DNA of 58,049 nucleotides from Myxococcales bacterium (GCA_016703425.1 JADJCA010000011.1:1-58049); one strand, 5' to 3'. Shown: positions 1 through 58,049, numbered from the stretch's first letter. Notes: generated by a model from the sequence alone, not told the origin. Numbers and translations: made by a program.

Positions 1-236
1 ACGTTCTTGTTGCCGAAGAGCATGAGCCCCGCCACGAGCTGGCAGCCTCCGCCGAAGAGCAAGCTGAAGACGGCCGCCGTCTTGAGCGCCGCCGTGAAGT
101 GTGCCGGCGCGACCCAACCAGCGAAGGCGATGGGCAGGAGCGCCTCCGCAAGCGATCGCGAGGCCGAGCAGACCGAGCGGAGTCGGGTTGCCAAAACGCC
201 TTGAGTGGGCGGAACGATGTCGATGCGCTGGACCAT
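1..236 (-). CDS. 5'-partial CDS (N-terminus in window, body continues past window start). Predicted membrane protein, possibly a transporter.
   Basis: Reverse-complement translation from the ATG whose complement lies at 236..234 gives MVQRIDIVPPTQGVLATRLRSVCS...LLPIAFAGWVAPAHFTAALKTAAVFSLLFGGGCQLVAGLMLFGNKN. This is hydrophobic and helix-like. It is divergent from the ABC-F gene. It is not in the ORF track because no stop falls inside the window. Confidence 0.35.
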   Translation of the reverse strand, partial: MVQRIDIVPPTQGVLATRLRSVCSASRSLAEALLPIAFAGWVAPAHFTAALKTAAVFSLLFGGGCQLVAGLMLFGNKN

Positions 237-349
237 GGCAAAAGGGGAATCGGCGAGGGGCGCGGCGTCAAGGCTCTCATGTTGCAGCGCAACAACTACC
301 GCCCGTTTCGCGCCTTCCAGCTCGCGCAATCTCTGAGCGCCGCACTAAG

Positions 350-2270
350 GTGCGCGCCGTGCCGGTTCTTTCTGCCCGCGACGTCGAGAAGTTCTACGGC
401 GCGCGAACCGTCCTCAAGTCCGTGACGTTCACGCTTCGGAGCGGCGAGCGCGTTGGGCTCTATTGGCAGAAACGGCACCGGCAAGTCGACGCTCATCGCA
501 TCCTCGCGGGCCTCGAGCCGCCCGATCGTGGCGAAATCGCCGTGCGTCGTGGCGCCAGCGTCGGCCTCTTGGAGCAAGTGCCGGAGCTTACCGCCGGCGA
601 CGCCGCGCCGGATCGTCGCCGAAGGCCTCGCCGCCTGGGCGAAGGTCCGCGCCGCTTACCGAGGTCACGCGCCAAGCTCGAGGGCGCCACCGGCGATCAC
701 GACGCTCCTCGCCGAGCAAGCGAAGTGGGCCACGAGATCGAAGGCCTCGGCGGCTGGGAGCGCGAGCACGAGGTCGAGGCGGTCTTGGGCAACCTCGGCG
801 TCACCAAGACATCGACCGCGACATCGCGAGCATGAGCGGCGGTGAGCGGAGGCGCGTGGCCCTGGCGCGGCTCCTCGTGGCCTCACCGGATCTCGCCATC
901 CTCGACGAGCCGACCAACCACCTCGACGTCGAGACCATCGACTGGCTCGAGGAGCACCTCGAGAAGCGCACCGAGGCGCGGTCTTGCTCGTGACCCACGA
1001 TCGGTATCTCCTCGATCGCGTCTGCTCGCGAACGCTCGAAATCAACGACGGGACGGTCACCGCGTACGACGGCGGCTACGAGACCTTCCCACGCGAGGTG
1101 GTGAGCGCATGGCGCTCGAGGAGCGCACCGAGGCGAACCGGCAGAATTTCCTTCGTCGTGAGCTCGAGTGGCTCGCGCGGCAGCCCAAAGCGCGAACCAC
1201 GAAGCAGAAGGCGCGCATCGAGCGGGCCGAGACGGCGAAGGCCGCGGTACTCGCAAGAAGGACGGAGAGCGTTCAGCTCGCCATCGAAGAGGCCCGCAGC
1301 GGCAAGACGGTCCTCGAACTCCACGGCTTCGGCCTCGACATCGGCGGCCAACGCCTCATCGAGTCGCTGGACCTCTTCCTCACGGAAGGCGAGCGCGTCG
1401 CCATCGTCGGGCGCAACGGCACGGGAAAGACGAGCCTCCTCCGCGCCGTCGTCGGCGAGCTCGCCGCCACGCGCGGCCGGTTGGTGCAGGGCGCCAACAC
1501 CAAGGTCGCCTACTTCGACCAAGAGCGAACCGGCCTCGACCTCGACAAAACCGTCTTTGAAAACGTGAGCGAAGGCGGTGCCGTCGAGATCGGCGGCGTC
1601 AGGCTCGAGCCCCGCGCCTACCTCGAGCGTTTCCTCTTCGACGGCCACGCGCAGCGGCAAAAGGTCGCGTCGCTCTCCGGCGGCGAGCGCGCGAGCCGCT
1701 TTGGCGAAGACGCTGCAAGGCAAGACGAACCTGGTGCTCTTGGACGAGCCGACCAACGATCTCGACGTCGACACGCTGGCCGCGCTCGAGGAGATGCTCG
1801 TGAGCTTCGGCGGCTCGGCCATCGTCGTCACCCACGATCGCTTCTTCCTCGATCGCATCGCGACCTCGCTCCTCGTCTTCGAGGGCGATGGCAAGGTCAC
1901 GCGGTACCCGGGCAACTACGAGACGTACCGGCGCCTCAAGAAGGAGCAGGCGGCCGAGGGCGAACGCGACGCAAAGGCGGAAGCCAAGGCGAGCGTGGCG
2001 CCGAAGGCCTCGGCCAAGGCCGACGCCCCGGAGGCGAAGGCCGCGAAGAGCAAGCTCTCTTACAAGGAGCGAAGCGAGCTCGAAACCCTTCCGGCGCGCA
2101 TCGAGACCGAGGAGCGCGAGATGGGCGCTCTCGAAACGACGCTGTCCGATCCGAACCTCTACAAGGAAGGGCCCGAGCGCCTTCGCGAGCTCACGGCCTC
2201 GCTAGAGGCGAAGAAGAAGCTCGTGGCCGAGCTCTACGTGCGATGGGAAGCCCTCGAAGCGAAGGGCTGA
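350..2270 (+). pseudogene. ABC-F family ATPase (Uup/EttA-like, two ABC cassettes plus C-terminal coiled-coil arm) disrupted by multiple frameshifts
   Basis: Two Walker A motifs ([10 protein letters not shown] near 470 and [13 protein letters not shown] near 1400), two signature motifs ([21 protein letters not shown]) and two Walker B/D-loops ([20 protein letters not shown]) appear across frames 101..835, 453..845, 463..993, 984..1568, 842..2422 and 1578..2270. The reading frame switches at least six times (about 463, 497, 600, 840, 990, 1110, 1690). A GTG at 350 is preceded by an AAGG Shine-Dalgarno-like sequence. The stop is TGA at 2268. Confidence 0.8.
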
Positions 2271-2301
2271 GCAGGTTCCCCTCGAGGATCGGCCCCGTGC
2301 G

Positions 2302-3105
2302 TCAGGGCATCGCTGCAATGATGGGGCGCGCGTCGAGCTTCATCACGCCGTCTTCGCTAAACGATTGGTCGAGGGGAAAGACACTGCTCACGACTCCGCG
2401 CGAGTCCGACGGGTTGCTTTGATTCACAAAGACGTCGATGTAGTGCCACGTGTCGCCCATTCGTGTGAAGGCAACGGACACCGTTGCCGAGCCCGTCGGT
2501 TTCGTAAGGGACGAATCAACCGTCTGGTCCAGCTTCAGCGCAGAGATGAGCGCTGATGGGCGTGGGCCGAGGTCCTTCACCTGTTCACGCGACAGTTCGG
2601 TCAGCACGACGCCGCCGAAGGGCGCCACCACGTCACCCCAAGTACGGGGCTCCGCCGCAACACTCGCGACGACGGACTCGTCGACAGCGACGTCGACCTG
2701 ACCGATGACGTAACGAGCAACGGTCTTCCCCTGCGCGGTGCGCCGGGGCTGCCCAATAGACTTGAGCACACCTCTGCCGCATCGGAACGTGAGTTGGGCG
2801 ATGTGGCTTATGTCCGGACCGTCGAAGTTGATCGACTTGCTTTCGGCCGCGCAGGCGGGAGCCGGGCCGGTCGCGATTTGAATGGCGCCGAAGAGCTTCT
2901 TCAGCTTTCGGTCGAGTCCCACACCGACGGCATCGGAGCCGGGTGTCGATACGGTCGCCCCCGCAGCGGTGCCGAGCGCCTTCTGCAGTTCGGCGTTCGC
3001 CGCACTCACCTGCAGCTCGCCTTGATCGGTCTCCGAGGCATCCTCCGTCGGCCCTGAGGAACACGCCGCCAAGAGCCCGACACACACAACCATGAGCTTC
3101 TTCAT
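2302..3105 (-). CDS. lipoprotein, function unknown
   Basis: ORF 2302..3192 has an internal Met at 3105 starting MKKLMVVCVGLLAACSSG, a signal peptide with an LAAC lipobox. The mature protein is Ser/Thr/Gly-rich with no motif I recognise. Confidence 0.55.
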   Translation of the reverse strand: MKKLMVVCVGLLAACSSGPTEDASETDQGELQVSAANAELQKALGTAAGATVSTPGSDAVGVGLDRKLKKLFGAIQIATGPAPACAAESKSINFDGPDISHIAQLTFRCGRGVLKSIGQPRRTAQGKTVARYVIGQVDVAVDESVVASVAAEPRTWGDVVAPFGGVVLTELSREQVKDLGPRPSALISALKLDQTVDSSLTKPTGSATVSVAFTRMGDTWHYIDVFVNQSNPSDSRGVVSSVFPLDQSFSEDGVMKLDARPIIAAMP

Positions 3106-3385
3106 GACCGACGCGTTCAGCAAGCGCGGTGCCGCAGGCCCACGTGCCTCGTCTCGCGGAGTTGCCTTCCCGCCTCGCAGCGCGATGCACACTCCGCGAT
3201 CTCACGCTGAGGGTCGGCGCTCTATTCGCGCACCCTATCGTGCCGAATTCACGCAAGAAACTTCCCCTCTCGATGCAGCTGGTCGGCGGGCCGGGAACGA
3301 TTTCGGCGAGCCGTGGCGCGCCTCGGCGGCGCACGCTGCCACGATGCTTGACGAGCGTTCCCCGAGCCCGTGCCGCCAAAGGGCG

Positions 3386-3679
3386 CGTCAAGCCTCGTCG
3401 TAAAATGCGCGGATCTCGGCCTCGTACTTCTTGTAGATGACCTTGCGCTTGATCTTCATCGTCGGCGTGAAGCTCGCCCGTCTCGACGCTCAGCTCTGCG
3501 GGAGGATCTTGATCTTCTTGATGGCCTGCACGCGCGCGAGGTCGCGATTCACCGCGTTGATCTCGCCCTGTAGCCAGCGGTGGAGCTTCTCGCACTTCGC
3601 CGCTTCGGGGAGCGTCTTGGCGTCGGAGCCGGCCCGCGAGCGAGCCTTTTTGAGCTTCGTAAGATCGATGGTGAGGAGC
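3386..3679 (-). pseudogene. diverged copy of the fadD 3' end (C-terminal ~98 codons), matching 6581..6874
   Basis: Direct nucleotide comparison: 3386..3679 aligns with 6581..6874 at roughly 90–95% identity, with substitutions and 1-nt indels. Example: gtgaagctcgcccg here versus gtgagctcacccg in the original. The fadD stop complement tca is kept at 3388..3390. The translated fragment is ORF 3490..3702 (-), ...TIDLTKLKKARSRAGSDAKTLPEAAKCEKLHRWLQGEINAVNRDLARVQAIKKIKILP. Confidence 0.8.
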
Positions 3680-4057
3680 AAGGTCACGCGGTACCCGGGC
3701 AACTACGAGACGTACCGGCGCCTCAAGAAGGAGCAGGCGGCCGAGGGCGAACGCGACGCAAAGGCGGAAGCCAAGGCGAGCGTGGCGCCGAAGGCCTCGG
3801 CCAAGGCCGACGCCCCGGGAGGCGAAGGCCGCGAAGAGCAAGCTCTCTTACAAGGAGCGAAGCGAGCTCGAAACCGCTTCCGGCGCGCATCGAGACCGAG
3901 GAGCGCGAGATGGCGCTCTCGAAACGACGCTGTCCGATCCGAACCTCTACAAGGAAGGGCCCGAGCGCCTCCGCGAGCTCACGGCCTCGCTAGAGGCGAA
4001 GAAGAAGCTCGTGGCCGAACTCTACGTGCGCTGGGAAGCGCTCGAGGCGAAGGGCTG
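3680..4057 (+). pseudogene. diverged copy of the ABC-F 3' end (C-terminal ~125 codons), matching 1893..2270
   Basis: 3680..4057 aligns with 1893..2270 (VTRYPGNYETYRRLKKEQAAEGERDAKAEAKASVAPKASAKADAP...LVAELYVRWEALEAKG, stop TGA at 4055..4057). It differs by several substitutions and by indels in G/C homopolymers. The join to the fadD fragment is at gaggagc|aaggtcac, a microhomology. Confidence 0.8.
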
Positions 4058-4099
4058 ACGTGCCGGGGTTGACGTGCCGGGGTTGACGCGCCGGGGCTG
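4058..4099. repeat. 14-bp tandem repeat x3 (cgtgccggggttga / cgtgccggggttga / cgcgccggggctga) directly after the copied ABC-F stop codon
   Basis: Read directly. The unit resembles the end of the ABC-F gene (gaagggctga), so the repeat looks like slippage at the copied gene end. Confidence 0.8.
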
Positions 4100-4290
4100 A
4101 CGCGACGATGCAGAAGGACTTGGCCCGGGAATTCGCTGGCGCTGGCGACTTCGCAGGTGGTGGCGGTGGCTGTGGCCCGCTCGACGACTGTATGGTAGTC
4201 GGGTGCTGATGTGACGGAGCGGTACTTCGCCGGGCAAGTGGAGCGCCGGGTCGACCGGCCTGCCGCTACCAACCGCGGAGCTCTACCTCT

Positions 4291-5821
4291 GTGCCGGCGC
4301 CATCGACGACCTCGCTCCAGCCCGATGTACCGTTGCTGCAACGGCGCCTTCGGACCCTGTTCTGGACCTTCGCGACCTTCTCGTGGATTGCCGTCCTCGC
4401 GCACGCCGTTGTCGGCATGGCAGCGCCGGAGGTGGCCATTCCATTCGCGCGAATGTTCTTCCTGTCGAGCGTCTGCGTAAGTACCGGCGCCGCCGTGCTC
4501 CTACGCCGGCCACGCCCGTGACGACGGTCAACGCGCTCGACCTGGGAGTGACGCTGGTCGTCAGCGGCTGGGTGGCGGCGATGATGCTCTACCCGTTCGC
4601 GCGCAACGATGAGCTCTATCTGGCCTTGGCAGCCAACGGATTCTTCGCCATCGCGCGTTCGTTCTTCTTGCCCGCCTCTCCGCGGCGCACCGCCGCCCTG
4701 GCGACGCTCGGCGCCGTACCGCCGTTGGTGGCAACCCTGTACATCGCGGCCAACGACGCCGGGCGCTTGACGTTGCCGCGGGCGCCTTTCGTGGTGAACG
4801 TCGCGTTTGCGCTCCTCGTACCGGTCGTCCTCGCTTGGGTCGGCGCCACCGTCATCGCGGGGCTGTTCGCCGAGGTCCGCGCCGCGCGCCGCCTGGGGCA
4901 ATACACGCTCGATGGAGAAAAACAGGAGGGCGGCATGGGGGTCGTCCATCGGGCGCACCACGCGATGCGGCGGCCACGGCGGTCAAGTTGCTACCGGCGG
5001 AGAAGAGCAGCGAGGCCGCAGTGGCTGGCTTCGAGCGCGAAGTCCAGCTGACGGCGCAGCTGACGGGCCCTCACGTCGTCGCCATTTTCGACTACGGGCG
5101 CTCGGACGACGGCACGTTCTATTATGCGATGGAGTATCTCGATGGCCTCGACCTCGAGCGGCTGGTGGTCGGCTGGGGCCCGCAACCGCCGGCTCGCGTA
5201 GCTGGCATCTTGGCTCAAGTATGCGATGCCCTCGCGGAGGCGCACGCTCGCGGATTGGTCCATCGCGACATCAAGCCGGCGAACATCCTCTTGTGTGAGC
5301 GTGGAACGCGGTGCGATGTGGCGAAGGTTGTCGACTTCGGGCTCGTGCGGCACGTGGCCGCAGAGGATGGCGTCGTGGCCGGCACGCCGGGTTTTTTGGC
5401 GCCCGAGGCGCTTGCGGGGCCCAGCGAGCTCTCCGTCAGCGTCGATCTCTACGCCGTCGGCGCCGTGGCGTACTTTCTCCTCGCGGGGCGCTTGCCCTTC
5501 GAAGGCGACACAGCCGCCAAGCTCATCGAGGCTCAGCTACGCGAGCGTGCGCCGACGCTCTCGTCGCGTGGAATCTCCATCGATGCCGACCTCGAAGCGC
5601 TCGTGCTCCGATGCCTTGAGCGGGAGCCGGCGTTGCGCCCCGCGTCCGCGGCGGAGCTCGGAGCGCAGCTGTCCTCGCTGGTGGGCAAGCTCAGTCCGTG
5701 GGGGGAGCCGGATGCGCGCCAGTGGTGGAGCAGCTTCAGGCGCCAGCGCGCCGAGCGCCAAGAGTCCGACGTCGCCGACACGGCTCCCGTAGCCTCGACG
5801 CTGCTGATCGCACATCGATAG
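4291..5821 (+). CDS. Hanks-type Ser/Thr protein kinase with an N-terminal polytopic membrane domain (at least 2 frameshifts)
   Basis: Frames 4291..4521 and 4383..5051 encode about 5–6 hydrophobic helices (LFWTFATFSWIAVLAHAVV, LGVTLVVSGWVAAMMLYPF, FVVNVAFALLVPVVLAWVGATVIAGLF). They end in the glycine-rich loop GEKQEGGMGVVHRAHH. Frame 4835..5821 continues with AVKLLPAEK, HRDIKPANILL, DFGLV, GTPGFLAPE and stops at 5819. Frameshifts lie near 4495 and 4965. Confidence 0.75.
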
Positions 5822-5967
5822 CCACGGGCCGCGCACAAGGCGTCCTCGCTCCGGAACAGCTTCACAGTGTCGTCCCGTAGGCCGACGGTTATGCGGTTGT
5901 GCGGCACGCGCGCGGTGACCAACGCGGCGCGCTCCGTGTCTTCGGCGAATCGTGGGGGCGAGCCGCC

Positions 5968-6535
5968 TCAGCCGGACCATTCACCGGCGCCATAAAAGAC
6001 GAAGCCAGGGATGCCGCTCGCTTCTAGCGCATCCTTGACCTTCTCATGGACGACGATGGCGCTGGCGTTCTCCGCCAGACGAAACAGCAAGGCGCCGCCG
6101 GTCTTCGACTCGTCAATCACGAGCGATTCGAAGCCGAGATCGCCCGGTGACCCCGATCCGCCACCCAAGTACCGAGAGGCCACTAGGTCTGCGCAGGCCA
6201 CGAGCCCGACGATGTTGTAGGCCTTGTAGTCGCGGTATTCGGCGCCCGTGTCCGGGTTCTTGAGCACGGCGTCGAGGTATTGAATGTTGTCGACTCCGAC
6301 AACATTCCAGCGTTTTCGCCACATCGTCGCGCATCACCGGGATCGACTTCTCGTAGTACATGGGCTTGGGCTGGCCCTTGAACCGCGGGTTGAGCGTGTA
6401 GACGATGGGCGTTGGCACCGCCTCCGTGAGCGGGCGACCTTGGCGCCAGTTCCCCTCGATGCCGGGCCCGGTGGCGATCGGCATGATGGGGTGCCTGCCT
6501 TCGCCGACCATCACGTAATAGCTCACCGGGATCAC
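5968..6535 (-). CDS. polymorphic-toxin immunity-like protein (resembles Imm11/DUF1629), one frameshift
   Basis: The N-terminal part is in frame 6113..6535 (MIPVSYYVMVGEGRHPIMPIATGPGIEGNWRQGRPLTEAVPTPIVYTLNPRFKGQPKPMYYEKSIPV...). The C-terminal part is in frame 5968..6324 (...YLDAVLKNPDTGAEYRDYKAYNIVGLVACADLVASRYLGGGSGSPGDLGFESLVIDESKTGGALLFRLAENASAIVVHEKVKDALEASGIPGFVFYGAGEWSG). The tail pattern IDESK.GG.LFRL...VHEKVK..LE.SG..GF.F matches, from memory, the DUF1629/Imm11 family that is abundant in myxobacteria. The family name is unverified. Confidence 0.5.
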
Positions 6536-6582
6536 CCACCGCTCTCAGCGCTGCCCCTTGCCACGTCCACCAAGAGGCAGCG

Positions 6583-8367
6583 TCAAGCCTCGTCGTAAAA
6601 TGCGCGGATCTCGGCCTCGTACTTCTTGTAGATGACCTTGCGCTTGATCTTCATCGTCGGCGTGAGCTCACCCGTCTCGACGCTCAACTCGGCAGGAAGG
6701 ATCTTAATCTTCTTGATGGCCTGCACGCGCGCGAGGTCGCGATTCACCGCGTCGACCTCGCCCTGCAGCCAGCGGTGGAGCTTCTCGCACTTCGCCGCTT
6801 CGGGGAGCGTCTTGGCGTCGGAGCCGGCCCGCGAGCGAGCCTCCTCGAGCTTCGTAAGATCGATGGTGAGGAGCGCCGCGAGGTGCTTCTCGCGATCGCC
6901 GACGACGACGGCATGACCGACCACCGAGATGTCGCGGAGCTTTCCTTCGAGCACCTGCGGCGCGATGTTCTCGCCTCCGGCGGTGATGAGCAGATCCTTC
7001 TTTCGATCGGTGATCCGAAGGAAGCCCTCCTTGTCGAACTCCCCGATGTCGCCCGAATGAAGCCAGCCGTCGGCGTCGAGCGCCTCGGCGGTGGCCTCCG
7101 GGTTCTTGTAGTAGCCCTTGAAGACGTGGCGACCGCGCATGCAGATTTCGCCGTCTTCGGCGATCTTGGTCTCCGTGCCGGGAATGACCGTCCCCACGGA
7201 GCCGGTCTTGTAGCGATTGGGGAGCGACACCGTCGCGGGGCCCGTGCACTCGCTCATGCCGTAGACCTCCATGAGCGGAATGCCGAGGCTCAGGAAGAAC
7301 TCGAGGGTGCCCCGCGAGATGGGCGCCGCCGACGTGATGGCGAAGCGACACCGATCGAGGCCGAGCGCTACACGCACCTTCTTGAAGACGAGGGCGTTGG
7401 CCACCTCGTACAACATGGGGCGGGCCGTGCCGCCTTGATCGGCGTAACCGCCGGCCAAACCTTGCTTGCGCGCCCAGACCGCGATCTTCTTCTTGAGGCC
7501 CGTGTTCTTGGACCCCGCCTCGACCATCTTGGCCTGGATCTTCTCCCAGACGCGGGGCACGCCGAAGAAGATCGTGGGGTGCACCTCGCGGAGGTTTTCG
7601 CCGAGCTTTTCCATGCTCTCTGCGAAATACGTGCACCCTGCAGCCGCCATGGGCCCGTGGATGCTCACGACCTGCTCGGCGATGTGGCTGAGGGGCAAAT
7701 ACGAGAGGAACGTCTCCTCGGAGAAGTCGATGAGGGTCTTCACCGCCTCGGCCACGAAGGTGATGTTGTCGTGGCTGATCATCACCGCCTTCGGATCGCC
7801 CGTCGTGCCGGAGGTGTAGATGAGCGTGCAGACGTCATCGGGCTTTTGGCCGGCGATGCGCGCTTCGAGATCCGCTTCGGGTACGTCGCGGCCGAGCTCG
7901 AGCACCTGGTCGAAGGTGTAGACGCCCTCGCCTTCGACTTTGCCCTGCATGACGACGAACGCCTTGACCTTCGGCAGACGGTCTCTGACCGAGAGGAACT
8001 TGTTGAGCTGCGCCTGGTCCTCGACGACGACCACGGCCGAGTCGCTGTGGTCGGCGATGTATTGGCACTGATCGGGGGTGTTGGTCGTGTAGATGTTCGC
8101 CGGGAAGCCGCCGGCGTAGATCGCCGCCAGATCGGCCACGACCCACGCGACGCAGTTGAAACCGATGATAGAGACGCCCTGCTTCGGCTCGAGGCCGAGC
8201 TTCATGAAGCCGCGCGCGCAGAGCCGGACCTTGTCGCGGTAGTCCTTCCACGAGAGCGTTTGGTAGGTGCCGCCGACCTTGTGGCCGAGCGCTGGCCTCG
8301 AGGCGTGACGCGACGCCACAGACTCCATCACCTCCATCACCGTTCGCTTGTTCACGTTCGCCTCCAC
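6583..8367 (-). CDS. fadD: long-chain fatty-acid--CoA ligase (AMP-binding/ANL superfamily)
   Basis: 594-aa intact ORF. AMP-binding motif YTSGTTGDPKAVMISHDN, YGMSECTG, the GWLHSGDIGEFDKEGFLRITDRKKDLL linker, and the C-terminal ...IKRKVIYKKYEAEIRAFYDEA typical of FadD/FACS enzymes. Confidence 0.9.
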   Translation of the reverse strand: MEANVNKRTVMEVMESVASRHASRPALGHKVGGTYQTLSWKDYRDKVRLCARGFMKLGLEPKQGVSIIGFNCVAWVVADLAAIYAGGFPANIYTTNTPDQCQYIADHSDSAVVVVEDQAQLNKFLSVRDRLPKVKAFVVMQGKVEGEGVYTFDQVLELGRDVPEADLEARIAGQKPDDVCTLIYTSGTTGDPKAVMISHDNITFVAEAVKTLIDFSEETFLSYLPLSHIAEQVVSIHGPMAAAGCTYFAESMEKLGENLREVHPTIFFGVPRVWEKIQAKMVEAGSKNTGLKKKIAVWARKQGLAGGYADQGGTARPMLYEVANALVFKKVRVALGLDRCRFAITSAAPISRGTLEFFLSLGIPLMEVYGMSECTGPATVSLPNRYKTGSVGTVIPGTETKIAEDGEICMRGRHVFKGYYKNPEATAEALDADGWLHSGDIGEFDKEGFLRITDRKKDLLITAGGENIAPQVLEGKLRDISVVGHAVVVGDREKHLAALLTIDLTKLEEARSRAGSDAKTLPEAAKCEKLHRWLQGEVDAVNRDLARVQAIKKIKILPAELSVETGELTPTMKIKRKVIYKKYEAEIRAFYDEA

Positions 8368-8456
8368 TCCCGTTCCCGTTCGATCGCGCCGCGAAGGCGG
8401 CAGCGGATTGTCTCTATTGCTGGCGGGAGCGCAAGGGGCGCGCCGCCGAGCCTTCG

Positions 8457-9299
8457 TCAGCCGCGCCGCATCTTCGCGGCCATCTGCTCGCCCAGCTGAG
8501 CCGCGCGGAGGCTGGCCGTTTCAACGGCGTCGATGAGCGTCTTGCGTAGCGCTCCCGATTCGAGCGTGTGAAGGCCTGCGATGGCCGTCCCGCCGGGGCT
8601 CGTCACTTGGTCCTTCAGCCGCCCGGGATGTTCGCCGGTCTCGAGCAAGAGCTTGGCCGAGCCGTAGACGGTCTGCGCCGCGAGCATGAGCGACGTGTCG
8701 CGGTGAAGGCCCATCTTGACGCCGCCGTCGGCGAGCGCCTCGATGATGAGCATGACGTAGGCGGGGCCCGAGCCCGAGAGACCGGTGACGGCGTCGAGAA
8801 GCACCTCGTCCAGGATCGCTGTCTTTCCCACCGCGGCGAAGAGCTGACTGGCCGTGGTCATGTCGGAATCGGTGGCGTGCGTCCCTGCCGAGAGGGCCGT
8901 GGCCCCCGCGAGGACGATGGCCGGCGTGTTAGGCATGGCGCGCACGACATGCACGCCGTCGGCGAGCCGCGACTCGAGCGACTCAATGGGAACGCCCGCT
9001 GCGACGGACACCACGAGGGTCTTGGTGGAGACGTCTTTGCCAATGGCGAGGAGCGCCTTGTCGACGACCTGCGGTTTGACGGCGATCACGAGCACGTCGA
9101 CGGACTTCGCCAGCTCGTGGTTGTCGGTGGTGACGCCAACGCCGTGGGCGCTCGCGAGCGCATCGAGACGCTCGCGCTTCACGTCGCTGACGACGATGTG
9201 CTCAGGGCCGACGAGCTTCGATTGAAGGAGGCCCTTCACGAGCGCCGCGGCCATGTTGCCACCACCCAAAAACCCGATCGTCTTCGGCCAGCCCTGCAT
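8457..9299 (-). CDS. proC: pyrroline-5-carboxylate reductase
   Basis: 280 aa. N-terminal Rossmann motif IGFLGGGNMAAALVKGL, then ...VRAMPNTPA... and ...GLSGSGPAY..., which are ProC hallmarks. Confidence 0.9.
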   Translation of the reverse strand: MQGWPKTIGFLGGGNMAAALVKGLLQSKLVGPEHIVVSDVKRERLDALASAHGVGVTTDNHELAKSVDVLVIAVKPQVVDKALLAIGKDVSTKTLVVSVAAGVPIESLESRLADGVHVVRAMPNTPAIVLAGATALSAGTHATDSDMTTASQLFAAVGKTAILDEVLLDAVTGLSGSGPAYVMLIIEALADGGVKMGLHRDTSLMLAAQTVYGSAKLLLETGEHPGRLKDQVTSPGGTAIAGLHTLESGALRKTLIDAVETASLRAAQLGEQMAAKMRRG

Positions 9300-9368
9300 A
9301 ACGCGCGAGTCTACTCCCCGGCGTGCCGAGAAGTTGGCCGAATCGGCCCGTTTTGCGAGGGGTAGAGG

Positions 9369-9884
9369 ATGCGCAGCCTCGCACTTCTCTTGGGCCTCTT
9401 GGCCGGTTGCAGCGCCTTTCCGGGTCTCGGCTTGGGCACCGGCGGTGGCGATGCCGGCGGGGGCTCCAGCGCCGCGGGCACTTCGGCCGGCGACGGTGGC
9501 ACCGGCACAAAGGGGGTCGACTGCATCGTGGAGCCGGAGAGCGGCGCCACGTTGTGCACGGCGGTCTCAACCTGCCCGTCTTTGGCCGTAGACCACGACA
9601 TCTACCCGCATTGCGGCTTTCGACCTGGCAGCCCCCGACTCGAGCTCGCCTGCGCGTGCGCCGGCGCCGTGTGCCCGCTAGGCACCGCCGACACCTGCGA
9701 GCAGGCCAAGAAGCTCTTGAGCGCGCAGAGCGAGTCGCAAGTCTGCGCGCAGGTGGCCGAGGATCGCTGCACCACCAAGTCGGCGGCCCCCACCACGTCG
9801 CCGTCGGCGACCTCCACATGCGACAAAGCCTGCGCCGGCGAGTGTGGTGGCGCCCCCGGCTGCCTCAAGCTCTGCGGCTGCTGA
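9369..9884 (+). CDS. Cys-rich lipoprotein, function unknown
   Basis: MRSLALLLGLLAGCSAF (LAGC lipobox), a Gly-rich linker and a Cys-rich C-terminus (CTAVSTCPS, CACAGAVCPLGTADTCEQ, CDKACAGECGGAPGCLKLCGC). It is divergent from proC with a 70-bp gap. Confidence 0.6.
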   Translation: MRSLALLLGLLAGCSAFPGLGLGTGGGDAGGGSSAAGTSAGDGGTGTKGVDCIVEPESGATLCTAVSTCPSLAVDHDIYPHCGFRPGSPRLELACACAGAVCPLGTADTCEQAKKLLSAQSESQVCAQVAEDRCTTKSAAPTTSPSATSTCDKACAGECGGAPGCLKLCGC

Positions 9885-9932
9885 CGCGCATCCTTTGGCG
9901 CAGCGTGTTCGCGCGGGACAACCGTTCGCCTC

Positions 9933-12900
9933 TCAGCGAACGGTCTCGATGACGGAGACTTCACCCCCAACGCCGCCGCAGAAGAGCAGGCCTCGATCCG
10001 CAAACGCCATGGTCGACACGCCGTGCTCCAGGCGCACGCGTGCGCGCTCGTCGAGCTCCCGATCGAACACCGTGACGATCTGGCCGGCGGACACCGCTAC
10101 GCGCTCCGCGACTTCGTCGAAGGAGAGCGCGAGGGCGCTGCCGGGCCCGCGCACGGCGCGCTCGACGGCAAGCGGCGTCCCGCCGAGGCGCGCGATGTCA
10201 CCGTTCTTCAAGACCACGACGAGCGCCATGTCGACGCCGCCGGCGACGTGCGTCACCGGTGACGCCACGACGAGAGGCTTCGAAACGGATAGCGAGACTG
10301 CGTTGATGACCCAAATCTTGCGGCCGTGGACGCAAGCAAAGTGCGTGTCGTCGAGCGACGCGAGCAGGCTCCCCTTGGTCACGACCGCTCGAGGGAGCGA
10401 GATCCGGTTCGCGCGCCCCGCCGTCTCGACGACCGAGAAGAGCCCGTTGTCCGCGGCGACCCAGACGTGACTGCCGGCGCGGGCCATGCTGGAGACACCA
10501 CGCAGCGGGAGCGCGCGCCCCACGGCCGTGCCGCTCACGAGGTCGATGCGCGTGACGCCGCTTTGCCACGCCGCGAGCAGCGTTCGCCCCGTCGCGCCGA
10601 CGACGGCGCCCACGAGCCCGCCCTTTTCCGCCGTGGTCCTCCACCCGGCCACGATCTCCCGCGTCTCGGCGTCCCACTGCAGCACCATCGCGTCGGCACC
10701 GAAGGAGAACGCCCGCGCCCGCGCGGCGTCGGTCAACATCACGAGCACGCGTTCGGTGTGTTGTGCGATGGGCAGGGTGCTCGAGTGTCCCGTCTCCTCC
10801 CAAAGCTCGACGCGAACGCCGGCGCCCCCCGTCAGGGCGAGCGCCGACAAAGGATCGAGCACCAAGGCCGCGATGGGCCCTGACGCCCTCACCGTCTGAA
10901 CGATGGCTTTGGCCGCGACGTCGACGCGCAGGAGTCCCGGGCTCTTGCCACCCACCGCCACGAGCAACGTGGCGCCGTCCTTGTGCCATGCGACGCGGAC
11001 ACCTCCCGCGACGGCGACGCTTCCACGCGACGCGAGCGTTACGCCGTCGAGCCACTCGACCGCACGCGGCCGCAGGATCGCCACGAGATTGGGCTCACGA
11101 TGAAAGGCGAGGTCGAGGATCGGCGAGGGGCGCGCCGGCGCCTTGGCCTTGGCCTTGGGCCTGGATTTGGGCGACGCCGCGCAGACCGCACCGTCGCGCT
11201 CGTCGATCCAATAAACGCGCTCGCCGGCGAGGACGAGGATGAGCGGCCTGTCGGGATGGGCCACCATGCGGAGCACCGGACCCTCGAGCTTCCGCGAGAA
11301 CACGACGTCGCGACTTCCCTTTTGCAGGAGCCCGGCCCTCGTGCCCACGACGACATCGCCATCGCTCGCCACGACGATCGACGAGACGGCCTTCGCGCCG
11401 ATGAGGCGGATCGAGCCGGCGAGCTCTCCGCTGCGCGCATCAAAGAGCACGACGTAGCCATTTTCGCAGGCGACCGCCAGCCGATCGCCGGCGCGGTCGA
11501 ACGTCATGGCCGACGCGTTCTCGAGATCATCGCGACCGCCGATGGCAGTGCCGTCGGCGTCAAAGAGCGTCACCTTCGTCTCGCCGAGGGCCGCGAAGCG
11601 CGAGCCCGCGCGGTTGCCGGCGAGCTCGCGAACGGGCGGCCCGAAGACCCAAGGCCCCCCGCCGAGTCGTGCCGCAGGAAGCGTCGGGCGCGCCGCGCCG
11701 GGCGCCACGACCCGCGAACGAAGCGCCTCGCGCACGCGCTCCGAGGCGCCGTAGACGTCGACCCGCGCGATGTCGACGGCGCTGGCGCGCACCATGGCGT
11801 TTTCGTGATCGAAGAGCGAGATGAGAAACGCGTCGGCGCCGGGCGTGTGGAAGCGCGCCAGCGCCTCGAGCGCGTCGAAGGTCGCCTCCGAGCGATCGGC
11901 CACCGTGACCTCGGAGTAGCTCGGGAACGCGACCATCGTGCGCACGGCGGCGAGGGCGGGCACCTCGAGCTCGGCGCCGCACTCGGCGTCAGCGCCCTTG
12001 CGAATGGCGTTGTGGCGAAAGATGGCGTCGGGATCGCGCAGGGCGCCGACGAGGCCCCGCACGCCTTCGCGCCGGAAGAGCGCGTCGACGCGGGGACGGT
12101 CCAAGAAGTTCGGCTTGACGACGATCCCGACGCTCCCCAAGACGTTCGCCGCGGCGGTGCGCACCCGCGAGTGCTCAGCGTCGACGAAACGTCGCGCCGT
12201 ATGCAGGAGCTCGTCGGGCGGTGCGTGCACCGCCAAGAGGCGGAGCGCCGTCTCGTGGAGCTCCCGCGCCTCGAAGCGATTGGCCATGAAGACGCGGAGC
12301 GCGTGCCGCACGACGTCGAGATCGACGCTTCGTCCGAGCCGTGACCGCAACGCCTCGAGCATCAAGCGCGGATAGACGAGCTGGTCCTTCGTCCCGACGA
12401 GCCGCGCCGCGACGGCCTCGACGTGCGACGCGGACCCGCGATCGGCGATGCGAGCGAGCGCGTACATGGCCACGTTGCGATGACGCCCGTCGAGGAGGCG
12501 CAGGAGCGCGTGGGTCGCCTGCCCGTCGCCGAGCCAGCCGAGGCCGACGATGGCGCGCGCGATGACGCTGTCCATGTCGGGCGGCGGCTCGGTGACGAGC
12601 GAGAGGAGAACCGGCATGGCCCGCGGATCACCGATGCGCCCGAGGGCCAGGCACGCGTTGGCGACGATGCGACGATGTTCGGTTTGCTCGCGCTCCGCGG
12701 CGGGCATCGACGACGACGCGAGTTGGATCAACTCGGGAACCGCCGTGGCCGCTCCAAGGTGCCCCAAGGCGTCGATGACGGCGGCGAGCAGCTCGCCCGA
12801 CGCCCCGAGCCGACTCGTGAGCGCGGGCACGGCGCGCGCGTCGCCGAGACGCCCGAGCGCCAGCGCGAAGGGCGCGAAGTCCGCGTGCGCGACGAAATAC

Positions 12901-13172
12901 GCGGTGAATCGCGCGCCCGTGGCGCCGAGCGCCTCGACCGTCTCGTAGAGCTCCCGGCGAAAGACCTTTCCTTCGCGGCGGTACTGCTCCTCCTCGAGGA
13001 ACTTCAGCCGACTGCTGTCGATGGCGAGCGACGGGTCGCTGCGGCGGTAGACCGCGTAGAGCTCGCGCACTGTGGCTGGCTCGTCTACGAAGTCCCAAGC
13101 CAACGACGGGATGTCCCGCCCGACGTGTTGCTCCAGGAGCTCCTGGACGCGAGCGGCGACCGCCACGCTCAC
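9933..13172 (-). CDS. large HEAT-repeat (PBS-lyase type) plus beta-propeller repeat protein
   Basis: 1079-aa intact ORF. The N-terminal half has repeated LG.LG...AVP.L / ALG.IGDPRA.P.L units (HEAT/PBS-lyase-like). The C-terminal half has repeated short-strand motifs (VACENGYVVLFD, VASDGDVVVGTRAG, LVAVGGKSPGLL) consistent with WD40/PQQ-like propeller blades. Confidence 0.65.
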   Translation of the reverse strand: MSVAVAARVQELLEQHVGRDIPSLAWDFVDEPATVRELYAVYRRSDPSLAIDSSRLKFLEEEQYRREGKVFRRELYETVEALGATGARFTAYFVAHADFAPFALALGRLGDARAVPALTSRLGASGELLAAVIDALGHLGAATAVPELIQLASSSMPAAEREQTEHRRIVANACLALGRIGDPRAMPVLLSLVTEPPPDMDSVIARAIVGLGWLGDGQATHALLRLLDGRHRNVAMYALARIADRGSASHVEAVAARLVGTKDQLVYPRLMLEALRSRLGRSVDLDVVRHALRVFMANRFEARELHETALRLLAVHAPPDELLHTARRFVDAEHSRVRTAAANVLGSVGIVVKPNFLDRPRVDALFRREGVRGLVGALRDPDAIFRHNAIRKGADAECGAELEVPALAAVRTMVAFPSYSEVTVADRSEATFDALEALARFHTPGADAFLISLFDHENAMVRASAVDIARVDVYGASERVREALRSRVVAPGAARPTLPAARLGGGPWVFGPPVRELAGNRAGSRFAALGETKVTLFDADGTAIGGRDDLENASAMTFDRAGDRLAVACENGYVVLFDARSGELAGSIRLIGAKAVSSIVVASDGDVVVGTRAGLLQKGSRDVVFSRKLEGPVLRMVAHPDRPLILVLAGERVYWIDERDGAVCAASPKSRPKAKAKAPARPSPILDLAFHREPNLVAILRPRAVEWLDGVTLASRGSVAVAGGVRVAWHKDGATLLVAVGGKSPGLLRVDVAAKAIVQTVRASGPIAALVLDPLSALALTGGAGVRVELWEETGHSSTLPIAQHTERVLVMLTDAARARAFSFGADAMVLQWDAETREIVAGWRTTAEKGGLVGAVVGATGRTLLAAWQSGVTRIDLVSGTAVGRALPLRGVSSMARAGSHVWVAADNGLFSVVETAGRANRISLPRAVVTKGSLLASLDDTHFACVHGRKIWVINAVSLSVSKPLVVASPVTHVAGGVDMALVVVLKNGDIARLGGTPLAVERAVRGPGSALALSFDEVAERVAVSAGQIVTVFDRELDERARVRLEHGVSTMAFADRGLLFCGGVGGEVSVIETVR

Positions 13173-13252
13173 GTCACGCCTCGCTGCACCGTGGCTCGCG
13201 CTCCGCGACGGCTGCGACAGGTCGCCGCTTCACGCTAGCCCGCGGCCTCAAG

Positions 13253-14206
13253 CTACACCAACGAAGCCAAACGAGCGCGTTGAGCGTCGCCGTGAGCCTT
13301 GAGCGACTCGAGAATGATGACGGCGGTCTCCTCGATGGCGCGCCCGGTCACGTCGATGACGGGCCATTCGGGGTGGGCCCGGAAGATCTCCCGCGCGTAG
13401 TCGAGCTCTTCTTTGACCTGATCGCGGAGGCCGTAGCTTGCGTCGACCGGCATGCCGAGCTGCTTGAGCCGGGCTTTTCGGATTTCGACGAGCTTGTCGA
13501 GCTCGATGGTCAGCCCAACGATCCGCGACTGCGGCGCTTCCTCGAGCTCCGGCGGCGTCGCGATGCCGAGCACCAGGGGCAGGTTGGCGACGCGCAGGCC
13601 GCGCTGCGCGAGGATGGTGGAGAGCGGCGTCTTCGACGTGCGGCTCACTCCCACGAGGACGATGTCCGCCTTCTTGAAGTTGCGCGGCTCCTTGCCGTCG
13701 TCGCTCTTGACGGTGAACTCCACGGCCTCGATGCGGCGGAAGTATTCCTCACTGAGCGGCATCATCCCGCTCGGCAGGTTGATGGGCTGCCGATCGAGGA
13801 ACGTCGAGAGCTTGCCGATGAGCGAGCCGATGAGGTCGAGCGCCTCGACGCGGAGCTCCTTGCTCGACACGTAGATGAACTCACGCAGCTCGGGGCTCAC
13901 CACGGTAAAGACCACGACGGCCCCGTCTTGTGCCGCTCGCTCAAGCAGCGGACGCGCCTGGTCGGGCGTGCGCACGCGGGTGTGCACGCGGAGCTGCGCA
14001 CCCGAGTGGGGAAACTGGAGCATCGCGGCGCGAACGACCCGCTCGGCGGTTTCACCGGTCGAGTCGCTGAGAACGTCAATCCACCTGAGGTCCGACACGC
14101 GGGCGAGTCTACCTGGCCCTCGCAGAACGCGCCCAAGATCATGGACCTCGGTCGATCCACAACGGGCGATCCAAAGAACGACGCGGGCTTTTGCCCACAT
14201 CGTCAT
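13253..14206 (-). CDS. ppsR: PEP synthetase regulatory protein (PSRP, kinase/pyrophosphorylase, DUF299)
   Basis: P-loop LVGVSRTSKTPLS, plus ...FTVVSPELREFI... and a C-terminal ...EIRKARL...YASLDQV-like region, characteristic of bifunctional PSRP. The start is set at MTMW (14206). A GTG start further in is possible. Confidence 0.75.
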   Translation of the reverse strand: MTMWAKARVVLWIARCGSTEVHDLGRVLRGPGRLARVSDLRWIDVLSDSTGETAERVVRAAMLQFPHSGAQLRVHTRVRTPDQARPLLERAAQDGAVVVFTVVSPELREFIYVSSKELRVEALDLIGSLIGKLSTFLDRQPINLPSGMMPLSEEYFRRIEAVEFTVKSDDGKEPRNFKKADIVLVGVSRTSKTPLSTILAQRGLRVANLPLVLGIATPPELEEAPQSRIVGLTIELDKLVEIRKARLKQLGMPVDASYGLRDQVKEELDYAREIFRAHPEWPVIDVTGRAIEETAVIILESLKAHGDAQRARLASLV

Positions 14207-14314
14207 TCGTCGGCGTTTCCCCCAAGAGACAACGGCACACATCCTGCTGCGGGAGTGCTGTCACCTCCGCCAGGTGAGCTTTGGGGGACTCCGCATCCCA
14301 GAAAGCGCTCGACC

Positions 14315-15115
14315 ATGACTGCAGCACTCTGGAGCACATCATCTGAGACCCGCACCTTGCCCTTCACGCGGCAACCGGGGCCCAGATCCATCACGGCATC
14401 GTTTTCGGCGCGCGAAGTGGCTACCGTGGACGAAGGCGTACGAGGCCGAGTGGACCAAGACGACGTCAGGACCAAGGTCAGTGGCGAAGGCGCCCGCCGC
14501 GACGCAGCGCCGGTCGGAGCGCGGGACGCTGGGTCGGACACGATACCCGAGAGCAGTGTGGATAGCCGGAGCGCGCCAACGAGCGCGCAGCTCACGGCCG
14601 ACGCGTCGGGCGCTCGCCTCATCATTCCGGCGTTGTCCCTGAGGGACGCCATCGCCAACGGCCCGCTCTTCGACGCCCCGCCGCTCGACGGACCGCCGCC
14701 GTCGCCCGAGGCGATCCGCGCCGCCAAGGCGGGCGTCGCCGAGCGGCTCGAGCCGACGGCGCCCGTGAAGCGACGCCGACGACGCCACGCGTCCCTCGGT
14801 CTTTGGCTGGCCGCGAGCGCTCTCGTGGGCCTCGGCCTTCTGGCGTCGACCACTGAGACGGCGGATCGCGTGGCGGCACGCATCCAGCTCGCTTTCCAGA
14901 ACGACGCCATCCCCGCGGCAAGGGCCGACAGCACCGGCCCGGCGCCGGCGCTTGAGGCGCCGCCCACGCCAGTGGAGACGGCGGCCGTCGCCGCGGAGGT
15001 TTCGGCGGCGCCCGCCGCGCTGGCGCCCGAGGCGAAGGCTGCCGGCGGCGACAAGAACGCGAAGGCCTTGAAGGCCGCGCCGAAGGCAGCGCCGAAGGTT
15101 GCTCCCCGTCGCTGA
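14315..15115 (+). CDS. hypothetical Ala/Pro-rich protein with one predicted TM segment
   Basis: The C-terminal part of ORF 13280..15115 downstream of ATG 14315 (MTAALWSTSS...). It has a TM-like SLGLWLAASALVGLGLLAS and an Ala/Pro/Lys-rich tail. The upstream part of that ORF is antisense to ppsR and is discounted. Confidence 0.35.
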   Translation: MTAALWSTSSETRTLPFTRQPGPRSITASFSAREVATVDEGVRGRVDQDDVRTKVSGEGARRDAAPVGARDAGSDTIPESSVDSRSAPTSAQLTADASGARLIIPALSLRDAIANGPLFDAPPLDGPPPSPEAIRAAKAGVAERLEPTAPVKRRRRRHASLGLWLAASALVGLGLLASTTETADRVAARIQLAFQNDAIPAARADSTGPAPALEAPPTPVETAAVAAEVSAAPAALAPEAKAAGGDKNAKALKAAPKAAPKVAPRR

Positions 15116-15202
15116 GCGGCGCGGGAAGCGACCGATCGCCAGATCGGTGGCTGATGGGGCGACGCCTCGCCGCGCGCCCAAACGCGCTACACTTCGGTCC
15201 GC

Positions 15203-16729
15203 GTGACGGAGCCGAGAGGAAAAGGCAACGAGGGGTTCTCGACGACCGTGGAAGCCGGCGAGGGCGGCAGCCCGCCGGCGTCCGTGCGGAGCATCGGCAC
15301 GATCATCGCGGGCAAGTACGTCGTCGAGCGGATCCTCGGACGGGGCGGCATGGGCATCGTGTTCGGCGCGCGTCACCAGACGCTAGGCGAACCGGTCGCC
15401 ATCAAGTTCATGAGCTCGGAGGCGGCCAAAGACCCGACCTCCGCAGAGCGCTTCTTGCGGGAAGCTCGCGCGTCACTCCGCGTGAAAGGGGAGCACGTCG
15501 TTCGCGTGCTGGACGTCGGCCTCGAAGAGGGAATTCCGTACCTCGTCATGGAGTACCTCGAGGGCACGGACCTCGCCACCGAGCTCGCCGACCGGGGCCC
15601 GCTGGCGATCCATGATGTTGCACTCTACATCCTTCAGGCGTGCGAAGCGCTGGCGGAGGCCCACGGCCATGGCATCGTGCATCGCGACATCAAGCCCTCG
15701 AACCTGTTCTTGGCGACGCGGCCCGACGGCTCGCCGATGCTCAAGGTGCTCGACTTCGGGATCGCCAAGGCCCTCGTGGAGGTCGGCGAAGACACGCCGG
15801 CGCTGACCGATACGCGCGCCGTCTTTGGCTCGCCGGCGTACATGTCGCCAGAGCAAATCCGCAGCGCCAAACATGTCGACGCGCGCACCGACATCTGGGC
15901 CCTCGGCGTCGTGATGTACGAGCTCTTGACGGGCCAACATCCGTTCTCCGGTGAAAGCTCGGTGGCCATCCTCGCGAGCGTCTCGGCCGACACGCCGAAG
16001 CCCATCCGCTCGCTGAGGGCAGACATTCCGCGCGACTTTGCCCAGGCAGTTGAGCGCTGCCTGGAGAAAGATCCGAATCGCCGCACGGCGTCTGTGCTCG
16101 ACCTCGCCATCGCGCTCGAGCCCTTCGCGCCGGCGGGTCAGGTGTCGACGGACCGCATCCGGCGCCTCTCGGGCCTCTCGGAAGGGCGCGTTCGCGCGAG
16201 GCGCGCGTTGCCTTCTAGCGGCGACGTGACGAAGGACGCGACGGGCGCGCCTTGGTCCACGACGCACCGGCCCCGGAGGCGACGCGGGCCGCTCTTGCTC
16301 GGCATCTTCGTGCTCGTCGCCGCGGGCGGCGCCTCCGCCGTGTTTCTGCGTGCGCGCGCGGTGAAGCCCCTCGCTCCGGCAGGCCCCGCGACCGTCGCGG
16401 TGACAACGAACCCCGAGCCGAAGAGTCCTGTGCCCAACGCGATAACCGCGCAAGCCCCCACGGCAACACCGACACCGGAACCGAGCGGAGGGGCGGCCCC
16501 GGTCGACGCGGGCGCGGGCTCGACAAGGGTCGCGGGGAAGCGGCAAAGCGCCACCACACCTCCGCCGAGTCGCCTAACGCTCGCGCCATCGGCTTCAGCG
16601 GCGGCGGCGCCTCCTCCGCAGGTCGCGGCGCCGTCCGTGCCCGCGCCACCCGTGCCTACACCTCCGGCCCCGCCGCCGCAGCCCGCCGCACCAGCAGGCA
16701 TCGACGAGATCGAAGGCCAGCGAAGGTAG
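15203..16729 (+). CDS. Hanks-type Ser/Thr protein kinase with Pro/Ala-rich C-terminal region and one TM segment
   Basis: GRGGMGIVFGA, VAIKFM, HRDIKPSNLFL, DFGIAK and SPAYMSPEQ motifs. A TM segment LLLGIFVLVAAGGASAVFL follows, then a long Pro/Ala-rich tail (PPAPPPQPAAPAG). Confidence 0.85.
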   Translation: MTEPRGKGNEGFSTTVEAGEGGSPPASVRSIGTIIAGKYVVERILGRGGMGIVFGARHQTLGEPVAIKFMSSEAAKDPTSAERFLREARASLRVKGEHVVRVLDVGLEEGIPYLVMEYLEGTDLATELADRGPLAIHDVALYILQACEALAEAHGHGIVHRDIKPSNLFLATRPDGSPMLKVLDFGIAKALVEVGEDTPALTDTRAVFGSPAYMSPEQIRSAKHVDARTDIWALGVVMYELLTGQHPFSGESSVAILASVSADTPKPIRSLRADIPRDFAQAVERCLEKDPNRRTASVLDLAIALEPFAPAGQVSTDRIRRLSGLSEGRVRARRALPSSGDVTKDATGAPWSTTHRPRRRRGPLLLGIFVLVAAGGASAVFLRARAVKPLAPAGPATVAVTTNPEPKSPVPNAITAQAPTATPTPEPSGGAAPVDAGAGSTRVAGKRQSATTPPPSRLTLAPSASAAAAPPPQVAAPSVPAPPVPTPPAPPPQPAAPAGIDEIEGQRR

Positions 16730-16770
16730 GCCGCGCTCGTGTCTCGGCATCGTTTTGCATAGACTCGCGG

Positions 16771-17770
16771 ATGATGCTCTCCGCGAAGCCTTGGACTCCA
16801 GCGTTGGCGTTGCTCGTCCTCTTCTCGGCGCCGCTCGCACACGCCCAGGACGCCTCAGAAGCGCCGCCAGCGAAAGCGCCGCCGCCAACGTTGCTTGAAG
16901 GGCGAGGCGGTGACGCCGCGCAAGTGAACACGCTGGCGGAGCGATTCTTCGTCGAGGGGCGCGTACTCCTCGCGCGCGGCGACGCCGAGGGAGCTTGCGC
17001 CCGCTTCGAAGCGAGTCGCAAGCTCGACCCGGCCGCGGCAGGCACGCTGCTGAACCTCGGTCTCTGCAACGTGGCGCTCGAGCGTTATGCGACGGCCGCC
17101 GACTTCTTCAACCAAGTCGTCGAGTCGTCGCGCGGCACGCGCCAAGATCGCGTGGAGCGTGCCTCGCAGCACCTCAAGGACATCGAGGCCAAGATTTCCT
17201 ATCTCCGCGTCGTCGTCCCCGAGGAGGCAAAGATCGCGGGCCTCGTTGTGCGCCTCGACGGCGTCGAGCTTCCGCCGAACAAGTGGGGAGTTGAGCTCCC
17301 CACGGACGGTGGCACCCGAACCTTGGAGGCCACGGCCCCTCAAAAGACGTCGTTTCGCCTCGAAGTTCCGCTTGAAAAGGTTCGTGGACGCGGCTTTGTC
17401 ACCGTGCCGAAGCTCGCCGACGTGCCGGACACGACGCGGGCCGGGTACACCTTGGCAACCGTCGGCGGCGTGTTGTTCCTCGTGGGAGCCGGCCTCGGCA
17501 TCTCCGTGGCCCGGAGTGCGGCGGCCTCTTCAAGGACACGTGCGCGGCGGCAAACAAGGGGACGCAAACGGAGCGCGACGACAAGCTGAACGAGCTCGAC
17601 ACGCGCGCGTGGGCCTCGAACATCGTGCTTGGCGCGGGGCTCGTGAGCGCCGCGGTGGGCGTGACGCTCGTGCTGACGTCGCCGTCGCGGCGGAGCGCAC
17701 CGGCCAAGGTCGGCATGACGCCGCTAGTCTCGCCAAAGGCCGCTGGTTGGTCGCTGCAAACGTCGTTCTG
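16771..17770 (+). CDS. secreted TPR-like protein with C-terminal TM segment (frameshift near 17510)
   Basis: MMLSAKPWTPALALLVLFSAPLAHAQD signal peptide and a helical repeat region (ARGDAEGACARFEASRKLDP...). After a frame change the C-terminus continues ...TQTERDDKLNELDTRAWASNIVLGAGLVSAAVGVTLVLTSP.... Confidence 0.5.
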
Positions 17771-17816
17771 AGGCGGGCCCCCTCGGCGCGCCAACCTCAC
17801 GGCGGTCACTCGCAGG

Positions 17817-18598
17817 TCAATCGCCACCGCCATCGGGCGGAGCGCCGGCATCGAGCGCCAGGCAAAACGGACTGCCAAGCGCGACGGCGCGCTTTATGAA
17901 GTCTCCTACGCCTTGACACACCGCTGAGGGCCCCCCAGCCACTGGGCGCAGGCAGCGCTCGGCGCGATCGACGAACCGAACGCAGGTGCCACGACGCGCA
18001 GCCATCAGACACGCCTCGAGCGCCGGTGTCTCGGGTGCGTGCGGCGCGCCGTCGTAACTTGCCGCGGCATCGATTGCGCCGCAGCCGCGGCAGGCCTCAA
18101 AGGTGTAGTTTTGAGCGCCGCCACCCACCCTCCACAACCTGGATCATCGCGCCCCTGCCGCGTGAAGAGCGCGATGCACCCGGCAACGTTGAGACGAGCC
18201 ACGAAGCCGTCCATGATCACCGGCCCGTGACGACCCGCGTCGGCGGTGGTGACGACGCAGTCTGCGCAAGTCACGCCGCGGGTGCGTTCGCGGACCTCTG
18301 CGCAGGCCTGGGGCGGCAACGAGGCCCTCGTTAGACAATCGGTGACCAGCGCAATCTCGTCCGGTGAGTCGCACGCTCCCGGCTGCGGGTCCGTCGGAGG
18401 CACAAAACTCGGTTGAAACGCGGACATGTCAGCGGGTTCACACGCGAGCGGTTCGCTCGGGAGCGCCAAGTCGAGCGAAGCGTCACCCGGGGGAGCGCTG
18501 GCCGCGGCCCGATCGGGGACGTCGACGGACGCTGTCAGGCGACCGCAAGCGACCACGGCGCATGCCGAACAGGCCATCCAGAGGAAGCCACGTTGCAT
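17817..18598 (-). CDS. secreted Cys-rich lipoprotein (frameshift near 18140)
   Basis: Starts MQRGFLWMACSACAVVACG (frame 18005..18751) and is Cys-rich (CEPADM, CDSPDEIALVTDC, CAEVRERTRGVTCADC). It continues after one frameshift in frame 17817..18137 (CRGCGAIDAAASYDGAPHAPETPALEAC...). It lies 20 nt downstream of the preceding secreted-protein gene. Confidence 0.5.
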
Positions 18599-18618
18599 GC
18601 GGAGGCGACGAGCGCGCT

Positions 18619-19917
18619 TCACCGTACACCCAGGCACGCGTATTCGAGGTTGGGGCAAGGGTTCATCTCGCCCGCCTGAAGGCCCGGACGCACCGGCCCA
18701 ACCGTGGCGGGCACTGCGGTGAAGGTCATCCCCACCGAGAGATGGGTGCAATCACCACCCGGCGTGTCAGCGAGGTCGGCGAGCTCACAGGCCGTGTTCC
18801 GGACCAACGCCTGGATTGCCTCGTTTTTGCACAGGGGCTCGAAGGTACCGTCGATCATCATGGATTGCTTCGAGAGCTGCTCCACCAAGTTGCTGACGAG
18901 CACTCGCCCCGCGAGATTGCCCCGCTGGATGTGCCATTCATCACCGATCAGGCGAAGCTCGCCGGTGAGTTGAACGTGCTCGACCGCAATGGGCGCGAGG
19001 AGCGGGACGAGCACCGTGGAGGGGGTGCCGGCTTCGCGCGGCGCGGCAGCGACGATGAGCAGGCCACCGCGCACGTAGCCGTCGACGGAGTACTTGGGAA
19101 CCATGAAGGTTGCCGACTCGACGCTGTTGGGATCCACGTACCAAGTACGGAGCGACTTGCCGTCCCAATACTCCCGAAGGTTAGACGGAATGAAGCCGCC
19201 GTCGGAGCGGAGCGGCTCCACCGGCGCCGTCGTCCCGGCGATGCCGGAGGCGACAAAAAAGGACACGGAGACATCATCGTCGTCTTCACGGCCGTTGTAG
19301 CCAGCCACGCGAAGGATGACGTTGCCCACGCCGTTCTTGAGCACCGAGTTGGGCTCGATCTGTCGTCGGTCGACGCCGGGAATGGAGCCCAAAAACTCGG
19401 GCCCAAACGCGCGCCCGAGCGCGTTGTCGACGCCGCCAGGGAAATCACACGGATTGTGCCGGCGCATCTTGTTGCTGCACGAAGGACCGAACACGCAGCC
19501 TTCGCCGGCGGGGCAAGCGGAGATGGCGATCTGTTGACCTTGCGAGTCGATGCAGGTCGTCCTCTTGTCCAAGTTGAAGCCGGGCACCGGGCACGTCGTC
19601 GCGCCGGCGTCGTTCCGTGCGTCCGCCACCAGCGAGCCAAAGACAAGATCGACGGAGATGTCACCTCCCCCAGGTAGCACCGTGTCGAGGGGCGGAGGCA
19701 TCTCCGCCGAGCACGCCTGAGAGACGGGACGCGGCGCGCCCGCGTCGACGCTCGCGGTGGCAGCGACGCGAAACCCCTCGAGCGGTACGACGACCTGGCA
19801 AGCGGCGATGGCCGCCAAGAGGGCCCCGGCCCAAGACGCCAGCGCGAGCGCGCGCCGCAGCGGCACGATCCCCGCCCGCTGTCGTCGACGCGCCACCATC
19901 GACGCAGCGTAGCCCAA
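18619..19917 (-). CDS. secreted protein, function unknown
   Basis: 432-aa intact ORF. The N-terminal signal and TM-like segment is LALASWAGALLAAIAAC. Multiple Cys, no recognisable catalytic motif. Confidence 0.55.
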   Translation of the reverse strand: MGYAASMVARRRQRAGIVPLRRALALASWAGALLAAIAACQVVVPLEGFRVAATASVDAGAPRPVSQACSAEMPPPLDTVLPGGGDISVDLVFGSLVADARNDAGATTCPVPGFNLDKRTTCIDSQGQQIAISACPAGEGCVFGPSCSNKMRRHNPCDFPGGVDNALGRAFGPEFLGSIPGVDRRQIEPNSVLKNGVGNVILRVAGYNGREDDDDVSVSFFVASGIAGTTAPVEPLRSDGGFIPSNLREYWDGKSLRTWYVDPNSVESATFMVPKYSVDGYVRGGLLIVAAAPREAGTPSTVLVPLLAPIAVEHVQLTGELRLIGDEWHIQRGNLAGRVLVSNLVEQLSKQSMMIDGTFEPLCKNEAIQALVRNTACELADLADTPGGDCTHLSVGMTFTAVPATVGPVRPGLQAGEMNPCPNLEYACLGVR

Positions 19918-19997
19918 CGTGCCCCTTCGGCGGAACGACCGCCCTCACGCCGGCCCCCTCCGCTCGGCTACCATGGTCGGCTCGCCCGACTGAAACC

Positions 19998-22900
19998 ATG
20001 AGTCACGACGATCACTGGCTCGAGCGCCTCGACCTGCACGCGTTGCGGGCGCTCCTCGGAAAGCGCGAGCTCGAGCACGCGCTGTTGGGCCGGCTTGTCT
20101 ACGTGGAGCCGCCGCGCATGACGAGCGATGGGCGCGTCTTTGCGACGATGGGCGACGCGTCGGGCGAGGGCCCCGCGGCCCTCGGAAAGAACGTCATGGG
20201 GCTCTCGCGCGTCACGCTCTTTCTCGCCGAACGCGAGGGCGCGCTGCGCGGTGACTGCTCTCGGTGCTTCACCCCCTTTGGGCCGTGCCTGCACATGGCG
20301 CAACTGGCCGTCGATCTCGCCGCCTCAAGGCCGCTCCGGGTGGCCCTGCAGACGGGCGCCGACGCGGCGCGCGCGTTTGGCGCCATGCCGAACCATCGCG
20401 AAGAGCGCCGGCTCGAGGCGATGGTGGACGCGACGCTAGAGAGCTGGCTCGGCCCCGGCGACGGAGCCGTGGTGACGCGCCTCGACATCGCAGCCACGGG
20501 CCATGGCGCCGACGAGACGGTGGGTGTGGCCTATGGCGACGCCGCCGCGCGCCGCACGCCGAGCCTCTCGCTCGCCGTGCGTGTTTATGGCGAAAAGAGG
20601 CTCGTGGGCGCGCGCGATCTCGCCCGCCTGCGCCTCTCGCCACGAGACCGCAACGTGGTGCGCTACGCCGAGGAGACCTCGGGAAAGAAGACCATCGCGG
20701 TGCGCGGTGCCTTCGCCTCGTTGACCCTCGAGGCCATGCGTCAACACGGCGGCGTCTTCGGCGCGGGCTTCAAGGCCCCGTTGGACTTTCGGTCGCCCGT
20801 CGTAAGGCCGTCGCTGGTGACGACGGCGACCTCCGTCGAAGGCGACGGCGCGCGCTCCGCCACCAAATTGCGAGCGCGCTGGGTGGCCGACGGCGGCCTC
20901 TCCATCGGCTTCGGCGACGCGCTCTTCTTTCCCGGGCCTTACCCCTTCATCTGGACGCGCGAAGGCGCCCTCTATCGCGTGGCGCGTGACGTCGACGTGG
21001 ACGTCGCGAGTCGCTTGGAGGGGGCGCCGGAGCTGGTGATCCCCCATGGGCGCTTGGCCAACGTGGGCGGTCAGCTCCTTCGCTCGCTCCGTTCGGCCGG
21101 CGTTTCTCTTCCCGCGAGCGACACCTTTGGGCTGCCCCACGTGGAGCGGCCTCGCGTGATTCTCCGCCTCTCCGGTGAGCCTCTCGACTTCCAAGGCGAG
21201 CTCATCGCCGTCTACGCGCACGGCGAAGTCCCGCTTTTCGGACCAGCAGTGACGCGCGCAGCAGCGCCGCGCGACGAACAGGCCGAAGCCGACGCGCGCG
21301 CCCTGGCGGAGCGCGTGGGTCTCGTGGCACCAGCCGACGGCGAAGACACCCTCGACCCAAAGGCCGCAGTGGTCGGCGCCGCCGGCGAGCAGGCGGTGCA
21401 ATTCTGGCAGAAGGGACTCCTCGAGCTTCGCGCGTGCGAAGAGCCACGCGTCGAGACGGCGCTGAGCGAGCGCCTCGCGCGCGTGCGCCTTGGCTCGGCC
21501 ATTCAATCGCGCGTCCACGTCGCCCTCGAAGGCAACTGGCTCGGCACGCGCCTCGAGTTCACCGCCCACGACGTCCCCGTCGAACTCGCCGACATCCAGA
21601 GGGCGCTTCAGCGGAAGCACCGCTACGTGCCCCTCGACGACGGCACGCTGGCCAAGATCACCGAGTCTGTCGAGGCGCTCGTCGAAGAGGCCCGCGAGGT
21701 CATGGGGGCGAAGAGCGAAGCGCGCCTCGCAGCGCATCAGTTGGGCCGCGTCGAACGATGGCTCGAAGAGAACGACGGCCGCATGGACGCGTCGGTGGAA
21801 GGCCTACGGCAGCGGCTGCGCTCGCTCCGGATCGCCGAGCCGGACTTGCCTCAGTCTCTCACGGGGACCTTGCGTCCCTACCAAGAGCGAGGCCTCGCGT
21901 GGCTGCAATTTCTGAAGGCCCTCGGAGCGGGCGGCATCCTCGCCGACGACATGGGCCTCGGGAAGACCATCACGACGCTCGCGCTGCTGGCTCAATGGAA
22001 GGAGGCGGAAGGGCACGCGCCGTCGCTCGTTGTCGCGCCGACCTCCGTCGCGTCCAACTGGCTGCACGAGATCAAGCGATTCGCGCCGAGCTTGCGCGCC
22101 CACCTGCTCCATGGGCCCCGCAGCAGCCGCACGGCGGAACGCATCTCGGGTCACGACGTCGTCGTCACCACGTACGGCGTTTTGCGGCGCGACGTCGAAT
22201 GGCTCTCGGCGATTCGATTTCGCGCGTTGGTGCTCGACGAGGCGCAACAAGTCAAGAACGCCGATGCGGCGACGAGGCGCGCCGCCGCGCGTATCGATGC
22301 CGACGTGCGACTCGCGCTCTCGGGCACGCCGGTAGAAAATCGCCTGCGCGAGCTCTGGTCGATCGCGAGCCTGGTAAACCCGGGCATGCTCGGGAGCGTC
22401 AAGTCCTTCGAGCGACGCTACGAGCGCCCCGTGGCCACGGACGTCACGAGTCCGAGGGCCCAAGAGCTGAAGGGCCTGATGCGGCCCTTCTTGCTGCGCC
22501 GAACGAAGAGCGACGTCTTGCCGGAGCTGCCGCCCAAGACGGAGATGAATCGCTTCGTGACGTTGACCAAGGAGAACCGTCGCCTCTACGACGCCCTCGC
22601 GCTCACGCTCCGCGACTCGGTGCGTCGCGCCTTCGAAGACAAGGGCGAGGTGGGCACGCTGACGGTCTTTACAGCGCTCTTGCGCCTCAGACAGATGGCT
22701 TGCGATCCGCGGCTCGTCGACCCAAGCAAGCCCGCGGCCATGAGCGCGAAGCGGGAGGCCTTTCTTGAGCTGGTGCACGAGCTCGCGCGCGAAGGGCGGC
22801 GGGCCCTCGTGTTCTCTCAGTTCGTGGAGCTGCTCACGCTTTGGCGACGCGACCTCGACCTCGCCGGGATCCGCTACGAATACCTCGACGGGCGAACGCG

Positions 22901-23554
22901 CAAGCGTGACGTCCCCATCGAGCGCTTTCAGAACGGTGACGCGACGCTCTTTCTCATCTCGCTGAAGGCCGGGGTGCCGGCCTCAACCTCACAGCCGCCG
23001 ACACGGTGATTCACTGCGACCCCTGGTGGAACCCGGCGGTGGAGGATCAAGCCACGGACCGCGCCTATCGCATCGGGCAAGACAAGCCGGTGACCGTGGT
23101 GCGGCTCTTGGCCGCCGGCACCGTCGAAGAGAAGATCCTCTCGCTCAAGGCGAAGAAGCGCGCCATCGTGAACGCCGTCGTGGACGATCGCGCGCGCGCC
23201 CTCGAGGGCCTCGGCGAAGACGATGTCCTCGCGCTGCTGGGGGACGTGGAGCGAGTCGCCGCGTCGGACGACGAGACCGACGGACGAGCCGCACTCCCCA
23301 CCGACACCATCGCAACCGACTCCGCCGTCGTGGATCCGCTCTTCGAGGACCTCGTCTTGGGCGCACGGCGTTGGCTCGAGACGACCGGCGGCTTCGAGTC
23401 TGAGCTGGCGACGATCCTCGAGCTGCCGGTCCCTTTTGCGTCGCGCCTCGCGCGCGGCGAGCCGTTCCCTTGCTCACGGAAGGTCGCGGACCGTGTTCAT
23501 GAGCGGCTGGCGCTCTTTTGGCGCGGCCTTCCGACCCGAGAAGAGGCCGTTTGA
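19998..23554 (+). CDS. SNF2-family DNA-dependent ATPase/helicase with N-terminal SWIM-type zinc finger (one frameshift near 22975)
   Basis: The N-terminus has [17 protein letters not shown] (CxC...CxH, SWIM-like). The helicase core has [18 protein letters not shown] (motif I), [20 protein letters not shown] (motif II), [10 protein letters not shown] and a [10 protein letters not shown]-lobe. The frame then switches from ...[11 protein letters not shown] to 23006 ...[29 protein letters not shown] (motifs V–VI). ATG at 19998. Confidence 0.85.
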
Positions 23555-23595
23555 CGCTCCCCTTCCCGGTTCACGTCGCGTCGGGCAACCTTGCG

Positions 23596-24495
23596 GAGAT
23601 GGCGCGCGCCTCGCACTGGGCCTTCGCCACGGCGAGCGACGGTCCGCGGCTCTTGCTCGTCACGCCAACGGAAGAAGGCGAGCTTGCGGGCGCCTTCTCG
23701 GCCGCCGCTCCCAGCGCGTTGTCGCGCGCTTCCGGCGGCCCGGCGGTGCTCGCGGGCCCCGCGTCGCTTCACGTCATGCTCTCGCTTCCGCGCGAAGACA
23801 CGTGGCTCGCTTGCCCGCCGGACGCCATCCTGAACCGTCACGTGCGACCGCTCCTTCGCGCGCTGTCGCGGCTCGGCAGCCCGGCGAGCTACTTCGGCCG
23901 CGACTGGATCAGCGTTCGCCACCGTCCGGTGGCGCTCTTGGCCTTCGCACACGACGCGGCGTCACGGCGCACGCTCTTCGAGGCCTTCGTGGCCATCGCC
24001 GACCCTTTCGCGAGAGACGCCCGCTCGTCGTTCATGAACAAGAAGTCCGCGACGCTCGAGGAGGTCCTCGGCAAGAAGGTCGACAAGAAGGCGCTGACGG
24101 AGCACGTCGCCCGTGCCTACGGCGAGGCGGCCGGCGCGAGCGTGGAGCGGAGCGACGCGCCGCTGACCGATCTGTTGGGCGACTGGCAAGTAGCGCCGCC
24201 ACGCGCGCGCGCATTAGCCTGGGCTGAGACCGTCGCGGCCCCCATCGGCGTTGTGGGCATGGCGGATTGCGACGGGGGCGTTCGCCTCGGCGGCGACTTC
24301 ATGCTTTCGAGCGATGTCGCGGCCGCCATCGAGGGGAAGCTCGCGCCACAAGCAGGCGCCGCGGAGCTCGAGGCTCTCGTGCTCGACCTCTTAACGGTGA
24401 CCGACGCGGCCCTCTACGGGTTCCGCTCCAAAGAGGAATTTGCCCAGCTCGTCGTGCAGCTTCACGCGAAGCTCAATAGGAAAACTGCCCCATGA
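23596..24495 (+). CDS. hypothetical protein (very tentative resemblance to the biotin/lipoate-protein-ligase catalytic fold)
   Basis: ORF 23518..24495. The start was chosen at MARASHW to avoid overlap with the SNF2 gene. It contains ...YFGRDWISVRHRPVALLAFAHDAASRRTLFEAFVAI.... I cannot anchor it to a family from sequence alone. Confidence 0.4.
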   Translation, partial: EMARASHWAFATASDGPRLLLVTPTEEGELAGAFSAAAPSALSRASGGPAVLAGPASLHVMLSLPREDTWLACPPDAILNRHVRPLLRALSRLGSPASYFGRDWISVRHRPVALLAFAHDAASRRTLFEAFVAIADPFARDARSSFMNKKSATLEEVLGKKVDKKALTEHVARAYGEAAGASVERSDAPLTDLLGDWQVAPPRARALAWAETVAAPIGVVGMADCDGGVRLGGDFMLSSDVAAAIEGKLAPQAGAAELEALVLDLLTVTDAALYGFRSKEEFAQLVVQLHAKLNRKTAP

Positions 24496-26002
24496 GCGAG
24501 AGCACTTCACTCTGACGCGTGGATGCGGGCGCCGGCGAAGAAGGCGCGTGGGTGCGGTCGAGCACGTGATCGAACTCGAGCACGACGCGGGCGACGCGGC
24601 CCATGTTCCGAGCGAGCGCGACGGCGAAGGTGTGCCGTGAATCGTCGGGCTCCGACGCGTCGGGCGTGTACGTGTCGTAGCGGATGCCGAGGGTCAGGGC
24701 GCGGAGATCCTGCTCCAGTCGCAGCCATGCGCTACGGGGATCGAAGTTCGGCAGCCCCGGCCCGTCGGCGGGGAGCGCGAGCAGGAATGGATAGGCCACG
24801 CCTCGATCCATATTTCGACCGACGACGACCTCGCCGGAGATGCGCGTCTCGGGAAAGTTGCGCGATACGCGACCACGAAAGAGCGCGTCGATCACGAGCG
24901 CGGCGCGGGGCCGCTGCTGCACGCGAAACGTCTGCGCGTTGACGACCTGACCCTGGCCTCCATAGCCACCGACGCCCACCTCAAAACGCTTGAGGTCGAG
25001 GGCGACGCGAGCCGTGACGTCTTTGGTCTTGTTGAGGTCGGGCGTGCGACCGAAGGTCGGCTCGCCAACGGCTACGCCGTTGACGACGGCGAGATCAACC
25101 GTGAGGCCCACGGAGGGCACGCGCCGCCGGAAGCGGACGCCCATGTCGGCGTCTTCAGGGAACATGGCTCGCGTCCCCCACGCTCGCTCCACGAAGATGC
25201 GGGCGGCGTGTGGCTCCGCGAGATCGCGGCTGAAGGGCACAGGAAAGAGGCCGGCGCCGACCTCGTAGCGCGGAACCCGCTCGCGCGTGGAGGCCATCAA
25301 CTCGATGCGACGAGCGATGGTGCCGCTCGCTGGATTTTCCCGGTCCGCGAGGTTGGGATCGATCTCAAAGACGGCGCCGAAGGGCGAGCTCGTGCGGAGC
25401 GTGAGGCCAAGCCGCGCGCGGCGCAGCCGAAACGTGGCGCGATTGGTGGTGCTGCCGTCGCCGCGCCCCAAAGTGGTGTTGGGCAAAACGCCTTCGGGGA
25501 GGGTGCCGTCGGGCCCGGCGTTCGGCGTTGAAGACGCGTCGAAGATCTCCCAGGCCAGCTGAGGCTGGAGAAGCATCGTCACGCGGACCTTGGCGTGGTG
25601 ACCACCGATGCTGAGACCTTCGTCGTCTGCGTCGTCGTCGCCGGGCCTCGTGCAACCGCTCGGACGGCTCCACGGCGAAAGGTCGACGGCGGGGGGCGTG
25701 GGCAGCACGGTCGCTGGTGGCGCGCCCGCGTCGACAAAGGGATCGGGCCCCAGGGACGGGTCGACGGTTGTCGTTGGCGACGGGGCTGTTGGCGGCGGCG
25801 CTGTTGGCGAGGCGTCGACACCGGCGTCCGCGTCGGCGGCGATGGCGACGGGCGTGGCGCCGGCGTCGGCCGGCTCCGCCGACGCAACCCTCGAGACGAG
25901 AGCTGTCGCCGCGGCGAGCAGCGTCGCAAGGTGGAGCCTGCGAGCGGTGGAACGCGGGGCCGAGAGTGACCTCACGGAGTTCCCGCGGCGACGCGCTCCC
26001 AA
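24473..26002 (-). CDS. putative outer-membrane beta-barrel protein (porin-like)
   Basis: Signal peptide ATLLAAATALVSRVASAEP, a Pro/Thr-rich linker, then alternating amphipathic strands rich in G, R, V and Y. The C-terminus ...LSLMGQFSY has a terminal aromatic typical of OMPs. Its start overlaps the 3' end of the HD-GYP gene by about 30 nt. Confidence 0.5.
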   Translation of the reverse strand: MGARRRGNSVRSLSAPRSTARRLHLATLLAAATALVSRVASAEPADAGATPVAIAADADAGVDASPTAPPPTAPSPTTTVDPSLGPDPFVDAGAPPATVLPTPPAVDLSPWSRPSGCTRPGDDDADDEGLSIGGHHAKVRVTMLLQPQLAWEIFDASSTPNAGPDGTLPEGVLPNTTLGRGDGSTTNRATFRLRRARLGLTLRTSSPFGAVFEIDPNLADRENPASGTIARRIELMASTRERVPRYEVGAGLFPVPFSRDLAEPHAARIFVERAWGTRAMFPEDADMGVRFRRRVPSVGLTVDLAVVNGVAVGEPTFGRTPDLNKTKDVTARVALDLKRFEVGVGGYGGQGQVVNAQTFRVQQRPRAALVIDALFRGRVSRNFPETRISGEVVVGRNMDRGVAYPFLLALPADGPGLPNFDPRSAWLRLEQDLRALTLGIRYDTYTPDASEPDDSRHTFAVALARNMGRVARVVLEFDHVLDRTHAPSSPAPASTRQSEVLSLMGQFSY

Positions 26003-27936
26003 ACGCGTGCCTCGCGGAAGATGCGCACGAGGTCCACATCGAGGTGCCCGTCTTTGACGCCGAAGTCGAGGATGTCGAGCGCTCGATCGACGGGTATGGC
26101 GCGCTTGTAGGGCCGGTCGTTGGCCGTCAACGCGTCGTAGATGTCGGAGATGCTCATGAGCTTCGATTGCACGGGAATCTCTTCCGCGCGCAAGCGATTC
26201 GGATACCCGGTGCCGTTCAATCGCTCATGGTGCGCGCCGGCGATGATGGGCACGCGCCGGAAGGCTTTGCCCCACGGGATCTGCGAGAGAAACTTGAACG
26301 TGTGCGAGACGTGCGAGCGGATCTCGTCGAACTCTTCCGGCGTGAGCGAGCCTCGCTTCACGCTCAGCGAGCTCACCTCCGTCTCGTCGAGGAGCTGCTG
26401 CATCTCGCCGCGCAGGTCCGTGTAGGTCTCGCGCGCGAGGCGCTCGATGGTGGCGAAGTCGCCCTCCTGAAGCACCGTGGGCTCGTTGGCGTGAAGCACC
26501 GCGGTGTAAGCCGCCTCTATCTCGAGACGCCGCTCCACGAGCTCGCGCTCAAGCGCCTCCAACTCGGACTGCGCTCCGCCGCGCTCGAGCACGCGAAGCT
26601 TGCGGCCCACGATCTCCGCTTCCAGCGAGCGCACCACGAAGTCGAAGCGCCCGCGGATGAGCTCGAGCCGTTCGTCGAAGAGCTTCTTCGCCTTGACGAG
26701 GACCTTCTCGCGCACGCCGATCTTGCCGAAGTCGTGCAGGAGGCTCGCGTACTCGAGCTCGCGCAAGTCTTCGCGACTGAAGCGCGCGCTGGCGTAGGCG
26801 CCGTCGGGCACGCCGTCGACGATCTTCGCGAGCTCGACGGTGAGATCCGCCACGCGACGCGAGTGACCGCTCGTCGTCGGGTCGCGAGACTCGATGGCCT
26901 CGACGCTCGCCCGCACGAAGCCCTCGAAGAGCTTCTGGATCTCGTCGTAGAGCATCGTGTTCTCGAGCGAAACAGCGGCCTGCGCCGCGAGCATGCCGAG
27001 CAACTCTTCGCTGCGTTCGTCGAAGGCGATGACCTGGGCTTCGACGTCGGCGCGAGAACGGAGCTTCTCTTCCGGTTCGCGCTTCTTGTTGATGAGTTGG
27101 ATAACGCCGATGACCTCGTCGCGCTGCGAGACGAGCGGCATGGCCAACATCGATCGGGTCGAATATCCGATCTTTTCGTCGAAGCTCTTGTCGAACGAGT
27201 AGGGCGAGCCGGGCGGCAGCTCGTAGACGTTGGCGACGTTGACGGGCTTCTTGGTTAGCGCCGCGGCGCCGGCGATGGACCGCATCGAGATGGGCATCAC
27301 GAACTCGCGCGAGTCGAACGTGAGCGAGTCGTTTTGCGTCAACTTGAAGCGCAACATGGGGCGCTTTTCGTCGCCCTCGACGACGTAGATGCTGCCGGCG
27401 TCGGCGCCGGTGATGAAGCGACTCTTCTCGAGGATGATGCCGAGAAGCTTCGAGACGTCACGCTCGGTGCCCATCGAACGCGCGATGTTCAAGAGCTCAC
27501 CGAGCTCGATGCGATAGCGGTCGAGGCTCTTGCCGCGGCTCTCGGCGCGGGCTCGCGCCTCGAGCAACTCGAAGGCGCGCGACACCGCGACCGACAGCTC
27601 TTCCGACGACGGCGTCGCCGAGATCAAGCTCGCGAGCCCCTTGCCGACGACCGTCGTGGCGTCGGTGGCGGGGTGCCCCAGGAGCACCATCATGGCGCTC
27701 CCGTCGGCGAAGCGCTCCATGAGCGGCTTCATGAGATCGCGGCCCTTGTCCCATACGATCGCGGGCACGAGCAGCACCGCCAAGTCTCCACGCGAGAGCA
27801 AGAGGAGAAGCGGGTGAGGTCGCGTGCAACCAGTGGCGCCGAGCGATCCGCCGCGAATCGTCTGCGCGAGCCCGTCGAGCAGCTGCGCCAGCTCGGTGGC
27901 GGCCAGCGGTACCTCGAACGATTCGGCCGAGTTCAT
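25972..27936 (-). CDS. GAF-domain c-di-GMP phosphodiesterase of the HD-GYP type
   Basis: LLHDFGKIGV (HD motif) and HHERLNGTGYPNRL (GYP motif). Upstream GAF-like regions are DVSKLLGIILEKSRFITGADAGSIYVV and ...VIGVIQLINKK.... The N-terminal ~140 aa look like a degenerate receiver. Confidence 0.85.
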   Translation of the reverse strand: MNSAESFEVPLAATELAQLLDGLAQTIRGGSLGATGCTRPHPLLLLLSRGDLAVLLVPAIVWDKGRDLMKPLMERFADGSAMMVLLGHPATDATTVVGKGLASLISATPSSEELSVAVSRAFELLEARARAESRGKSLDRYRIELGELLNIARSMGTERDVSKLLGIILEKSRFITGADAGSIYVVEGDEKRPMLRFKLTQNDSLTFDSREFVMPISMRSIAGAAALTKKPVNVANVYELPPGSPYSFDKSFDEKIGYSTRSMLAMPLVSQRDEVIGVIQLINKKREPEEKLRSRADVEAQVIAFDERSEELLGMLAAQAAVSLENTMLYDEIQKLFEGFVRASVEAIESRDPTTSGHSRRVADLTVELAKIVDGVPDGAYASARFSREDLRELEYASLLHDFGKIGVREKVLVKAKKLFDERLELIRGRFDFVVRSLEAEIVGRKLRVLERGGAQSELEALERELVERRLEIEAAYTAVLHANEPTVLQEGDFATIERLARETYTDLRGEMQQLLDETEVSSLSVKRGSLTPEEFDEIRSHVSHTFKFLSQIPWGKAFRRVPIIAGAHHERLNGTGYPNRLRAEEIPVQSKLMSISDIYDALTANDRPYKRAIPVDRALDILDFGVKDGHLDVDLVRIFREARVWERVAAGTP

Positions 27937-28020
27937 CGCGCGTAGTGTAACTGGATCTCGGGCCGCAGAGCCGCCTTTGGAGGCGCCTTTGCGCCTTTGC
28001 GAGGGCGCCGGGCGGCGCTC

Positions 28021-29168
28021 TCAGAGCATGCCCCGCGAGGTCGCGACGGCTGAAAGCTCCGGTCCGCGGCGGGCCAGCTCCTCCGGGTCCTTCACCGGCA
28101 GGAAACGACTCGTGCCCCCGTCGCGGGGGACCCGCACGTAGGCCGCGGGAAGCGCCCGGGTGAGCTCTTGAACGAGCCGCTCGAACTGGATGGCCTTGCG
28201 GCCGTGGGCCGCTTTCTCAACGCGAAACCAGGTCCAATCGATGGCCGCTTCGTCGAGCGCCGCTGCGTCGACAAGGAACGTGTTGGTGTTGAAGACCTTG
28301 ATGCGACTCGCATCAAAGCCCACCGGCAGACGGAACTCCTCGACCACTTGGAGTGTCCCTTCCGCGTGCACCGGCCCTCCCCCCTTGTCGAGCGGCGCCT
28401 TGTCGCACACTTCCACCATGACCTTCTTGCCGCGGTCACGCTGTTCCAAGAAGAGGCCCAGGATGACCGGGTCGACGGTCGCTCCCAGGTTGTCGAGGTT
28501 GGCGATCCACACGACGGTGCCGCCCGGGGAGAGGCGCGGTGCCGACGGAGCAATTCCGAGCGCCGAAGGGCGTCGGGAAGGTCGCCGTGGCCCGTGGCGT
28601 AGGTGCTGGGAGCCCCCGCATCGTCGCGGAAGAGCGCACCCTCGGGGGTCAAGCGCAAGGAGAGATCCTGAACGAACGGCTCGACATGCGCTCCGGCGCC
28701 GTACCGCTTGAGCGCGGCGGTGGTCGGTTCGTGGGTGGCATCGCTCGCCATCAACCAGAGGGGCACGGGTTTTCCGTAACGCCGGCCCACGGTCTCGTTC
28801 TCTCGAAGGCGCAGCTCCAGGAACGTGCGGCCACGGACCGCCGGCACGAGGGCCTTCACGACACCGCCCATGCGAGTGGCCATGCCGCCGGCGAGCACCA
28901 CCATGGCGACCTCGCCACGGGAAAGGGCCTCCTCGCCCCGAGCCCGGAGGCGCGCCTCCTCTGCGCCCGTGTCGGGAATGCGGAGGAGCTCGTCGTCGGC
29001 GGGCGGCTCAACGGGGCCCTTCAGGCGGTTCTGGTCGGCGAACGACGGGTCGAGGCGGTCGGCGAGCGCCAGGAATCGGAGCTCGTCGAAGCCGTGCGCC
29101 GCGAGACGAGCGCGGAGCGCCTCGGGGAGACCGGCCAGCTCGAGCGAGAGTGCATTGCGGGACGACAT
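28021..29168 (-). CDS. UDP-sugar pyrophosphorylase of the eukaryotic UDPGP family (UTP--glucose-1-phosphate uridylyltransferase-like), one frameshift near 28530
   Basis: Frame 28092..29315 has MVVLAGGMATRMGGVVKA (the nucleotide-binding loop of the UDPGP family) and ...LWLMASDATHEPT.... Frame 28021..28512 continues ...MWIANLDNLGATVDPVILGLF...KVFNTNTFLVDAAAL.... Start ambiguous (29204 or 29168). Confidence 0.7.
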
Positions 29169-29198
29169 GATCGGTCGATGGTACTCTTCGGAGGTCTC

Positions 29199-29582
29199 AT
29201 GCATCAGCGGCTTCTCTCCCCGGCGCGTCTCTCCACGGCGCTCCTCGCCACAGCTCTCCAAGCGGCCCTCGCGGGATGCGTCGCTGGGGTAACGGCGACG
29301 CCGCCGCGAGGGCAAGTCGTGAACAGTCCCCCGCCGCCGACGCTCGTCGAGACCCGCTCACCACCACCAGGTCCGCAGGCGACGTGGGTGGCAGGCTACT
29401 GGCATTGGAACGGCGCCACGTACTCGTGGATCCCGGGACACTGGGAGCAAGCACCGCCAGGCATGGCCTGGTACGGCCCGACCTACGGCACCTCGCCCGA
29501 CGGCAGCTACCTCTACGAACCCGGGGCTTTCCGTCCCGGCGCGCCGACGGCGGTGCCGCCGAAGGCCAACGCCCTTCGGTGA
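29199..29582 (+). CDS. small lipoprotein with Trp/Tyr-rich C-terminal repeats
   Basis: MHQRLLSPARLSTALLATALQAALAGC (lipobox LAGC). The C-terminus is WVAGYWHWNGATYSWIPGHWEQAPPGMAWYGPTYG, with repeated W/Y-x-x-G units. Confidence 0.55.
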   Translation: MHQRLLSPARLSTALLATALQAALAGCVAGVTATPPRGQVVNSPPPPTLVETRSPPPGPQATWVAGYWHWNGATYSWIPGHWEQAPPGMAWYGPTYGTSPDGSYLYEPGAFRPGAPTAVPPKANALR

Positions 29583-29599
29583 GCACCCTGCGAAAGAGC

Positions 29600-31210
29600 A
29601 TGGGGCAGAAACACCTCGCCGCGCTCGGGCCCCTCGTCGCCTGGATGGCGTTCGCCCTGTCGGCGCACGCGGCGCCGGCCGTGCTCCACGAGCCCATTCC
29701 TGACGACGCCCGCGTCGACCTCGCGCTCGGCGCCGTGATGCCAGGCGACGTGCCCGCCGTCGTCGAGACACCGGGCGGCCTCATCGGCGCGCCCGACGTG
29801 CGGCGGCCCCTGTCGACCGGCGATAGCGCCTACAGCCAAGGCCCCGCGACGTCGGTGCCCGGTCTGCAGCCCGATGCGACCTTCGTGCCGGATCGCGACA
29901 CGAGGCGCCCCGACAGCTTGCCCTACGACGATCCGTTCACGCCTTCGAACGCGCCTTTCAAGCGCCTCGTGGCCTTTGACGCGGTGACGCGCGACTTCGC
30001 GCTGACCGTGGTGCGCCCAGACCTTCGACCGTTGCCCCGCTCCACGCAGGTCGACGCGGCCGACGATCGCTTCTTCGCCGACATCGTCGTCGAGGGGAAG
30101 CCCGGTCAACGGGTGCGCATTCCGACGGTGGGCCCCGACACGCGCGTCATCCACGCGCACGCAGCCTTGGGGCAGAAGGATCTGAAGTTCCAGCTTCTCC
30201 GCGACGATGCCGACAACTGGTTCGTCGAGTTCCCACAAGAAGGCCGCGCGCGGCTCGTGCTGGACCTCGCGATTCGTCGCGCGAGCCTGGGTGGCGAGCT
30301 GCACGCAGCGAACTGGGGCGAGTTGCCCAAGGTGGCTGCCTTGCCGGCGAACGTCGCCGCGTCCGCGGCCGTGGTGCTCGGCAAGCTCGGGCTCTCGCGC
30401 GAGCAAGCGCCGCGAGACGTCACCCGGAAGCTCGTGGCCTACTTTCGCGCGTTCCGCGACTCGGAAGAGCCGGCCAAGGCGGAACGTGATGTCTACATCG
30501 ATCTGGCGTTGGGCCAAAAGGGCGTCTGTCGACACCGGTCGTACGCGTTTCTCGTGACGGCGCTCGGCCTGGGCATTCCCACGCGAATGGTCCTCAACGA
30601 AGCGCACGCGTGGGTCGAGGTTCACGACGGCCAGCTGTGGCATCGCATCGACCTCGGCGGTGCGGGCCGCATGCTGACGCAGTCGATCGCCAACAAGCCC
30701 GTGCACCAGCCGCCACCCGACACCTTCGGCTGGCCGCCGGGCGCCACCCGCGGCGAGGACATCGCAGGCCTGCCGCGGCCCGGCGCGCAGCCGAGCGGCT
30801 CTCTCGCCGACGCCGGAAGCACCCCGCGCTCGCCCGCCTCGAGCCAGCGGAACGCGACGCAAACGAGCGGAGACGCTGGCGCCGCCATCGGACCTCGCAG
30901 CGCGCCGAAGGCGCCGGAAGATCTGCGGCCACCCTCCTCCATCCAGGTGACCGTCGAGAACGAAGTCGTGCGCCGCGGGGGTCCGCTCAAAGTGTCGGGC
31001 TCGGTCACGGCAGACCGCGCGCGGTGCGCCTTCGTGACCGTCGAGATCCTCTTCCGCTCCGCTGTGGTGGAGCGCCGCGTTGGAACGGTAGCGACGAACG
31101 CAAAGGGCGAATTTGCCGCCGCCGTGACCATCCCGCCGCAACTCGCCGTCGGCGACTACGATCTGGTGGCGCGGACCGAGGGCGACCTGCGCTGTGGAGC
31201 GGCGCGGTGA
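29600..31210 (+). CDS. secreted transglutaminase-like (papain-fold Cys-His-Asp) protein
   Basis: Signal peptide MGQKHLAALGPLVAWMAFALSAHAAPA. Transglutaminase-core signature GVCRHRSYAFLVTALGLGIPTRMVLNEAHAWVEVHDGQLWHRID (Cys...His...Asp spacing). The C-terminal beta-rich domain has a CAFVTVEILF...GDYDLVAR segment. Confidence 0.75.
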   Translation: MGQKHLAALGPLVAWMAFALSAHAAPAVLHEPIPDDARVDLALGAVMPGDVPAVVETPGGLIGAPDVRRPLSTGDSAYSQGPATSVPGLQPDATFVPDRDTRRPDSLPYDDPFTPSNAPFKRLVAFDAVTRDFALTVVRPDLRPLPRSTQVDAADDRFFADIVVEGKPGQRVRIPTVGPDTRVIHAHAALGQKDLKFQLLRDDADNWFVEFPQEGRARLVLDLAIRRASLGGELHAANWGELPKVAALPANVAASAAVVLGKLGLSREQAPRDVTRKLVAYFRAFRDSEEPAKAERDVYIDLALGQKGVCRHRSYAFLVTALGLGIPTRMVLNEAHAWVEVHDGQLWHRIDLGGAGRMLTQSIANKPVHQPPPDTFGWPPGATRGEDIAGLPRPGAQPSGSLADAGSTPRSPASSQRNATQTSGDAGAAIGPRSAPKAPEDLRPPSSIQVTVENEVVRRGGPLKVSGSVTADRARCAFVTVEILFRSAVVERRVGTVATNAKGEFAAAVTIPPQLAVGDYDLVARTEGDLRCGAAR

Positions 31211-32409
31211 GCGCCATCCTGGTGCCCTTTCTCTACGAGCTGCGCGCCAAGAAGCTCAAGGTCGGCCCGCCGGAGGCTCTCGCGATGGCGAGGGCGCTCG
31301 CCCGCGGCTTGCACGAAAGCTCGCTCGACGGCTTCTATCACGTCGCCCGCGCGCTCTGCGTACACCGTGAGGCGGACCTCGACGCCTTCGATCAGGCGTT
31401 CTCTTCGCACTTCAAAGGCGTCACGCTCGAGGCCATCGCCATCGCCGACGAATTGTCCCAGTGGCTCAGCGATCCCATGGCGCGCCGCGAGCTCTCGCCA
31501 GAGGAGCGCGCGCTCCTCGAGAGCCTCGACGTCGACGAGCTAAGGCGGATGCTCGAGGAGCGGCTCCGCGAGCAGACCGAGCGGCACGACGGCGGCAACA
31601 AATGGATCGGCACCGGCGGCACGAGCCCTTTTGGCGCGCGCGGGACGCACCCTTCGGGCCTGCGCGTCGGCGCTATGGGTGGAGGCCGGAGCGCGCTTGG
31701 CGTCGCCGACGCGCGTCGCTACAAGCCCTACCGCTCGGACCTCGTCCTCGACGTGCGCCAGATCGAGGTGGCGCTAAGAAAGCTCCGCGCCCTCAAGCGA
31801 GAGGGCGACGTCCTCGAGCTCGACATCGAGGAGACCATCGAGGAGACGGCGAAGAGCGGCGGCGAGCTCGAGATCGTGCTCAAGCCGCCGCGCCGCTCCA
31901 ACGTCCGCGTGCTCTTGCTGATGGACGTGGGCGGTTCGATGGATCCCTACGCGGAGCTGGTTTCGAGGCTGTTTTCCGCAGCGAAGCGCGCAAAGAACAT
32001 CCGCGAGCTCAAGACCTTCTATTTCCACAACTGCATCTACGGTCGGCTCTACGGCACCGAGACGTTCACCGAGCCGATGCGCGTCCGTGATGTCATGGAC
32101 GCCACGAGCGCCGATTGGAAGCTCGTCCTCGTCGGCGACGCGGCGATGCATCCGGCCGAATTGCTCGGCGGAGGCGACTGGGCCGAGCTCTCGTACCGAC
32201 CGAGCGAAGAGCATCGGACCGGCATCGCGTGGATGCAGCTCCTCCACGATCACTACAAGAAGTGCGTGTGGCTCAACCCCGAGCCCGAGTCTTACTGGCG
32301 CGCGGGGACGGCGAAGTTGCTCTCGGACCTGTTCCCGACCTTCGAGCTGACGCTCGACGGCATCGCGCAGGCGGTGGCCGAGCTCACACGCGGCAAGTCG
32401 CGGCGGTGA
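31207..32409 (+). CDS. VWA domain protein of the CoxE family
   Basis: The GTG at 31207 overlaps the upstream stop (GTGA). The N-terminus ILVPFLYELRAKKLKVGPPEALAMARAL matches the CoxE-like VWA N-terminal helix. The VWA core is VRVLLLMDVGGSMDPYAELVSRLF...KLVLVGDAAMHP, with a MIDAS-like DxGxS. Confidence 0.75.
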   Translation: MSAILVPFLYELRAKKLKVGPPEALAMARALARGLHESSLDGFYHVARALCVHREADLDAFDQAFSSHFKGVTLEAIAIADELSQWLSDPMARRELSPEERALLESLDVDELRRMLEERLREQTERHDGGNKWIGTGGTSPFGARGTHPSGLRVGAMGGGRSALGVADARRYKPYRSDLVLDVRQIEVALRKLRALKREGDVLELDIEETIEETAKSGGELEIVLKPPRRSNVRVLLLMDVGGSMDPYAELVSRLFSAAKRAKNIRELKTFYFHNCIYGRLYGTETFTEPMRVRDVMDATSADWKLVLVGDAAMHPAELLGGGDWAELSYRPSEEHRTGIAWMQLLHDHYKKCVWLNPEPESYWRAGTAKLLSDLFPTFELTLDGIAQAVAELTRGKSRR

Positions 32410-32437
32410 GCGACGGAGGCCGCTTCGCGAAAGCGGC

Positions 32438-32872
32438 CTAGGCCCGGAGCAGCTTGACGGCCTGGGAGACGTCGCTCCCGGGCACCGTGAGACCGAGCCC
32501 CTTGAGGGCTTTGACGGCAACGCCGGTCGCTTGACCATCGCTCGGCGCGGCGCGAATGGCGTCGCGCGACGCGGAGAGCTTCTCCACGATCTCGTCGACG
32601 GACAGCCCCTTGGGCAGCAGGGACTGCAACGTCGTGAGCTCAAGGGCGAGCGTCGCCTTGGTAGCCTCGTCGACGGTGAGCGCCCGCGTCTCTTCGATCG
32701 ACTTCACGAGCTTGCGAACCACTTGAGCCGCATCGTCATCGGAGATGTCACGACCGGCGCGCGCGCCCGCCGTCTGGATCTCACCGAGCGCGACGCGCAG
32801 CACTTCCTTCTCGACGTCGCGTCGCTCTTTCATGGCCAGCGTGATGCGCTTCTTGAGCTCCTCGAGGATCAT
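32438..32872 (-). CDS. GatB/YqeY domain protein
   Basis: 144 aa. MILEELKKRITLAMKERRDVEKEVLRVALGEIQ...ALKGLG.... Matches the YqeY family along its full length. Confidence 0.85.
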   Translation of the reverse strand: MILEELKKRITLAMKERRDVEKEVLRVALGEIQTAGARAGRDISDDDAAQVVRKLVKSIEETRALTVDEATKATLALELTTLQSLLPKGLSVDEIVEKLSASRDAIRAAPSDGQATGVAVKALKGLGLTVPGSDVSQAVKLLRA

Positions 32873-32912
32873 GGGGGGAGCGTAGAGCGAATTTCACGTC
32901 GGCACGAGCCGC

Positions 32913-33449
32913 TCACTTGAAGTTGATGACCCAATACGCCGGCACGCCGGGCGTCTTCGACACGATCTCGGCCAAGTAGGGCCCCCCGGGCACCGGCTGC
33001 GTCAACGTGACGTTGACGGCTCCCGTCCAGGCGAGCCCGAAGGCCGCGCGTGAAATTTGGATGAGGTCCTTCGCGTCGGCGCCGGCGAGCACGCCGCAGC
33101 GGATGTTGTTGAGCTCGTTGGGCGTCACGTCGTTGGGCTCGACCTCGAGCTCGCCGCCGACGGGACACGGCACGGGGCCCGCGTCGACGATCGGAAGAGG
33201 CGCCGCGGCATCCAGCACCACCGTGGTTCCAGCGTCGGAACCAGGATCGAGGGGAGGAAGCGCCATGACGGCGGCGTCGCTCGACGACGAAAACGAGGGC
33301 GCCGCGTCGGCGGCGGTCGCAGCGGCGCTGTTCTCGGCGACGGGTGGGGCGTCGGCCGAGCTGCAGCCGAAGGCTGTCGCGCCGAGGACGACAGGCAGGG
33401 CGCGCACAAGGAGGGCTCGGACGAATTGGTAGCGAAGGGGGTTCTTCAT
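32913..33449 (-). CDS. lipoprotein, function unknown
   Basis: The internal Met MKNPLRYQFVRALLVRALPVVLGATAFGCSS gives a signal peptide with lipobox. Ala/Ser/Asp-rich mature protein. Confidence 0.55.
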   Translation of the reverse strand: MKNPLRYQFVRALLVRALPVVLGATAFGCSSADAPPVAENSAAATAADAAPSFSSSSDAAVMALPPLDPGSDAGTTVVLDAAAPLPIVDAGPVPCPVGGELEVEPNDVTPNELNNIRCGVLAGADAKDLIQISRAAFGLAWTGAVNVTLTQPVPGGPYLAEIVSKTPGVPAYWVINFK

Positions 33450-33890
33450 GGCTCGCCCCATCTCTGCCGGTTCCGTGCCGGGAAAAATCCACGGCAATTG
33501 GCGAAGCGGGGCGCTGAAAAGTCGTCACCCGGGAAGGACGCGAGGATCGACCCACGTTCAGCTCGGGTGTGGGTGTCGACGGCGCCCGGCCCCCCGAGAA
33601 CCACTTCGCCTTGCATGTAGCCGCGGCAAACTGCGGGCAGTTTCAGGAAGACCGGGGTGCAACGGCTTGCTGGATGCGGCAGGCCGTGCAAGGAGGCGAC
33701 GCTTCGGACTTTCCTAGGAAAGTCATGCGGAAGGCCATTGCGCCTCGCAAGTGGATTGGCCGGTGACCGCGCACCGGTTCAGCGTGGGTGCTCGAAACAC
33801 GGCGAAATCAGGACGTCGGTGGCGAGTGACCGCCGTTGGTATGTGGCGTGCTCCACCGAAAGGCACGCTGACACAGCGGATGGGGGATTG

Positions 33891-35129
33891 ATGACGGCAA
33901 CGAACTCGGGATTCCAAGCCAGTCGACGGACGCCAGCGGGACCTGCGACCGAGTTGCGCGGCGCGCTGCGCCGGCTGGTCCCCTCCGCTTGGTCGGAGCG
34001 CGATCTCCCGGTGCGTCTTGCGGGCGAGATTCACGTAGCGGGCGGCCTTTGCGACATCGTCGCGCTGCTCGCGCAATCGGGCCGCAGCGGAACCCTCGTG
34101 GTCGCGTCAAGCGAGACCATTCGAGCCGTCGTCTTCGAGACCGGCGAGCTCGTCGGGGCGGCCACCACGGCGGCTCACGAACGCATCGGCGACATGCTCT
34201 ACCGCAGCGGTGAGGTGGCCCGCGACGACATCGAAGAAGCGACCATGCTCGCGGCGCTCGACGGTCGACGCATCGGCGAAGTCCTGGTCGCCTTGGGCCG
34301 CGTCGAGGTCGCCACCCTCGAGCAGCTCCTCGGGCGCCAAGCGGAAGAGATTTTCTACGCGGCGCTCCGCGTCGAGGACGGCGTCTTCTGTTTCGTCGAA
34401 GAGCGACTGGACATCGCGCTCATCGCGCCGGAACGCCCGTCGTTGCAGTCGCTCTTGATGGAAGGCGCTCGTCGCATGGACGAGATGCTGGTGTTCCGGC
34501 GGCGCGTGGGTTCGTCGAGGCACATTCCTCAGCGACTCAACGCCGTGACACTCGACGGCGGCGGCGCCAAGCTCGACGACCCCCTGCGGACGCTGCTCGA
34601 CCTTTGCGACGGCGTGCGGTGCATCGCCGACATCGGCCGCGAGGTTGGCCTCCTCGAGTTCGAGGTGACGCAAGCGTTCTACCAACTGGGCACGCAAGGA
34701 CATGTCGAGTTCATGGGCCCGCGGGCGAACTCGACGGCCGACATCATCACGACCTACAACGAGGTCCTCGTTGAGGTGCATCGCCTCTGCGATCGCGTGC
34801 GCCGCGGCGACGACGTAAGGCGCGCGCTGGAGCGGTACGTGTCGCGAAGCGCCGAGCTCAGCGCCCTGCTCGAGGACGTGCTCCCTCACGACGACGGCTC
34901 CGTCGACGTCGGCCGAATCCTTCGCAACCTAGGCGCTGGGCGGCGCGATTCGCTCGTGAAACGCGCGCTCGGTGGCTACGCCGATTTCGCGGTATTTCAC
35001 GCCGGGTCGCTCTTGCCGCCGGCCCTGGCCGCCGAACTCCCGGGCATCGTGACTCGTCTCCTCGAGCCGCTGACGCTCGCGCCAACGTCGAGCCGAAGCT
35101 CGGCGAGCCTCGCCGCCGCCGCCGGCTGA
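33891..35129 (+). CDS. tandem DUF4388 (PATAN-type) domain protein
   Basis: Two occurrences of the DUF4388 core (GGLCDIVALLAQSGRSGTLVVASS; RTLLDLCDGVRCIADIG). This is a common myxobacterial regulatory domain. ATG at 33891, but the frame is open from 33657. Confidence 0.55.
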   Translation: MTATNSGFQASRRTPAGPATELRGALRRLVPSAWSERDLPVRLAGEIHVAGGLCDIVALLAQSGRSGTLVVASSETIRAVVFETGELVGAATTAAHERIGDMLYRSGEVARDDIEEATMLAALDGRRIGEVLVALGRVEVATLEQLLGRQAEEIFYAALRVEDGVFCFVEERLDIALIAPERPSLQSLLMEGARRMDEMLVFRRRVGSSRHIPQRLNAVTLDGGGAKLDDPLRTLLDLCDGVRCIADIGREVGLLEFEVTQAFYQLGTQGHVEFMGPRANSTADIITTYNEVLVEVHRLCDRVRRGDDVRRALERYVSRSAELSALLEDVLPHDDGSVDVGRILRNLGAGRRDSLVKRALGGYADFAVFHAGSLLPPALAAELPGIVTRLLEPLTLAPTSSRSSASLAAAAG

Positions 35130-35177
35130 CACGCACGCAACGGCGGCCGACGGCGCAGGCGCGCGCGGGCCAACCGC

Positions 35178-35939
35178 TCAGATCCGGAGATCGCCAAGCC
35201 GGTGCTGAAGGACCGCGAGGCCGGCGAACACGGCGGTCTCGGCGCGCAAGACACGCGAGCCGAGCGCCAGCGTCACCACGTTCCGCGACGCCAAGAGCGC
35301 CCGCTCCGCGTCGCTGAAGCCACCCTCCGGCCCAACGACGAGAACGTAGTCGCCCGGCGCCGGCGTCGGTTCGAAGGTGGCGAGCGGCGCTTCGCCGAGC
35401 GGCCGGTCGTCGAGCACGTACCGGGTCTGCGCCTCCCGAAAGAAGGCCTCGTCGACGAGCCGCGCGAGGGGGGCCGCCTTCAGCACCTCGGGAACGCTCG
35501 AGCGTCGCGACTGTTTGGCCGCCTTCTTGGCCTGTCCCGGCCAGGCCCAGGGCTTCTCGTGATCGAGATCTGCCGGCTTGACGCTTCGCTCCGTGAAGGC
35601 CGGCGCGACGCGCACGCAACCGAGCTCGGTGGCCTTCTGCGTGACTTGGATCATTCGTTGGCGGCCCAAGATCGCGCAGACGAGCGTGATCCGGGCCGGC
35701 GACTCCGGCGACTGAGACATCCTCTCGTAGGCGAGGGCGCGGGCCGACTCGGGCCCCAGGTCTTTGAGGCTGGCGCGAAAGAAGGCCCCCTGGCCGTCCT
35801 TGCCGGTGAAGGCCTCCTTCACGTTCACCTCGCGGAACGAAAAGCCCCGCACGACGACCGCATCGAGGGAGAACTCTTGCTCCAGGGCGAGCGTCTCGTG
35901 CACCGCGATGGGCGCGAAGGGAGGCGGAAGCGAGGGCAC
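35178..35939 (-). CDS. rsmE: 16S rRNA (uracil1498-N3)-methyltransferase
   Basis: 253 aa. LVVGPEGGFSDAE and LGSRVLRAETA motifs of the RsmE SPOUT methyltransferase. Confidence 0.85.
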   Translation of the reverse strand: MPSLPPPFAPIAVHETLALEQEFSLDAVVVRGFSFREVNVKEAFTGKDGQGAFFRASLKDLGPESARALAYERMSQSPESPARITLVCAILGRQRMIQVTQKATELGCVRVAPAFTERSVKPADLDHEKPWAWPGQAKKAAKQSRRSSVPEVLKAAPLARLVDEAFFREAQTRYVLDDRPLGEAPLATFEPTPAPGDYVLVVGPEGGFSDAERALLASRNVVTLALGSRVLRAETAVFAGLAVLQHRLGDLRI

Positions 35940-35942
35940 GGC

Positions 35943-36503
35943 TCAGTCCTCGCGCACGTCGGCTTTCGTGTAGATCGCATGCACCTGCAAGCCGGCGGCG
36001 ACGAGCGCCTCGCGCCCGCCTTCGAGCCGGTCGACGAGCACCACGACGTGTTCGACGACGAAGCCGGCTTCGCGCAAGGTGGCGAGGGCCTTCAAGGTCG
36101 AGCCCCCCGTGGTGATCACGTCTTCGAGGAGCGCCACGGACGCACCGGGCTTGAGGCGCGTTCCGCCCTCGATGAGGCGGCGACTGCCATGATCCTTGGC
36201 TTCCTTCCGCACGTAGAGCGCGTCGAGCGGGACGGATGCGAGGGCGCTCGTCACGGCGACGGCGCTGGCGAGCGGGCAGCCGCCGAGCTCGACGCCGGCC
36301 ACGGCGGAGACGAGCGGCCTGCGCGACGCGCCCAGGAGCGGCTCGAGCATGAGCTCACCGACGAGGCGATGGCCCTCGGCGGTGAGGACCGTCTGCTTGC
36401 AGTCGATGAAAAAGTCGCTCTCCTTGCCCGACGCGAGGAGCACGCGGCCCTTTTTGTAGGAGAGCTCGCGGAGCAGAGCGAGGAGCCGCTCGCGGGGGCC
36501 CAC
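35943..36503 (-). CDS. pyrE: orotate phosphoribosyltransferase
   Basis: 186 aa. The PRPP-binding loop LLEDVITTGGS and the overall PyrE pattern. Confidence 0.9.
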   Translation of the reverse strand: MGPRERLLALLRELSYKKGRVLLASGKESDFFIDCKQTVLTAEGHRLVGELMLEPLLGASRRPLVSAVAGVELGGCPLASAVAVTSALASVPLDALYVRKEAKDHGSRRLIEGGTRLKPGASVALLEDVITTGGSTLKALATLREAGFVVEHVVVLVDRLEGGREALVAAGLQVHAIYTKADVRED

Positions 36504-36504
36504 G

Positions 36505-37086
36505 TCAGCCGCCTGCGCGCTTCTTGAGGGCGCCCTTCGCGCCCTTCTTCAGCACCGGCACGACGGGAGCCGGCGCTTTGCGCGGAGGCGGCGGTGCCTT
36601 GACGGGAGCCGGCGCTTGCCGCGCCACAGTCGCAGGCGGTGCGCCTCGCGCCGCCTTGTTCACGTCGCGGGTCGTTTCCCGGGCCGCTGGCGCACGCGGC
36701 GCTTCGACGCGACGGGGTTCGACCTTGGCGGCCGCTCGAGGGGCCGCGCGCGACGCCGAGGAGCGAGCGCCGGCCTCGGTAGCGACGTGCCCGCGGACGA
36801 GCGCGCCGGCGGCGATGGCCACACGCGGCGCGCGCAGATCACCAACAACCCGCGCGCCAGCCTCAAGGACGACGGCGTCGATGCCAACGAGATCGCCTTT
36901 GACGGCGCCGCGCACGACGAGGCGACGAGCGCGGACATTGGAGCCGACGAGCCCGCTCTCGCCGACGGTGACGTCACCATCGACCTCGACGTCGTCTTCG
37001 ACGTGACCGTTGATCTCGAGGTCGCCCTCGCCCGTGACGCGACCAACAACCTTCGATCCCTGGCCGATGACGGTGACCGTTGCCAT
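36505..37086 (-). CDS. bactofilin (DUF583) with Pro/Ala/Lys-rich C-terminal tail
   Basis: Beta-helical repeat pattern ...VIGQGSKVVGRVTGEGDLEINGHVEDDVEVDGDVTVGESGLVGSNVRAR.LVVRGAVKGDL...A.VVG.... It is third of three tandem bactofilin genes, and its position and tail resemble BacP of Myxococcus. Confidence 0.85.
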   Translation of the reverse strand: MATVTVIGQGSKVVGRVTGEGDLEINGHVEDDVEVDGDVTVGESGLVGSNVRARRLVVRGAVKGDLVGIDAVVLEAGARVVGDLRAPRVAIAAGALVRGHVATEAGARSSASRAAPRAAAKVEPRRVEAPRAPAARETTRDVNKAARGAPPATVARQAPAPVKAPPPPRKAPAPVVPVLKKGAKGALKKRAGG

Positions 37087-37131
37087 CTCGTATCCTTCCG
37101 GTGTTCGCGCGCGGTGTTCGAGCGGCAGCGC

Positions 37132-37446
37132 TCAGACGTCCATGTCGACGTTGCCCTTGAACTGGGCGCCGTCTGCGATGGTGATGCGAGTGGCCCTGAC
37201 GTTGCCCACGACCTTGGCGCCCGATTGGAGGTCGACACGGTCGGTGGAGGAGACGTTGCCGGTCACGGCGCCTGCGATGCTCATGGCACCGCCCGCGATG
37301 TCGGCCTCGACGACCCCGCCCTGTTCGACGACCACGCCGTCTTTGGCCGTGAGCTTGCCGCGCACGGTCCCTTGAATCACCACGTCGTCGTCCGTGGTGA
37401 GGTCGCCGTCGATGGTGATGCCTGCGCCGATGACCGTGCTTGCCAT
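37132..37446 (-). CDS. bactofilin (DUF583)
   Basis: 104 aa. MASTVIGAGITIDGDLTTDDDVVIQGTVRGKLTAKDGVVVEQGGVVEADIAGGAMSIAGAVTGNV.... Confidence 0.85.
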   Translation of the reverse strand: MASTVIGAGITIDGDLTTDDDVVIQGTVRGKLTAKDGVVVEQGGVVEADIAGGAMSIAGAVTGNVSSTDRVDLQSGAKVVGNVRATRITIADGAQFKGNVDMDV

Positions 37447-37454
37447 GATCTACC

Positions 37455-37859
37455 TCACGAACGACGCCGGGGTCGCTCGGCTGAGCCGCCGCCCAATTCC
37501 GGCGGCAGGGTGAAGTCGTTGTCGATACGTCCGTCGAACTCTGCGCCTTCGTCGAGCACAAGGGCTCCGCCGGAGACGTCGCCGCGGGCCGCCGCTCCGG
37601 CCGCCACGTGCACACGGCCCGTGACGCGCATCTCGCCAGTCAGGGTGCCGGCGACGGCGATGGAGTCGGCCTCGATGACGTCGGCGGCCACGTTGCCGCC
37701 CCGCTCGATCGAAAGCTCACCGCGCAACGACACGTTGCCTTCGAGTTCACCGGCAACGACGAGGTTGCCCTCGCCGCTCACGCGGCCGCGGACCTTCGCC
37801 GTGGGGCCGATACGTCCCTCGGTCGCTGCACTCGTGCTACGGGTTTTTCCCTGCGCCAT
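37455..37859 (-). CDS. bactofilin (DUF583)
   Basis: 134 aa. ...KVRGRVSGEGNLVVAGELEGNVSLRGELSIERGGNVAADVIEADSIAVAGTLTGEMRVTGRVHV.... Confidence 0.85.
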   Translation of the reverse strand: MAQGKTRSTSAATEGRIGPTAKVRGRVSGEGNLVVAGELEGNVSLRGELSIERGGNVAADVIEADSIAVAGTLTGEMRVTGRVHVAAGAAARGDVSGGALVLDEGAEFDGRIDNDFTLPPELGGGSAERPRRRS

Positions 37860-37893
37860 CGCTTCATGCTCGTACTACGGGTCGCGCCCGATG

Positions 37894-39396
37894 TCACGAG
37901 GCGTCCCGCTCCCAGACGACCCAGCGGTCACCGCGCCACTTGAGGTGGAACGTCCCCGCCGGCGGCCGGAACCCTTCACCGCGGGTGAGCACGTAGTCGT
38001 AATAGGGAAAGAGCTCACCGCGTGCGGGGACCATTTCAGGCGTCCACTCCCAGCGGCTTCGCGCAGGCCCGCCGGGCGGCGGATATTTGCCCGGCTTGTA
38101 GTCGAACGGCCAATGCAAGTAGCCCGCGTAGGAGAACTGCACGATGCCGCCCTTGTGCAGCTGGTAGTACGAGCCGAAGTGAAGGAACGGGGCCCAGTTG
38201 GTCACGTTCGAGCCGCGATCAAAGATCAGCGCAGCGACCCTCTTGCGCGGCTCCATGACGCCGATGGCCTGGTCGATGTCACCGACCTCCTCGAGCTGAA
38301 ATTTCATGAAGTGGCGACACGTGTTCACCGTCGATGCGACGCCAAGCGCCGCCATCGCGAAGGTGGCCAAGTGCCCACGCAGGCCGATGGGCATCCGCAA
38401 GAGCGGTATCGCCGTGAGCAGGAAGAGGATGGGGAACCGCTGCGCGATGAGCCAGATGTAATCGTGGCCTTCGCCCATCGTGAAGTAGAGGACGACGCAC
38501 GCGAGCGGCAGGAGCACGTAGGCCCGACTGCGGTCGCTCGAGCCGTCGCGATCGCCTTGGGCGAGCCCCACGACGAAGACCGCGACCATCGCCGTCGCGA
38601 TGAGGATGGCCTCGTCGGTCGTGTCTTTGAAGACGTCGGTGAGCCACTGAAAGACGCCCGGCAACGCTTGGTTGAGCGGCGCGATGCCGTCTTCCGGGCC
38701 CGGCCGCAAGGCTCCGCGCGTCAACTTGCCGGCGTCGGTGAAGAGCGTCCACCGAGCGAGCGCGAGGAGAGCGGGCACCGTCGGCAGGCCGGCGCGAATC
38801 CACTCACGAGGCCTCGTCCAGGGAAAGAGCGCGGCGAAGCCGAGCCCGAAGATCCCGAAGGGAAAGACGTGGGAGTAGAAGAGCGCGAAGCTGATGGCGG
38901 CGAGCAAGAGGCCACGGCGAAGGGTCGGCGCTTCGAACCAGCGGACGGCGGTCGCGAGGCCCCAGAACATGAGCGGGATGCCGAGGAGGAACGGCAGGAG
39001 CCCGAACATGAACATCACGTTCACGAGGAGGGGCACCGCGAGGAGCGCCGCCCGGCCGTCTTTGCCGAAGGCGCGCATCAGCTCGCGAATGGCGAGCGGC
39101 GTGCCTCCCAAGTACGCGCTCATGAGCAGGACGTTGGCGGGCACAACGCCCACGAAGGTCGAGAGGACGCTCGCGAGCAGGTAGTAAAAGACGTATTGCG
39201 TCCGGCCGAGCGTCAGAACGAGGTCGCCGAAGCCGTAGACCGGGTTTCCGATGTCGTGGATGACGCGGATCGTCGCGAGGTGAAACGGGACGTCTTGGAT
39301 CGGCGGATACTTAACGATCCACGCGGGGGCCGACGCGACGACGGCCACGAGCAAGAAGAAGAGCGTCTCGCGTTTCGGAAGAGTGAAGCGCATGGC
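37894..39396 (-). CDS. polytopic membrane protein with C-terminal extracytoplasmic domain. Fold and function undetermined; GT-C glycosyltransferase-like is one possibility.
   Basis: About 12 predicted TM helices (FFLLVAVVASAPAWIV, YVFYYLLASVLSTFVGVV, LAVPLLVNVMFMFGLLPFLLGIPLMFWGL, ...). The C-terminal ~130 soluble residues are rich in aromatics (YAGYLHWPFDYKPGKYPPPG...WRGDRWVVWER). Confidence 0.55.
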   Translation of the reverse strand, partial: AMRFTLPKRETLFFLLVAVVASAPAWIVKYPPIQDVPFHLATIRVIHDIGNPVYGFGDLVLTLGRTQYVFYYLLASVLSTFVGVVPANVLLMSAYLGGTPLAIRELMRAFGKDGRAALLAVPLLVNVMFMFGLLPFLLGIPLMFWGLATAVRWFEAPTLRRGLLLAAISFALFYSHVFPFGIFGLGFAALFPWTRPREWIRAGLPTVPALLALARWTLFTDAGKLTRGALRPGPEDGIAPLNQALPGVFQWLTDVFKDTTDEAILIATAMVAVFVVGLAQGDRDGSSDRSRAYVLLPLACVVLYFTMGEGHDYIWLIAQRFPILFLLTAIPLLRMPIGLRGHLATFAMAALGVASTVNTCRHFMKFQLEEVGDIDQAIGVMEPRKRVAALIFDRGSNVTNWAPFLHFGSYYQLHKGGIVQFSYAGYLHWPFDYKPGKYPPPGGPARSRWEWTPEMVPARGELFPYYDYVLTRGEGFRPPAGTFHLKWRGDRWVVWERDAS

Positions 39397-39465
39397 GACG
39401 TTTGGCGGACCGCGCCGGCCCGCCGGGCACGCAACGTACACCATCCCCGAAACGCGGATATGCGT

Positions 39466-41382
39466 CTATCGCGTGCGGAGCCGCGTGCCCAACGACGAGG
39501 CGGTCCGCGGGTACCTCGAGCTGTGAGGTCCATGGCTTAGGCGGACCGTGCTCGGCGGTTGGCTGGGGTTCCCCGGAACGGCGGCGTCGGCGACCGCCGA
39601 GCGCACGCGTTCGATGACGTCGAAGAGCCGCTCGGGAGCGATGCCCAACGACTTGAGCGTGGCTTCGTCCGCGGCCGTCGGGCCATCCACCTGCTCGAGC
39701 ACGGCAACGAGGACGTCGGCGCCCATGACGAGTCGCGAAGGAATCGTGGGAGGCACGGCGCCATGGTGGAACGAACAGGCCTCGATGATCTCCGGCGAAA
39801 GGCGCCACGCGCGAGCGACCTCCGCGCCGGCGCGCTGGTGATGGCGCGCCACGAGCTCGTGGGCGAGGTCCGGGTGTTCGACGGCGTAGGGCATCTGCGC
39901 GAGGAGCCGATAGATGCGCGACTCGCCGATGTCGTGGAGCAAGCCGCAGAGGTAGGCGCTGTCGCAAGCGACGCGCAGCTCGTGTGTCAGGAGTCGCGCG
40001 GCGATGGCGGCGCGAACGCTGCGCTCGAAGGAACGGGCAACTTCCGCCCGGAACACGGGGAAGTCTTGTGCGCTTCGTTCGTAGGCGACTTGCAGGAGGA
40101 GGTCGCGCGAGGTGGCGAGACCGATACGCACCAGCGCGACCTGCGTCGAGACGGGCTTCATGCCACGCGAATAGAGCGCCGAGCCGGCGACGGCGATGAA
40201 CCGCGCCGCGAGGGCCGGGTCGCGCTCCACGAGCCGTGCGATGCGACCGATGTCGGTGCGAGGATCCTCAGCGAGCCGCAACGCCTCCTCGGCGGCCTCC
40301 GGCAAGACCGGCAGACCGGCGCGCCCCGTCGCGAGCTCGCGAAGGAGACTCGCTTCGAGCGCCACGCGCCCGTCGCTCGCGGGCCCAAGGGAGACGCTCG
40401 GCATCCGTAGCGACACGTGACCAGCGCGGCTGAAGAGGGGCCGCGCGCTCTGGACGCGATTCTTTCCTGCGCGTTTCGCCTCGTAGAGGGCAGCGTCGGC
40501 GCGCTGGCAGAGCGCTTCCACGCTCATGTCCGGGGCACGCGGATCGAAAGACGCTAGTCCGAAGCTGGCGGTCACGGGCCGCGCTCCCAGTTCGTGGAGC
40601 CGCACCGCCTCGACGCGCTTGCGGCATCGTTCGGCCACGGCCTCGGCTTCGCTGCTTCGCGCCGCGGGAAGCACCACAACAAACTCCTCGCCACCCCAGC
40701 GACCGACGAGGCCTTCGGCGTCACCACCGAGCGCCTCGGCGACGGCGCACAGCACGTGATCGCCGACGTCATGGCCGAAGCAGTCGTTGACCTGCTTGAA
40801 GTCATCGACGTCGACGAAGACCACGGAGAACGCGGCGCCGCGCGACCACGCCTCCTCAAGCGCCGCGTCGATGCTCCGGCGGTTGGGGAGGTTGGTTAGC
40901 GGATCGACCGACGCTTCACGCCGCAAGGTGTCGCGCTCGGCGCGGAGCCGACGCAAGCGATCGCGATCGCGCTTGTGGCGCAGTTGAACGCGCACGCGCG
41001 CCTGGAACTCGGCGACGCGCTCGCGCACCGAAACGAAGTCGTCAGCGCCGCAGAGCAAGCCTCGCGTGACCGTGTCTTCGTCGAAGGCACCCTCCGCGAC
41101 GATCATGATGGGCAGTTCGCGAGCGGCTTCCGTTGCCCGTAGCTCGGCGCATAGCGCGAGGCCTCCGTGGGGCACGGCCACGTCGATGAGCACCAAGTCG
41201 GGCACAAACTCCGAGACCACCTCCGACAGTCGCGAGGTCGTCAAATGAACCCGAAGCTCGCACCCGCTGGCGGCCAACGCGGAGATCACGTCCCGGCTTA
41301 GACCCGAGGCACCTTCGAAGAAGAGCACCCGCGGGTTCTGCTCCTCCGCGGGGGCGAGACTCTGCGCAGGGAGCGAGGGCAT
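39466..41382 (-). CDS. response regulator with GGDEF diguanylate cyclase and HDOD domains (REC-GGDEF-HDOD)
   Basis: REC: VLFFEGASG...DLVLIDVAVP...IMIVAEG. GGDEF: catalytic RWGGEEFVVVLP and NRRSID.... HDOD: LCGLLHDIGESRIYRLL. Start at MPSLPAQS (41382). Confidence 0.85.
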   Translation of the reverse strand: MPSLPAQSLAPAEEQNPRVLFFEGASGLSRDVISALAASGCELRVHLTTSRLSEVVSEFVPDLVLIDVAVPHGGLALCAELRATEAARELPIMIVAEGAFDEDTVTRGLLCGADDFVSVRERVAEFQARVRVQLRHKRDRDRLRRLRAERDTLRREASVDPLTNLPNRRSIDAALEEAWSRGAAFSVVFVDVDDFKQVNDCFGHDVGDHVLCAVAEALGGDAEGLVGRWGGEEFVVVLPAARSSEAEAVAERCRKRVEAVRLHELGARPVTASFGLASFDPRAPDMSVEALCQRADAALYEAKRAGKNRVQSARPLFSRAGHVSLRMPSVSLGPASDGRVALEASLLRELATGRAGLPVLPEAAEEALRLAEDPRTDIGRIARLVERDPALAARFIAVAGSALYSRGMKPVSTQVALVRIGLATSRDLLLQVAYERSAQDFPVFRAEVARSFERSVRAAIAARLLTHELRVACDSAYLCGLLHDIGESRIYRLLAQMPYAVEHPDLAHELVARHHQRAGAEVARAWRLSPEIIEACSFHHGAVPPTIPSRLVMGADVLVAVLEQVDGPTAADEATLKSLGIAPERLFDVIERVRSAVADAAVPGNPSQPPSTVRLSHGPHSSRYPRTASSLGTRLRTR

Positions 41383-41462
41383 GGCCACGTTCTGGTGAAC
41401 GGCCAACGGAGCGCGATCTTGACCCCGGCGAGGATGCGCGGACCGATGAGGCCTCGCTGGCG

Positions 41463-42110
41463 TTATTTCCGGGCCGCCTCGACGAGCGGAGCCAAGACGC
41501 GGGCCAAGTCCCGGGAAGAGGCCGTCTTGGGCAGCTTCACGTCGACCTTCCACTCACTCGCGCGTCCGTCGCCGCGGGGCACCGAGAAGGCCGGGATGAA
41601 CTTCGAGGTGTAGCCCAACGAGTCGAGGCGCTCGCCGTGCACGTCGGCGTCGAAGGCAACGAGGGTCACACCTGCGAGCACGTCGTCGAGCTCGCCGTTG
41701 GCAACGGCCGCCTTCAACGTCCGACATGGCGGGCACCACGAGGCGCCTACTTCCACGATGACGGCTCGTCCTTCGCGCTTGGCGCGCGCCGTTGCGGCGC
41801 GGAGAAACGTGGCCACCTCCGCATCCGCCGGCGCCTCGATCCTCACGGGGCGCGGATCGACCGCGGGCGTCGTCGTGGTCGTGGTCGAGGTCGGGGTCGG
41901 GGTCGGGGTGACTAGGGTCCTAGCGGACCCGTCGACATGCCTTTCCTCCGTCCCTTCGGGACTCCGTCCAGTCATGTTCGGGGTCGGGGTCGAGCCGCTC
42001 ACGACCGGTGACGACGCGTTGGCGGTCGTGGGCGCCCCATCCCTCGCGCACGCCGCGCAGCACGCGCACGCGCATGCCAGACGCGCGAGCGTCCGAACGA
42101 GTCCGGTCAT
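41463..42110 (-). CDS. thioredoxin-family lipoprotein (periplasmic thiol:disulfide oxidoreductase)
   Basis: Lipoprotein signal LARLACAC..., a Thr/Pro-rich linker, then the thioredoxin active site VEVGASWCPPCRTLK. Its start overlaps the upstream cytochrome c stop (ATGA). Confidence 0.8.
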   Translation of the reverse strand: MTGLVRTLARLACACACCAACARDGAPTTANASSPVVSGSTPTPNMTGRSPEGTEERHVDGSARTLVTPTPTPTSTTTTTTPAVDPRPVRIEAPADAEVATFLRAATARAKREGRAVIVEVGASWCPPCRTLKAAVANGELDDVLAGVTLVAFDADVHGERLDSLGYTSKFIPAFSVPRGDGRASEWKVDVKLPKTASSRDLARVLAPLVEAARK

Positions 42111-43348
42111 CGCGGTCGCCCCTGCGCCATCCAGCTCTCGACGAGCTGAATGTCTTCGGCGCCGAGCGGCGGAAGACCAAGGGGCATGCCTCGCACCTCG
42201 CCAGTGTTTTGCCCCGCTTCTTCGCCGTGACGAGCCACGAGCGATGCCACGAGGCGGGGCAAGCCATCTTTCGTGGCGACCGCGAGGCTCTTTCGCTTGC
42301 CGGGCTCCGTCTTGGTGGGCGGCACTTCGAAGAAGCCCGCCATCACGCCTTGGTAGCTCGAGAGGTCAACGCCGCGCGCGAGGAAGCCGAAGCCGCCGGA
42401 GTTGCCAGGGCCGCCGTCGCCGATGGCAAAGTCCGGCTCCGAGTGACAGTGCCAGCAGGTCCGGTGAAAGACCTTGGCGTTGACCTCATCGAACCGCACA
42501 GGCCGCGAGAGCACCGGCAGACGCGCGAACGCCGAGGCCGTCACCGGTGCGAGAGGAGCCGTGAGCAGGACCGTCGTGAGCGCCGCCACCTCGTCTTCCG
42601 TCAGAGGGATGTCCGGCATCGTCGTCACCTTCACCGCCGAAGGCTTGCGGAGCCACGCCGCCAACGTTGATGGCGCGAGTCGATCGCGCGCGTAGCGAAG
42701 GTCCGGCGCTAGCACCATGGCCGGAGCGAGCTTCTCGGGCGAAACGGTGACCGTGAGCGGGCCAACGGTCAAAGGCGGCCCGCCCGTGAAGCGGTGACAC
42801 GTCATGCATCCCTTGCTCGTGAGCAGCTGCTTGCCCTTCTCGGCATCGCCTTTCGCCACGGGGGCCGCCGACGGGGCCGCGCCCTGCGCCTTGAGGTACG
42901 CCGTGAGATCCCTCGCCTCGTCGGGCGAGATGCCCAAGCGCGGCATCGTCATCACGAGTCCCGGGCGCACATCGTGCGGCTTCAGGAGAAACGCTTCCAG
43001 CCAGTCGCTTCGAAGACGGCTCGCTGCGGCGAGCGTCGGTGTGTAGCGGAGGTCTTTCACGATCGGCTGCCACTTCGCGATGGCCTCGGGCGCCGCCTCG
43101 ATACGCCCTTGCATGATGTTCTCGTGGCAACCGACGCAGTCCTTCTCGGGCTTCACCGTCACGTGCGCGGCTTCCGCGAACGTGTGGCAGCGGGCGCACT
43201 CGAAGCGCACTGCGAGCTCGGCGCCGCGTGCGGCGTTGCCGGTCGGGGTGTCGGGGACGACGGGAAACGTCTCTCGCCGACAGCCCGCGACCAGCGCGGA
43301 CAAGGCGACCCCCGCGGCGAGAGCGCCGCAGACGAGTTTCTCTCGCAT
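42107..43348 (-). CDS. tetraheme c-type cytochrome lipoprotein
   Basis: Signal/lipobox ALSALVAGC. Four CxxCH heme-binding motifs: CARCH, CVGCH, CMTCH, CWHCH. Confidence 0.8.
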   Translation of the reverse strand: MREKLVCGALAAGVALSALVAGCRRETFPVVPDTPTGNAARGAELAVRFECARCHTFAEAAHVTVKPEKDCVGCHENIMQGRIEAAPEAIAKWQPIVKDLRYTPTLAAASRLRSDWLEAFLLKPHDVRPGLVMTMPRLGISPDEARDLTAYLKAQGAAPSAAPVAKGDAEKGKQLLTSKGCMTCHRFTGGPPLTVGPLTVTVSPEKLAPAMVLAPDLRYARDRLAPSTLAAWLRKPSAVKVTTMPDIPLTEDEVAALTTVLLTAPLAPVTASAFARLPVLSRPVRFDEVNAKVFHRTCWHCHSEPDFAIGDGGPGNSGGFGFLARGVDLSSYQGVMAGFFEVPPTKTEPGKRKSLAVATKDGLPRLVASLVARHGEEAGQNTGEVRGMPLGLPPLGAEDIQLVESWMAQGRPR

Positions 43349-43357
43349 CGGGCGCGA

Positions 43358-44062
43358 CTAAGCGCGACCTTTGAGGTCCGCTGCGACTGGCGCGTCTTTC
43401 GCTTTGGCCGGAACGGCGAGCGGCGCCGCCGTCTTCGGCTGGCAGATGGCCGGCGTCGACGTCATGCCTTCGCAGCGCTTGACGGCGTCGGCGCTCTTCT
43501 GCGCTTCGCCGGCTTCCGACTGGAGGCGCGAGAGCGCCGCGTAAGCGTGGGGGCTGCCGATGAGATCGTCTTGCGCGAGCTTGGCGAGGAGCGTGAGGGC
43601 CTCTTTTTGTCCGCCCGGCAGCTTGCTGAGGGCCTCGCCGAGGTCCGCCTGCAGCGACGCGTCGCCGGGGCGGCTCACGTTCATCTTGCGAAGCACGGCG
43701 ACGGACCACTCGAGGTTGGCCTTTTGTCGCTGCGCGGGCGCGCCCGTCGCGACACCGAAGGCGCCGTCGCTGCGCGTCGACGCAAGGGCGACGATGCGAA
43801 GCGCACGGTTCTCGAGCGGCGCCACCTCGGCCTTGTCGGACATGCCCTTCAACGCGGGAAACTTCTTGAGCATCGTGGCGGTGGCCACGGCGAACTTCCC
43901 AGCGTCAAGCGACTGCTCCGCCTGCGCGACGAGTCGCGGTGTGTCGTCCTTTTTCTCCGGCTCTTCCATGGCGCGCATGCAGGCGCTCGCGTCAGCGACC
44001 ATGAACGTCATCGCGAGGGTCATCGAGAGCGCCGACGCAAACACAACCTTGCCGAGCTTCAT
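43358..44062 (-). CDS. secreted alpha-helical protein, function unknown
   Basis: Start MKLGKVVFASALSMTLAMTFMVADASA (signal peptide). Ala/Leu/Lys-rich helical protein. It lies 10 nt upstream of the cytochrome c gene. Confidence 0.55.
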   Translation of the reverse strand: MKLGKVVFASALSMTLAMTFMVADASACMRAMEEPEKKDDTPRLVAQAEQSLDAGKFAVATATMLKKFPALKGMSDKAEVAPLENRALRIVALASTRSDGAFGVATGAPAQRQKANLEWSVAVLRKMNVSRPGDASLQADLGEALSKLPGGQKEALTLLAKLAQDDLIGSPHAYAALSRLQSEAGEAQKSADAVKRCEGMTSTPAICQPKTAAPLAVPAKAKDAPVAADLKGRA

Positions 44063-44279
44063 GCCGCTTCCTCCACCTTCCACCAACGACCCACCAGACA
44101 AACGCCGCGCCCCGAGGTTCCCATTCCGGCGCGCGTCATCGTCAGACGCAGCTCGCGGAAGATCGATCCATGGAACCCCACTTTGGCCCGATTCGTGGGT
44201 CTTCCTTGCGTGGGGCCGTAACGGAAATACCCGTGCCAATCGCGGGGCGGGTCCCGGCGACACTCAAGCGCTTGCAACG

Positions 44280-45746
44280 CTACGGAATGTCGGAGGCTTC
44301 GGCCCGCTGCTCACGCGGGGTGTCGGCGCGCGCTGGCCACATCACCTCACCTCGAACGGGGACGCGAACCACGAAGGTGGCGCCGCCGCCGGGGGTGGGC
44401 TCGTAGTGGACGGTGCCATGATGCACCTCCGACACACGACGAACCACTGCGAGGCCAAGCCCCACGCCGGTGGGGCGGGTCGTAAAGAACGGGACGAAGA
44501 GCTGCTCGACGTCTTTGAGCGGCACGCCTTCGCCGTCGTCGGAGACGCTGAGCCGCAACGTTCGGTCCCCCTCGGCGAGCGCGTGCAACTGGACCCGCGT
44601 GCGCCGCCCGCGGGCTTGCAGCGCGTTGGCGACCAAGTTCACGACGGCTTGCCGCAAGAGATCGGCGTCGCAGCTCACGGTGTGCACCTCGGCGGCGACC
44701 TCGAGCTCGACCTCCGAGGGATCGCACTTCGCCTCGGTGCAGGCGGCCTGCACCGCCGAAAGAAGCAGCGGCTCAAGCGCCGTCTCGACGAAGGCCGCGG
44801 TGCGCGGGCGCGCGAAGTCCAAGAGCTCGGTCACGAGTCGATTGAGTCGCTGCGCCTCTTCCTCGACGATCCCAAAGAGCACCTGGGACGCGTCCGTGAG
44901 GCGCTCTTTTTTCTTGAGCGATGCGAGCGCGTTGAAAATGACGGCCAGCGGATTTCTGACCTCGTGGGCGACGACGGCTGAGAGCTCGCCGATGGCCGCG
45001 AGCCGCTCTCGTGCCACGAGCTCGCGCTGCGTTTCAGCGAGTCTGGCGGTGGACTCGTCCAGTGCTCGGGCGTTGGCAACGAACCGCGCCGTGACCGTCG
45101 AGCCGACGGCCATGACGACGATCATGAAGCCGAGCTCGAGGAGATTTGGCAGGCTCCAAGGGAAGGCCGTGGCGATCGCATCGTTGATGCCGAAGAGCGA
45201 GAGCACACCGAGGCCGAGCGCGTGGGCCGCCGCGTCCGCGTCACCCCGACGGAAGCGGCGCGCGTAGCCGAAGGACACGCCGGCCGACAGGGCGCAGAAA
45301 TAGAGCAACAAGATGCCGCCGACGGGCGTAACGGCTGCGTCGCGGTAAACGACGCCAAGCCAGTGCACGGGTCGCTCGTGAACGATCGAATCGAGGGCAA
45401 GACCGGGCACCAGGCCAACCGCGGAGGCCACCATCGCGGCGTAAGAGAGGCCACGTTCCACGTTCGTCGGGCGCCGCTTGGCTCCGGCCACGAAGTAGCG
45501 GAGCCATGCGGCGACGAAGAGCCCTGCAAGGGCCAAGGTCGCGTGGCTGTACAGACGGATGACCGCGACGTTCGTCGTGAGGGTCGCTGGCAGTGAGACC
45601 AGCGAATAGAGCGCGCTTAGGAGTGCCGCGTAGGCGAAATAGCGGAGCTCTCGCCACGTGGAGCCGCGCGAGATGCGAGCGCCCAGGAGCGCGGCGACGA
45701 GCGCGAGCGCGGCGTTGGTGACAGAGAGGGTCGCCGGAATGGTCAC
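44280..45746 (-). CDS. membrane sensor histidine kinase (polytopic N-terminal sensor, HisKA, HATPase_c)
   Basis: About 6 TM helices in the first 230 aa. H-box AHEVRNPLAVIFNALASL. N/G boxes VVNLVANALQA, DDGEGVP, GVGLGLAVV. Confidence 0.85.
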   Translation of the reverse strand: MTIPATLSVTNAALALVAALLGARISRGSTWRELRYFAYAALLSALYSLVSLPATLTTNVAVIRLYSHATLALAGLFVAAWLRYFVAGAKRRPTNVERGLSYAAMVASAVGLVPGLALDSIVHERPVHWLGVVYRDAAVTPVGGILLLYFCALSAGVSFGYARRFRRGDADAAAHALGLGVLSLFGINDAIATAFPWSLPNLLELGFMIVVMAVGSTVTARFVANARALDESTARLAETQRELVARERLAAIGELSAVVAHEVRNPLAVIFNALASLKKKERLTDASQVLFGIVEEEAQRLNRLVTELLDFARPRTAAFVETALEPLLLSAVQAACTEAKCDPSEVELEVAAEVHTVSCDADLLRQAVVNLVANALQARGRRTRVQLHALAEGDRTLRLSVSDDGEGVPLKDVEQLFVPFFTTRPTGVGLGLAVVRRVSEVHHGTVHYEPTPGGGATFVVRVPVRGEVMWPARADTPREQRAEASDIP

Positions 45747-45800
45747 AACAGCGGAATGCTACCCCCCACTGCGCGCGCGCGCACCGGCATCGGCCGGCCG

Positions 45801-46571
45801 TCATTCGCCAGCTTCGGCCATTCGCGCAACGAGGAACGCCATCACCGCATCGGCCCAGACCTCGCCCCCCTTGTTGGTCGGGTGAATGCGGTCGGCCATC
45901 CGTTCCAAGTCGAGTCCGCTCGAATCGAAGAACGCGCAGGGCGCCACGCTCTTTCGAAGGACGTCGATGAACCCCACCTTGTCGGGCTGCCAAAGCGGCG
46001 GCCCGATCCAGATGCAGCGCCGCCTAGGGTTGGTTGAGACGCCGACCTTCTTGACGACCCGCTTGATGGCCGGGATGAGGTACTCGGGCGCGGGGCTCGT
46101 GGCGTTGTTGGCGCCGAGCGTCAGAAGGACCAGGTCGGGGTGGGTCTTCTTGAGCCCAAGGTCGAGGTCGGTGCCCTTCTCGAAGCTCTGGATGCCGGCG
46201 CTCGTGACGGGAATCGAGAAGAACTTGGCGCCATCGGCTTCGAAGCGGCGTCCGAGGGCGCGCGTCAGGCCGAACTTGAAGCCCACCATCGAGTCCCCAA
46301 TGTGCAAGACGCGCCGGTAGCTGTGAAGCACCGCGGCGCCATCGACCAAGCTCGCGGCGTCCGCGATTGCCGCATCTTCGGTCGCCGCGTCGAACGGCCC
46401 GCCGGGAGCCGCGGCTCGCGCGTCGCGCCCCGCGTCGGCGGCATCGCCCGACGCCGAGTCCGAAGGCGCCGAAGCCGCGTCGGTGCTTGGCCCAGCGCGC
46501 TGGGAGCAAGCCGGTCCGCACACGGTCAAGACGATGGGCAGGGCCCAAGCCGCACGAGCCATTCCGCCCAT
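45801..46571 (-). CDS. SGNH/GDSL-family hydrolase lipoprotein
   Basis: Signal/lipobox LPIVLTVCGPAC. Block I HIGDSMV (catalytic Ser), block III LTLGANN, block V DRIHPT (Asp-x-x-His). Confidence 0.75.
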   Translation of the reverse strand: MGGMARAAWALPIVLTVCGPACSQRAGPSTDAASAPSDSASGDAADAGRDARAAAPGGPFDAATEDAAIADAASLVDGAAVLHSYRRVLHIGDSMVGFKFGLTRALGRRFEADGAKFFSIPVTSAGIQSFEKGTDLDLGLKKTHPDLVLLTLGANNATSPAPEYLIPAIKRVVKKVGVSTNPRRRCIWIGPPLWQPDKVGFIDVLRKSVAPCAFFDSSGLDLERMADRIHPTNKGGEVWADAVMAFLVARMAEAGE

Positions 46572-46650
46572 CACGGCTACCACGGCGCGGCGGGGAGACC
46601 TACTTCCCTGCAACACCTTTCCGCGGCTCTCGACTCGTCAACTCCCGCTA

Positions 46651-46677
46651 GTGTGGTGAATCAGAGATTCACCACAC
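46651..46677. repeat. perfect 12-bp inverted repeat gtgtggtgaatc-aga-gattcaccacac. Candidate operator or transcript-end hairpin.
   Basis: Read directly. It lies between the lysR 3' end (46755) and the SGNH hydrolase start (46571). There is no flanking T-tract. Confidence 0.6.
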
Positions 46678-46754
46678 GTCGAACAAGGACAGGAACCGAG
46701 TGCACCTGTGACTTTGGCCGACGAATTCGGCGAGCGAACTTCTGACTCAGGACA

Positions 46755-47621
46755 CTAGGCACGTAGCTCCTCCACGAACCTCGTCGCGGCCCGGCCAAGC
46801 TTACGTCCCTCGCGGAAGTAGAGCCGCGGCTTGAAGGTGTGGGCCTCGCGCCAGCGAATCTCGCGAAAGACCCCGCGCGAGAGCTCGGCCTTCACCATGT
46901 GCTCAGGCATCCAACCGAAGCCCACGCCCGTCATCAGGGCGACCTTCTTGGCGGCGAAGTCCGAGAGCCGAACGCGCGTCCGCTGTTCGAGGCCGGCCGT
47001 CGGCAAAGCGAGGCGCGGGTCGGAGCCACGCACCGTCAGGAGGACGTGCGCGGCGAGCTCCTCTGCCGTTGGACGCGCGCCCAATCGGACGAGCGCGTGG
47101 CCGCGGTGGGCCACGAGCCGCGCACGAATCGGCGGAAGCTCCACGCTCCGGAGCCCCGACGTGGTGGGCGGCAAGACGGCAATCATGAGGTCGGCGTTCG
47201 ACTCGACGAAGACGCGTTCCACGCCAGAGAGGAAGTCGGCGTCTACGTCGACGCGCGTCGGCGCGCCGTCTTTGAGCAGCGACGCGACGACGCCGAGGAG
47301 CGGCTCGACCGAGCAGATGCCGTCGAAGACGACGTGCAGCGACGGCTCCCAGCCGGTCTTCATCTCGTGGCACGAGCGCATGAGTTCGTCTTCCAGTGCG
47401 AGGAGCCGTCGGCAGTGCTCGAGGACGCGCGCGCCTTGGCTCGTGGGCTTGGTGCGATAGCCGGTGCGGTCGAGCAGCTCGAGGCCCGTCTGCTCCTCGA
47501 GGAGGCGCATGGCGTACACGATGGCGGTGTGCCGTTTGCGTAGCGCCGCCGCCGCCTTCACGAAGGTGCCATGGGTCGCCAGGGCGTCGAAGGCGCGGGC
47601 CTGCTCCAGGGTGACGTGCAT
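46755..47621 (-). CDS. LysR-family transcriptional regulator
   Basis: The N-terminal wHTH LEQARAFDALATHGTFVKAAAALRKRHTAIVYAMRLLEEQTGLELLDR is typical of LTTRs. 288 aa with a C-terminal substrate-binding-fold region. It is divergent from hmgA. Confidence 0.85.
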   Translation of the reverse strand: MHVTLEQARAFDALATHGTFVKAAAALRKRHTAIVYAMRLLEEQTGLELLDRTGYRTKPTSQGARVLEHCRRLLALEDELMRSCHEMKTGWEPSLHVVFDGICSVEPLLGVVASLLKDGAPTRVDVDADFLSGVERVFVESNADLMIAVLPPTTSGLRSVELPPIRARLVAHRGHALVRLGARPTAEELAAHVLLTVRGSDPRLALPTAGLEQRTRVRLSDFAAKKVALMTGVGFGWMPEHMVKAELSRGVFREIRWREAHTFKPRLYFREGRKLGRAATRFVEELRA

Positions 47622-47631
47622 ACCGTCACAT

Positions 47632-47648
47632 TGTCTCTTTTTCTGACA
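47632..47648. promoter_or_regulatory. candidate LTTR box TGTC-N9-GACA (T-N11-A type) in the AT-rich lysR/hmgA divergent intergenic region
   Basis: tgtctctttttctgaca read directly. The surrounding 47622..47704 is conspicuously AT-rich for this genome and holds the direct repeat acattgt (47626 and 47646). Confidence 0.4.
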
Positions 47649-47704
47649 TTGTGTGACGTTTTTTGAACTTTCTACGGAGAGCTCGCCTCGCTACGAACGT
47701 CGTC

Positions 47705-48847
47705 ATGGACGTCCCCTACGTACGCGGCAAGGTTGCGCTTCAGGCCCACGTCGGTCTCCCGGAAGGGAGCGTCGAGGAGGAGTACGCACGAAACGGCTTC
47801 TTCGGCCGCTACGCGCACCTCTATCGAAAACACGCGCCGGTGGGCTGGACGCGCATCGAAGGGCCGCTCAAGCCGCGCCTCTACGACCTCTCGGAAGGTC
47901 CGAACCGCGGCGAGCCGGCGGCGGTCGCTGCTTCGCAGAGCGGTGACCTCGTGGGCGCCCGTGTCACGATCCTGGAGAACGCCGACGTCCGCGTTCAGCT
48001 CGCGACGCTGGAGGCGCCGACGCCGTATTTCTTCCGCAACGCCGACGCCGACGATCTCTTCTTCGTCCACGCGGGCGCCGGCCGTCTCGAGACGGACTTC
48101 GGGCCCCTCACCTACCAGAAGGGCGACTACCTCCTCGTTCCGCGAGGCACCGCGTACCGCTTCGCGCCGACGAGCAAGACGGCGCTCTTGGCCGTGGAGT
48201 CGATGGGCGAGCTTGCCGTGCCGGATCGGGGCATGCTCGGTCAGCACGCGCTCTTCGACCCGGCCGTGCTCGTCGTGCCGACGCCCGGTGAAGGCACAGC
48301 GCTCGCCGCCGTAAACGGTGAATACGAGCTCCGCATCCAGCGCTGCGGCGAGCTCACGCGGGTCTTCTACCCCTTCTCACCCATCGAGACGGTCGGCTGG
48401 AAGGGCACGCTCGCGCCCATGAAGCTCGCCGTGAACGACATCCGGCCCGTCAGCTCCGATCGGTACCACCTGCCGCCGAGCGCGCACACGACGTTCCTCG
48501 CGCCGGCCGTCGTCGTTTGCACCTTCGCGCCGCGCCCGCTCGAGAACGGCGATCCAACGGCGCTGAAGGTCCCCTTCTTTCACTCGAACATCGACTTCGA
48601 CGAGGTGCTCTTCTACCACGCAGGCGAGTTCTTCAGCCGCGCCGGCGTAGGCGCTGGGATGATGACCTTCCACCCGCAAGGCATTCATCACGGCCCGCAG
48701 GCGAAGGCCGAGGCGCGGTCGAAGACGGCCACGGCGACGAGCGAGATCGCGATCATGATCGACACGAAAAGGCCGCTCTTTCCGTCGAAGACGGCGGGCG
48801 CCTTCGAGGTCGAGAACTACTGGAAGAGCTGGCAGGAATCGAAATGA
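47705..48847 (+). CDS. hmgA: homogentisate 1,2-dioxygenase
   Basis: 381 aa, a short form. Cupin-like core with ...FRNADADDLFFVHAGAG..., ...FFHSNIDFDEVLFYHAGEF... and ...MTFHPQGIHHGP..., resembling HGD metal-binding segments. Its stop overlaps the hppD start (ATGA). Confidence 0.75.
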   Translation: MDVPYVRGKVALQAHVGLPEGSVEEEYARNGFFGRYAHLYRKHAPVGWTRIEGPLKPRLYDLSEGPNRGEPAAVAASQSGDLVGARVTILENADVRVQLATLEAPTPYFFRNADADDLFFVHAGAGRLETDFGPLTYQKGDYLLVPRGTAYRFAPTSKTALLAVESMGELAVPDRGMLGQHALFDPAVLVVPTPGEGTALAAVNGEYELRIQRCGELTRVFYPFSPIETVGWKGTLAPMKLAVNDIRPVSSDRYHLPPSAHTTFLAPAVVVCTFAPRPLENGDPTALKVPFFHSNIDFDEVLFYHAGEFFSRAGVGAGMMTFHPQGIHHGPQAKAEARSKTATATSEIAIMIDTKRPLFPSKTAGAFEVENYWKSWQESK

Positions 48848-49932
48848 ACTCCACGACCATGAACACGAAGAACCCCTGCGGCGTTCGCGGCATCGCGTAC
48901 ATCGAGTTCTGCTCGCCCGAGCCCGACGCGATCCACCGGTTGCTGCTGGACTTCGGCTTCTCGCGGACGATGCGGCACCAAGCGAAGGCCATCGACCTCT
49001 ACGAGCAGCATGGCATCACGTTCCTCCTGAACCGCGAGCCTCGGAGCTTCGGCGCGGCCTTCGCGAGCCAACACGGCCCGTCGATCTGTTCGATGGGTTG
49101 GCTCGTCGACGATCCGGTGCGTGCCCTCGGCACCGCGAAGGAGCGGGGCGCTCGCCCCATGATGGAGAGCGATCTCAGCGAGACGCGGGGAGCCCACGCC
49201 GGCGCGGGGATTCCGTCGGTCTACGGCATCGGCGATAGCCTGATCACGTTCGTGGGGAGCACCACGAGCGCCCCCAAGGACATCGGCCGCACCCTCGGCT
49301 TCGTCGCGCTCGACAAGCCGGACCGCGTCGCCGACAAGGGATTTCTGACCATCGACCACCTGACGAACAACGTCGCGAAGGGCACGATGGGGCGCTGGGC
49401 CAGCTTCTACAAAGACGTCTTTGGCTTCACCGAGGTGAGGTACTTCGACATTCGCGGCGTCAAGACGGGGCTCACGTCGTATGCGCTCCGCTCCCCCTGC
49501 GGCACCTTCGCGATCCCCATCAACGAAGCCGACGAAGCGAAGAGCCAGATCAACGAATACCTGGAGGAGTACAAGGGCCCCGGGATCCAGCACGTGGCCT
49601 TCTTGACGTCCGACATCCTCGCGTCACTGCGAGGCCTCGACGGCACTGCGCTGGAGTTCCTCGATATCGACGACGAGTACTACCGGGGCGTCTTCGACCG
49701 CGTGCCTAACGTGAAGGAAGACCGCGCCGAGCTCCAGAAGCGCAACGTCCTCGTCGACGGCGACGCCGACGGCTACCTGCTCCAGATCTTCACCAAGAAC
49801 ATCGTGGGCCCCATCTTCGTGGAGCTGATCCAGCGGCAGAACCACCTGTCCTTCGGCGAGGGCAACTTCACCGCGCTCTTCCGATCGATCGAGCGGGATC
49901 AGGCGAAGCGCGGCGTCTTCGAAGGGGCGTAG
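48844..49932 (+). CDS. hppD: 4-hydroxyphenylpyruvate dioxygenase
   Basis: 362 aa. Two VOC-fold modules. The C-terminal signature ...GPIFVELIQRQNHLSFGEGNFTALFRSIE matches the HPPD consensus (F.E.IQR....GFG.GNF.ALF..IE). Confidence 0.9.
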   Translation: MNSTTMNTKNPCGVRGIAYIEFCSPEPDAIHRLLLDFGFSRTMRHQAKAIDLYEQHGITFLLNREPRSFGAAFASQHGPSICSMGWLVDDPVRALGTAKERGARPMMESDLSETRGAHAGAGIPSVYGIGDSLITFVGSTTSAPKDIGRTLGFVALDKPDRVADKGFLTIDHLTNNVAKGTMGRWASFYKDVFGFTEVRYFDIRGVKTGLTSYALRSPCGTFAIPINEADEAKSQINEYLEEYKGPGIQHVAFLTSDILASLRGLDGTALEFLDIDDEYYRGVFDRVPNVKEDRAELQKRNVLVDGDADGYLLQIFTKNIVGPIFVELIQRQNHLSFGEGNFTALFRSIERDQAKRGVFEGA

Positions 49933-50001
49933 GCACCGAAGACTAGGAGGGTTGGCGACTTCGGTGTGTCGTTGGTGCGAGCTTGCGCAATGTCGGCCTC
50001 G

Positions 50002-50532
50002 TCAATCCGGCGGCGGCGGCAGGCCGTAGAGCGCACCGACGCCACCCGAGTCCTTGACGAGGATCCCACCGTCGTCGATGCCACTGTCGAGCGCCGGCAG
50101 GCCATAGAGCGGCTGCACGTTGGCGTCGTGACCGCCGCCGTCGAGGGCGCCGGCGTCGGGCGGAGGTGGCAAGCCGTAGAGCGCGACCACACCACCGTCG
50201 TCTTTCGGACCGGAGTCCTTGAGAAGCCCCGCGTCGGATGCGCCACCCCCATCCGCGGTGCCGCCACCGCCACCGTCGGAGCTTCCGCCGTTGCCGGCGT
50301 CGCCTGTGCCACCGTCGCCGATCGTGCCGTCGCCGGACGTGCCGCCGCACGCGGCCACCGTGAGGGCCGCCGCGAACGTGAACGTCGCCCACCGGTCGAG
50401 TCGCTTGGTCGACCCCGGCACCGCACGGGCTCCGAAGCCTGCGGGGACGGCGTTTTGACAGAAGGGGCACGCGTCGTGATGCGTGCCGATGTGGCGCTGG
50501 CACTGGGGACAGGGGACGAGCGTCATGAACAC
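50002..50532 (-). CDS. zinc-ribbon (zf-HC2-like) membrane-anchored protein with Gly/Asp-rich region and (A/P)LYGLPxxxD repeats. Possibly anti-sigma-factor-like.
   Basis: N-terminus CPQCQRHIGTHHDACPFCQ (C-x2-C ... H-x3-C-x2-C). TM segment WATFTFAAALTVAAC. Low-complexity GDGGTGDAGNGGSSDGGGGG. Three repeats: ALYGLPPPPD, PLYGLPALD, ALYGLPPPPD. Confidence 0.5.
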   Translation of the reverse strand: MFMTLVPCPQCQRHIGTHHDACPFCQNAVPAGFGARAVPGSTKRLDRWATFTFAAALTVAACGGTSGDGTIGDGGTGDAGNGGSSDGGGGGTADGGGASDAGLLKDSGPKDDGGVVALYGLPPPPDAGALDGGGHDANVQPLYGLPALDSGIDDGGILVKDSGGVGALYGLPPPPD

Positions 50533-50644
50533 CTCGGAGCCCTAGGATGATGCAGCAGCGGCCCGTCGTCCAAGGGGGTTCTTCGGGGCCCTGATTTTGG
50601 CCCTGAAGCCTGGCCACGAGCGGCCACGCGCCGCGCCTCGAGCG

Positions 50645-51316
50645 TCAGTTCAGCTTGGTGAGCTCGCAGCCGTAAAACGCGGCGCCTACATCGCCGGTCA
50701 TCTGCACCGACTGGTTCACGCGGTCAGACTTGAACGTGTAGAGGTAGTGGCCGTCTTCGCCGCTCAGCGACTGCGTCGCCTCACCGCGCTTGACCTTGAC
50801 CGTGAGCGGCCCGCCCCAAACCACCTGGAATCTACAATCAAGCAGGTAGAGCTTGTCCTTCTCGGAGGGAAACTCGACGGTCACTTGATACTTGCCGTTG
50901 GGAGGATTCGTCATCGAGTAGGCGCCGTCGGGCATGACGCTCGAAGGCGAGACGAACATGAGCGGACCGGCGTACCCGATCTTCATGCCACCGGTGTGCA
51001 GCGGAGCGGCGGGCGTCACCTTCATTTGCGGCGGCGGCGGGGGCGCCGCGAGGGCGGCGATGTTCATCACCTTGAGCGCCTTGTTGAGAAACTCCACCTT
51101 CTTGAGCGGCGCGAGCGGCGGGCTCGCCGGCTTCGGCGGGGGCATCTCGGCAGACACGTAGGGCGCGGCGCTCATGCTCGGAGACGACGGTCCAGCGGGG
51201 AGCGGCCCGCGCGCGTCGACGGGCTTCAGCACGGGACCGTCGGCTGAAACCGCGGCGGCGGCGAGGAACGTGGAGAGAGCGGCGGCGCAGGCGACGGAGA
51301 CGGCGCGTTTCGGCAT
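50645..51316 (-). CDS. secreted protein, function unknown
   Basis: Signal peptide MPKRAVSVACAAALSTFLAAAAVSADG. Pro-rich linker. C-terminal beta-rich domain (YQVTVEFPSEKDKLYLLDCRFQVVWGGPLTVKVK). Confidence 0.5.
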   Translation of the reverse strand: MPKRAVSVACAAALSTFLAAAAVSADGPVLKPVDARGPLPAGPSSPSMSAAPYVSAEMPPPKPASPPLAPLKKVEFLNKALKVMNIAALAAPPPPPQMKVTPAAPLHTGGMKIGYAGPLMFVSPSSVMPDGAYSMTNPPNGKYQVTVEFPSEKDKLYLLDCRFQVVWGGPLTVKVKRGEATQSLSGEDGHYLYTFKSDRVNQSVQMTGDVGAAFYGCELTKLN

Positions 51317-51363
51317 CGTCGTGGTTTAGCCACCTCGCGCGGGCGGGGCAAGGCTCGGCCGCC

Positions 51364-53184
51364 TCAGGCCTCGCGAACGCTCGCGAGCGACCCGCCCGGC
51401 GCACTCCAGAGGCGCGCCGCCTCCGCCTCAATGGCCTCTTGGAGCGCGGGGTCGACGCCCGCCGGAAAGAGAGCGTGGGGCGCGCGGCCCGACACGTCCT
51501 TGTCGAGGCGAATGCCCTCGAGCGGCGCGCCGGGGAACGTTCGCAGGAGGTCTTTGGTCATGCGCTGCTCGACGCGCGTGAGGAGCTTCGCGTACGTGGC
51601 GTCGTCGAGCGACTTCATGAGCGCGACGGTGGGAAAGTCGATGGCCTTGAGCACCGCGTCGCGGTCGGCGACGTCTTCGCCGGTGACGCGCGCCAAGATG
51701 CTCGCGAAGGTGCTCCCGTAACACTTCTGGACCTGCGCCTTGCGGAACTCCTTGTCCATGGGGCCGAACAAGTGCTTCTCGAACTGGCTCACGCCCCAGA
51801 TGCCGTCGGCGAAATGGCCGCGATTTTGCCCGAAATATTCGCCCTTTTCGCGAAGGTGCTCGGCCATGGCCCGGAGCTGCGTGGCCATGTTGGCCTGCGC
51901 TTCGAGAACGCGATCGGCGAGCCTCAGGTCATCGGCCACCCAGTCGACGTCGCGGAGCTTGTCGCTCAGGAACGGCCAGACCATGACGTTGTAGTAGTTG
52001 TTGAAGTCGAGCAGGAACTTGAGCCGGAAGACCTCGTAGCAGCCGAAGATCGGGTAGAGCTTCGCGTAGAGGCTGAGCGTCAGCTCGTACTTGAACTTGT
52101 AGTAGGCGTTGTAGGTCTGGATCTTCTTCTCGAAGACTGCCGTGTCGCCGGCGAGCTCCGACTCGATCATCGAGACGATGAACTCGTTGGCCGTCGCGAT
52201 GAAATCCGAGCCCGGGCTGTAGAACGGATCGACGAAGGCGCCGGCCTCGCCGGTCAGCGCCCAGCGATCCTTCGAGAAGTATTGCTCGGTGTAATACGGC
52301 AGGTGCGCGTAAGCCTGAAAGTCGACGAACTCGGCGCCTTGCATCAGGTCGCGTGACGACCGGTGCGAGTTCAAGAACGCCTCGAAGGCCTCCTTCTTCC
52401 GGATCGTGTCGCCGATGCGCTCCTTGTCATAGACCGCACCGACGCTCATCACGTCACCGGCCAGCGGGATGAACCAGATCCAGTAGCCGTCGTACATCAT
52501 GTGGTTCGTCGACAGATGGCGCGACGTCCATCGCACGCGGCCACGCCACGCGGGGTCCGTTGATGCGGCGTCGAGGCCGGCCACGTTCTTGTATCGCCCC
52601 CAGGCGGCGGCCGTTTGCAGGCGCATCTCCTTGTGCACCTTCATGCCCAAGCTTCGCGGAATCACGTGGCGGCGCCCCGTGGCGTCGACGACCCAGCGAG
52701 CCGTGACTTCAAACTTCTCACCGCCCTGCTCAAAGACGACGGTGTGCGCGCTCGTCGCGTCGATGGTCACGCCTTGGACCTTGGCGCCGAGCCGAAAATC
52801 GACCCCGACGGCGCGGTTCAGCGGCACGAGATCGCGCTCGAGGGCGGCCCGATCGAGCTGGAAGCTCGGAACGTGTGGAAAGCGCGTGGAGCCGATTTCG
52901 CTCATCTCCGGAAGCGGCAGGTCCTTTGCTTCCGTGTCGAAGAAGAAGCGCAGCCCGTTTTTCGGCAGTTGATGCTGGTAGAGGTACGACGACAGCCCGA
53001 GGCGACGAATCATGTAATTCGCAGCCACCTCGACGGTGGACTCGCCGACCTTGAAGTCGTCGATGACCTCCTTGGCCTCGAGGCAAAGAACCGAGAGCTC
53101 AGGACGAACGAGCTTCAGGTGGCGCGCGAGAAACGCTCCGGCGATTCCACCGCCCAACACGACCACGTCGAATGACTGTGACAT
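51364..53184 (-). CDS. flavin-dependent halogenase-family protein (tryptophan-halogenase-like FAD enzyme)
   Basis: N-terminal FAD motif VVVLGGGIAGAFLA. The halogenase-family hallmark GYWIWFIPL (WxWxIP). Second FAD motif GEAGAFVDPFYSPGSD. 606 aa, longer than PrnA-type enzymes. I could not align the catalytic Lys (K79 of PrnA) with confidence. Confidence 0.7.
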   Translation of the reverse strand: MSQSFDVVVLGGGIAGAFLARHLKLVRPELSVLCLEAKEVIDDFKVGESTVEVAANYMIRRLGLSSYLYQHQLPKNGLRFFFDTEAKDLPLPEMSEIGSTRFPHVPSFQLDRAALERDLVPLNRAVGVDFRLGAKVQGVTIDATSAHTVVFEQGGEKFEVTARWVVDATGRRHVIPRSLGMKVHKEMRLQTAAAWGRYKNVAGLDAASTDPAWRGRVRWTSRHLSTNHMMYDGYWIWFIPLAGDVMSVGAVYDKERIGDTIRKKEAFEAFLNSHRSSRDLMQGAEFVDFQAYAHLPYYTEQYFSKDRWALTGEAGAFVDPFYSPGSDFIATANEFIVSMIESELAGDTAVFEKKIQTYNAYYKFKYELTLSLYAKLYPIFGCYEVFRLKFLLDFNNYYNVMVWPFLSDKLRDVDWVADDLRLADRVLEAQANMATQLRAMAEHLREKGEYFGQNRGHFADGIWGVSQFEKHLFGPMDKEFRKAQVQKCYGSTFASILARVTGEDVADRDAVLKAIDFPTVALMKSLDDATYAKLLTRVEQRMTKDLLRTFPGAPLEGIRLDKDVSGRAPHALFPAGVDPALQEAIEAEAARLWSAPGGSLASVREA

Positions 53185-53256
53185 GCGGGCACCATAGCGC
53201 GCCGATGGCCTGTCGTCAGTCGTGCCCCGCGAGGTTTCGAAGGCGTGGGTCCCCCA

Positions 53257-55290
53257 TCACCGGTCGAGGAGAAACCGCACCCTGCGCAGGAGCTCGTCGG
53301 CCCGGAAGGGCTTCGCTAGGAACGCCGCTCGATCGTCGACGAGCATGGTCTCGCGCTCGGCGCCCTCCGGGGCGTAGCCCGACACGAACAAGACGCGCAG
53401 CTCCGCTCGTGCCGCCATAAGCCGGCGCGCCAGCTCCACGCCGCCCATCTTGGGCATCACCAGGTCGGTCACGAGCAGCGACACGGTCCGCTTGCCGCTC
53501 TCCACGAGGTCGAGCGCTTCAAGCGGGTCGGCGGCCGCGATGACGCGATAGCCAGCGTCGGCGAGCACCTCCGCCACAGCGTTGCGAAGCTCGACCTCAT
53601 CCTCCACGAGCAGGAGCGTCTCGGTGCCGTGCTCCGACTTCGCCGGCGAGAGCTCCTTCGTCGAGACAAGGTCGGCGTCGCCCGACTCGAGGGGAAAGTA
53701 CACGCGAAACGAGGTGCCCGCGCCCGGTGCGCTGTCGACGACGATGCCTCCATCACATTGCTGCACGACCCCGTAAACGGTCGCCAGGCCGAGCCCCGTC
53801 CCTTTGCCCTCGGGCTTCGTCGTGAAGAACGGGTCGAACATCTTGCTCTGCGTCTCGTCGTCAATGCCGGAGCCGGTGTCGGCGACCGTCAAGAGCGCGT
53901 AGCTGCGGGGCCGCAAGTCGCCGGAGAGCGTGCGCATTGGCGCCTCGAGGCGGACCTGCCCCGTCGCCAGCGTCAAGGTGCCACCGCTTGGCATCGCGTC
54001 GCGCGCGTTGACGACGAGGTTCATGACCACCTGTTCGATCTGACCGCGATCGGCGCGAATGGTCGTCGCCTCGCCTCCGCTTGGCGCGACGAGCGACAGC
54101 TCCACGTCGGCACCGATGAGCGGCACGAGCGTCGCCGCCAGATCGCGGACGACCGCCGTGAGGTCGATGCGGTCGCGTCCCAAGACCTGCCCACGGCTAA
54201 AGGCGAGGAGCTGGGCCGTGAGGGCCGTAGCCCGTTCGCCGGCTTTGCGCATCTCCGCGAGGTCGACGAAGGCCGCGTCGCCCTTGGGCACGTGGGCCGC
54301 GAGGCGCCGCTCGAGCAGCGTCGCGCGCGTCATGAGGATCGCCAGGAGGTTGTTGAAGTCGTGGGCGATCCCGCCAGAGAGGCGTCCGAGGGCCTCGAGC
54401 TTGTGGGCCTGCCGCAGCTGCTTTGCGATCTTCTCCCTCTCGAGCATCTGCCGCCGCAGGAGCGAATTGGCGCGCACCAGCTCGGCGGTGCGCTCGTCGA
54501 CGCGACGCTCGAGCTCGGCCTGCGAACGACGCAGCTCCTCCTCAACGCGCTTGCGAGAGAAGAAGTCCGGGATCTCGGGCGGCGCCGTGGCCGAAGGCGC
54601 GGGACGCGACGCCATGAAGCGGCGCGTGTGGTCCTCGATGCGATGGGGCGGGGCCATGATGAAGCGGCACGCCTCGTCGCCGCGGGCCCGGCAGAGGACC
54701 TCGACGGCAACGAGCACGCGATCGAACGCCGCCTCGCACCACCCCGACGAGTAGCCGGCGTTCATGATGCAGACGGGGAAGGTCTTGTGCCGTTGGGCCG
54801 GCGGCGACTCGGCGTCCCTCCGCGTCAGCCAGGCGTCCGCCTCGAACGAATAGGGATGGTCGTAGAGCAAGAAGAAGTCGTCGCCAGCGCTGGGATTCGA
54901 GTCGGGGTGGATGTCGACGAAGGCCCAACCGGCGTGCGCGAAATGCACGGGCCCGGCGCTCAAGCGCTCCAACGGATCGTCGACGCCCATTTTTCGCGCA
55001 AAGTCTGCCGCGTCGGACCGCCCGAGCGCGTGGGCTAAATCGAAGAGGATGTTGCGCGAAAACGAGCTGGCCTCGGCTTCGCGACCCGGGCCGTAAAGAT
55101 CCTCGACGAGGCCGAAAAACTCGACGGAGAGCGACGACGCCCGAATCAAGACATAACGCTCGCCGGCGATCTCAAGCTTGCCTTGCGACGGGTCGAAGAG
55201 GCGCTGCCGAAAGTAGGCCGAAACGAGCGCTTCGGCCTTCTCGAACGCCCCCGTCATGGGGGTCGGCACGCGCACCGTCCGAAGCGTCAT
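53257..55290 (-). CDS. hybrid sensor histidine kinase/response regulator with N-terminal XylR-N/V4R-type ligand-binding domain
   Basis: The N-terminus ...[16 protein letters not shown]...[42 protein letters not shown] fits the V4R (4-vinyl-reductase) pattern GY..GW...........E..C...GD..C.F. This is followed by a coiled coil, HisKA ([11 protein letters not shown]), HATPase_c ([26 protein letters not shown]) and a C-terminal REC (LLLVEDE...LLVTDLVMP...LFVSGY). Confidence 0.85.
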
Positions 55291-55376
55291 GGATGGCGAT
55301 GATCGACCGCGTGAGGCCCTTGTGCAAGCGAACCCCCTTGAACTCTTGGCGGATTGTGCAACAAACTCCGTCAATC

Positions 55377-55580
55377 ATGAGCGATGCGGCCCCCAAGACG
55401 ACGGACAAGCGAAAGCAGAGCCTCTACTTCCCCGCCGAGATGCTCTCGGAGATGCAGGGTGAGGCGCACCGCCTGAGCCGCTCGCTCTCGTGGGTCGTCC
55501 AGCGAGCGTGGAAGGTCGCGCGCAAAGACATCCGCACGATGCCCGGCACCACGACGCCCGAACGCGCCGACGGCACCTGA
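55377..55580 (+). CDS. small ribbon-helix-helix (CopG/Arc/MetJ-type) DNA-binding protein
   Basis: 67 aa. MSDAAPKTTDKRKQSLYFPAEMLSEMQGEAHRLSRSLSWVVQRAWKVARKDI.... KRKQSLYFP is a beta-strand followed by two helices, the typical RHH layout. It is divergent from the V4R kinase gene. Confidence 0.55.
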   Translation: MSDAAPKTTDKRKQSLYFPAEMLSEMQGEAHRLSRSLSWVVQRAWKVARKDIRTMPGTTTPERADGT

Positions 55581-57412
55581 CGAATCACTCGGCCTCTCCC
55601 GAGCGGCGCACCGCCGCGCGCGCGCTGCGCCTTTGGCTGGCGCGCGTCGCTCTCGTCCTCTTCGTTCTGCAGTTCGTGGCCCTCGAGCTCGCCGTTCGCG
55701 GCGGCGGCGTCACGGGCGCGCGACGCTTCGTCGCGGCCCTCGCGAGCGTCCTCTTTTGCGGAGCCGTGCTGACGCTCGCCCGCGCCAAGTGGCGCGCCGC
55801 GGTCGGCGCCACCTTTGGACTCATCGCCGTCACGCAGGGAACGTTCGCCTACTTCTGGCACACGTTCCTCGACCGTCAGGTGGCCGAGAGCGCCGTCTAC
55901 CACGGAGCCGACGTGCGAGCCGTCCTCGGCGCCATGGCCCTTCGGGTCGTGAGCCTGGGCGCCACCGGCGCGCTCCTAGGCGGCGCGCTCGCGGTGATCG
56001 CAGGGCCGCTCCCGCTGGCGGCGCGAGCGCCGGTCCGCGCTTCCGCGGCGTGCGCGCTCCTCTTGCTGCTCGCCGCGGGGCCACCGCTCCGCGCGGCGAC
56101 GCCCGAGGTGGCGACGCTCGACGCGGTGGCGTTCGTGGCCACGCGCAGCGCGCGGAGCAGCGCGCGCGTCGAGAGCCGCGCGGCCGTTCCGGCGGTGGAG
56201 GTGCCCGCGGGGCGGGCCTTGCCGAACGTCGTGTTCGTGCTCACCGAGAGCGTGCGTGCCGATGATGGCTGCGCCGCGCCGAACGCGCCGTGTCCCACGA
56301 TGCCGCGTGTTCATGGGCTCATGCGCGATCGAATTCCGCTCCTGGGCATGCGCGCCGTGAGCAGCTACACCGCCGTGTCGCTCTCGGCGCTCCTGACGGG
56401 ACGCACGCAAGAGGGACCTCGCGAGAGCATTGCCACCGCGCCCACGCTGTTCGATTTGGTGCGCGCCACCACGCGGAGCGAGCAGCGGCCCTACGTGGCC
56501 TTCTGGTCTGCGCAGATGGCTTCGGTCTTCGAGCGCGCCGAGGTGGCGCGTTCGGTGGACTCCTTCGTGAGCGTCGAGACCCTCGTGGGGCGCGCCATCG
56601 AGGACGAGGACGAGGTCGTGGACCGCGGCGTCGACGCGCTCCTGGCGAACCACGTCGAGAAGGCCATCGCCGCCCTGCCCGAGCCGTTCTTCTTGTTCCT
56701 CCAATTGGCCGGCACGCACGCGCCCTACTACGTCGACGAGGCTCGCGCGCCGTTCGTTCCCTGGTCGCGCACCGTGTCGTGGTCGAAGCTCCCGGAGCTG
56801 CGAAGCGCGTACAAGAACGCCATCGTGGCGCAAGACGCGTCGGTGGCGCGAATGCTAGAGCGCATCTTCGACAGGAACGGCAAGGCGCCGCTCGTCGTCC
56901 TCTTCACGAGCGACCATGGCGAGGCCTTCGGCGAACACGGCGCCATCCACCACGGTCAAAACGTCTACGACGAGCAGCTCCACGTCCCCGCGTGGATCGC
57001 GTCGCGCAACGGCGCTCTCTCCGGCACCGCGCTCGGGCACCTTGCGGCGCGGCGCGACCGCACGGCGACGCACCTGGATCTCTTGCCAACGGTCCTCGAC
57101 GTCTACGGCACGTGGCAGAGCTTTGGGCTTCGTGAATTTACGCGCCGGCTGCCGGGGCGTTCGCTCCTCGATGCGCCGGCGCCCTTCGCGCCGGTGCCGA
57201 TCACGAACTGCACGACGATGTTTCCCTGTCCGCTTCACACGTGGGGCGTCCTCGGGGAGAGCGCGCTCTTGGGGGCGCAAGCGTGGGACGCCGACTGGCA
57301 CTGCCTCCCGCTCGAAGGAGCCAACGAGCCGAAGGCGGCGGCGTGCGAGGCGTTGCGGCGCGCCTCGATGACGTTCTTTGCGAAAAAGCCCAACGGCGCG
57401 CCCAACTATTGA
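55490..57412 (+). CDS. membrane-anchored sulfatase-superfamily protein (LTA-synthase/phosphoglycerol- or phosphoethanolamine-transferase-like). Start codon uncertain.
   Basis: N-terminal TM helices (VALVLFVLQFVALELAV, FVAALASVLFCGAVLTLA, ...). Alkaline-phosphatase-superfamily core with VVFVLTESVRAD (metal-binding region), LQLAGTHAPY and LVVLFTSDHGEAFGEHGAIHHGQNVYDEQLHVP. The only in-frame ATG (55490) overlaps the RHH gene by 90 nt. No GTG or TTG is available before the first TM. Confidence 0.7.
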   Translation: MGRPASVEGRAQRHPHDARHHDARTRRRHLTNHSASPERRTAARALRLWLARVALVLFVLQFVALELAVRGGGVTGARRFVAALASVLFCGAVLTLARAKWRAAVGATFGLIAVTQGTFAYFWHTFLDRQVAESAVYHGADVRAVLGAMALRVVSLGATGALLGGALAVIAGPLPLAARAPVRASAACALLLLLAAGPPLRAATPEVATLDAVAFVATRSARSSARVESRAAVPAVEVPAGRALPNVVFVLTESVRADDGCAAPNAPCPTMPRVHGLMRDRIPLLGMRAVSSYTAVSLSALLTGRTQEGPRESIATAPTLFDLVRATTRSEQRPYVAFWSAQMASVFERAEVARSVDSFVSVETLVGRAIEDEDEVVDRGVDALLANHVEKAIAALPEPFFLFLQLAGTHAPYYVDEARAPFVPWSRTVSWSKLPELRSAYKNAIVAQDASVARMLERIFDRNGKAPLVVLFTSDHGEAFGEHGAIHHGQNVYDEQLHVPAWIASRNGALSGTALGHLAARRDRTATHLDLLPTVLDVYGTWQSFGLREFTRRLPGRSLLDAPAPFAPVPITNCTTMFPCPLHTWGVLGESALLGAQAWDADWHCLPLEGANEPKAAACEALRRASMTFFAKKPNGAPNY

Positions 57413-57493
57413 GCGACGGTCGGGCTAGAAGGCGTGAGAAGCTGGGGCAGCCCGCGGCGGGCGGTTCTGCGATAAGCTCCCGCGCAAATTCGC

Positions 57494-58049
57494 ATGGTCT
57501 CGCCCAAGATATGGGTCCTCGCCCTCCTCCCGCTTGCCGGCCTCGTCGAGCTCGGCGCGCACCTCATCCAAACGCATTCGGTCGTCCCAACGTCAGACTG
57601 GGAAGGCGCGCGGGAGATCGTTAAGGGGTCGCTCAAGAAGGAGGACCTCCTCGCGTTCGCGCCGCGCTGGACGAGCCCCATCGGTCGCCAGGTCTTCGGT
57701 GACGAGCTGGCGACCATGGAGCGCATGGGCCGCGCCGACACGACGCGCTATGCGCGCGCCTTCGAAGTGTCGATCCGTGGCGGGCGCGATCGCGAGCTCG
57801 CGGGGTGGAAGGTGGCCGCCGAAGCGCGCTCGGGCGCCGTCACGGTTCGCACGCTCGAAAACCCAGCGTATGTCCCGATGCTCGATGACCTTCTGACGCA
57901 CGTCTCTCCGGAGCTCATGACGGTGGTCCGTCGCGATGCGCGCGGCGAGGTGCCGTGTCCCTGGTCGCCCGGCCCCGCCAGCGCCGGAGGGCTCGGCGCC
58001 GGCCCCGCCACGCCTCGCGAGCGCTTCGCGTGCGCCGGCGGCATCGTCG
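57494..58049 (+). CDS. 3'-partial CDS: secreted/periplasmic protein, function unknown
   Basis: ATG 57494 gives MVSPKIWVLALLPLAGLVELGAHLIQTHSV... (signal-peptide-like). The frame is open to the end of the window, so it is absent from the ORF track. Confidence 0.45.
   Translation, partial: MVSPKIWVLALLPLAGLVELGAHLIQTHSVVPTSDWEGAREIVKGSLKKEDLLAFAPRWTSPIGRQVFGDELATMERMGRADTTRYARAFEVSIRGGRDRELAGWKVAAEARSGAVTVRTLENPAYVPMLDDLLTHVSPELMTVVRRDARGEVPCPWSPGPASAGGLGAGPATPRERFACAGGIV

Follow-up and report, generated by a model that had tools for sequence, protein, structure and literature searches.

Joint of a small segmental duplication or circle as the probable origin of fused ABC-F and fadD gene ends at a variable cassette site of a Myxococcales metagenome-assembled genome

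The window analysed here comprises 58,049 nt of a Myxococcales bacterium (GCA_016703425.1, JADJCA010000011.1:1-58049), and the locus in question is situated between two convergent genes. The first is an ABC-F gene on the plus strand (359..2270), the last 378 nt of which (1893-2270) represent copy A1 of a repeat. The second is a fadD-like AMP-binding gene on the minus strand (6583..8355), which is intact and encodes a protein of 590 aa with a Pfam AMP-binding domain; its product is identical to P0121 and to the NCBI entry MBK6694610.1, and its 3' end (6583-6874) represents repeat copy F2. This entry and MBK6694608.1, a kinase described below, are both located on a 496,200-bp contig of the Myxococcales bacterium metagenome-assembled genome (MAG). 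Directly after the true fadD stop codon, a terminator-like hairpin is found on the minus strand (6547..6582). It has no U tract and an RNA fold of -27.5 kcal/mol (z = -2.8), compared to z = -0.1 for the degenerate trailer of the partial fadD copy F1.

The interval between the two genes (2271-6582) harbors two cassettes, X (2271-3368) and Y (4059-6563), which have no mutual similarity. Cassette X contains an intact gene on the minus strand (2302..3105) for a predicted lipoprotein of 267 aa (MKKLMVVCVGLLAAC...). The X protein has no Pfam match and shows no similarity to the product of the 302-307-aa lipoprotein gene of the close relatives. Its homologs fall into a single cluster (P0244/P0245, 97%) and are encoded on the short-read contigs L087-L089, where they adjoin the ABC-F 3' end. 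These three short contigs come from other assemblies, at least one of which is labelled as wastewater metagenome; in L087, which belongs to a slightly different strain, X lies beside an uninterrupted ABC-F gene (window equivalent 1753-3246). Compared to all of L087-L089, the X gene of the window has an in-frame insertion of 15 nt (five codons) at 2699-2716 and four nearby substitutions.

Cassette Y begins with a gene for a Ser/Thr protein kinase on the plus strand (4264..5821; Pfam Pkinase, E = 1e-36). Homologs of this kinase have approximately 535 aa, and tblastn places the matching segments in three different frames, namely 4336-4503 in frame 1, 4524-4967 in frame 3 and 4976-5809 in frame 2. 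Hence, the frame shifts near 4503-4524 and near 4967-4976, and the NCBI annotation (CDS MBK6694608.1, 4988-5821) comprises the final 277 aa. A comparison with 5.8 billion proteins returned the source record itself (P0124; 100% identity) and, as the closest other protein, one with 59%. The lack of relatives above 59% points to rare foreign DNA. The second gene of cassette Y, on the minus strand (5968..6324, up to 6535 at its widest), encodes a fragment of an Imm11-like immunity protein (Pfam PF07791, E = 1.5e-8), which matches profile positions 87-192 of 194, i.e. the C-terminal part; the GC3 phase changes near 6300. It is an orphan immunity gene and possibly frameshifted. Neither the cassette region (2271-6582) nor its flanking genes showed toxin or secretion genes, and promoter and terminator predictions for the same interval were either negative or no better than chance.

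The two cassettes are separated by two partial gene copies. The initial annotation had described this patch as a mosaic pseudo-locus, in which a diverged copy of the fadD 3' end is fused to a diverged copy of the ABC-F 3' end. The fadD part, F1 (3354..3679, minus strand), contains the last 97 codons with the stop codon at 3388-3390 (TCA) and a trailer of about 35 nt. The copied fadD end with its stop, previously placed at 3386..3679, is thus real, with 3388-3679 repeating 6583-6874. The match as a whole extends over 3369-3679 and 6564-6874, and weak similarity continues to 3354/6547. In their coding part, F1 and F2 differ by 11 substitutions and two single-base indels (approximately 96% identity). 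The ABC-F part, A2 (3680..4058, plus strand), contains the last 125 codons and the stop codon at 4056-4058 (TGA); the claim of a copied ABC-F end with its stop therefore stands, and only its end has to be moved from 4057 to 4058. Positions 3678/3680-4058 match 1891/1893-2270 with five substitutions and three single-base indels, the latter at 3817, 3876 and 3912, and A1 and A2 are identical across the first 141 nt. Repeat segments of 300-380 nt with 93-97% identity are far above chance.

At the novel joint (3678..3681, assigned to neither strand), fadD codon -98 is fused to ABC-F codon -126. The non-homologous nature of this fusion was correctly recognized before, and the same joint is present in contig L089. 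The view that the locus is not an exact assembly duplication also holds, since the copies differ by substitutions and indels and the joint recurs in L089. However, the microhomology of 3-4 nt, which had been taken as a signature of illegitimate joining, shrinks to an exact overlap of 2 nt (GC, 3678-3679); such an overlap could be attained by chance in a genome with 67% G+C and is diagnostic of no mechanism. An ORF of 211 codons running over the joint (3437..4072, plus strand) does exist as reported, but it is not a meaningful chimeric ORF. We judge it to be a spurious shadow ORF, because its third codon positions fall on the wobble positions of the fadD fragment, to which it runs antisense, and because it is frameshifted within the ABC-F fragment; its single Pfam match, to ABC_tran_Xtn, is sub-threshold and covers the in-frame start of A2. 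In the assembled window, all units together follow the order and orientation A1-X-F1|A2-Y-F2, in which the fadD end (6874 equivalent) is joined to the ABC-F part (1893 equivalent). This is the signature of a head-to-tail duplication, i.e. the end of a unit is joined to its start and both flanks are kept. Both flanking genes are retained in full length, and F1 and A2 are, as far as their sequence tells, non-functional by-products.

Close relatives, which were recovered through a protein-cluster route, reveal the native state of the interval. Six contigs were obtained, L081-L084 and L086 with approximately 97% nucleotide identity and L085 (GCA_964269505.1) with 99.5%, the latter value being measured over window positions 6583-14000, i.e. 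from fadD onward; the whole range is 96.7-99.5% across fadD and the sequence beyond. A contig scan with fadD found relatives of at most 78% identity and none with ABC-F within 10 kb. The two contigs that extend over the entire interval, L081 and L085, have a co-directional lipoprotein gene for 302-307 aa after fadD and then a convergent intact ABC-F gene for 639-643 aa. The distance from stop to stop amounts to approximately 1.0 kb (2578-3590 in L081, 11774-12775 in L085), and the four shorter contigs agree as far as they cover the region. The short spacers in the native interval differ even between L081 and L085. Homology between the window and its relatives breaks exactly at the stop codons of ABC-F and fadD, which implies that the whole interval 2271-6582 has been replaced; cassette Y is absent from L081-L086.

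The comparison of synteny in relatives, proposed in the initial annotation, thus yields convergent ABC-F and fadD genes with a native lipoprotein gene between them, and fused gene ends in L089. It also uncovers what had been missed, namely that the interval 2271-6582 consists of swapped cassettes. Altogether, three unrelated cassettes occupy the space between the same two stop codons, N (the 302-307-aa lipoprotein), X (the 267-aa lipoprotein) and Y (the kinase and the Imm11-like protein), while the flanks are 97-99.5% identical. By this comparison the ABC-F/fadD interval is a local recombination hotspot, a site of fast cassette turnover.

Our favored and, in our assessment, probable explanation is that a 1787-bp segment (1893-3679) at this hypervariable cassette site was duplicated or circularized, that the patch is the novel joint so created, and that a homologous cassette exchange took place in addition. 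In a first step, illegitimate end-joining with the 2-nt overlap would have linked codon -98 of fadD with codon -126 of ABC-F. The product would have been a head-to-tail tandem duplication of the segment made up of ABC-F tail, X and fadD tail, or alternatively this segment in circular form. In a second step, homologous recombination in the conserved gene tails would have brought the foreign cassette Y beside X, resulting in the product ABC-F...A1-X-F1|A2-Y-F2...fadD after a minimum of two events. Three routes can be envisaged. The tandem duplication could have come first, with Y later replacing the distal X by allelic exchange, in which case L089 would represent the ancestor. Alternatively, a circle could have been integrated by a Campbell-type single crossover, or a linear donor anchored in fadD could have been inserted by homology-facilitated illegitimate recombination (HFIR). 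All three routes would yield the same product, and we infer the order of events and the route from that product. In any case, this is an ordinary recombination footprint and a further example of a familiar type of event, and no new element or mechanism has to be invoked.

The occurrence of the joint outside of the window is a key point for this explanation. Contig L089 (JAHZTJ010806649.1, GCA_020051655.1; 1685 nt) was separately deposited, though it may share the sample of the MAG. Its reverse complement reads from fadD (3615-3679) through the same joint into the ABC-F tail, continues across X and ends in the fadD tail at the equivalent of 3526. The ABC-F tail is of the A1 type without the indels of A2, and the fadD tail carries the F1-type allele. 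Within 110 nt around the joint, L089 and the window are identical except for C>T changes at 3648, 3649 and 3651; furthermore, L089 does not have the F1 indels at 3470 and 3500. The presence of the same joint in L089 means that it is not a chimeric-read artefact of the window's MAG but exists in nature, and the two indels and three C>T changes of F1 missing there are private mutations or consensus errors. Of the 1787 nt in the duplicated unit, L089 contains 1685, arranged as a cycle that passes through the joint. Such an arrangement would be compatible with an amplified array or a free circle of the unit in that sample, or simply with a cycle in the assembly graph. Likewise, the finding that X and not Y follows the joint in L089 fits the ancestor with the tandem duplication, but it could also reflect a cyclic de Bruijn path, and the Y side is not confirmed by L089. 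A search of JGI metagenome contigs with the 24-mer of the joint and with the X protein gave no match.

Several known systems resemble this arrangement. Tandem segmental duplications with RecA-independent joints, i.e. joints with short or no homology, are catalogued in amplification studies of E. coli and Salmonella (e.g. PMC1428787, PMC3411829). As in those duplications, the end of the unit in the window is joined head-to-tail to its start with a 2-nt overlap, the gene ends are truncated at the joint and the flanking genes are complete. Unlike them, the units have different interiors, X versus Y, and a second homologous exchange is needed; in the window X and Y are dissimilar, whereas L089 has ABC-F tail, X and fadD tail after the joint, possibly as a cyclic graph path. 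When a circle integrates by a single crossover, the homologous locus is duplicated over 109-950 bp; HFIR combines one homologous with one illegitimate end (PMC3240628). Campbell-type integration and HFIR (PMC3240628; de Vries and Wackernagel, 2002 and Prudhomme et al., 2002, as cited in PMC5361080) lead to the same combination of foreign DNA beside resident DNA with one illegitimate joint. The anchors in the window are partly duplicated over 311 and 379 nt, within the 109-950 bp given in PMC3240628; moreover, the anchor gene contains a tract of donor alleles and the inserted Y is absent from close relatives. In contrast to those cases, no transformation or conjugation route is known for this uncultured Myxococcota lineage. 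Finally, orphan immunity genes and C-terminal stubs at Rhs, CDI and T6SS loci form arrays by successive displacement, for which additive insertions of the HFIR type were proposed (PMC5361080). The window shares with them the variable cassettes downstream of conserved genes, the retained 3' stubs and the orphan Imm11-like gene; it differs in that the stubs derive from housekeeping ABC-F and acyl-CoA synthetase genes instead of a toxin gene, and in that there is one stub pair.

An assembly artefact could mimic such a structure. False haplotypic duplications are a familiar fault of long-read assemblies, in which two alleles of one locus appear one after the other together with parts of their flanks, while the local consensus quality is lowered. 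Applied to our case, the haplotypes ABC-F-X-fadD and ABC-F-Y-fadD would have been falsely concatenated, or a strain switch would have occurred in the shared ABC-F tail, during a long-read metagenome assembly with locally poor polishing. The source is indeed a MAG, and its accession range is presumably that of Nanopore activated-sludge MAGs. Public data contain several strains of this population with 94-99.5% identity, and each of the pairs F1/F2 and A1/A2 shows the pattern of two alleles. Moreover, the F1 indels are missing from L089 and cassette Y occurs in no other assembly. On the other hand, and unlike a false haplotypic duplication, the exact F|A joint recurs in the separately deposited L089 with a slightly different sequence, and a strain switch would have to fall within 290-380 nt of shared sequence, which we would regard as short for long-read overlap assemblers. 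We therefore consider an artefact unlikely, although the allele pattern and the local indel load speak for it.

The sequence quality of the window is extremely uneven. From 6583 on, the window has long intact ORFs and differs by 0.34-0.44% from L085, with three indels in 11.8 kb. In contrast, ABC-F and its upstream region show 22 indels relative to L085 in 2.27 kb (15 in the CDS and 7 upstream, between 119 and 1692), 20 of them within 119-1264. They include insertions as well as deletions of 1-3 nt, about half of them in short repeats or homopolymers. The gene that precedes ABC-F is affected at its 5' end. Altogether, the indel-rich stretch extends over 119-6300 and includes these 22 events, at least two in the kinase and five in F1/A2, whereas the other 52 kb are clean. 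Thus, either the assembly or the biology is locally wrong. In a six-frame reading of ABC-F, the Walker and ABC motifs are scattered across three frames. Compared with the intact 639-aa ABC-F of L085, the window gene is 97% identical and has 28 substitutions, 20 of them at codon position 3, besides the 15 CDS indels. The heavy indel load together with mostly synonymous substitutions suggests residual consensus errors rather than evolutionary decay. Hence, the ABC-F indels, the private indels of F1/A2 and the C>T changes are probably residual errors of the MAG consensus, and the ABC-F and Y kinase genes are probably falsely frameshifted in the record, which would make ABC-F a false pseudogene.

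The model implied by the initial annotation, in which local copies of both gene ends were joined non-homologously and then diverged by neutral decay, appears very improbable to us. It would account for the truncated and non-functional state of the copies, for the changes found exclusively in F1/A2 (five indels that break the frame and six C>T changes), and for the 14-bp repeat that abuts the copied stop codon. However, once each difference is polarised with close relatives, the copies turn out to show the allelic differences of two haplotypes. A2 shares with A1 the derived states of the window lineage versus L085, which indicates that the copy was made within this lineage. The differences are uneven and clustered beside Y, as all five substitutions between A1 and A2 are located in 3971-4046, i.e. 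in the last 88 of 378 nt adjoining Y (chance probability approximately 7e-4), and at two of these sites (2243 and 2258) both states segregate among the relatives as standing polymorphisms. Furthermore, six of the 11 differences between F1 and F2 form a cluster at 6670-6706, in which the derived, all-synonymous states occur in the intact gene copy F2, while F1 keeps the allele of the relatives. None of the 16 substitutions in F and A together affects codon position 2 and 11 affect position 3. Flanks that differ by 0.34-0.44% from L085 would leave too little time for neutral decay of 3-4%. Finally, L089 has the same joint but not five of the changes in F1 that would be attributed to decay, and the model leaves the difference between X and Y as well as the missing native gene unexplained. 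Allele polarisation thus largely refutes decay.

The duplication or circle followed by cassette exchange provides a better frame for the same differences. The 3' part of fadD in the window has 15 SNPs relative to L085 within about 410 nt (6586-6991, 3.7%) and none in the next 1100 nt, compared to a background of 0.34%. These SNPs are arranged in two clusters, 6670-6736 and 6916-6991, and are almost purely synonymous. The ~410 nt at the fadD 3' end and the last ~90 nt of A2 look like donor tracts that arrived with Y, and the SNP-dense fadD tract 6586-6991 was probably imported together with this cassette. The differences between the copies would then be mostly allelic, with F1 and A1 belonging to the X-linked haplotype and F2 and the A2 tail to the Y-linked one. 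Two other readings of the substitutions were rejected. The codon-position bias of A2 could be taken for import from a foreign ortholog; since A2 shares the derived states of the window lineage with A1, this reading gave way to one in which the states are linked to the X or Y haplotype. Deamination as the source of the G>A cluster in F2 was dismissed, because the second fadD cluster (6916-6991) is of mixed type and synonymous, which is typical of a recombined tract.

F1 contains a cluster of six C>T changes on the plus strand, which spans 94 nt (3558-3651) at a distance of 28-121 nt from the joint; all three that are covered by L089 are absent there. They represent either base-calling errors in pyrimidine runs or real strand-coordinated mutations. 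A more speculative side reading would be that they stem from real damage to single-stranded DNA during recombination.

We regard the insertion of a mobile element with the gene ends as carried or captured cargo (an IS, a transposon, an integron cassette or the remnant of a prophage) as hardly credible. In its favor, 4.3 kb of strain-specific DNA with an immunity-type gene are concentrated at one site. However, Pfam searches of the ORFs in 2271-6582 gave no transposase, integrase or recombinase domains, and the interval has no terminal inverted or direct repeats, no target-site duplication, no tRNA genes, no Rfam families and no similarity to plasmids or phages.

The probable joint of a small duplication or circle permits a more speculative extension. 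The 1787-bp unit might act as a recombinase-free, homology-armed vehicle for cassettes that cycles between a tandem and a circular form, an idea that we regard as improbable. If it were true, the cyclic L089 would be a trace of the 1787-bp unit, and single-crossover re-integration into co-occurring strains would permit the stacking and swapping of lipoprotein, kinase and immunity cassettes between the two stop codons.

More generally, a mosaic pseudo-locus of gene ends becomes readable as the joint of a small duplication or of an additive integration. Near-identical relatives can polarise each difference between such copies, and what appears to be decay consists mostly of linkage to cassette haplotypes plus likely consensus errors. 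The cassette site could be useful for strain tracking in this Myxococcota population, in which genomes are up to 99.5% identical in the flanks. Moreover, the probable false frameshifts in ABC-F and the kinase call for caution in the annotation of MAGs.

A minor feature adjoins the patch on the Y side. The 14-bp tandem repeat noticed after the copied stop codon is real; it begins within the final codons of A2 and extends over 4052..4102 on the plus strand (Tandem Repeats Finder: period 14, 3.6 copies, 91% matches). The motif was not found elsewhere in the form of a dispersed repeat, and the repeat has neither an unusual RNA fold nor an Rfam match. Its units at 4059-4072 and 4073-4086 are exactly identical and the third (4087-4100) has two mismatches, and slippage is a plausible origin.

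What the first reader, a model, noticed from the sequence alone, without database searches (positions are those of the whole stretch)
5968..6535. Orphan Imm11/DUF1629-like immunity gene with no cognate toxin, next to the fadD gene whose 3' end is duplicated elsewhere
The C-terminal signature (LVIDESKTGGALLFRLAENASAIVVHEKVKDALEASGIPGFVFYGAG) looks like the immunity-protein family often found downstream of polymorphic-toxin genes (Rhs/CdiA/T6SS-effector type C-terminal toxins) and massively expanded as orphans in myxobacteria. Here it sits alone between a kinase and fadD, with no toxin-domain ORF, Rhs/YD repeats or T6SS gene visible, and it carries a frameshift. Orphan immunity genes are thought to protect against kin-delivered toxins, or they are relics of lost toxin cassettes. 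Its closeness to the rearrangement scar (fadD 3' end copied to 3386) fits a once-mobile cassette.
Basis: partly seen in the sequence, partly recalled or inferred. Interest (0 to 1): 0.5.

Follow-up and report, generated by a model that had tools for sequence, protein, structure and literature searches.

The report
Toxin-less AHH-nuclease immunity gene (Imm11)
This is a stand-alone copy of a well-known bacterial "antidote" gene (Imm11 family, which neutralises AHH nuclease toxins injected by neighbouring cells) sitting in a strain-variable slot between two core genes; its frameshift is absent from independent assemblies, so the finding is real but ordinary.

Summary
Confirmed: window 5968-6526 (- strand) encodes an Imm11/DUF1629 protein (Pfam 34.6 bits, cut-off 22.1). 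Joined across a +1 frameshift at 6307/6308 it is a full-length 185-aa protein, 80% identical to intact homologs. Its predicted fold matches only PDB 6a4c (M. xanthus MXAN_0049, the immunity protein of AHH nuclease MXAN_0050).

In other genomes the gene directly upstream is an AHH nuclease, in sampled loci within VgrG-DUF2169-PAAR-like (type VI secretion) clusters. This holds for 44 of 79 genome loci and nearly all close metagenome relatives. About 40% are toxin-less, so orphans are common.

The 58-kb window has no AHH, PAAR-like, DUF2169 or DUF6484 relative; the ORFs scanned encode housekeeping or signalling proteins.

An independent contig (99.6% identical, kinase-Imm11-fadD) and a second assembly carry the intact gene. 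This contig also has 1-nt indels splitting several conserved genes, so the frameshift is probably an assembly error.

The fadD 3' copy is real. It abuts a copy of the ABC-F 3' end, as a tandem duplication would leave. The closest relative (99.5% identical backbone) has one unit holding a third, unrelated cassette.

Verdict: a new member of a known kind in a recombination hot spot. No toxin relic or mobile-element gene was found.

The parts
5968..6526 (-). Imm11-family immunity gene (185 codons once the extra base is removed). The start is probably GTG 6526; GTG 6535 is the alternative used by the gene caller on L094.
   Evidence: Pfam PF07791 34.6 bits. Full-length homologs up to 80% identical. 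All 18 invariant family positions are kept. The AF2 model (pLDDT 89.5) matches PDB 6a4c at TMq 0.70.
6307..6308 (-). Frameshift site: one extra C on the + strand (G on the coding strand, CTGGAAT against CTGAAT).
   Evidence: It is the only gap in 1483 aligned bases against the independent contig L094, which encodes the intact protein P0121. The two tblastn HSPs change frame between 6297 and 6308.
6527..6582 (-). 56-nt spacer between the fadD stop codon and the Imm11 start. No terminator-like site, so co-transcription with fadD is plausible (inference).
   Evidence: Terminator scan. The alignment with toxin-linked loci shows no convincing remnant of a toxin 3' end.
6583..8367 (-). fadD-like acyl-CoA synthetase, intact. 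Its last ~410 nt (6583-6991) form a diverged allele linked to the kinase-Imm11 cassette.
   Evidence: Pfam AMP-binding 245 bits. 15 of the 55 mismatches to L087 over 12.7 kb fall in 6586-6991. Three distinct 3' alleles.
4291..5821 (+). Membrane-anchored Ser/Thr protein kinase gene, read in three frames in this assembly (shifts near 4470-4530 and 4965-4975). It is the other gene of the cassette.
   Evidence: Pkinase 126.9 bits. Three-frame translation. The joined translation covers 95% of a 535-aa homolog at 55% identity.
3680..4058 (+). Non-functional copy of the last ~380 nt of the ABC-F gene (matches 1893-2270 at 97.9%), ending at the stop codon.
   Evidence: All 5 substitutions are synonymous. 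The 3 one-base indels break the frame.
3369..3679 (-). Non-functional copy of the last ~290 nt of fadD plus ~19 nt downstream (matches 6564-6874 at 94.5%).
   Evidence: There are 6 synonymous and 4 replacement codon changes, plus two compensating one-base indels. The allele differs from both the window's own fadD and that of L087.
3665..3680 (.). Chimeric joint where the fadD fragment meets the ABC-F fragment, the order expected at a tandem-duplication junction. About 11 of 15 bases are microhomologous.
   Evidence: Overlapping alignments (3388-3679 matches fadD, 3665-4058 matches ABC-F).
2302..3105 (-). Predicted lipoprotein (MKKLMVVCVGLLAAC...), the cassette of the first unit. It is unrelated to the 302-307-aa protein at the same position in relatives L087, L089 and L090.
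   Evidence: ORF list. No Pfam family. No similarity to the L087 or L089 proteins by blastp, tblastn or blastn.
340..2270 (+). ABC-F ATPase gene, convergent with fadD. About 22 indel events relative to the intact 639-aa gene of L087, all before position 1700.
   Evidence: Three-frame translation. Indel list. ABC_tran_CTD hit.

Best explanation
Window 5968-6526 (- strand) is a toxin-less ('orphan') immunity gene. It belongs to the Imm11 clade whose members are normally encoded directly after AHH-type HNH/EndoVII nuclease effectors of type VI secretion clusters.

The expected mechanism is inferred from the family. The ~185-aa alpha+beta protein stays in the cytoplasm and binds an incoming AHH nuclease domain delivered by a neighbouring cell, blocking its DNase activity. 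The cell is thereby protected without making the toxin itself.

Here the gene lies 56 nt downstream of fadD on the same strand, with no terminator-like site between them, so it is probably co-transcribed. Together with a Ser/Thr kinase gene it forms a 2.5-kb accessory cassette in the intergenic slot between the convergent core genes ABC-F and fadD. That slot holds different cassettes in near-identical strains and is exchanged by homologous recombination within the ends of the flanking genes.

In this contig two cassettes are stacked, separated by a fadD'/ABC-F' chimeric joint.

The single-base frameshift is most likely a consensus error of this assembly, or at most a very recent strain-specific lesion. 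The gene is intact in the population.
For: Shown:
- Pfam Imm11 above the gathering score.
- More than 120 full-length homologs; all invariant positions kept.
- Profile hit to PDB 6a4c MXAN_0049 at E=1.2e-10. The predicted fold (pLDDT 89.5, pTM 0.85) matches only 6a4c: E=8e-11, TMq 0.70.
- In homolog loci the upstream gene is an AHH nuclease (Pfam AHH 28.3 and 32.5 bits against a cut-off of 22.3). In the sampled loci L001-L003 and L006 it lies in a VgrG-DUF6484-DUF2169-Tox-PAAR-like-AHH-Imm11 order.
- An AHH HMM finds the toxin in 44 of 79 genome loci (43 upstream on the same strand, directly or behind another Imm11 gene) and in 12 of 16 metagenome loci, including L095-L100, the six full-length matches of 62-73% identity.
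- The intact allele is on L094 (1477/1483 identical, the only gap at the frameshift) and in the assembly of run ERR12160659.
- Scattered 1-nt indels split conserved genes elsewhere in the window: ABC-F about 22 events, a TPR gene at 17512, a 260-aa gene at 18110, a UDPGP gene near 28540, an SNF2 helicase near 22990.
- Relative L087 has a 99.53% identical backbone and the order proC-fadD-(302-aa protein)-ABC-F, with no kinase, no Imm11 and no duplication.
- The three cassettes are unrelated to one another, and the flank alleles are distinct.

From the literature:
- MXAN_0049 binds and neutralises nuclease MXAN_0050.
- Imm11 proteins cross-protect at 46% identity (PMC12077181, PMC12077131).
- Imm11 is associated with Tox-AHH, Tox-HNH and Tox-SHH (PMC3482391).
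Against: - In this contig the reading frame is broken, and the 118-aa ORF that remains lacks the N-terminal strands and first helix of the fold.
- The cassette region carries three frameshifts in 2.3 kb (kinase two, Imm11 one). That is about 8 times the indel density measured against L087 in the 12.7 kb to the right, which also fits a decaying cassette.
- No expression or binding data exist.
- The rest of the genome could not be searched, so an unlinked cognate toxin or a T6SS elsewhere is not excluded.
- No independent contig spans the 3679|3680 joint, so the stacked arrangement rests on this assembly alone.
Confidence: 0.65

Rival explanations
1. Genuine pseudogene. The kinase-Imm11 cassette is a decaying, non-functional remnant in this strain, and the frameshift is a real mutation.
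For: Three frameshifts lie within the 2.5-kb cassette. The flanking gene fragments also carry indels. Disrupted orphan homologs exist elsewhere: L024 (Leptospira alstonii) has a +1 frameshift, and L030 has an internal deletion.
Against: The Imm11 reading frame has no other lesion. All invariant residues are kept, and it is 99.6% identical at DNA level to an intact allele. Indel-only damage also hits housekeeping genes across the window, which is the signature of consensus errors, not of selective decay.
Confidence: 0.25
2. Relic of a deleted toxin-immunity operon. An AHH toxin and T6SS adaptor genes once stood upstream and were lost in place.
For: The closest non-conspecific relatives nearly all have an AHH gene 4-21 nt upstream. 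A weak 'LLVDVA' resemblance to toxin C-termini (GLVDAG, GLVGVA) lies in the 56-nt spacer.
Against: The resemblance is 4 of 6 residues and about 10 of 18 bases, not above chance in GC-rich DNA. fadD ends 56 nt upstream, leaving no room for a toxin. No AHH HMM hit was found at E up to 10 anywhere in the window. The cassette boundary coincides with the fadD stop codon, as expected for cassette exchange rather than an internal deletion.
Confidence: 0.15
3. The duplicated flanks and stacked cassettes are an assembly artefact of a mixed-strain population, not a real chromosome structure.
For: At least three haplotypes of this slot co-exist in public data. A low-quality patch lies at 1-1700. No independent contig carries the joint.
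Against: The joint falls inside two coding sequences, at about 11 of 15 bases of microhomology. An assembler would not invent that from a strain bubble. The two flank copies are distinct alleles, not collapsed repeats.
Confidence: 0.3
4. Not an immunity protein: a housekeeping or unrelated function.
For: None found. Only the C-terminal half aligns to the Pfam model.
Against: Family, fold and conserved gene neighbourhood all point to AHH immunity. NCBIfam gave no housekeeping family.
Confidence: 0.03

Closest known systems
MXAN_0049 (PDB 6a4c), immunity protein of the T6SS AHH nuclease MXAN_0050 of Myxococcus xanthus (PMC12077181; Gong et al. 2018 as cited there)
   Same: Same Pfam family (PF07791). 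The predicted fold matches over the whole length: TMq 0.70, E=8e-11. The profile hit is E=1.2e-10. Homologs of the window gene follow AHH nucleases in VgrG/PAAR-like clusters, as MXAN_0049 follows MXAN_0050.
   Different: Only about 22% identical and 30 residues shorter. The window gene has no adjacent toxin and is frameshifted in this contig.
AHH-Imm11 effector-immunity modules in VgrG-DUF6484-DUF2169-Tox-PAAR-like clusters (for example loci L001 from a Nitrospirales bin, L006 and L009 from Aquabacterium)
   Same: The Imm11 proteins are 65-78% identical to the window protein and have the same length of 185 aa.
   Different: The window lacks relatives of all the other module proteins that were queried (AHH, Tox-PAAR-like, DUF2169, DUF6484 and the 354-aa protein). 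VgrG itself was not queried. The gene has been transplanted next to fadD.
Orphan immunity genes and polyimmunity loci of polymorphic toxin systems (Zhang et al. 2012, PMC3482391)
   Same: An immunity gene without its toxin. Imm11 is listed there among families that form homogeneous polyimmunity loci. In this survey, 35 of 79 genome loci have no AHH gene within the sequence fetched.
   Different: A single copy, not an array. It sits in a core-gene intergenic slot together with a kinase gene.

Membership tests
Imm11 / DUF1629 (Pfam PF07791) | Score above the Pfam gathering threshold | tested here: met
   34.6 bits against 22.1 for the 118-aa ORF, and 33.9 bits for the joined protein. Only profile positions 86-192 align.
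Imm11 / DUF1629 (Pfam PF07791) | Full-length similarity to family members, with the conserved positions kept | tested here: met
   Up to 80% identity over 98% of the query. All 18 invariant columns of a 32-sequence alignment are kept.
Imm11 / DUF1629 (Pfam PF07791) | alpha+beta fold of the prototype MXAN_0049 | tested here: met
   The AF2 model has pLDDT 89.5. The only significant PDB match is 6a4c: prob 1.00, TMq 0.70.
Imm11 / DUF1629 (Pfam PF07791) | Gene lies immediately downstream of a polymorphic-toxin gene (Tox-AHH, Tox-HNH or Tox-SHH) | tested here: not met
   In the window fadD is upstream, and no AHH hit occurs in 58 kb. The feature is met in 44 of 79 homolog loci, so its absence here defines an orphan and does not exclude membership.
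Imm11 / DUF1629 (Pfam PF07791) | Uninterrupted reading frame | tested here: inconclusive
   Broken in this contig at 6307/6308. Intact in L094 and in the assembly of run ERR12160659. Reads were not available.
Imm11 / DUF1629 (Pfam PF07791) | Binds and neutralises a cognate nuclease toxin | not testable with these tools
   Shown experimentally only for M. xanthus members (PMC12077181, PMC12077131).
T6SS effector-immunity locus | VgrG, PAAR or PAAR-like protein, adaptor (DUF2169) and effector genes nearby | tested here: not met
   No tblastn hit for the PAAR-like, DUF2169, DUF6484, 354-aa or AHH proteins. VgrG itself was not used as a query. The 35 or so window ORFs and fragments scanned with Pfam gave only housekeeping or signalling families or no hit.
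Mobile genetic element or integrative island | Integrase or transposase, terminal inverted repeats, or short target-site duplication | tested here: not met
   The only ORFs in 4059-6563 with coding signal or homology are the kinase and Imm11. No inverted repeat flanks the region. The direct repeats are 310-380-bp gene ends, not target-site duplications.
Tandem duplication / Campbell-type merodiploid | Head-to-tail repeat of a unit, with a novel joint that links the unit's end to its start | tested here: met
   Unit 1 is 1891-3679 and unit 2 is 3678-6874. The joint is at 3665-3680. The two units carry different inserts. Support from independent reads was not available.

The most novel reading that the evidence does not exclude
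The locus is a caught-in-the-act intermediate of accessory-cassette capture. A ~3.2-kb fragment from a related strain (ABC-F 3' end, kinase, Imm11, fadD 3' end) was circularised at a 15-nt microhomology and integrated by a single homologous crossover. That stacked a second cassette, bringing an immunity gene against AHH nucleases, beside the resident one. On this reading, immunity genes can spread between kin through core-gene-flanked slots without any mobile-element machinery, possibly from DNA of killed neighbours.
Probability: 0.25. Interest if true: 0.4.

Novelty: new member of a known kind. Interest (0 to 1): 0.2.

Why it matters
The result places the gene in a specific, experimentally characterised system: AHH nuclease with Imm11 immunity, used for T6SS-mediated kin discrimination in myxobacteria. 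It shows that toxin-less copies are common in this clade, about 40% of the surveyed loci. That fits the published finding that Imm11 proteins cross-protect against diverged toxins.

For annotation, the deposited 118-aa 'hypothetical protein' (MBK6694609.1) is a truncated call of a 185-aa immunity protein. Several neighbouring 'pseudogenes' are probably consensus errors.

The only mildly unusual aspect is the slot itself. It holds three unrelated cassettes in strains with a 99.5% identical backbone, and this contig shows a stacked two-cassette arrangement.

Tried and rejected
- **Toxin search in the window.** tblastn with the AHH, PAAR-like, DUF2169, DUF6484 and downstream proteins of L001 and L006 gave nothing. 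An AHH HMM built from 38 upstream proteins gave nothing either.
- **Toxin remnant upstream of Imm11.** The alignment of the 120 nt upstream of the start with 16 homolog loci shows only a sub-significant LLVDVA resemblance.
- **NCBIfam.** No family for the joined protein.
- **Exact look-ups.** P0046, fadD and the joint-spanning 70-aa ORF are not on record in the contig index.
- **Genome scan.** The GTDB-representative scan did not return the source MAG; the best hit was 69% identical.
- **Metagenome scan.** The JGI scan found no near-identical contig, so the left junction of the kinase cassette could not be checked in independent data.
- **Kinase homolog search.** The best hit was only 55% identical, so there is no conspecific intact kinase to compare.
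- **Promoter and terminator scan of 3300-6900.** Uninformative.
- **Spacer 5822-5967 and cassette X (2271-3368).** They match nothing fetched except L094.
- **Programmed frameshift.** Considered because L024 shifts at nearly the same codon, and rejected. The intact allele exists, and the two sites share only a G/C run.
- **Synonymous bias in the flank copies.** 11 synonymous against 4 replacement codon changes rule out neutral decay of both copies. They cannot separate in-place divergence from an allelic origin.

Full report
**What is in the sequence**

On the minus strand, ORF 5968..6324 (118 aa) matches Pfam PF07791 (Imm11, formerly DUF1629). The hit is E=1.5e-8, 34.6 bits against a gathering score of 22.1, over profile positions 87-192 of 194.

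Upstream, in a different frame, 6526..6308 encodes the missing N-terminus. A translation joined across the two frames retrieves more than 120 proteins of about 185 aa, up to 80% identical over 98% of the query. tblastn with one of them gives two HSPs: 6526-6308 (aa 1-73) and 6297-5971 (aa 77-185).

With one base removed the protein is 185 aa. It begins MSYYVMV at GTG 6526, as its homologs do, and keeps all 18 invariant positions of a 32-sequence alignment.

**What the family does**

The profile of the alignment hits one solved structure, 6a4c, 'MXAN_0049' (E=1.2e-10). An AlphaFold2 model of the corrected protein has pLDDT 89.5 and pTM 0.85. It matches only that structure: probability 1.00, TMq 0.70, 22% identity.

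According to PMC12077181 and PMC12077131:
- MXAN_0049 is the immunity protein that binds and neutralises the T6SS-delivered AHH/EndoVII nuclease MXAN_0050 of Myxococcus xanthus.
- Strain DK1622 has 14 ahh loci and 20 imm11 genes.
- Imm11 proteins protect against non-cognate toxins when the immunity proteins are as little as 46% identical.

Zhang et al. 2012 (PMC3482391) defined Imm11 as an alpha+beta immunity family linked to Tox-AHH, Tox-HNH and Tox-SHH.

**Gene neighbourhood of homologs**

In a Nitrospirales-type contig and in the contig of the 78%-identical homolog, the order is VgrG, DUF6484, DUF2169, a 354-aa protein, Tox-PAAR-like, a 315-317-aa protein, then Imm11. The 315-317-aa proteins pass the Pfam AHH threshold (28.3 and 32.5 bits against 22.3).

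I built an HMM from 38 such upstream proteins.
- It finds the nuclease in 44 of 79 loci from species-representative genomes. In 43 of these it lies upstream on the same strand, directly or behind another Imm11 gene.
- It finds the nuclease in 12 of 16 JGI metagenome loci. These include L095-L100, the six full-length matches, which are 62-73% identical to the window protein.
- 35 of the 79 genome loci have no AHH gene in the sequence fetched. Three of these lie at contig edges, so roughly 40% are toxin-less.
- The toxin-less set includes Corallococcus, Myxococcus and Archangium, and a Bacteroidetes locus between recQ and a lactamase-fold gene.

Orphan copies are thus a normal state of this clade.

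**The window has no toxin**

tblastn with the AHH, PAAR-like, DUF2169, DUF6484, 354-aa and downstream proteins found nothing. The AHH HMM found nothing in any six-frame ORF of 40 aa or more at E up to 10. VgrG itself and Rhs/YD repeats were not queried directly.

The 35 or so window ORFs and fragments scanned with Pfam encode housekeeping or signalling proteins or have no Pfam family. They include proC, a HEAT/WD40 protein, Kinase-PPPase, kinases, an SNF2 helicase, an HD-GAF protein, GGDEF-HDOD, histidine kinases, a LysR regulator, a halogenase-like oxidoreductase and a cytochrome c.

The 56 nt between the fadD stop (6583) and the Imm11 start show no convincing remnant of a toxin 3' end.

**Is the frameshift real?**

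The 118-aa product is the deposited protein MBK6694609.1, 'MAG: Myxococcales bacterium', on a 496-kb contig. Its 90% cluster holds one other member, P0121, an intact 188-aa protein.

P0121 is encoded on L094, a 1482-bp contig of another assembly (GCA_020054605.1). L094 aligns to window 5253-6735 with 1477/1483 identities and a single gap. That gap is the frameshift: the window has CC where L094 has C, at 6307/6308. A contig assembled from sequencing run ERR12160659 encodes the same intact protein.

This contig also shows many other one-base indels in conserved genes:
- About 22 indel events in the ABC-F gene before position 1700, relative to the intact 639-aa gene of L087.
- One-base deletions at 17512 (a TPR gene) and 18110.
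- A UDP-glucose pyrophosphorylase-family gene whose Pfam profile positions 48-180 and 186-340 lie in different frames near 28540.
- An SNF2 helicase whose Helicase_C end lies in another frame near 22990.
- Two shifts in the neighbouring kinase.

Indel-only damage to housekeeping genes is what consensus errors look like. I therefore rate the Imm11 frameshift as probably an assembly error (about two in three). A very recent strain-specific lesion is the alternative. From memory only, and not tested here, the locus-tag series of this MAG resembles that of long-read activated-sludge MAGs, which would fit.

**The rearrangement next to it**

The fadD 3' end is indeed duplicated: 3369-3679 matches 6564-6874 at 94.5%. 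The duplicate abuts a second one: 3678-4058 matches 1891-2270 at 97.9%. That second segment is the last 380 nt of the convergent ABC-F gene and ends at its stop codon.

The order, fadD fragment then ABC-F fragment, is what a tandem duplication junction looks like. The joint lies in about 11 of 15 bases of microhomology at 3665-3679.

The two units are:
- Unit 1: 1891-3679, carrying a predicted lipoprotein gene (2302-3105).
- Unit 2: 3678-6874, carrying the kinase and Imm11.

The closest relative found, L087 (a 2.79-Mb contig of GCA_964269505.1), is 99.53% identical over window 6583-19294. It has a single unit, proC-fadD-(302-aa protein)-ABC-F, with no kinase, Imm11 or duplication. Its 302-aa protein is unrelated to the window's lipoprotein.

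So three unrelated cassettes occupy the same slot, bounded by the two stop codons. Each is linked to its own allele of the last 300-400 nt of the flanking genes. Of the 55 mismatches to L087 over 12.7 kb, 15 fall in 6586-6991.

This is the pattern of cassette exchange by homologous recombination in flanking core genes. No integrase, transposase or inverted repeat is present.

The stacked arrangement could arise by single-crossover integration of a circularised fragment from a related strain. I could not find an independent contig that spans the joint, so a mixed-strain assembly artefact remains possible (about 0.3).

**Mechanism, and which steps are shown**

Shown:
- Family, fold and conserved toxin partner in relatives.
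- Absence of that partner from the 58-kb window.
- Intactness of the gene in independent assemblies.
- Variability of the slot.

Inferred:
- The protein binds and inhibits AHH nucleases injected by neighbours.
- It is co-transcribed with fadD; no terminator-like site lies between them.
- It confers protection without a cognate toxin. The cross-immunity data from M. xanthus make this plausible.

**Comparison and novelty**

The gene works like MXAN_0049 and is a member of Imm11 by sequence and fold. It fails only the neighbourhood criterion, which is what 'orphan' means.

Orphan immunity genes, polyimmunity loci and AHH-Imm11 pairs are all described. This is a new member of a known kind, with a low interest score.

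The most novel reading not excluded is that the stacked cassettes are a snapshot of immunity-gene capture by recombination between kin (probability about 0.25).

Noticed in passing
window 1-1700: The ABC-F ATPase gene runs through all three frames. It has about 22 indel events (32 gap columns) and 25 mismatches against the intact 639-aa gene of L087, mostly after GC/TC contexts. No indels occur between 1700 and 2271. It looks like an unpolished patch of the assembly.
   Followed up: partly
window 28075-29216 (-) and 22980-23431 (+): Two more conserved genes are split by frame changes. In a UDPGP-family gene, Pfam profile positions 48-180 and 186-340 lie in different frames. In an SNF2 helicase, the end of Helicase_C lies in a different frame from the 1130-aa ORF.
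   Followed up: partly
window 17512 and 18110: One-base deletions relative to L087 lie inside a TPR gene and a 260-aa gene. The one at 18110 sits in a small cluster of mismatches.
   Followed up: no
window 4291-5821 (+): A Ser/Thr kinase with an N-terminal multi-helix membrane region is read in three frames, with shifts near 4470-4530 and 4965-4975. The second looks like a missing C in a C-run within ...HAMRRP|TAVKLLP. The best homolog is only 55% identical.
   Followed up: partly
window 2271-3368, 4059-6563; L087 12718-13719: The intergenic slot between the convergent ABC-F and fadD genes holds three unrelated cassettes in strains whose backbone is 99.5% identical. They are a 267-aa lipoprotein, the kinase plus Imm11, and a 302-307-aa secreted protein. 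Homology breaks at the two stop codons.
   Followed up: yes
window 6586-6991: A divergence island lies in the fadD 3' end. It holds 15 of the 55 mismatches to L087 over 12.7 kb, within 410 nt, which suggests a recombination tract linked to the cassette.
   Followed up: partly
L024 10001-10556 (Leptospira alstonii str. 79601); L030 1668-2200: Other toxin-less homologs are also disrupted. L024 has a +1 G insertion just before the same GVDNIQ motif as in the window, with a diverged Imm11 copy upstream. L030 has an internal deletion with a frame change.
   Followed up: partly
L034, L044, L070 (Candidatus Yonathbacteria MAG); L067 (Woesearchaeota MAG): Imm11 homologs (35-42% identical) occur on contigs binned to a CPR bacterium (three loci, one with a 29-bit AHH remnant upstream) and to a DPANN archaeon. 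This could be real transfer or binning contamination.
   Followed up: no
P0001-P0120; L008-L030: Proteins 60-80% identical to the window protein occur in Nitrospirales, Bacteroidetes, Burkholderiales, Fibrobacteres, Leptospira and Myxococcota. This indicates wide horizontal spread of this AHH-Imm11 clade.
   Followed up: partly
L014 7255-8724 (Corallococcus sp. CA053C): The orphan homolog there is preceded by a 489-aa ORF whose C-terminus looks, by eye only, like an IS66-type transposase. This hints at a different route to orphan copies.
   Followed up: no

Follow-up and report, generated by a model that had tools for sequence, protein, structure and literature searches.

The DNA analysed here, referred to as the window, is a stretch of 58,049 nucleotides from a Myxococcales bacterium that carries, side by side on its minus strand, a flavin-dependent halogenase (FDH) family gene and a gene for a cytoplasmic hybrid histidine kinase. 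The FDH gene (51364..53184, (-)) is an open reading frame encoding a protein of 606 aa, with an FAD-binding domain at the N-terminus and a C-terminal region of ~230 aa that is helical. The kinase gene (53257..55290, (-)) lies upstream and encodes a protein of 677 aa with the HK-REC architecture; between its stop and the FDH start is a spacer of 72 nt (53185..53256, (-)). On the opposite strand, converging on the FDH gene and separated from it by two unassigned ORFs, are a divergent homologue of homogentisate dioxygenase genes (hmgA-like; 47663-48847, (+)) and hppD (48844-49932, (+)), and a LysR gene (46755-47621, (-)) is oriented divergently from this pair.

The FDH protein is of the phenol/pyrrole type represented by CndH, CmlS and PltM. 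It scores 60.6 bits against the Pfam Trp_halogenase profile (PF04820; cut-off 21), and its 20 PDB matches by phmmer (E<=1e-3), of which FasV (8zop), CndH and CmlS are the best, are all flavin-dependent halogenases but one, the uncharacterised flavoprotein 3nix. The AF2 model (pLDDT 89.7, pTM 0.90) has the separate FAD and substrate modules of the FDH fold, and a Foldseek search of the PDB with this model returned FDHs as the top 42 chains, save seven chains of 3nix. A preliminary description of this DNA had assigned this gene to the halogenase family and proposed a search with the Trp_halogenase profile as a check; that profile, the PDB sequence matches and the fold all bear the assignment out. 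Structures of the tryptophan halogenases PrnA and RebH, a type marked by a conserved active-site Glu (PrnA E346) and a tryptophan-binding module, occur neither among the PDB sequence matches nor among the 50 listed fold matches, the alignment of the tryptophan 5-halogenase 5uao is confined to the N-terminal 83 residues, and the protein falls with the phenol/pyrrole type. We confirmed 220 relatives on one-genome-per-species contigs. Full-length orthologues are 54-79% identical, with 78% for the orthologue at the most closely related locus (L001) and 99% for a near-identical metagenome copy, and the protein is a member of a conserved, uncharacterised Polyangiaceae clade of phenol/pyrrole-type FDHs, for whose members we found no activity reported in the literature.

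Across 47 orthologues, the sequence hallmarks of these enzymes (GxGxxG, a lysine ~75 residues into the chain, WxWxIP and GxxxxFxDPxxSxG) show little or no variation. The FAD-binding motif reads G11-G-G13-I-A-G16, with G11, G13 and G16 invariant in this set, and the WxWxIP motif, present as described earlier within the string GYWIWFIPL, reads WIWFIP (W235-I-W237-F-I-P240; 52465..52482, (-)), with W235, W237, F238, I239 and P240 invariant. The conserved lysine, which the preliminary description could not place and had made a test of halogenase function, is predicted to be K75 in LPKNGLRFFF (codon checked at 52960..52962, (-)). This residue does not vary in either of two orthologue sets, of 14 and 47 sequences, and aligns by phmmer with the lysines of CndH 'PIKRGG' (K76 by chain count) and CmlS 'VKKPS', which we take to be the catalytic lysines of those enzymes, assuming the numbering PrnA K79, CndH K76 and CmlS K71. 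The placement of K75 comes from sequence alignment only, because the loop of residues 72-76 in the AF2 model has low confidence (pLDDT below 50).

These features bear on the possibility that the protein is a non-halogenating flavoprotein resembling halogenases, such as a monooxygenase, a geranylgeranyl-reductase-type reductase or a LodB/GoxB-like maturase. Such a protein would fit the NCBIfam results, which comprise weak hits, all far under their cut-offs, to LodB, GoxB, QhpG, MenJ and, at 78.7 bits, the geranylgeranyl reductase family, and a score of 93.6 bits for the CmlS equivalog NF033113, whose cut-off is 900; it would also fit a second FAD motif that is GE where GD is usual, the low model confidence at the K75 loop, and the location of the gene outside any biosynthetic cluster in the window. 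However, WxWxIP and the lysine are the features taken to set halogenases apart from related monooxygenases, and both are present and invariant in the 47 orthologues. Halogenases rank first by both sequence and fold, with geranylgeranyl-reductase-like and monooxygenase structures appearing only from rank 43 onward in the fold search, and distant relatives of the protein are encoded in clusters of the aryl-polyene type, some of whose products are known to be halogenated. The suggestion made in the preliminary description of a non-halogenating relative is thus weakened, because K75 is invariant among the 47 orthologues and every halogenase sequence hallmark is intact, and we regard it as improbable.

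The kinase gene has a longest ORF of 53257..55374 (-), beginning at a TTG at 55374, but translation probably starts at the ATG at 55290, since the alignment with the L001 orthologue begins there. Matches in Pfam, NCBIfam and PDB describe a protein with the domain order XylR_N/V4R-type sensor, coiled coil, HisKA, HATPase_c and REC, in agreement with the hybrid HK-REC previously noted upstream of the FDH gene on the same strand and ending at 55290. The HATPase_c and Response_reg domains score over the Pfam cut-offs; the receiver covers residues 560-672 (53275..53613, (-); 64.9 bits), with the acceptor Asp in LLVTDLVMP. HisKA, at 22.3 bits, is under its Pfam cut-off of 26.9, and the H-box region is aligned in CckA kinase models. 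An 11-residue H-box string and LLVTDLVMP can both be read from the translation, so that the H-box, HATPase_c and acceptor-bearing receiver that define a hybrid kinase are all in place. The NCBIfam CckA-type models align with the whole kinase core (343 bits), and the core matches CckA in the PDB (5idj, E 5.8e-53). The kinase sequence shows no hydrophobic segment at its N-terminus. The output consists of HisKA, HATPase_c and REC, and the kinase lacks a DNA-binding output as well as the AAA+ sigma54-interaction domain and C-terminal HTH of NtrC-family activators.

The sensor module (residues 1-235; 54586..55290, (-)) has a fold like that of the sensor domains of PoxR, MopR and DmpR. The V4R signature reported for the kinase N-terminus is present literally, in a stretch of 32 residues, and the wider claim of a V4R-like region is upheld by comparison with solved structures at the level of both sequence and fold, whereas the Pfam profiles fall slightly under their cut-offs (V4R, PF02830, 29.7 against 31; XylR_N, PF06505, 19.9 against 23). 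A phmmer search of the PDB placed MopR first (E 5.6e-5), followed by PoxR and the DmpR-type regulator CapR, and close homologues of the module have precomputed hits to both V4R and XylR_N. In a Foldseek search with the AF2 model (pLDDT 89), the first 18 matches (E 7.5e-11 to 1.6e-8) were all to the sensor domains of PoxR, MopR and DmpR, with target-normalised TM scores of 0.71-0.78, or 0.34-0.35 for full-length DmpR chains. Residues C174, E197, C200 and C208, which are invariant in 37 sensor homologues, are putative zinc ligands; in the phmmer alignment they occupy the conserved C/E/C/C columns of MopR, presumably its zinc site (C155, E178, C181, C189). In the same alignment F117 and H145 (by our own residue count) face MopR H106 and W134, with H116 adjacent, at 22% identity and in an uncertain register; we take H106 and W134 to be the residues by which MopR holds the phenolic OH.

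The 72-nt spacer has no promoter-like site that we could find, the only terminator-like hairpin nearby lies within the 3' end of the kinase gene, and conservation of the spacer with L001 is patchy; co-transcription of the kinase and FDH genes is possible. The hmgA-like gene and hppD, which had been described as tyrosine-catabolic genes 1.4 kb away, are translationally coupled through an ATGA overlap (47663..49932, (+)). The distance holds for hppD, whose stop at 49932 is 1.4 kb from the FDH stop and whose identity is supported by a TIGR01263 score of 338.9 bits (cut-off 277) and a checked start. The hmgA label is less secure, as that gene is divergent and scores 54.1 bits against a TIGR01015 cut-off of 510.75; it nevertheless matches human HGO (E 1.9e-11), and the conserved His/Glu/His columns, presumably the metal (iron) ligands H335, E341 and H371 of the human enzyme, are aligned and kept. 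This pair is a separate convergent unit and is not counted with the FDH and kinase genes. Consistent with the orphan character ascribed to the FDH gene, the called ORFs from 33.6 kb to the window end contain no NRPS, PKS, carrier-protein or flavin-reductase domains. The whole 58 kb contains no homologues of KAS, ACP, dehydratase or WS/DGAT-like proteins, and the co-located ACP, KAS, ApeI/ApeP dehydratase, acyltransferase and transporter genes that would mark an aryl-polyene/xanthomonadin cluster are not found in the window.

To place this arrangement in a comparative context, we compared 80 loci encoding FDH relatives, 44 of Polyangiaceae type and 36 more distant. This comparison addresses the hypothesis that a phenolic or halo-aromatic compound, perhaps a derivative of tyrosine or homogentisate, is sensed by a MopR-like pocket of the kinase, and that the kinase is functionally coupled to a co-transcribed halogenase that modifies this compound or makes the ligand. 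The two genes share one strand with a gap of 72 nt, and their pairing and the hppD/hmgA-like neighbourhood are kept in L001, where the FDH is 78% identical. In its fold the sensor resembles phenol sensors whose structures contain bound phenol, cresol, chlorophenol or catechol, and phenols and pyrroles are substrates of FDHs of this type. Moreover, four loci of a separate subclade (L036, L038, L039 and L040) have a second hybrid kinase, distinct in its PAS sensor, upstream of the FDH orthologue; kinase-FDH adjacency thus recurs somewhat more than we would expect by chance. However, the combination of V4R-type kinase, FDH and hppD/hmgA genes occurs in only one of the 80 loci, L001, the closest relative, where synteny is expected anyway. 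In a neighbour-joining tree the window and L001 are sister to L006 and L037, from which the kinase is missing, the PAS-kinase group forms a separate clade, and in L036 an opposite-strand ORF splits the PAS kinase from the FDH gene. The distribution of these arrangements suggests that the juxtaposition of kinase and FDH genes is specific to this lineage.

The sensor module itself also argues against a dedicated coupling. Its 1614 homologues, 50-63% identical across bacterial phyla and archaea, are fused to HisKA/HATPase, PAS, GGDEF or GAF domains, and conservation of this breadth with so many fusion partners points to a common rather than a niche ligand. Six other loci with the module have no halogenase gene nearby, their neighbours being signalling genes. 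The positions taken as phenol-anchoring in MopR are Phe and His in this sensor, as far as the uncertain register allows, and a hybrid HK-REC lacks a DNA-binding output. The hppD and hmgA-like genes converge on the FDH gene and are accompanied by a divergent LysR gene of their own, and FDH orthologues elsewhere have other conserved partners. The aromatic-responsive unit with a link to tyrosine catabolism that the preliminary description put forward therefore finds no comparative support, given its single occurrence among the 80 loci, the six FDH-less sensor loci and the separate hppD/hmgA-like unit, and we give it little credence.

Those other partners differ between the two groups of loci. In 29 of the 44 Polyangiaceae-type loci a WS/DGAT-like acyltransferase gene lies upstream of the FDH orthologue on the same strand, within ~115 bp in 24 cases; it scores 59 bits on TIGR02946, under the cut-off. 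The distant relatives, at 39-46% identity, come from Nannocystis, Sandaracinaceae, Planctomycetota, Nitrospirales and others and align only to about residue 460-520, the C-terminus of the window protein being longer. Among their loci, 28 of 36 have KAS, ACP, ApeI-like or ApeP-like genes within 4 kb, and both of the distant loci examined in detail have a PlsC-type acyltransferase and an MMPL gene. KAS, ACP, ApeI/ApeP dehydratases, PlsC-type acyltransferase and MMPL are component types of aryl-polyene clusters (PMC8253772), and a halogenase gene is present in xanthomonadin clusters (PMC3691225). Because the partners are a WS/DGAT-like O-acyltransferase in close relatives and an aryl-polyene-type ACP, KAS, dehydratase, acyltransferase and MMPL protein in distant ones, we infer as a possible substrate an acyl- or lipid-linked metabolite, perhaps carrier-bound, on whose aromatic head group the enzyme would act. 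The gene context used here is that of other genomes and not that of the window.

The missing partners could also mean that the FDH gene is an orphan copy, idle or decaying, left without a current role after the loss of its WS/DGAT-like or aryl-polyene partners. The partner genes are absent from the 58 kb, and the clade of the window, L001, L006 and L037 as a whole has no WS/DGAT-like neighbour. Against decay, the ORF is uninterrupted over its whole length with all catalytic motifs kept, there is no truncation relative to L001 (78%) or the metagenome copies (99%), the GC fraction at third codon positions (0.87) is what expressed genes of this window typically show, and the partners could be elsewhere in the genome. 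We consider loss of function very unlikely.

The explanation we favor, with somewhat better than even confidence, is that both genes are intact and probably independent in function, one encoding a halogenase whose substrate is made elsewhere and the other an unrelated sensor kinase. By analogy with the established mechanism of flavin-dependent halogenases, an unlinked flavin reductase would supply FADH2, which would react with O2 in the FDH to give a flavin hydroperoxide; halide attack would then yield hypohalous acid, captured and positioned by K75, for halogenation of an electron-rich aromatic carbon. In the soluble kinase, the zinc-stabilised MopR/PoxR-type pocket would bind a small ligand that modulates His autophosphorylation and transfer to the receiver Asp of the same protein, from which the phosphoryl group could pass to phosphorelay partners. 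The two genes may be co-transcribed without any implication that the kinase senses the substrate or product of the enzyme.

Among characterized systems, CndH (chondrochloren halogenase of Chondromyces crocatus; 3e1t) and CmlS (chloramphenicol halogenase; 3i3l) share the fold and the complete motif set of the FDH protein, with E values of ~1e-18 to 1e-19 both by phmmer, over residues 3-370, and by Foldseek. Identity is only ~22-25%, however, and the C-terminal ~230 aa differ; unlike these enzymes, the window FDH has no surrounding biosynthetic cluster and carries GE instead of GD. The best full-length structural matches to the model are PltM (6bza) and CtcP (7v0b), which act on free phenolic or tetracycline substrates and align over 520-590 columns, including the helical C-terminal region (query-normalised TM 0.55-0.59), but at 17-18% identity and an rmsd of 6-13 Å, with sequence matches weaker than those of CndH and FasV; their substrate class is not transferable. 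The halogenase genes of xanthomonadin/aryl-polyene loci are related here to the window FDH through the gene context of its 39-46% relatives, whereas no aryl-polyene genes occur in the window itself. CckA-type hybrid histidine kinases align full length with the kinase core and receiver, but we rejected CckA orthology on the basis of a score far under the equivalog cut-off of 1000 bits, a different N-terminal sensor and the lack of transmembrane segments. Finally, the kinase sensor shares its fold and Cys/Glu/Cys/Cys columns with the sensor (A) domains of the sigma54 activators MopR, PoxR, DmpR and XylR, but at 20-23% identity and joined to a HisKA-HATPase-REC output rather than an AAA+ sigma54 activator with an HTH, and it falls in a distinct subfamily that is very conserved and has many fusion partners.

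The flavin-dependent halogenase-family (FDH) gene (51364..53184, minus strand, 606 aa) and the hybrid sensor kinase encoded upstream of it are both intact members of their families, with the identities that the preliminary description gave them, and the locus is best explained as an orphan halogenase beside an unrelated sensor kinase. All testable halogenase hallmarks are present in the FDH protein, on sequence and fold. It matches Pfam Trp_halogenase at 60.6 bits (cut-off 21), and among NCBIfam models its top match is the CmlS equivalog, whose cut-off of 900 bits lies far above the 93.6 bits obtained, so it is a family member and not a CmlS orthologue. Its PDB sequence matches are all phenol/pyrrole-type halogenases except for the uncharacterised flavoprotein 3nix, with FasV (8zop), CndH and CmlS as the best, followed by ChlB4, PltA and Bmp2 (E 1e-14 to 1e-19). 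For an AlphaFold2 model built from 47 orthologues (pLDDT 89.7, pTM 0.90), the 42 top-ranked PDB chains in Foldseek are halogenases (PltM, CtcP, FasV, Bmp2, CndH, RadH, ChlB4, PltA, Mpy16, CmlS and MalA'), bar seven 3nix chains; geranylgeranyl-reductase-like proteins and monooxygenases rank below these. The WxWxIP motif reported earlier is present as WIWFIP at residues 235-240, and the lysine that could not be placed at that time is K75 in LPKNGLRFFF, as located by alignment with CndH and CmlS. Here phmmer pairs K75 with the Lys of CndH 'PIKRGG' (K76 by chain count) and of CmlS 'VKKPS', which we take to be the catalytic lysines. K75, the GxGxxG glycines, W235, W237, I239, P240 and an FxDPFYSPGSDF block showed no variation across 14 orthologues, nor across a larger set of 47. 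AlphaFold2 confidence is low in the loop containing K75 (residues 72-76), and the second FAD motif reads GE in place of the usual GD. The presence of the hallmarks in both sequence and fold weakens the fallback reading of a non-halogenating relative.

Window G+C is approximately 68%, and the nearest relatives of its genes are from Polyangiaceae. The kinase ORF was called at 53257..55374 (minus strand), with the start codon most likely the ATG at 55290, yielding 677 aa, because in L001, the closest related locus, the alignment of the orthologue begins precisely there; the interval given in the preliminary description ends at this same position. The kinase and FDH genes are separated by 72 nt (53185-53256), and alignment of this spacer with that of L001 gave patchy conservation with no clear common element. 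Scanning of 49.8-55.7 kb for promoters and terminators identified no promoter-like site and a single weak hairpin, which lies inside the kinase coding region and is fewer than obtained from shuffled sequence. Downstream of FDH are two minus-strand ORFs (50645-51316 and 50002-50532) with no Pfam or NCBIfam match, and no counterpart of either was found in L001. Within this stretch (50002-51316, minus strand), a 223-aa product has an apparent signal peptide and a 176-aa product combines a zinc-ribbon-like CPxC...CPFC motif at its N-terminus with a tail rich in Gly and Asp. A Sorangium downstream gene (c12) was considered as an equivalent of the 223-aa ORF and rejected, as the sequences appear unrelated by eye.

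The kinase exceeds the Pfam cut-offs for HATPase_c and Response_reg and falls below that for HisKA (22.3 bits versus 26.9). Its core aligns with CckA-type models, far under equivalog level, and matches the structure of the CckA kinase (E 5.8e-53). The N-terminal 235 residues are sub-threshold for both V4R (29.7 versus 31) and XylR_N (19.9 versus 23), and in a phmmer search of PDB sequences (E<=0.05) the sensor matched only MopR, PoxR and CapR (a DmpR-type regulator), with its Cys/Glu/Cys/Cys columns lined up with those of the matches; these columns presumably correspond to the zinc site of MopR. For kinase residues 1-290, an AF2 model (pLDDT 89) had sensor domains of PoxR, MopR and DmpR in all of the top 18 Foldseek places (E ~1e-10), with TM scores against the isolated domains of 0.71-0.78, normalised to target. 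The sensor has a predicted MopR/PoxR fold and the same conserved Cys/Glu/Cys/Cys residues, and since the PDB sequence and Foldseek searches agree, the earlier assignment of a V4R/XylR_N-like sensor is sound despite the sub-threshold Pfam scores. The phenol-anchoring MopR residues H106 and W134 align with F117 and H145 of the kinase, at 22% identity and in an uncertain register. No hydrophobic N-terminal segment is present in the kinase sequence and the protein should therefore be a soluble sensor; no DNA-binding domain was found in it. The kinase would bind a small ligand and feed a phosphorelay.

Among the ORFs called from 33.6 kb to the window end, Pfam and NCBIfam models identified, besides FDH, the kinase and the two ORFs without family, genes for DUF4388, RsmE-type methyltransferase, phosphoribosyltransferase, bactofilin, REC-GGDEF-HDOD, cytochrome c, second kinase, GDSL-like, LysR, HgmA-like, HppD, small TIGR04563 and sulfatase/EptA-like proteins. 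The earlier description of FDH as an orphan is right, because no NRPS, PKS, carrier-protein or flavin-reductase gene is included in this set. Flavin-dependent halogenases use FADH2 and a lysine-held hypohalous acid; in this case FADH2 would be supplied by an unlinked reductase, and hypohalous acid held by K75 would halogenate an electron-rich aromatic group. This group is probably the aromatic head of a metabolite that is acyl- or lipid-linked and whose biosynthetic genes would lie at another place in the genome. The tyrosine-catabolic neighbours had been named as hppD and hmgA. The hppD gene (start 48844, plus strand) is bona fide (TIGR01263, 338.9 bits versus a cut-off of 277) and overlaps the stop of the upstream gene by ATGA (48844-48847). 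That upstream gene (47663-48847, plus strand, 394 aa) encodes a short and divergent homogentisate-dioxygenase (HgmA) homologue (TIGR01015, 54 bits versus 510.75). Aligned with human HGO, the HgmA-like protein keeps His/Glu/His at three conserved positions, presumably the iron ligands, and it is 78% identical in L001. The pair is convergent on FDH, and the LysR gene is divergent from the pair. Divergent from the kinase is a gene of the TIGR04563 family (55376-55579 in ORF 55293-55580, plus strand; 99.5 bits versus 65), which we understand to be myxobacteria-specific; its product (KQSLYFPAEMLSEMQGEAHRLSRSLSWVVQRAWKVARKDI) looks like a ribbon-helix-helix protein. Upstream of the region, and unrelated to the finding, are the minus-strand genes for bactofilin (37455-37859) and a REC-GGDEF-HDOD/HD response regulator (39466-41553), along with a 516-aa ORF without family in the same interval (37455-41553, minus strand).

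To compare gene neighborhoods, 220 FDH relatives were confirmed in a one-genome-per-species scan, 80 loci were retrieved, extended by at most 10 kb on either side, and the ORFs of all loci were clustered for partners. Of these loci, L001, from a Polyangiaceae MAG whose FDH shares 78% identity with that of the window, is the only one in which the V4R-kinase, hppD, HgmA-like, LysR and sulfatase-like genes accompany FDH. None of the other 79 loci gave a match to the kinase sensor region, and the arrangement of V4R-kinase, FDH and hppD is restricted to the window and this closest relative. In L036, L038, L039 and L040 the FDH orthologue likewise has a hybrid HK-REC upstream, with a PAS sensor and a core only 36% identical to the window kinase; a lipoprotein-like ORF on the opposite strand lies between the two genes in L036. 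In a simple neighbour-joining distance tree without support values, the window and L001 are sister to two loci without the kinase (L006 and L037), and the PAS-kinase group forms a separate basal clade. An ancestral kinase-FDH adjacency was rejected, as the tree and the different sensor domains favour independent events, and we read the adjacency as probably two independent juxtapositions, since the tree splits the window and L001 from the PAS-kinase clade. This recurrence is mildly unexpected and not fully explained. The preliminary description, correct on the gene identities, had proposed that the kinase and FDH are coupled in sensing and modifying an aromatic compound; the 72-nt spacing and retention of the pairing in L001 favour such a unit, but the comparison yielded no evidence for functional coupling and we consider it unlikely. 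A more specific form of such a unit, in which a MopR-like sensor moved from a sigma54 activator to a phosphorelay kinase and senses the phenolic substrate or halogenated product of the halogenase, as a regulatory or detoxification unit outside natural-product clusters, appears quite improbable. If true, the unit would represent a stand-alone-halogenase regulatory or detoxification module limited to this Polyangiaceae lineage; if the genes are instead unrelated neighbours, the locus itself is ordinary.

The sensor module (54586-55290, minus strand, XylR_N/V4R) is widely distributed. A search with the N-terminal 290 aa of the kinase gave 1614 homologues (E<=1e-3). The top 120 of these (P0121-P0240) share 47-64% identity with the window sequence and belong to Myxococcota, Planctomycetota, Acidobacteriota, Ferrovum, Omnitrophota and archaea (Thermoplasmata, Hodarchaeota). 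The module occurs standalone (~290-320 aa) or fused to HisKA/HATPase, PAS, GGDEF and GAF domains, with approximately 50 invariant columns that include the four putative zinc ligands, H145, W122, W154 and W184. Around the sensor-module genes of six loci lie further kinase and receiver genes and genes for PAS or GGDEF/EAL proteins, and no halogenase-family gene was found there. The high conservation across domains of life and the promiscuous fusions argue for a common ligand as opposed to a niche halo-aromatic. Our literature search, which included V4R-domain kinases, found no paper characterising this sensor subfamily and no known ligand; the V4R domain is described only as a small-molecule-binding domain. 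This large conserved cassette, extending from archaea to myxobacteria, is a lead worth noting, as identification of its ligand would annotate more than 1000 signalling proteins.

The FDH family has other conserved partners in other genomes. Full-length orthologues at 54-79% identity are kept across Polyangiaceae (Sorangium, Polyangium, Chondromyces, Pendulispora and many MAGs), usually with a WS/DGAT-like gene. Among the 44 Polyangiaceae-type loci (FDH of ~600 aa, 51-78% identity), 29 have a same-strand gene of ~440 aa upstream of FDH, within ~115 bp in 24 (~12-115 bp 5' of FDH in L002, L005, L007-L009, L012-L016, L018, L021-L030, L032, L034 and L041). Its product, with TIGR02946 at 59 bits (below cut-off), Pfam WS_DGAT_cat at 23.3 versus 23.6 bits and an HxxxD motif reading 'HALVD', is by these matches a remote member of the wax-ester-synthase/DGAT O-acyltransferase family. 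In Sorangium the pair lies, by eye, downstream of a pilQ-containing block and beside a divergent LysR-like gene. Separately, in one MAG (GCA_037975565.1, L085 4580-7976) a V4R-kinase that is divided into two products, of 317 and 340 aa, is divergent from a full WS_DGAT gene with both Pfam domains, a single case that echoes the FDH partner, possibly by coincidence. Myxobacterial halogenases are normally studied within NRPS/PKS clusters, and this clade usually sits outside them; its conservation and WS/DGAT-like pairing indicate that it may make a conserved, overlooked halogenated acyl- or lipid-linked compound. The pair is a second lead worth noting, and the literature on orphan myxobacterial FDHs, FasV and aryl-polyene halogenases provided no characterised member of the FDH subfamily.

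The remaining 36 more distant loci (L045-L080; FDH at 39-46% identity) are from Nannocystis, Sandaracinaceae, Planctomycetota, Nitrospirales, a Brocadiaceae MAG and others. Genes for KAS, ACP, or ApeI-like or ApeP-like dehydratases lie within 4 kb of FDH in 28 of them, including compact aryl-polyene-type modules such as L068 9491-14693 and L053 302-8369. Such modules comprise ApeI-like dehydratase, FDH, ACP, ApeP-like dehydratase, KAS and PlsC acyltransferase genes, to which MMPL is added in Planctomycetota. The order in Nannocystis pusilla is dehydratase, FDH, ACP, dehydratase, KAS and PlsC-type acyltransferase, and a Planctomycetota MAG has an MMPL gene and two KAS genes ahead of FDH. L064, L075 and L080 carry FDH paralogues in tandem (two or three copies), which share 36-43% identity with the window protein. 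The window differs from these relatives in having neither the aryl-polyene-type nor the WS/DGAT-like partner genes anywhere in its 58 kb. KAS, ACP, dehydratase, acyltransferase and MMPL genes are component types of aryl-polyene clusters (PMC8253772). The embedding of FDH relatives in modules of this type suggests halogenated aryl-polyene-like lipids in their hosts, and the clusters for xanthomonadins, which are brominated aryl polyenes, have been reported to carry a halogenase gene (PMC3691225).
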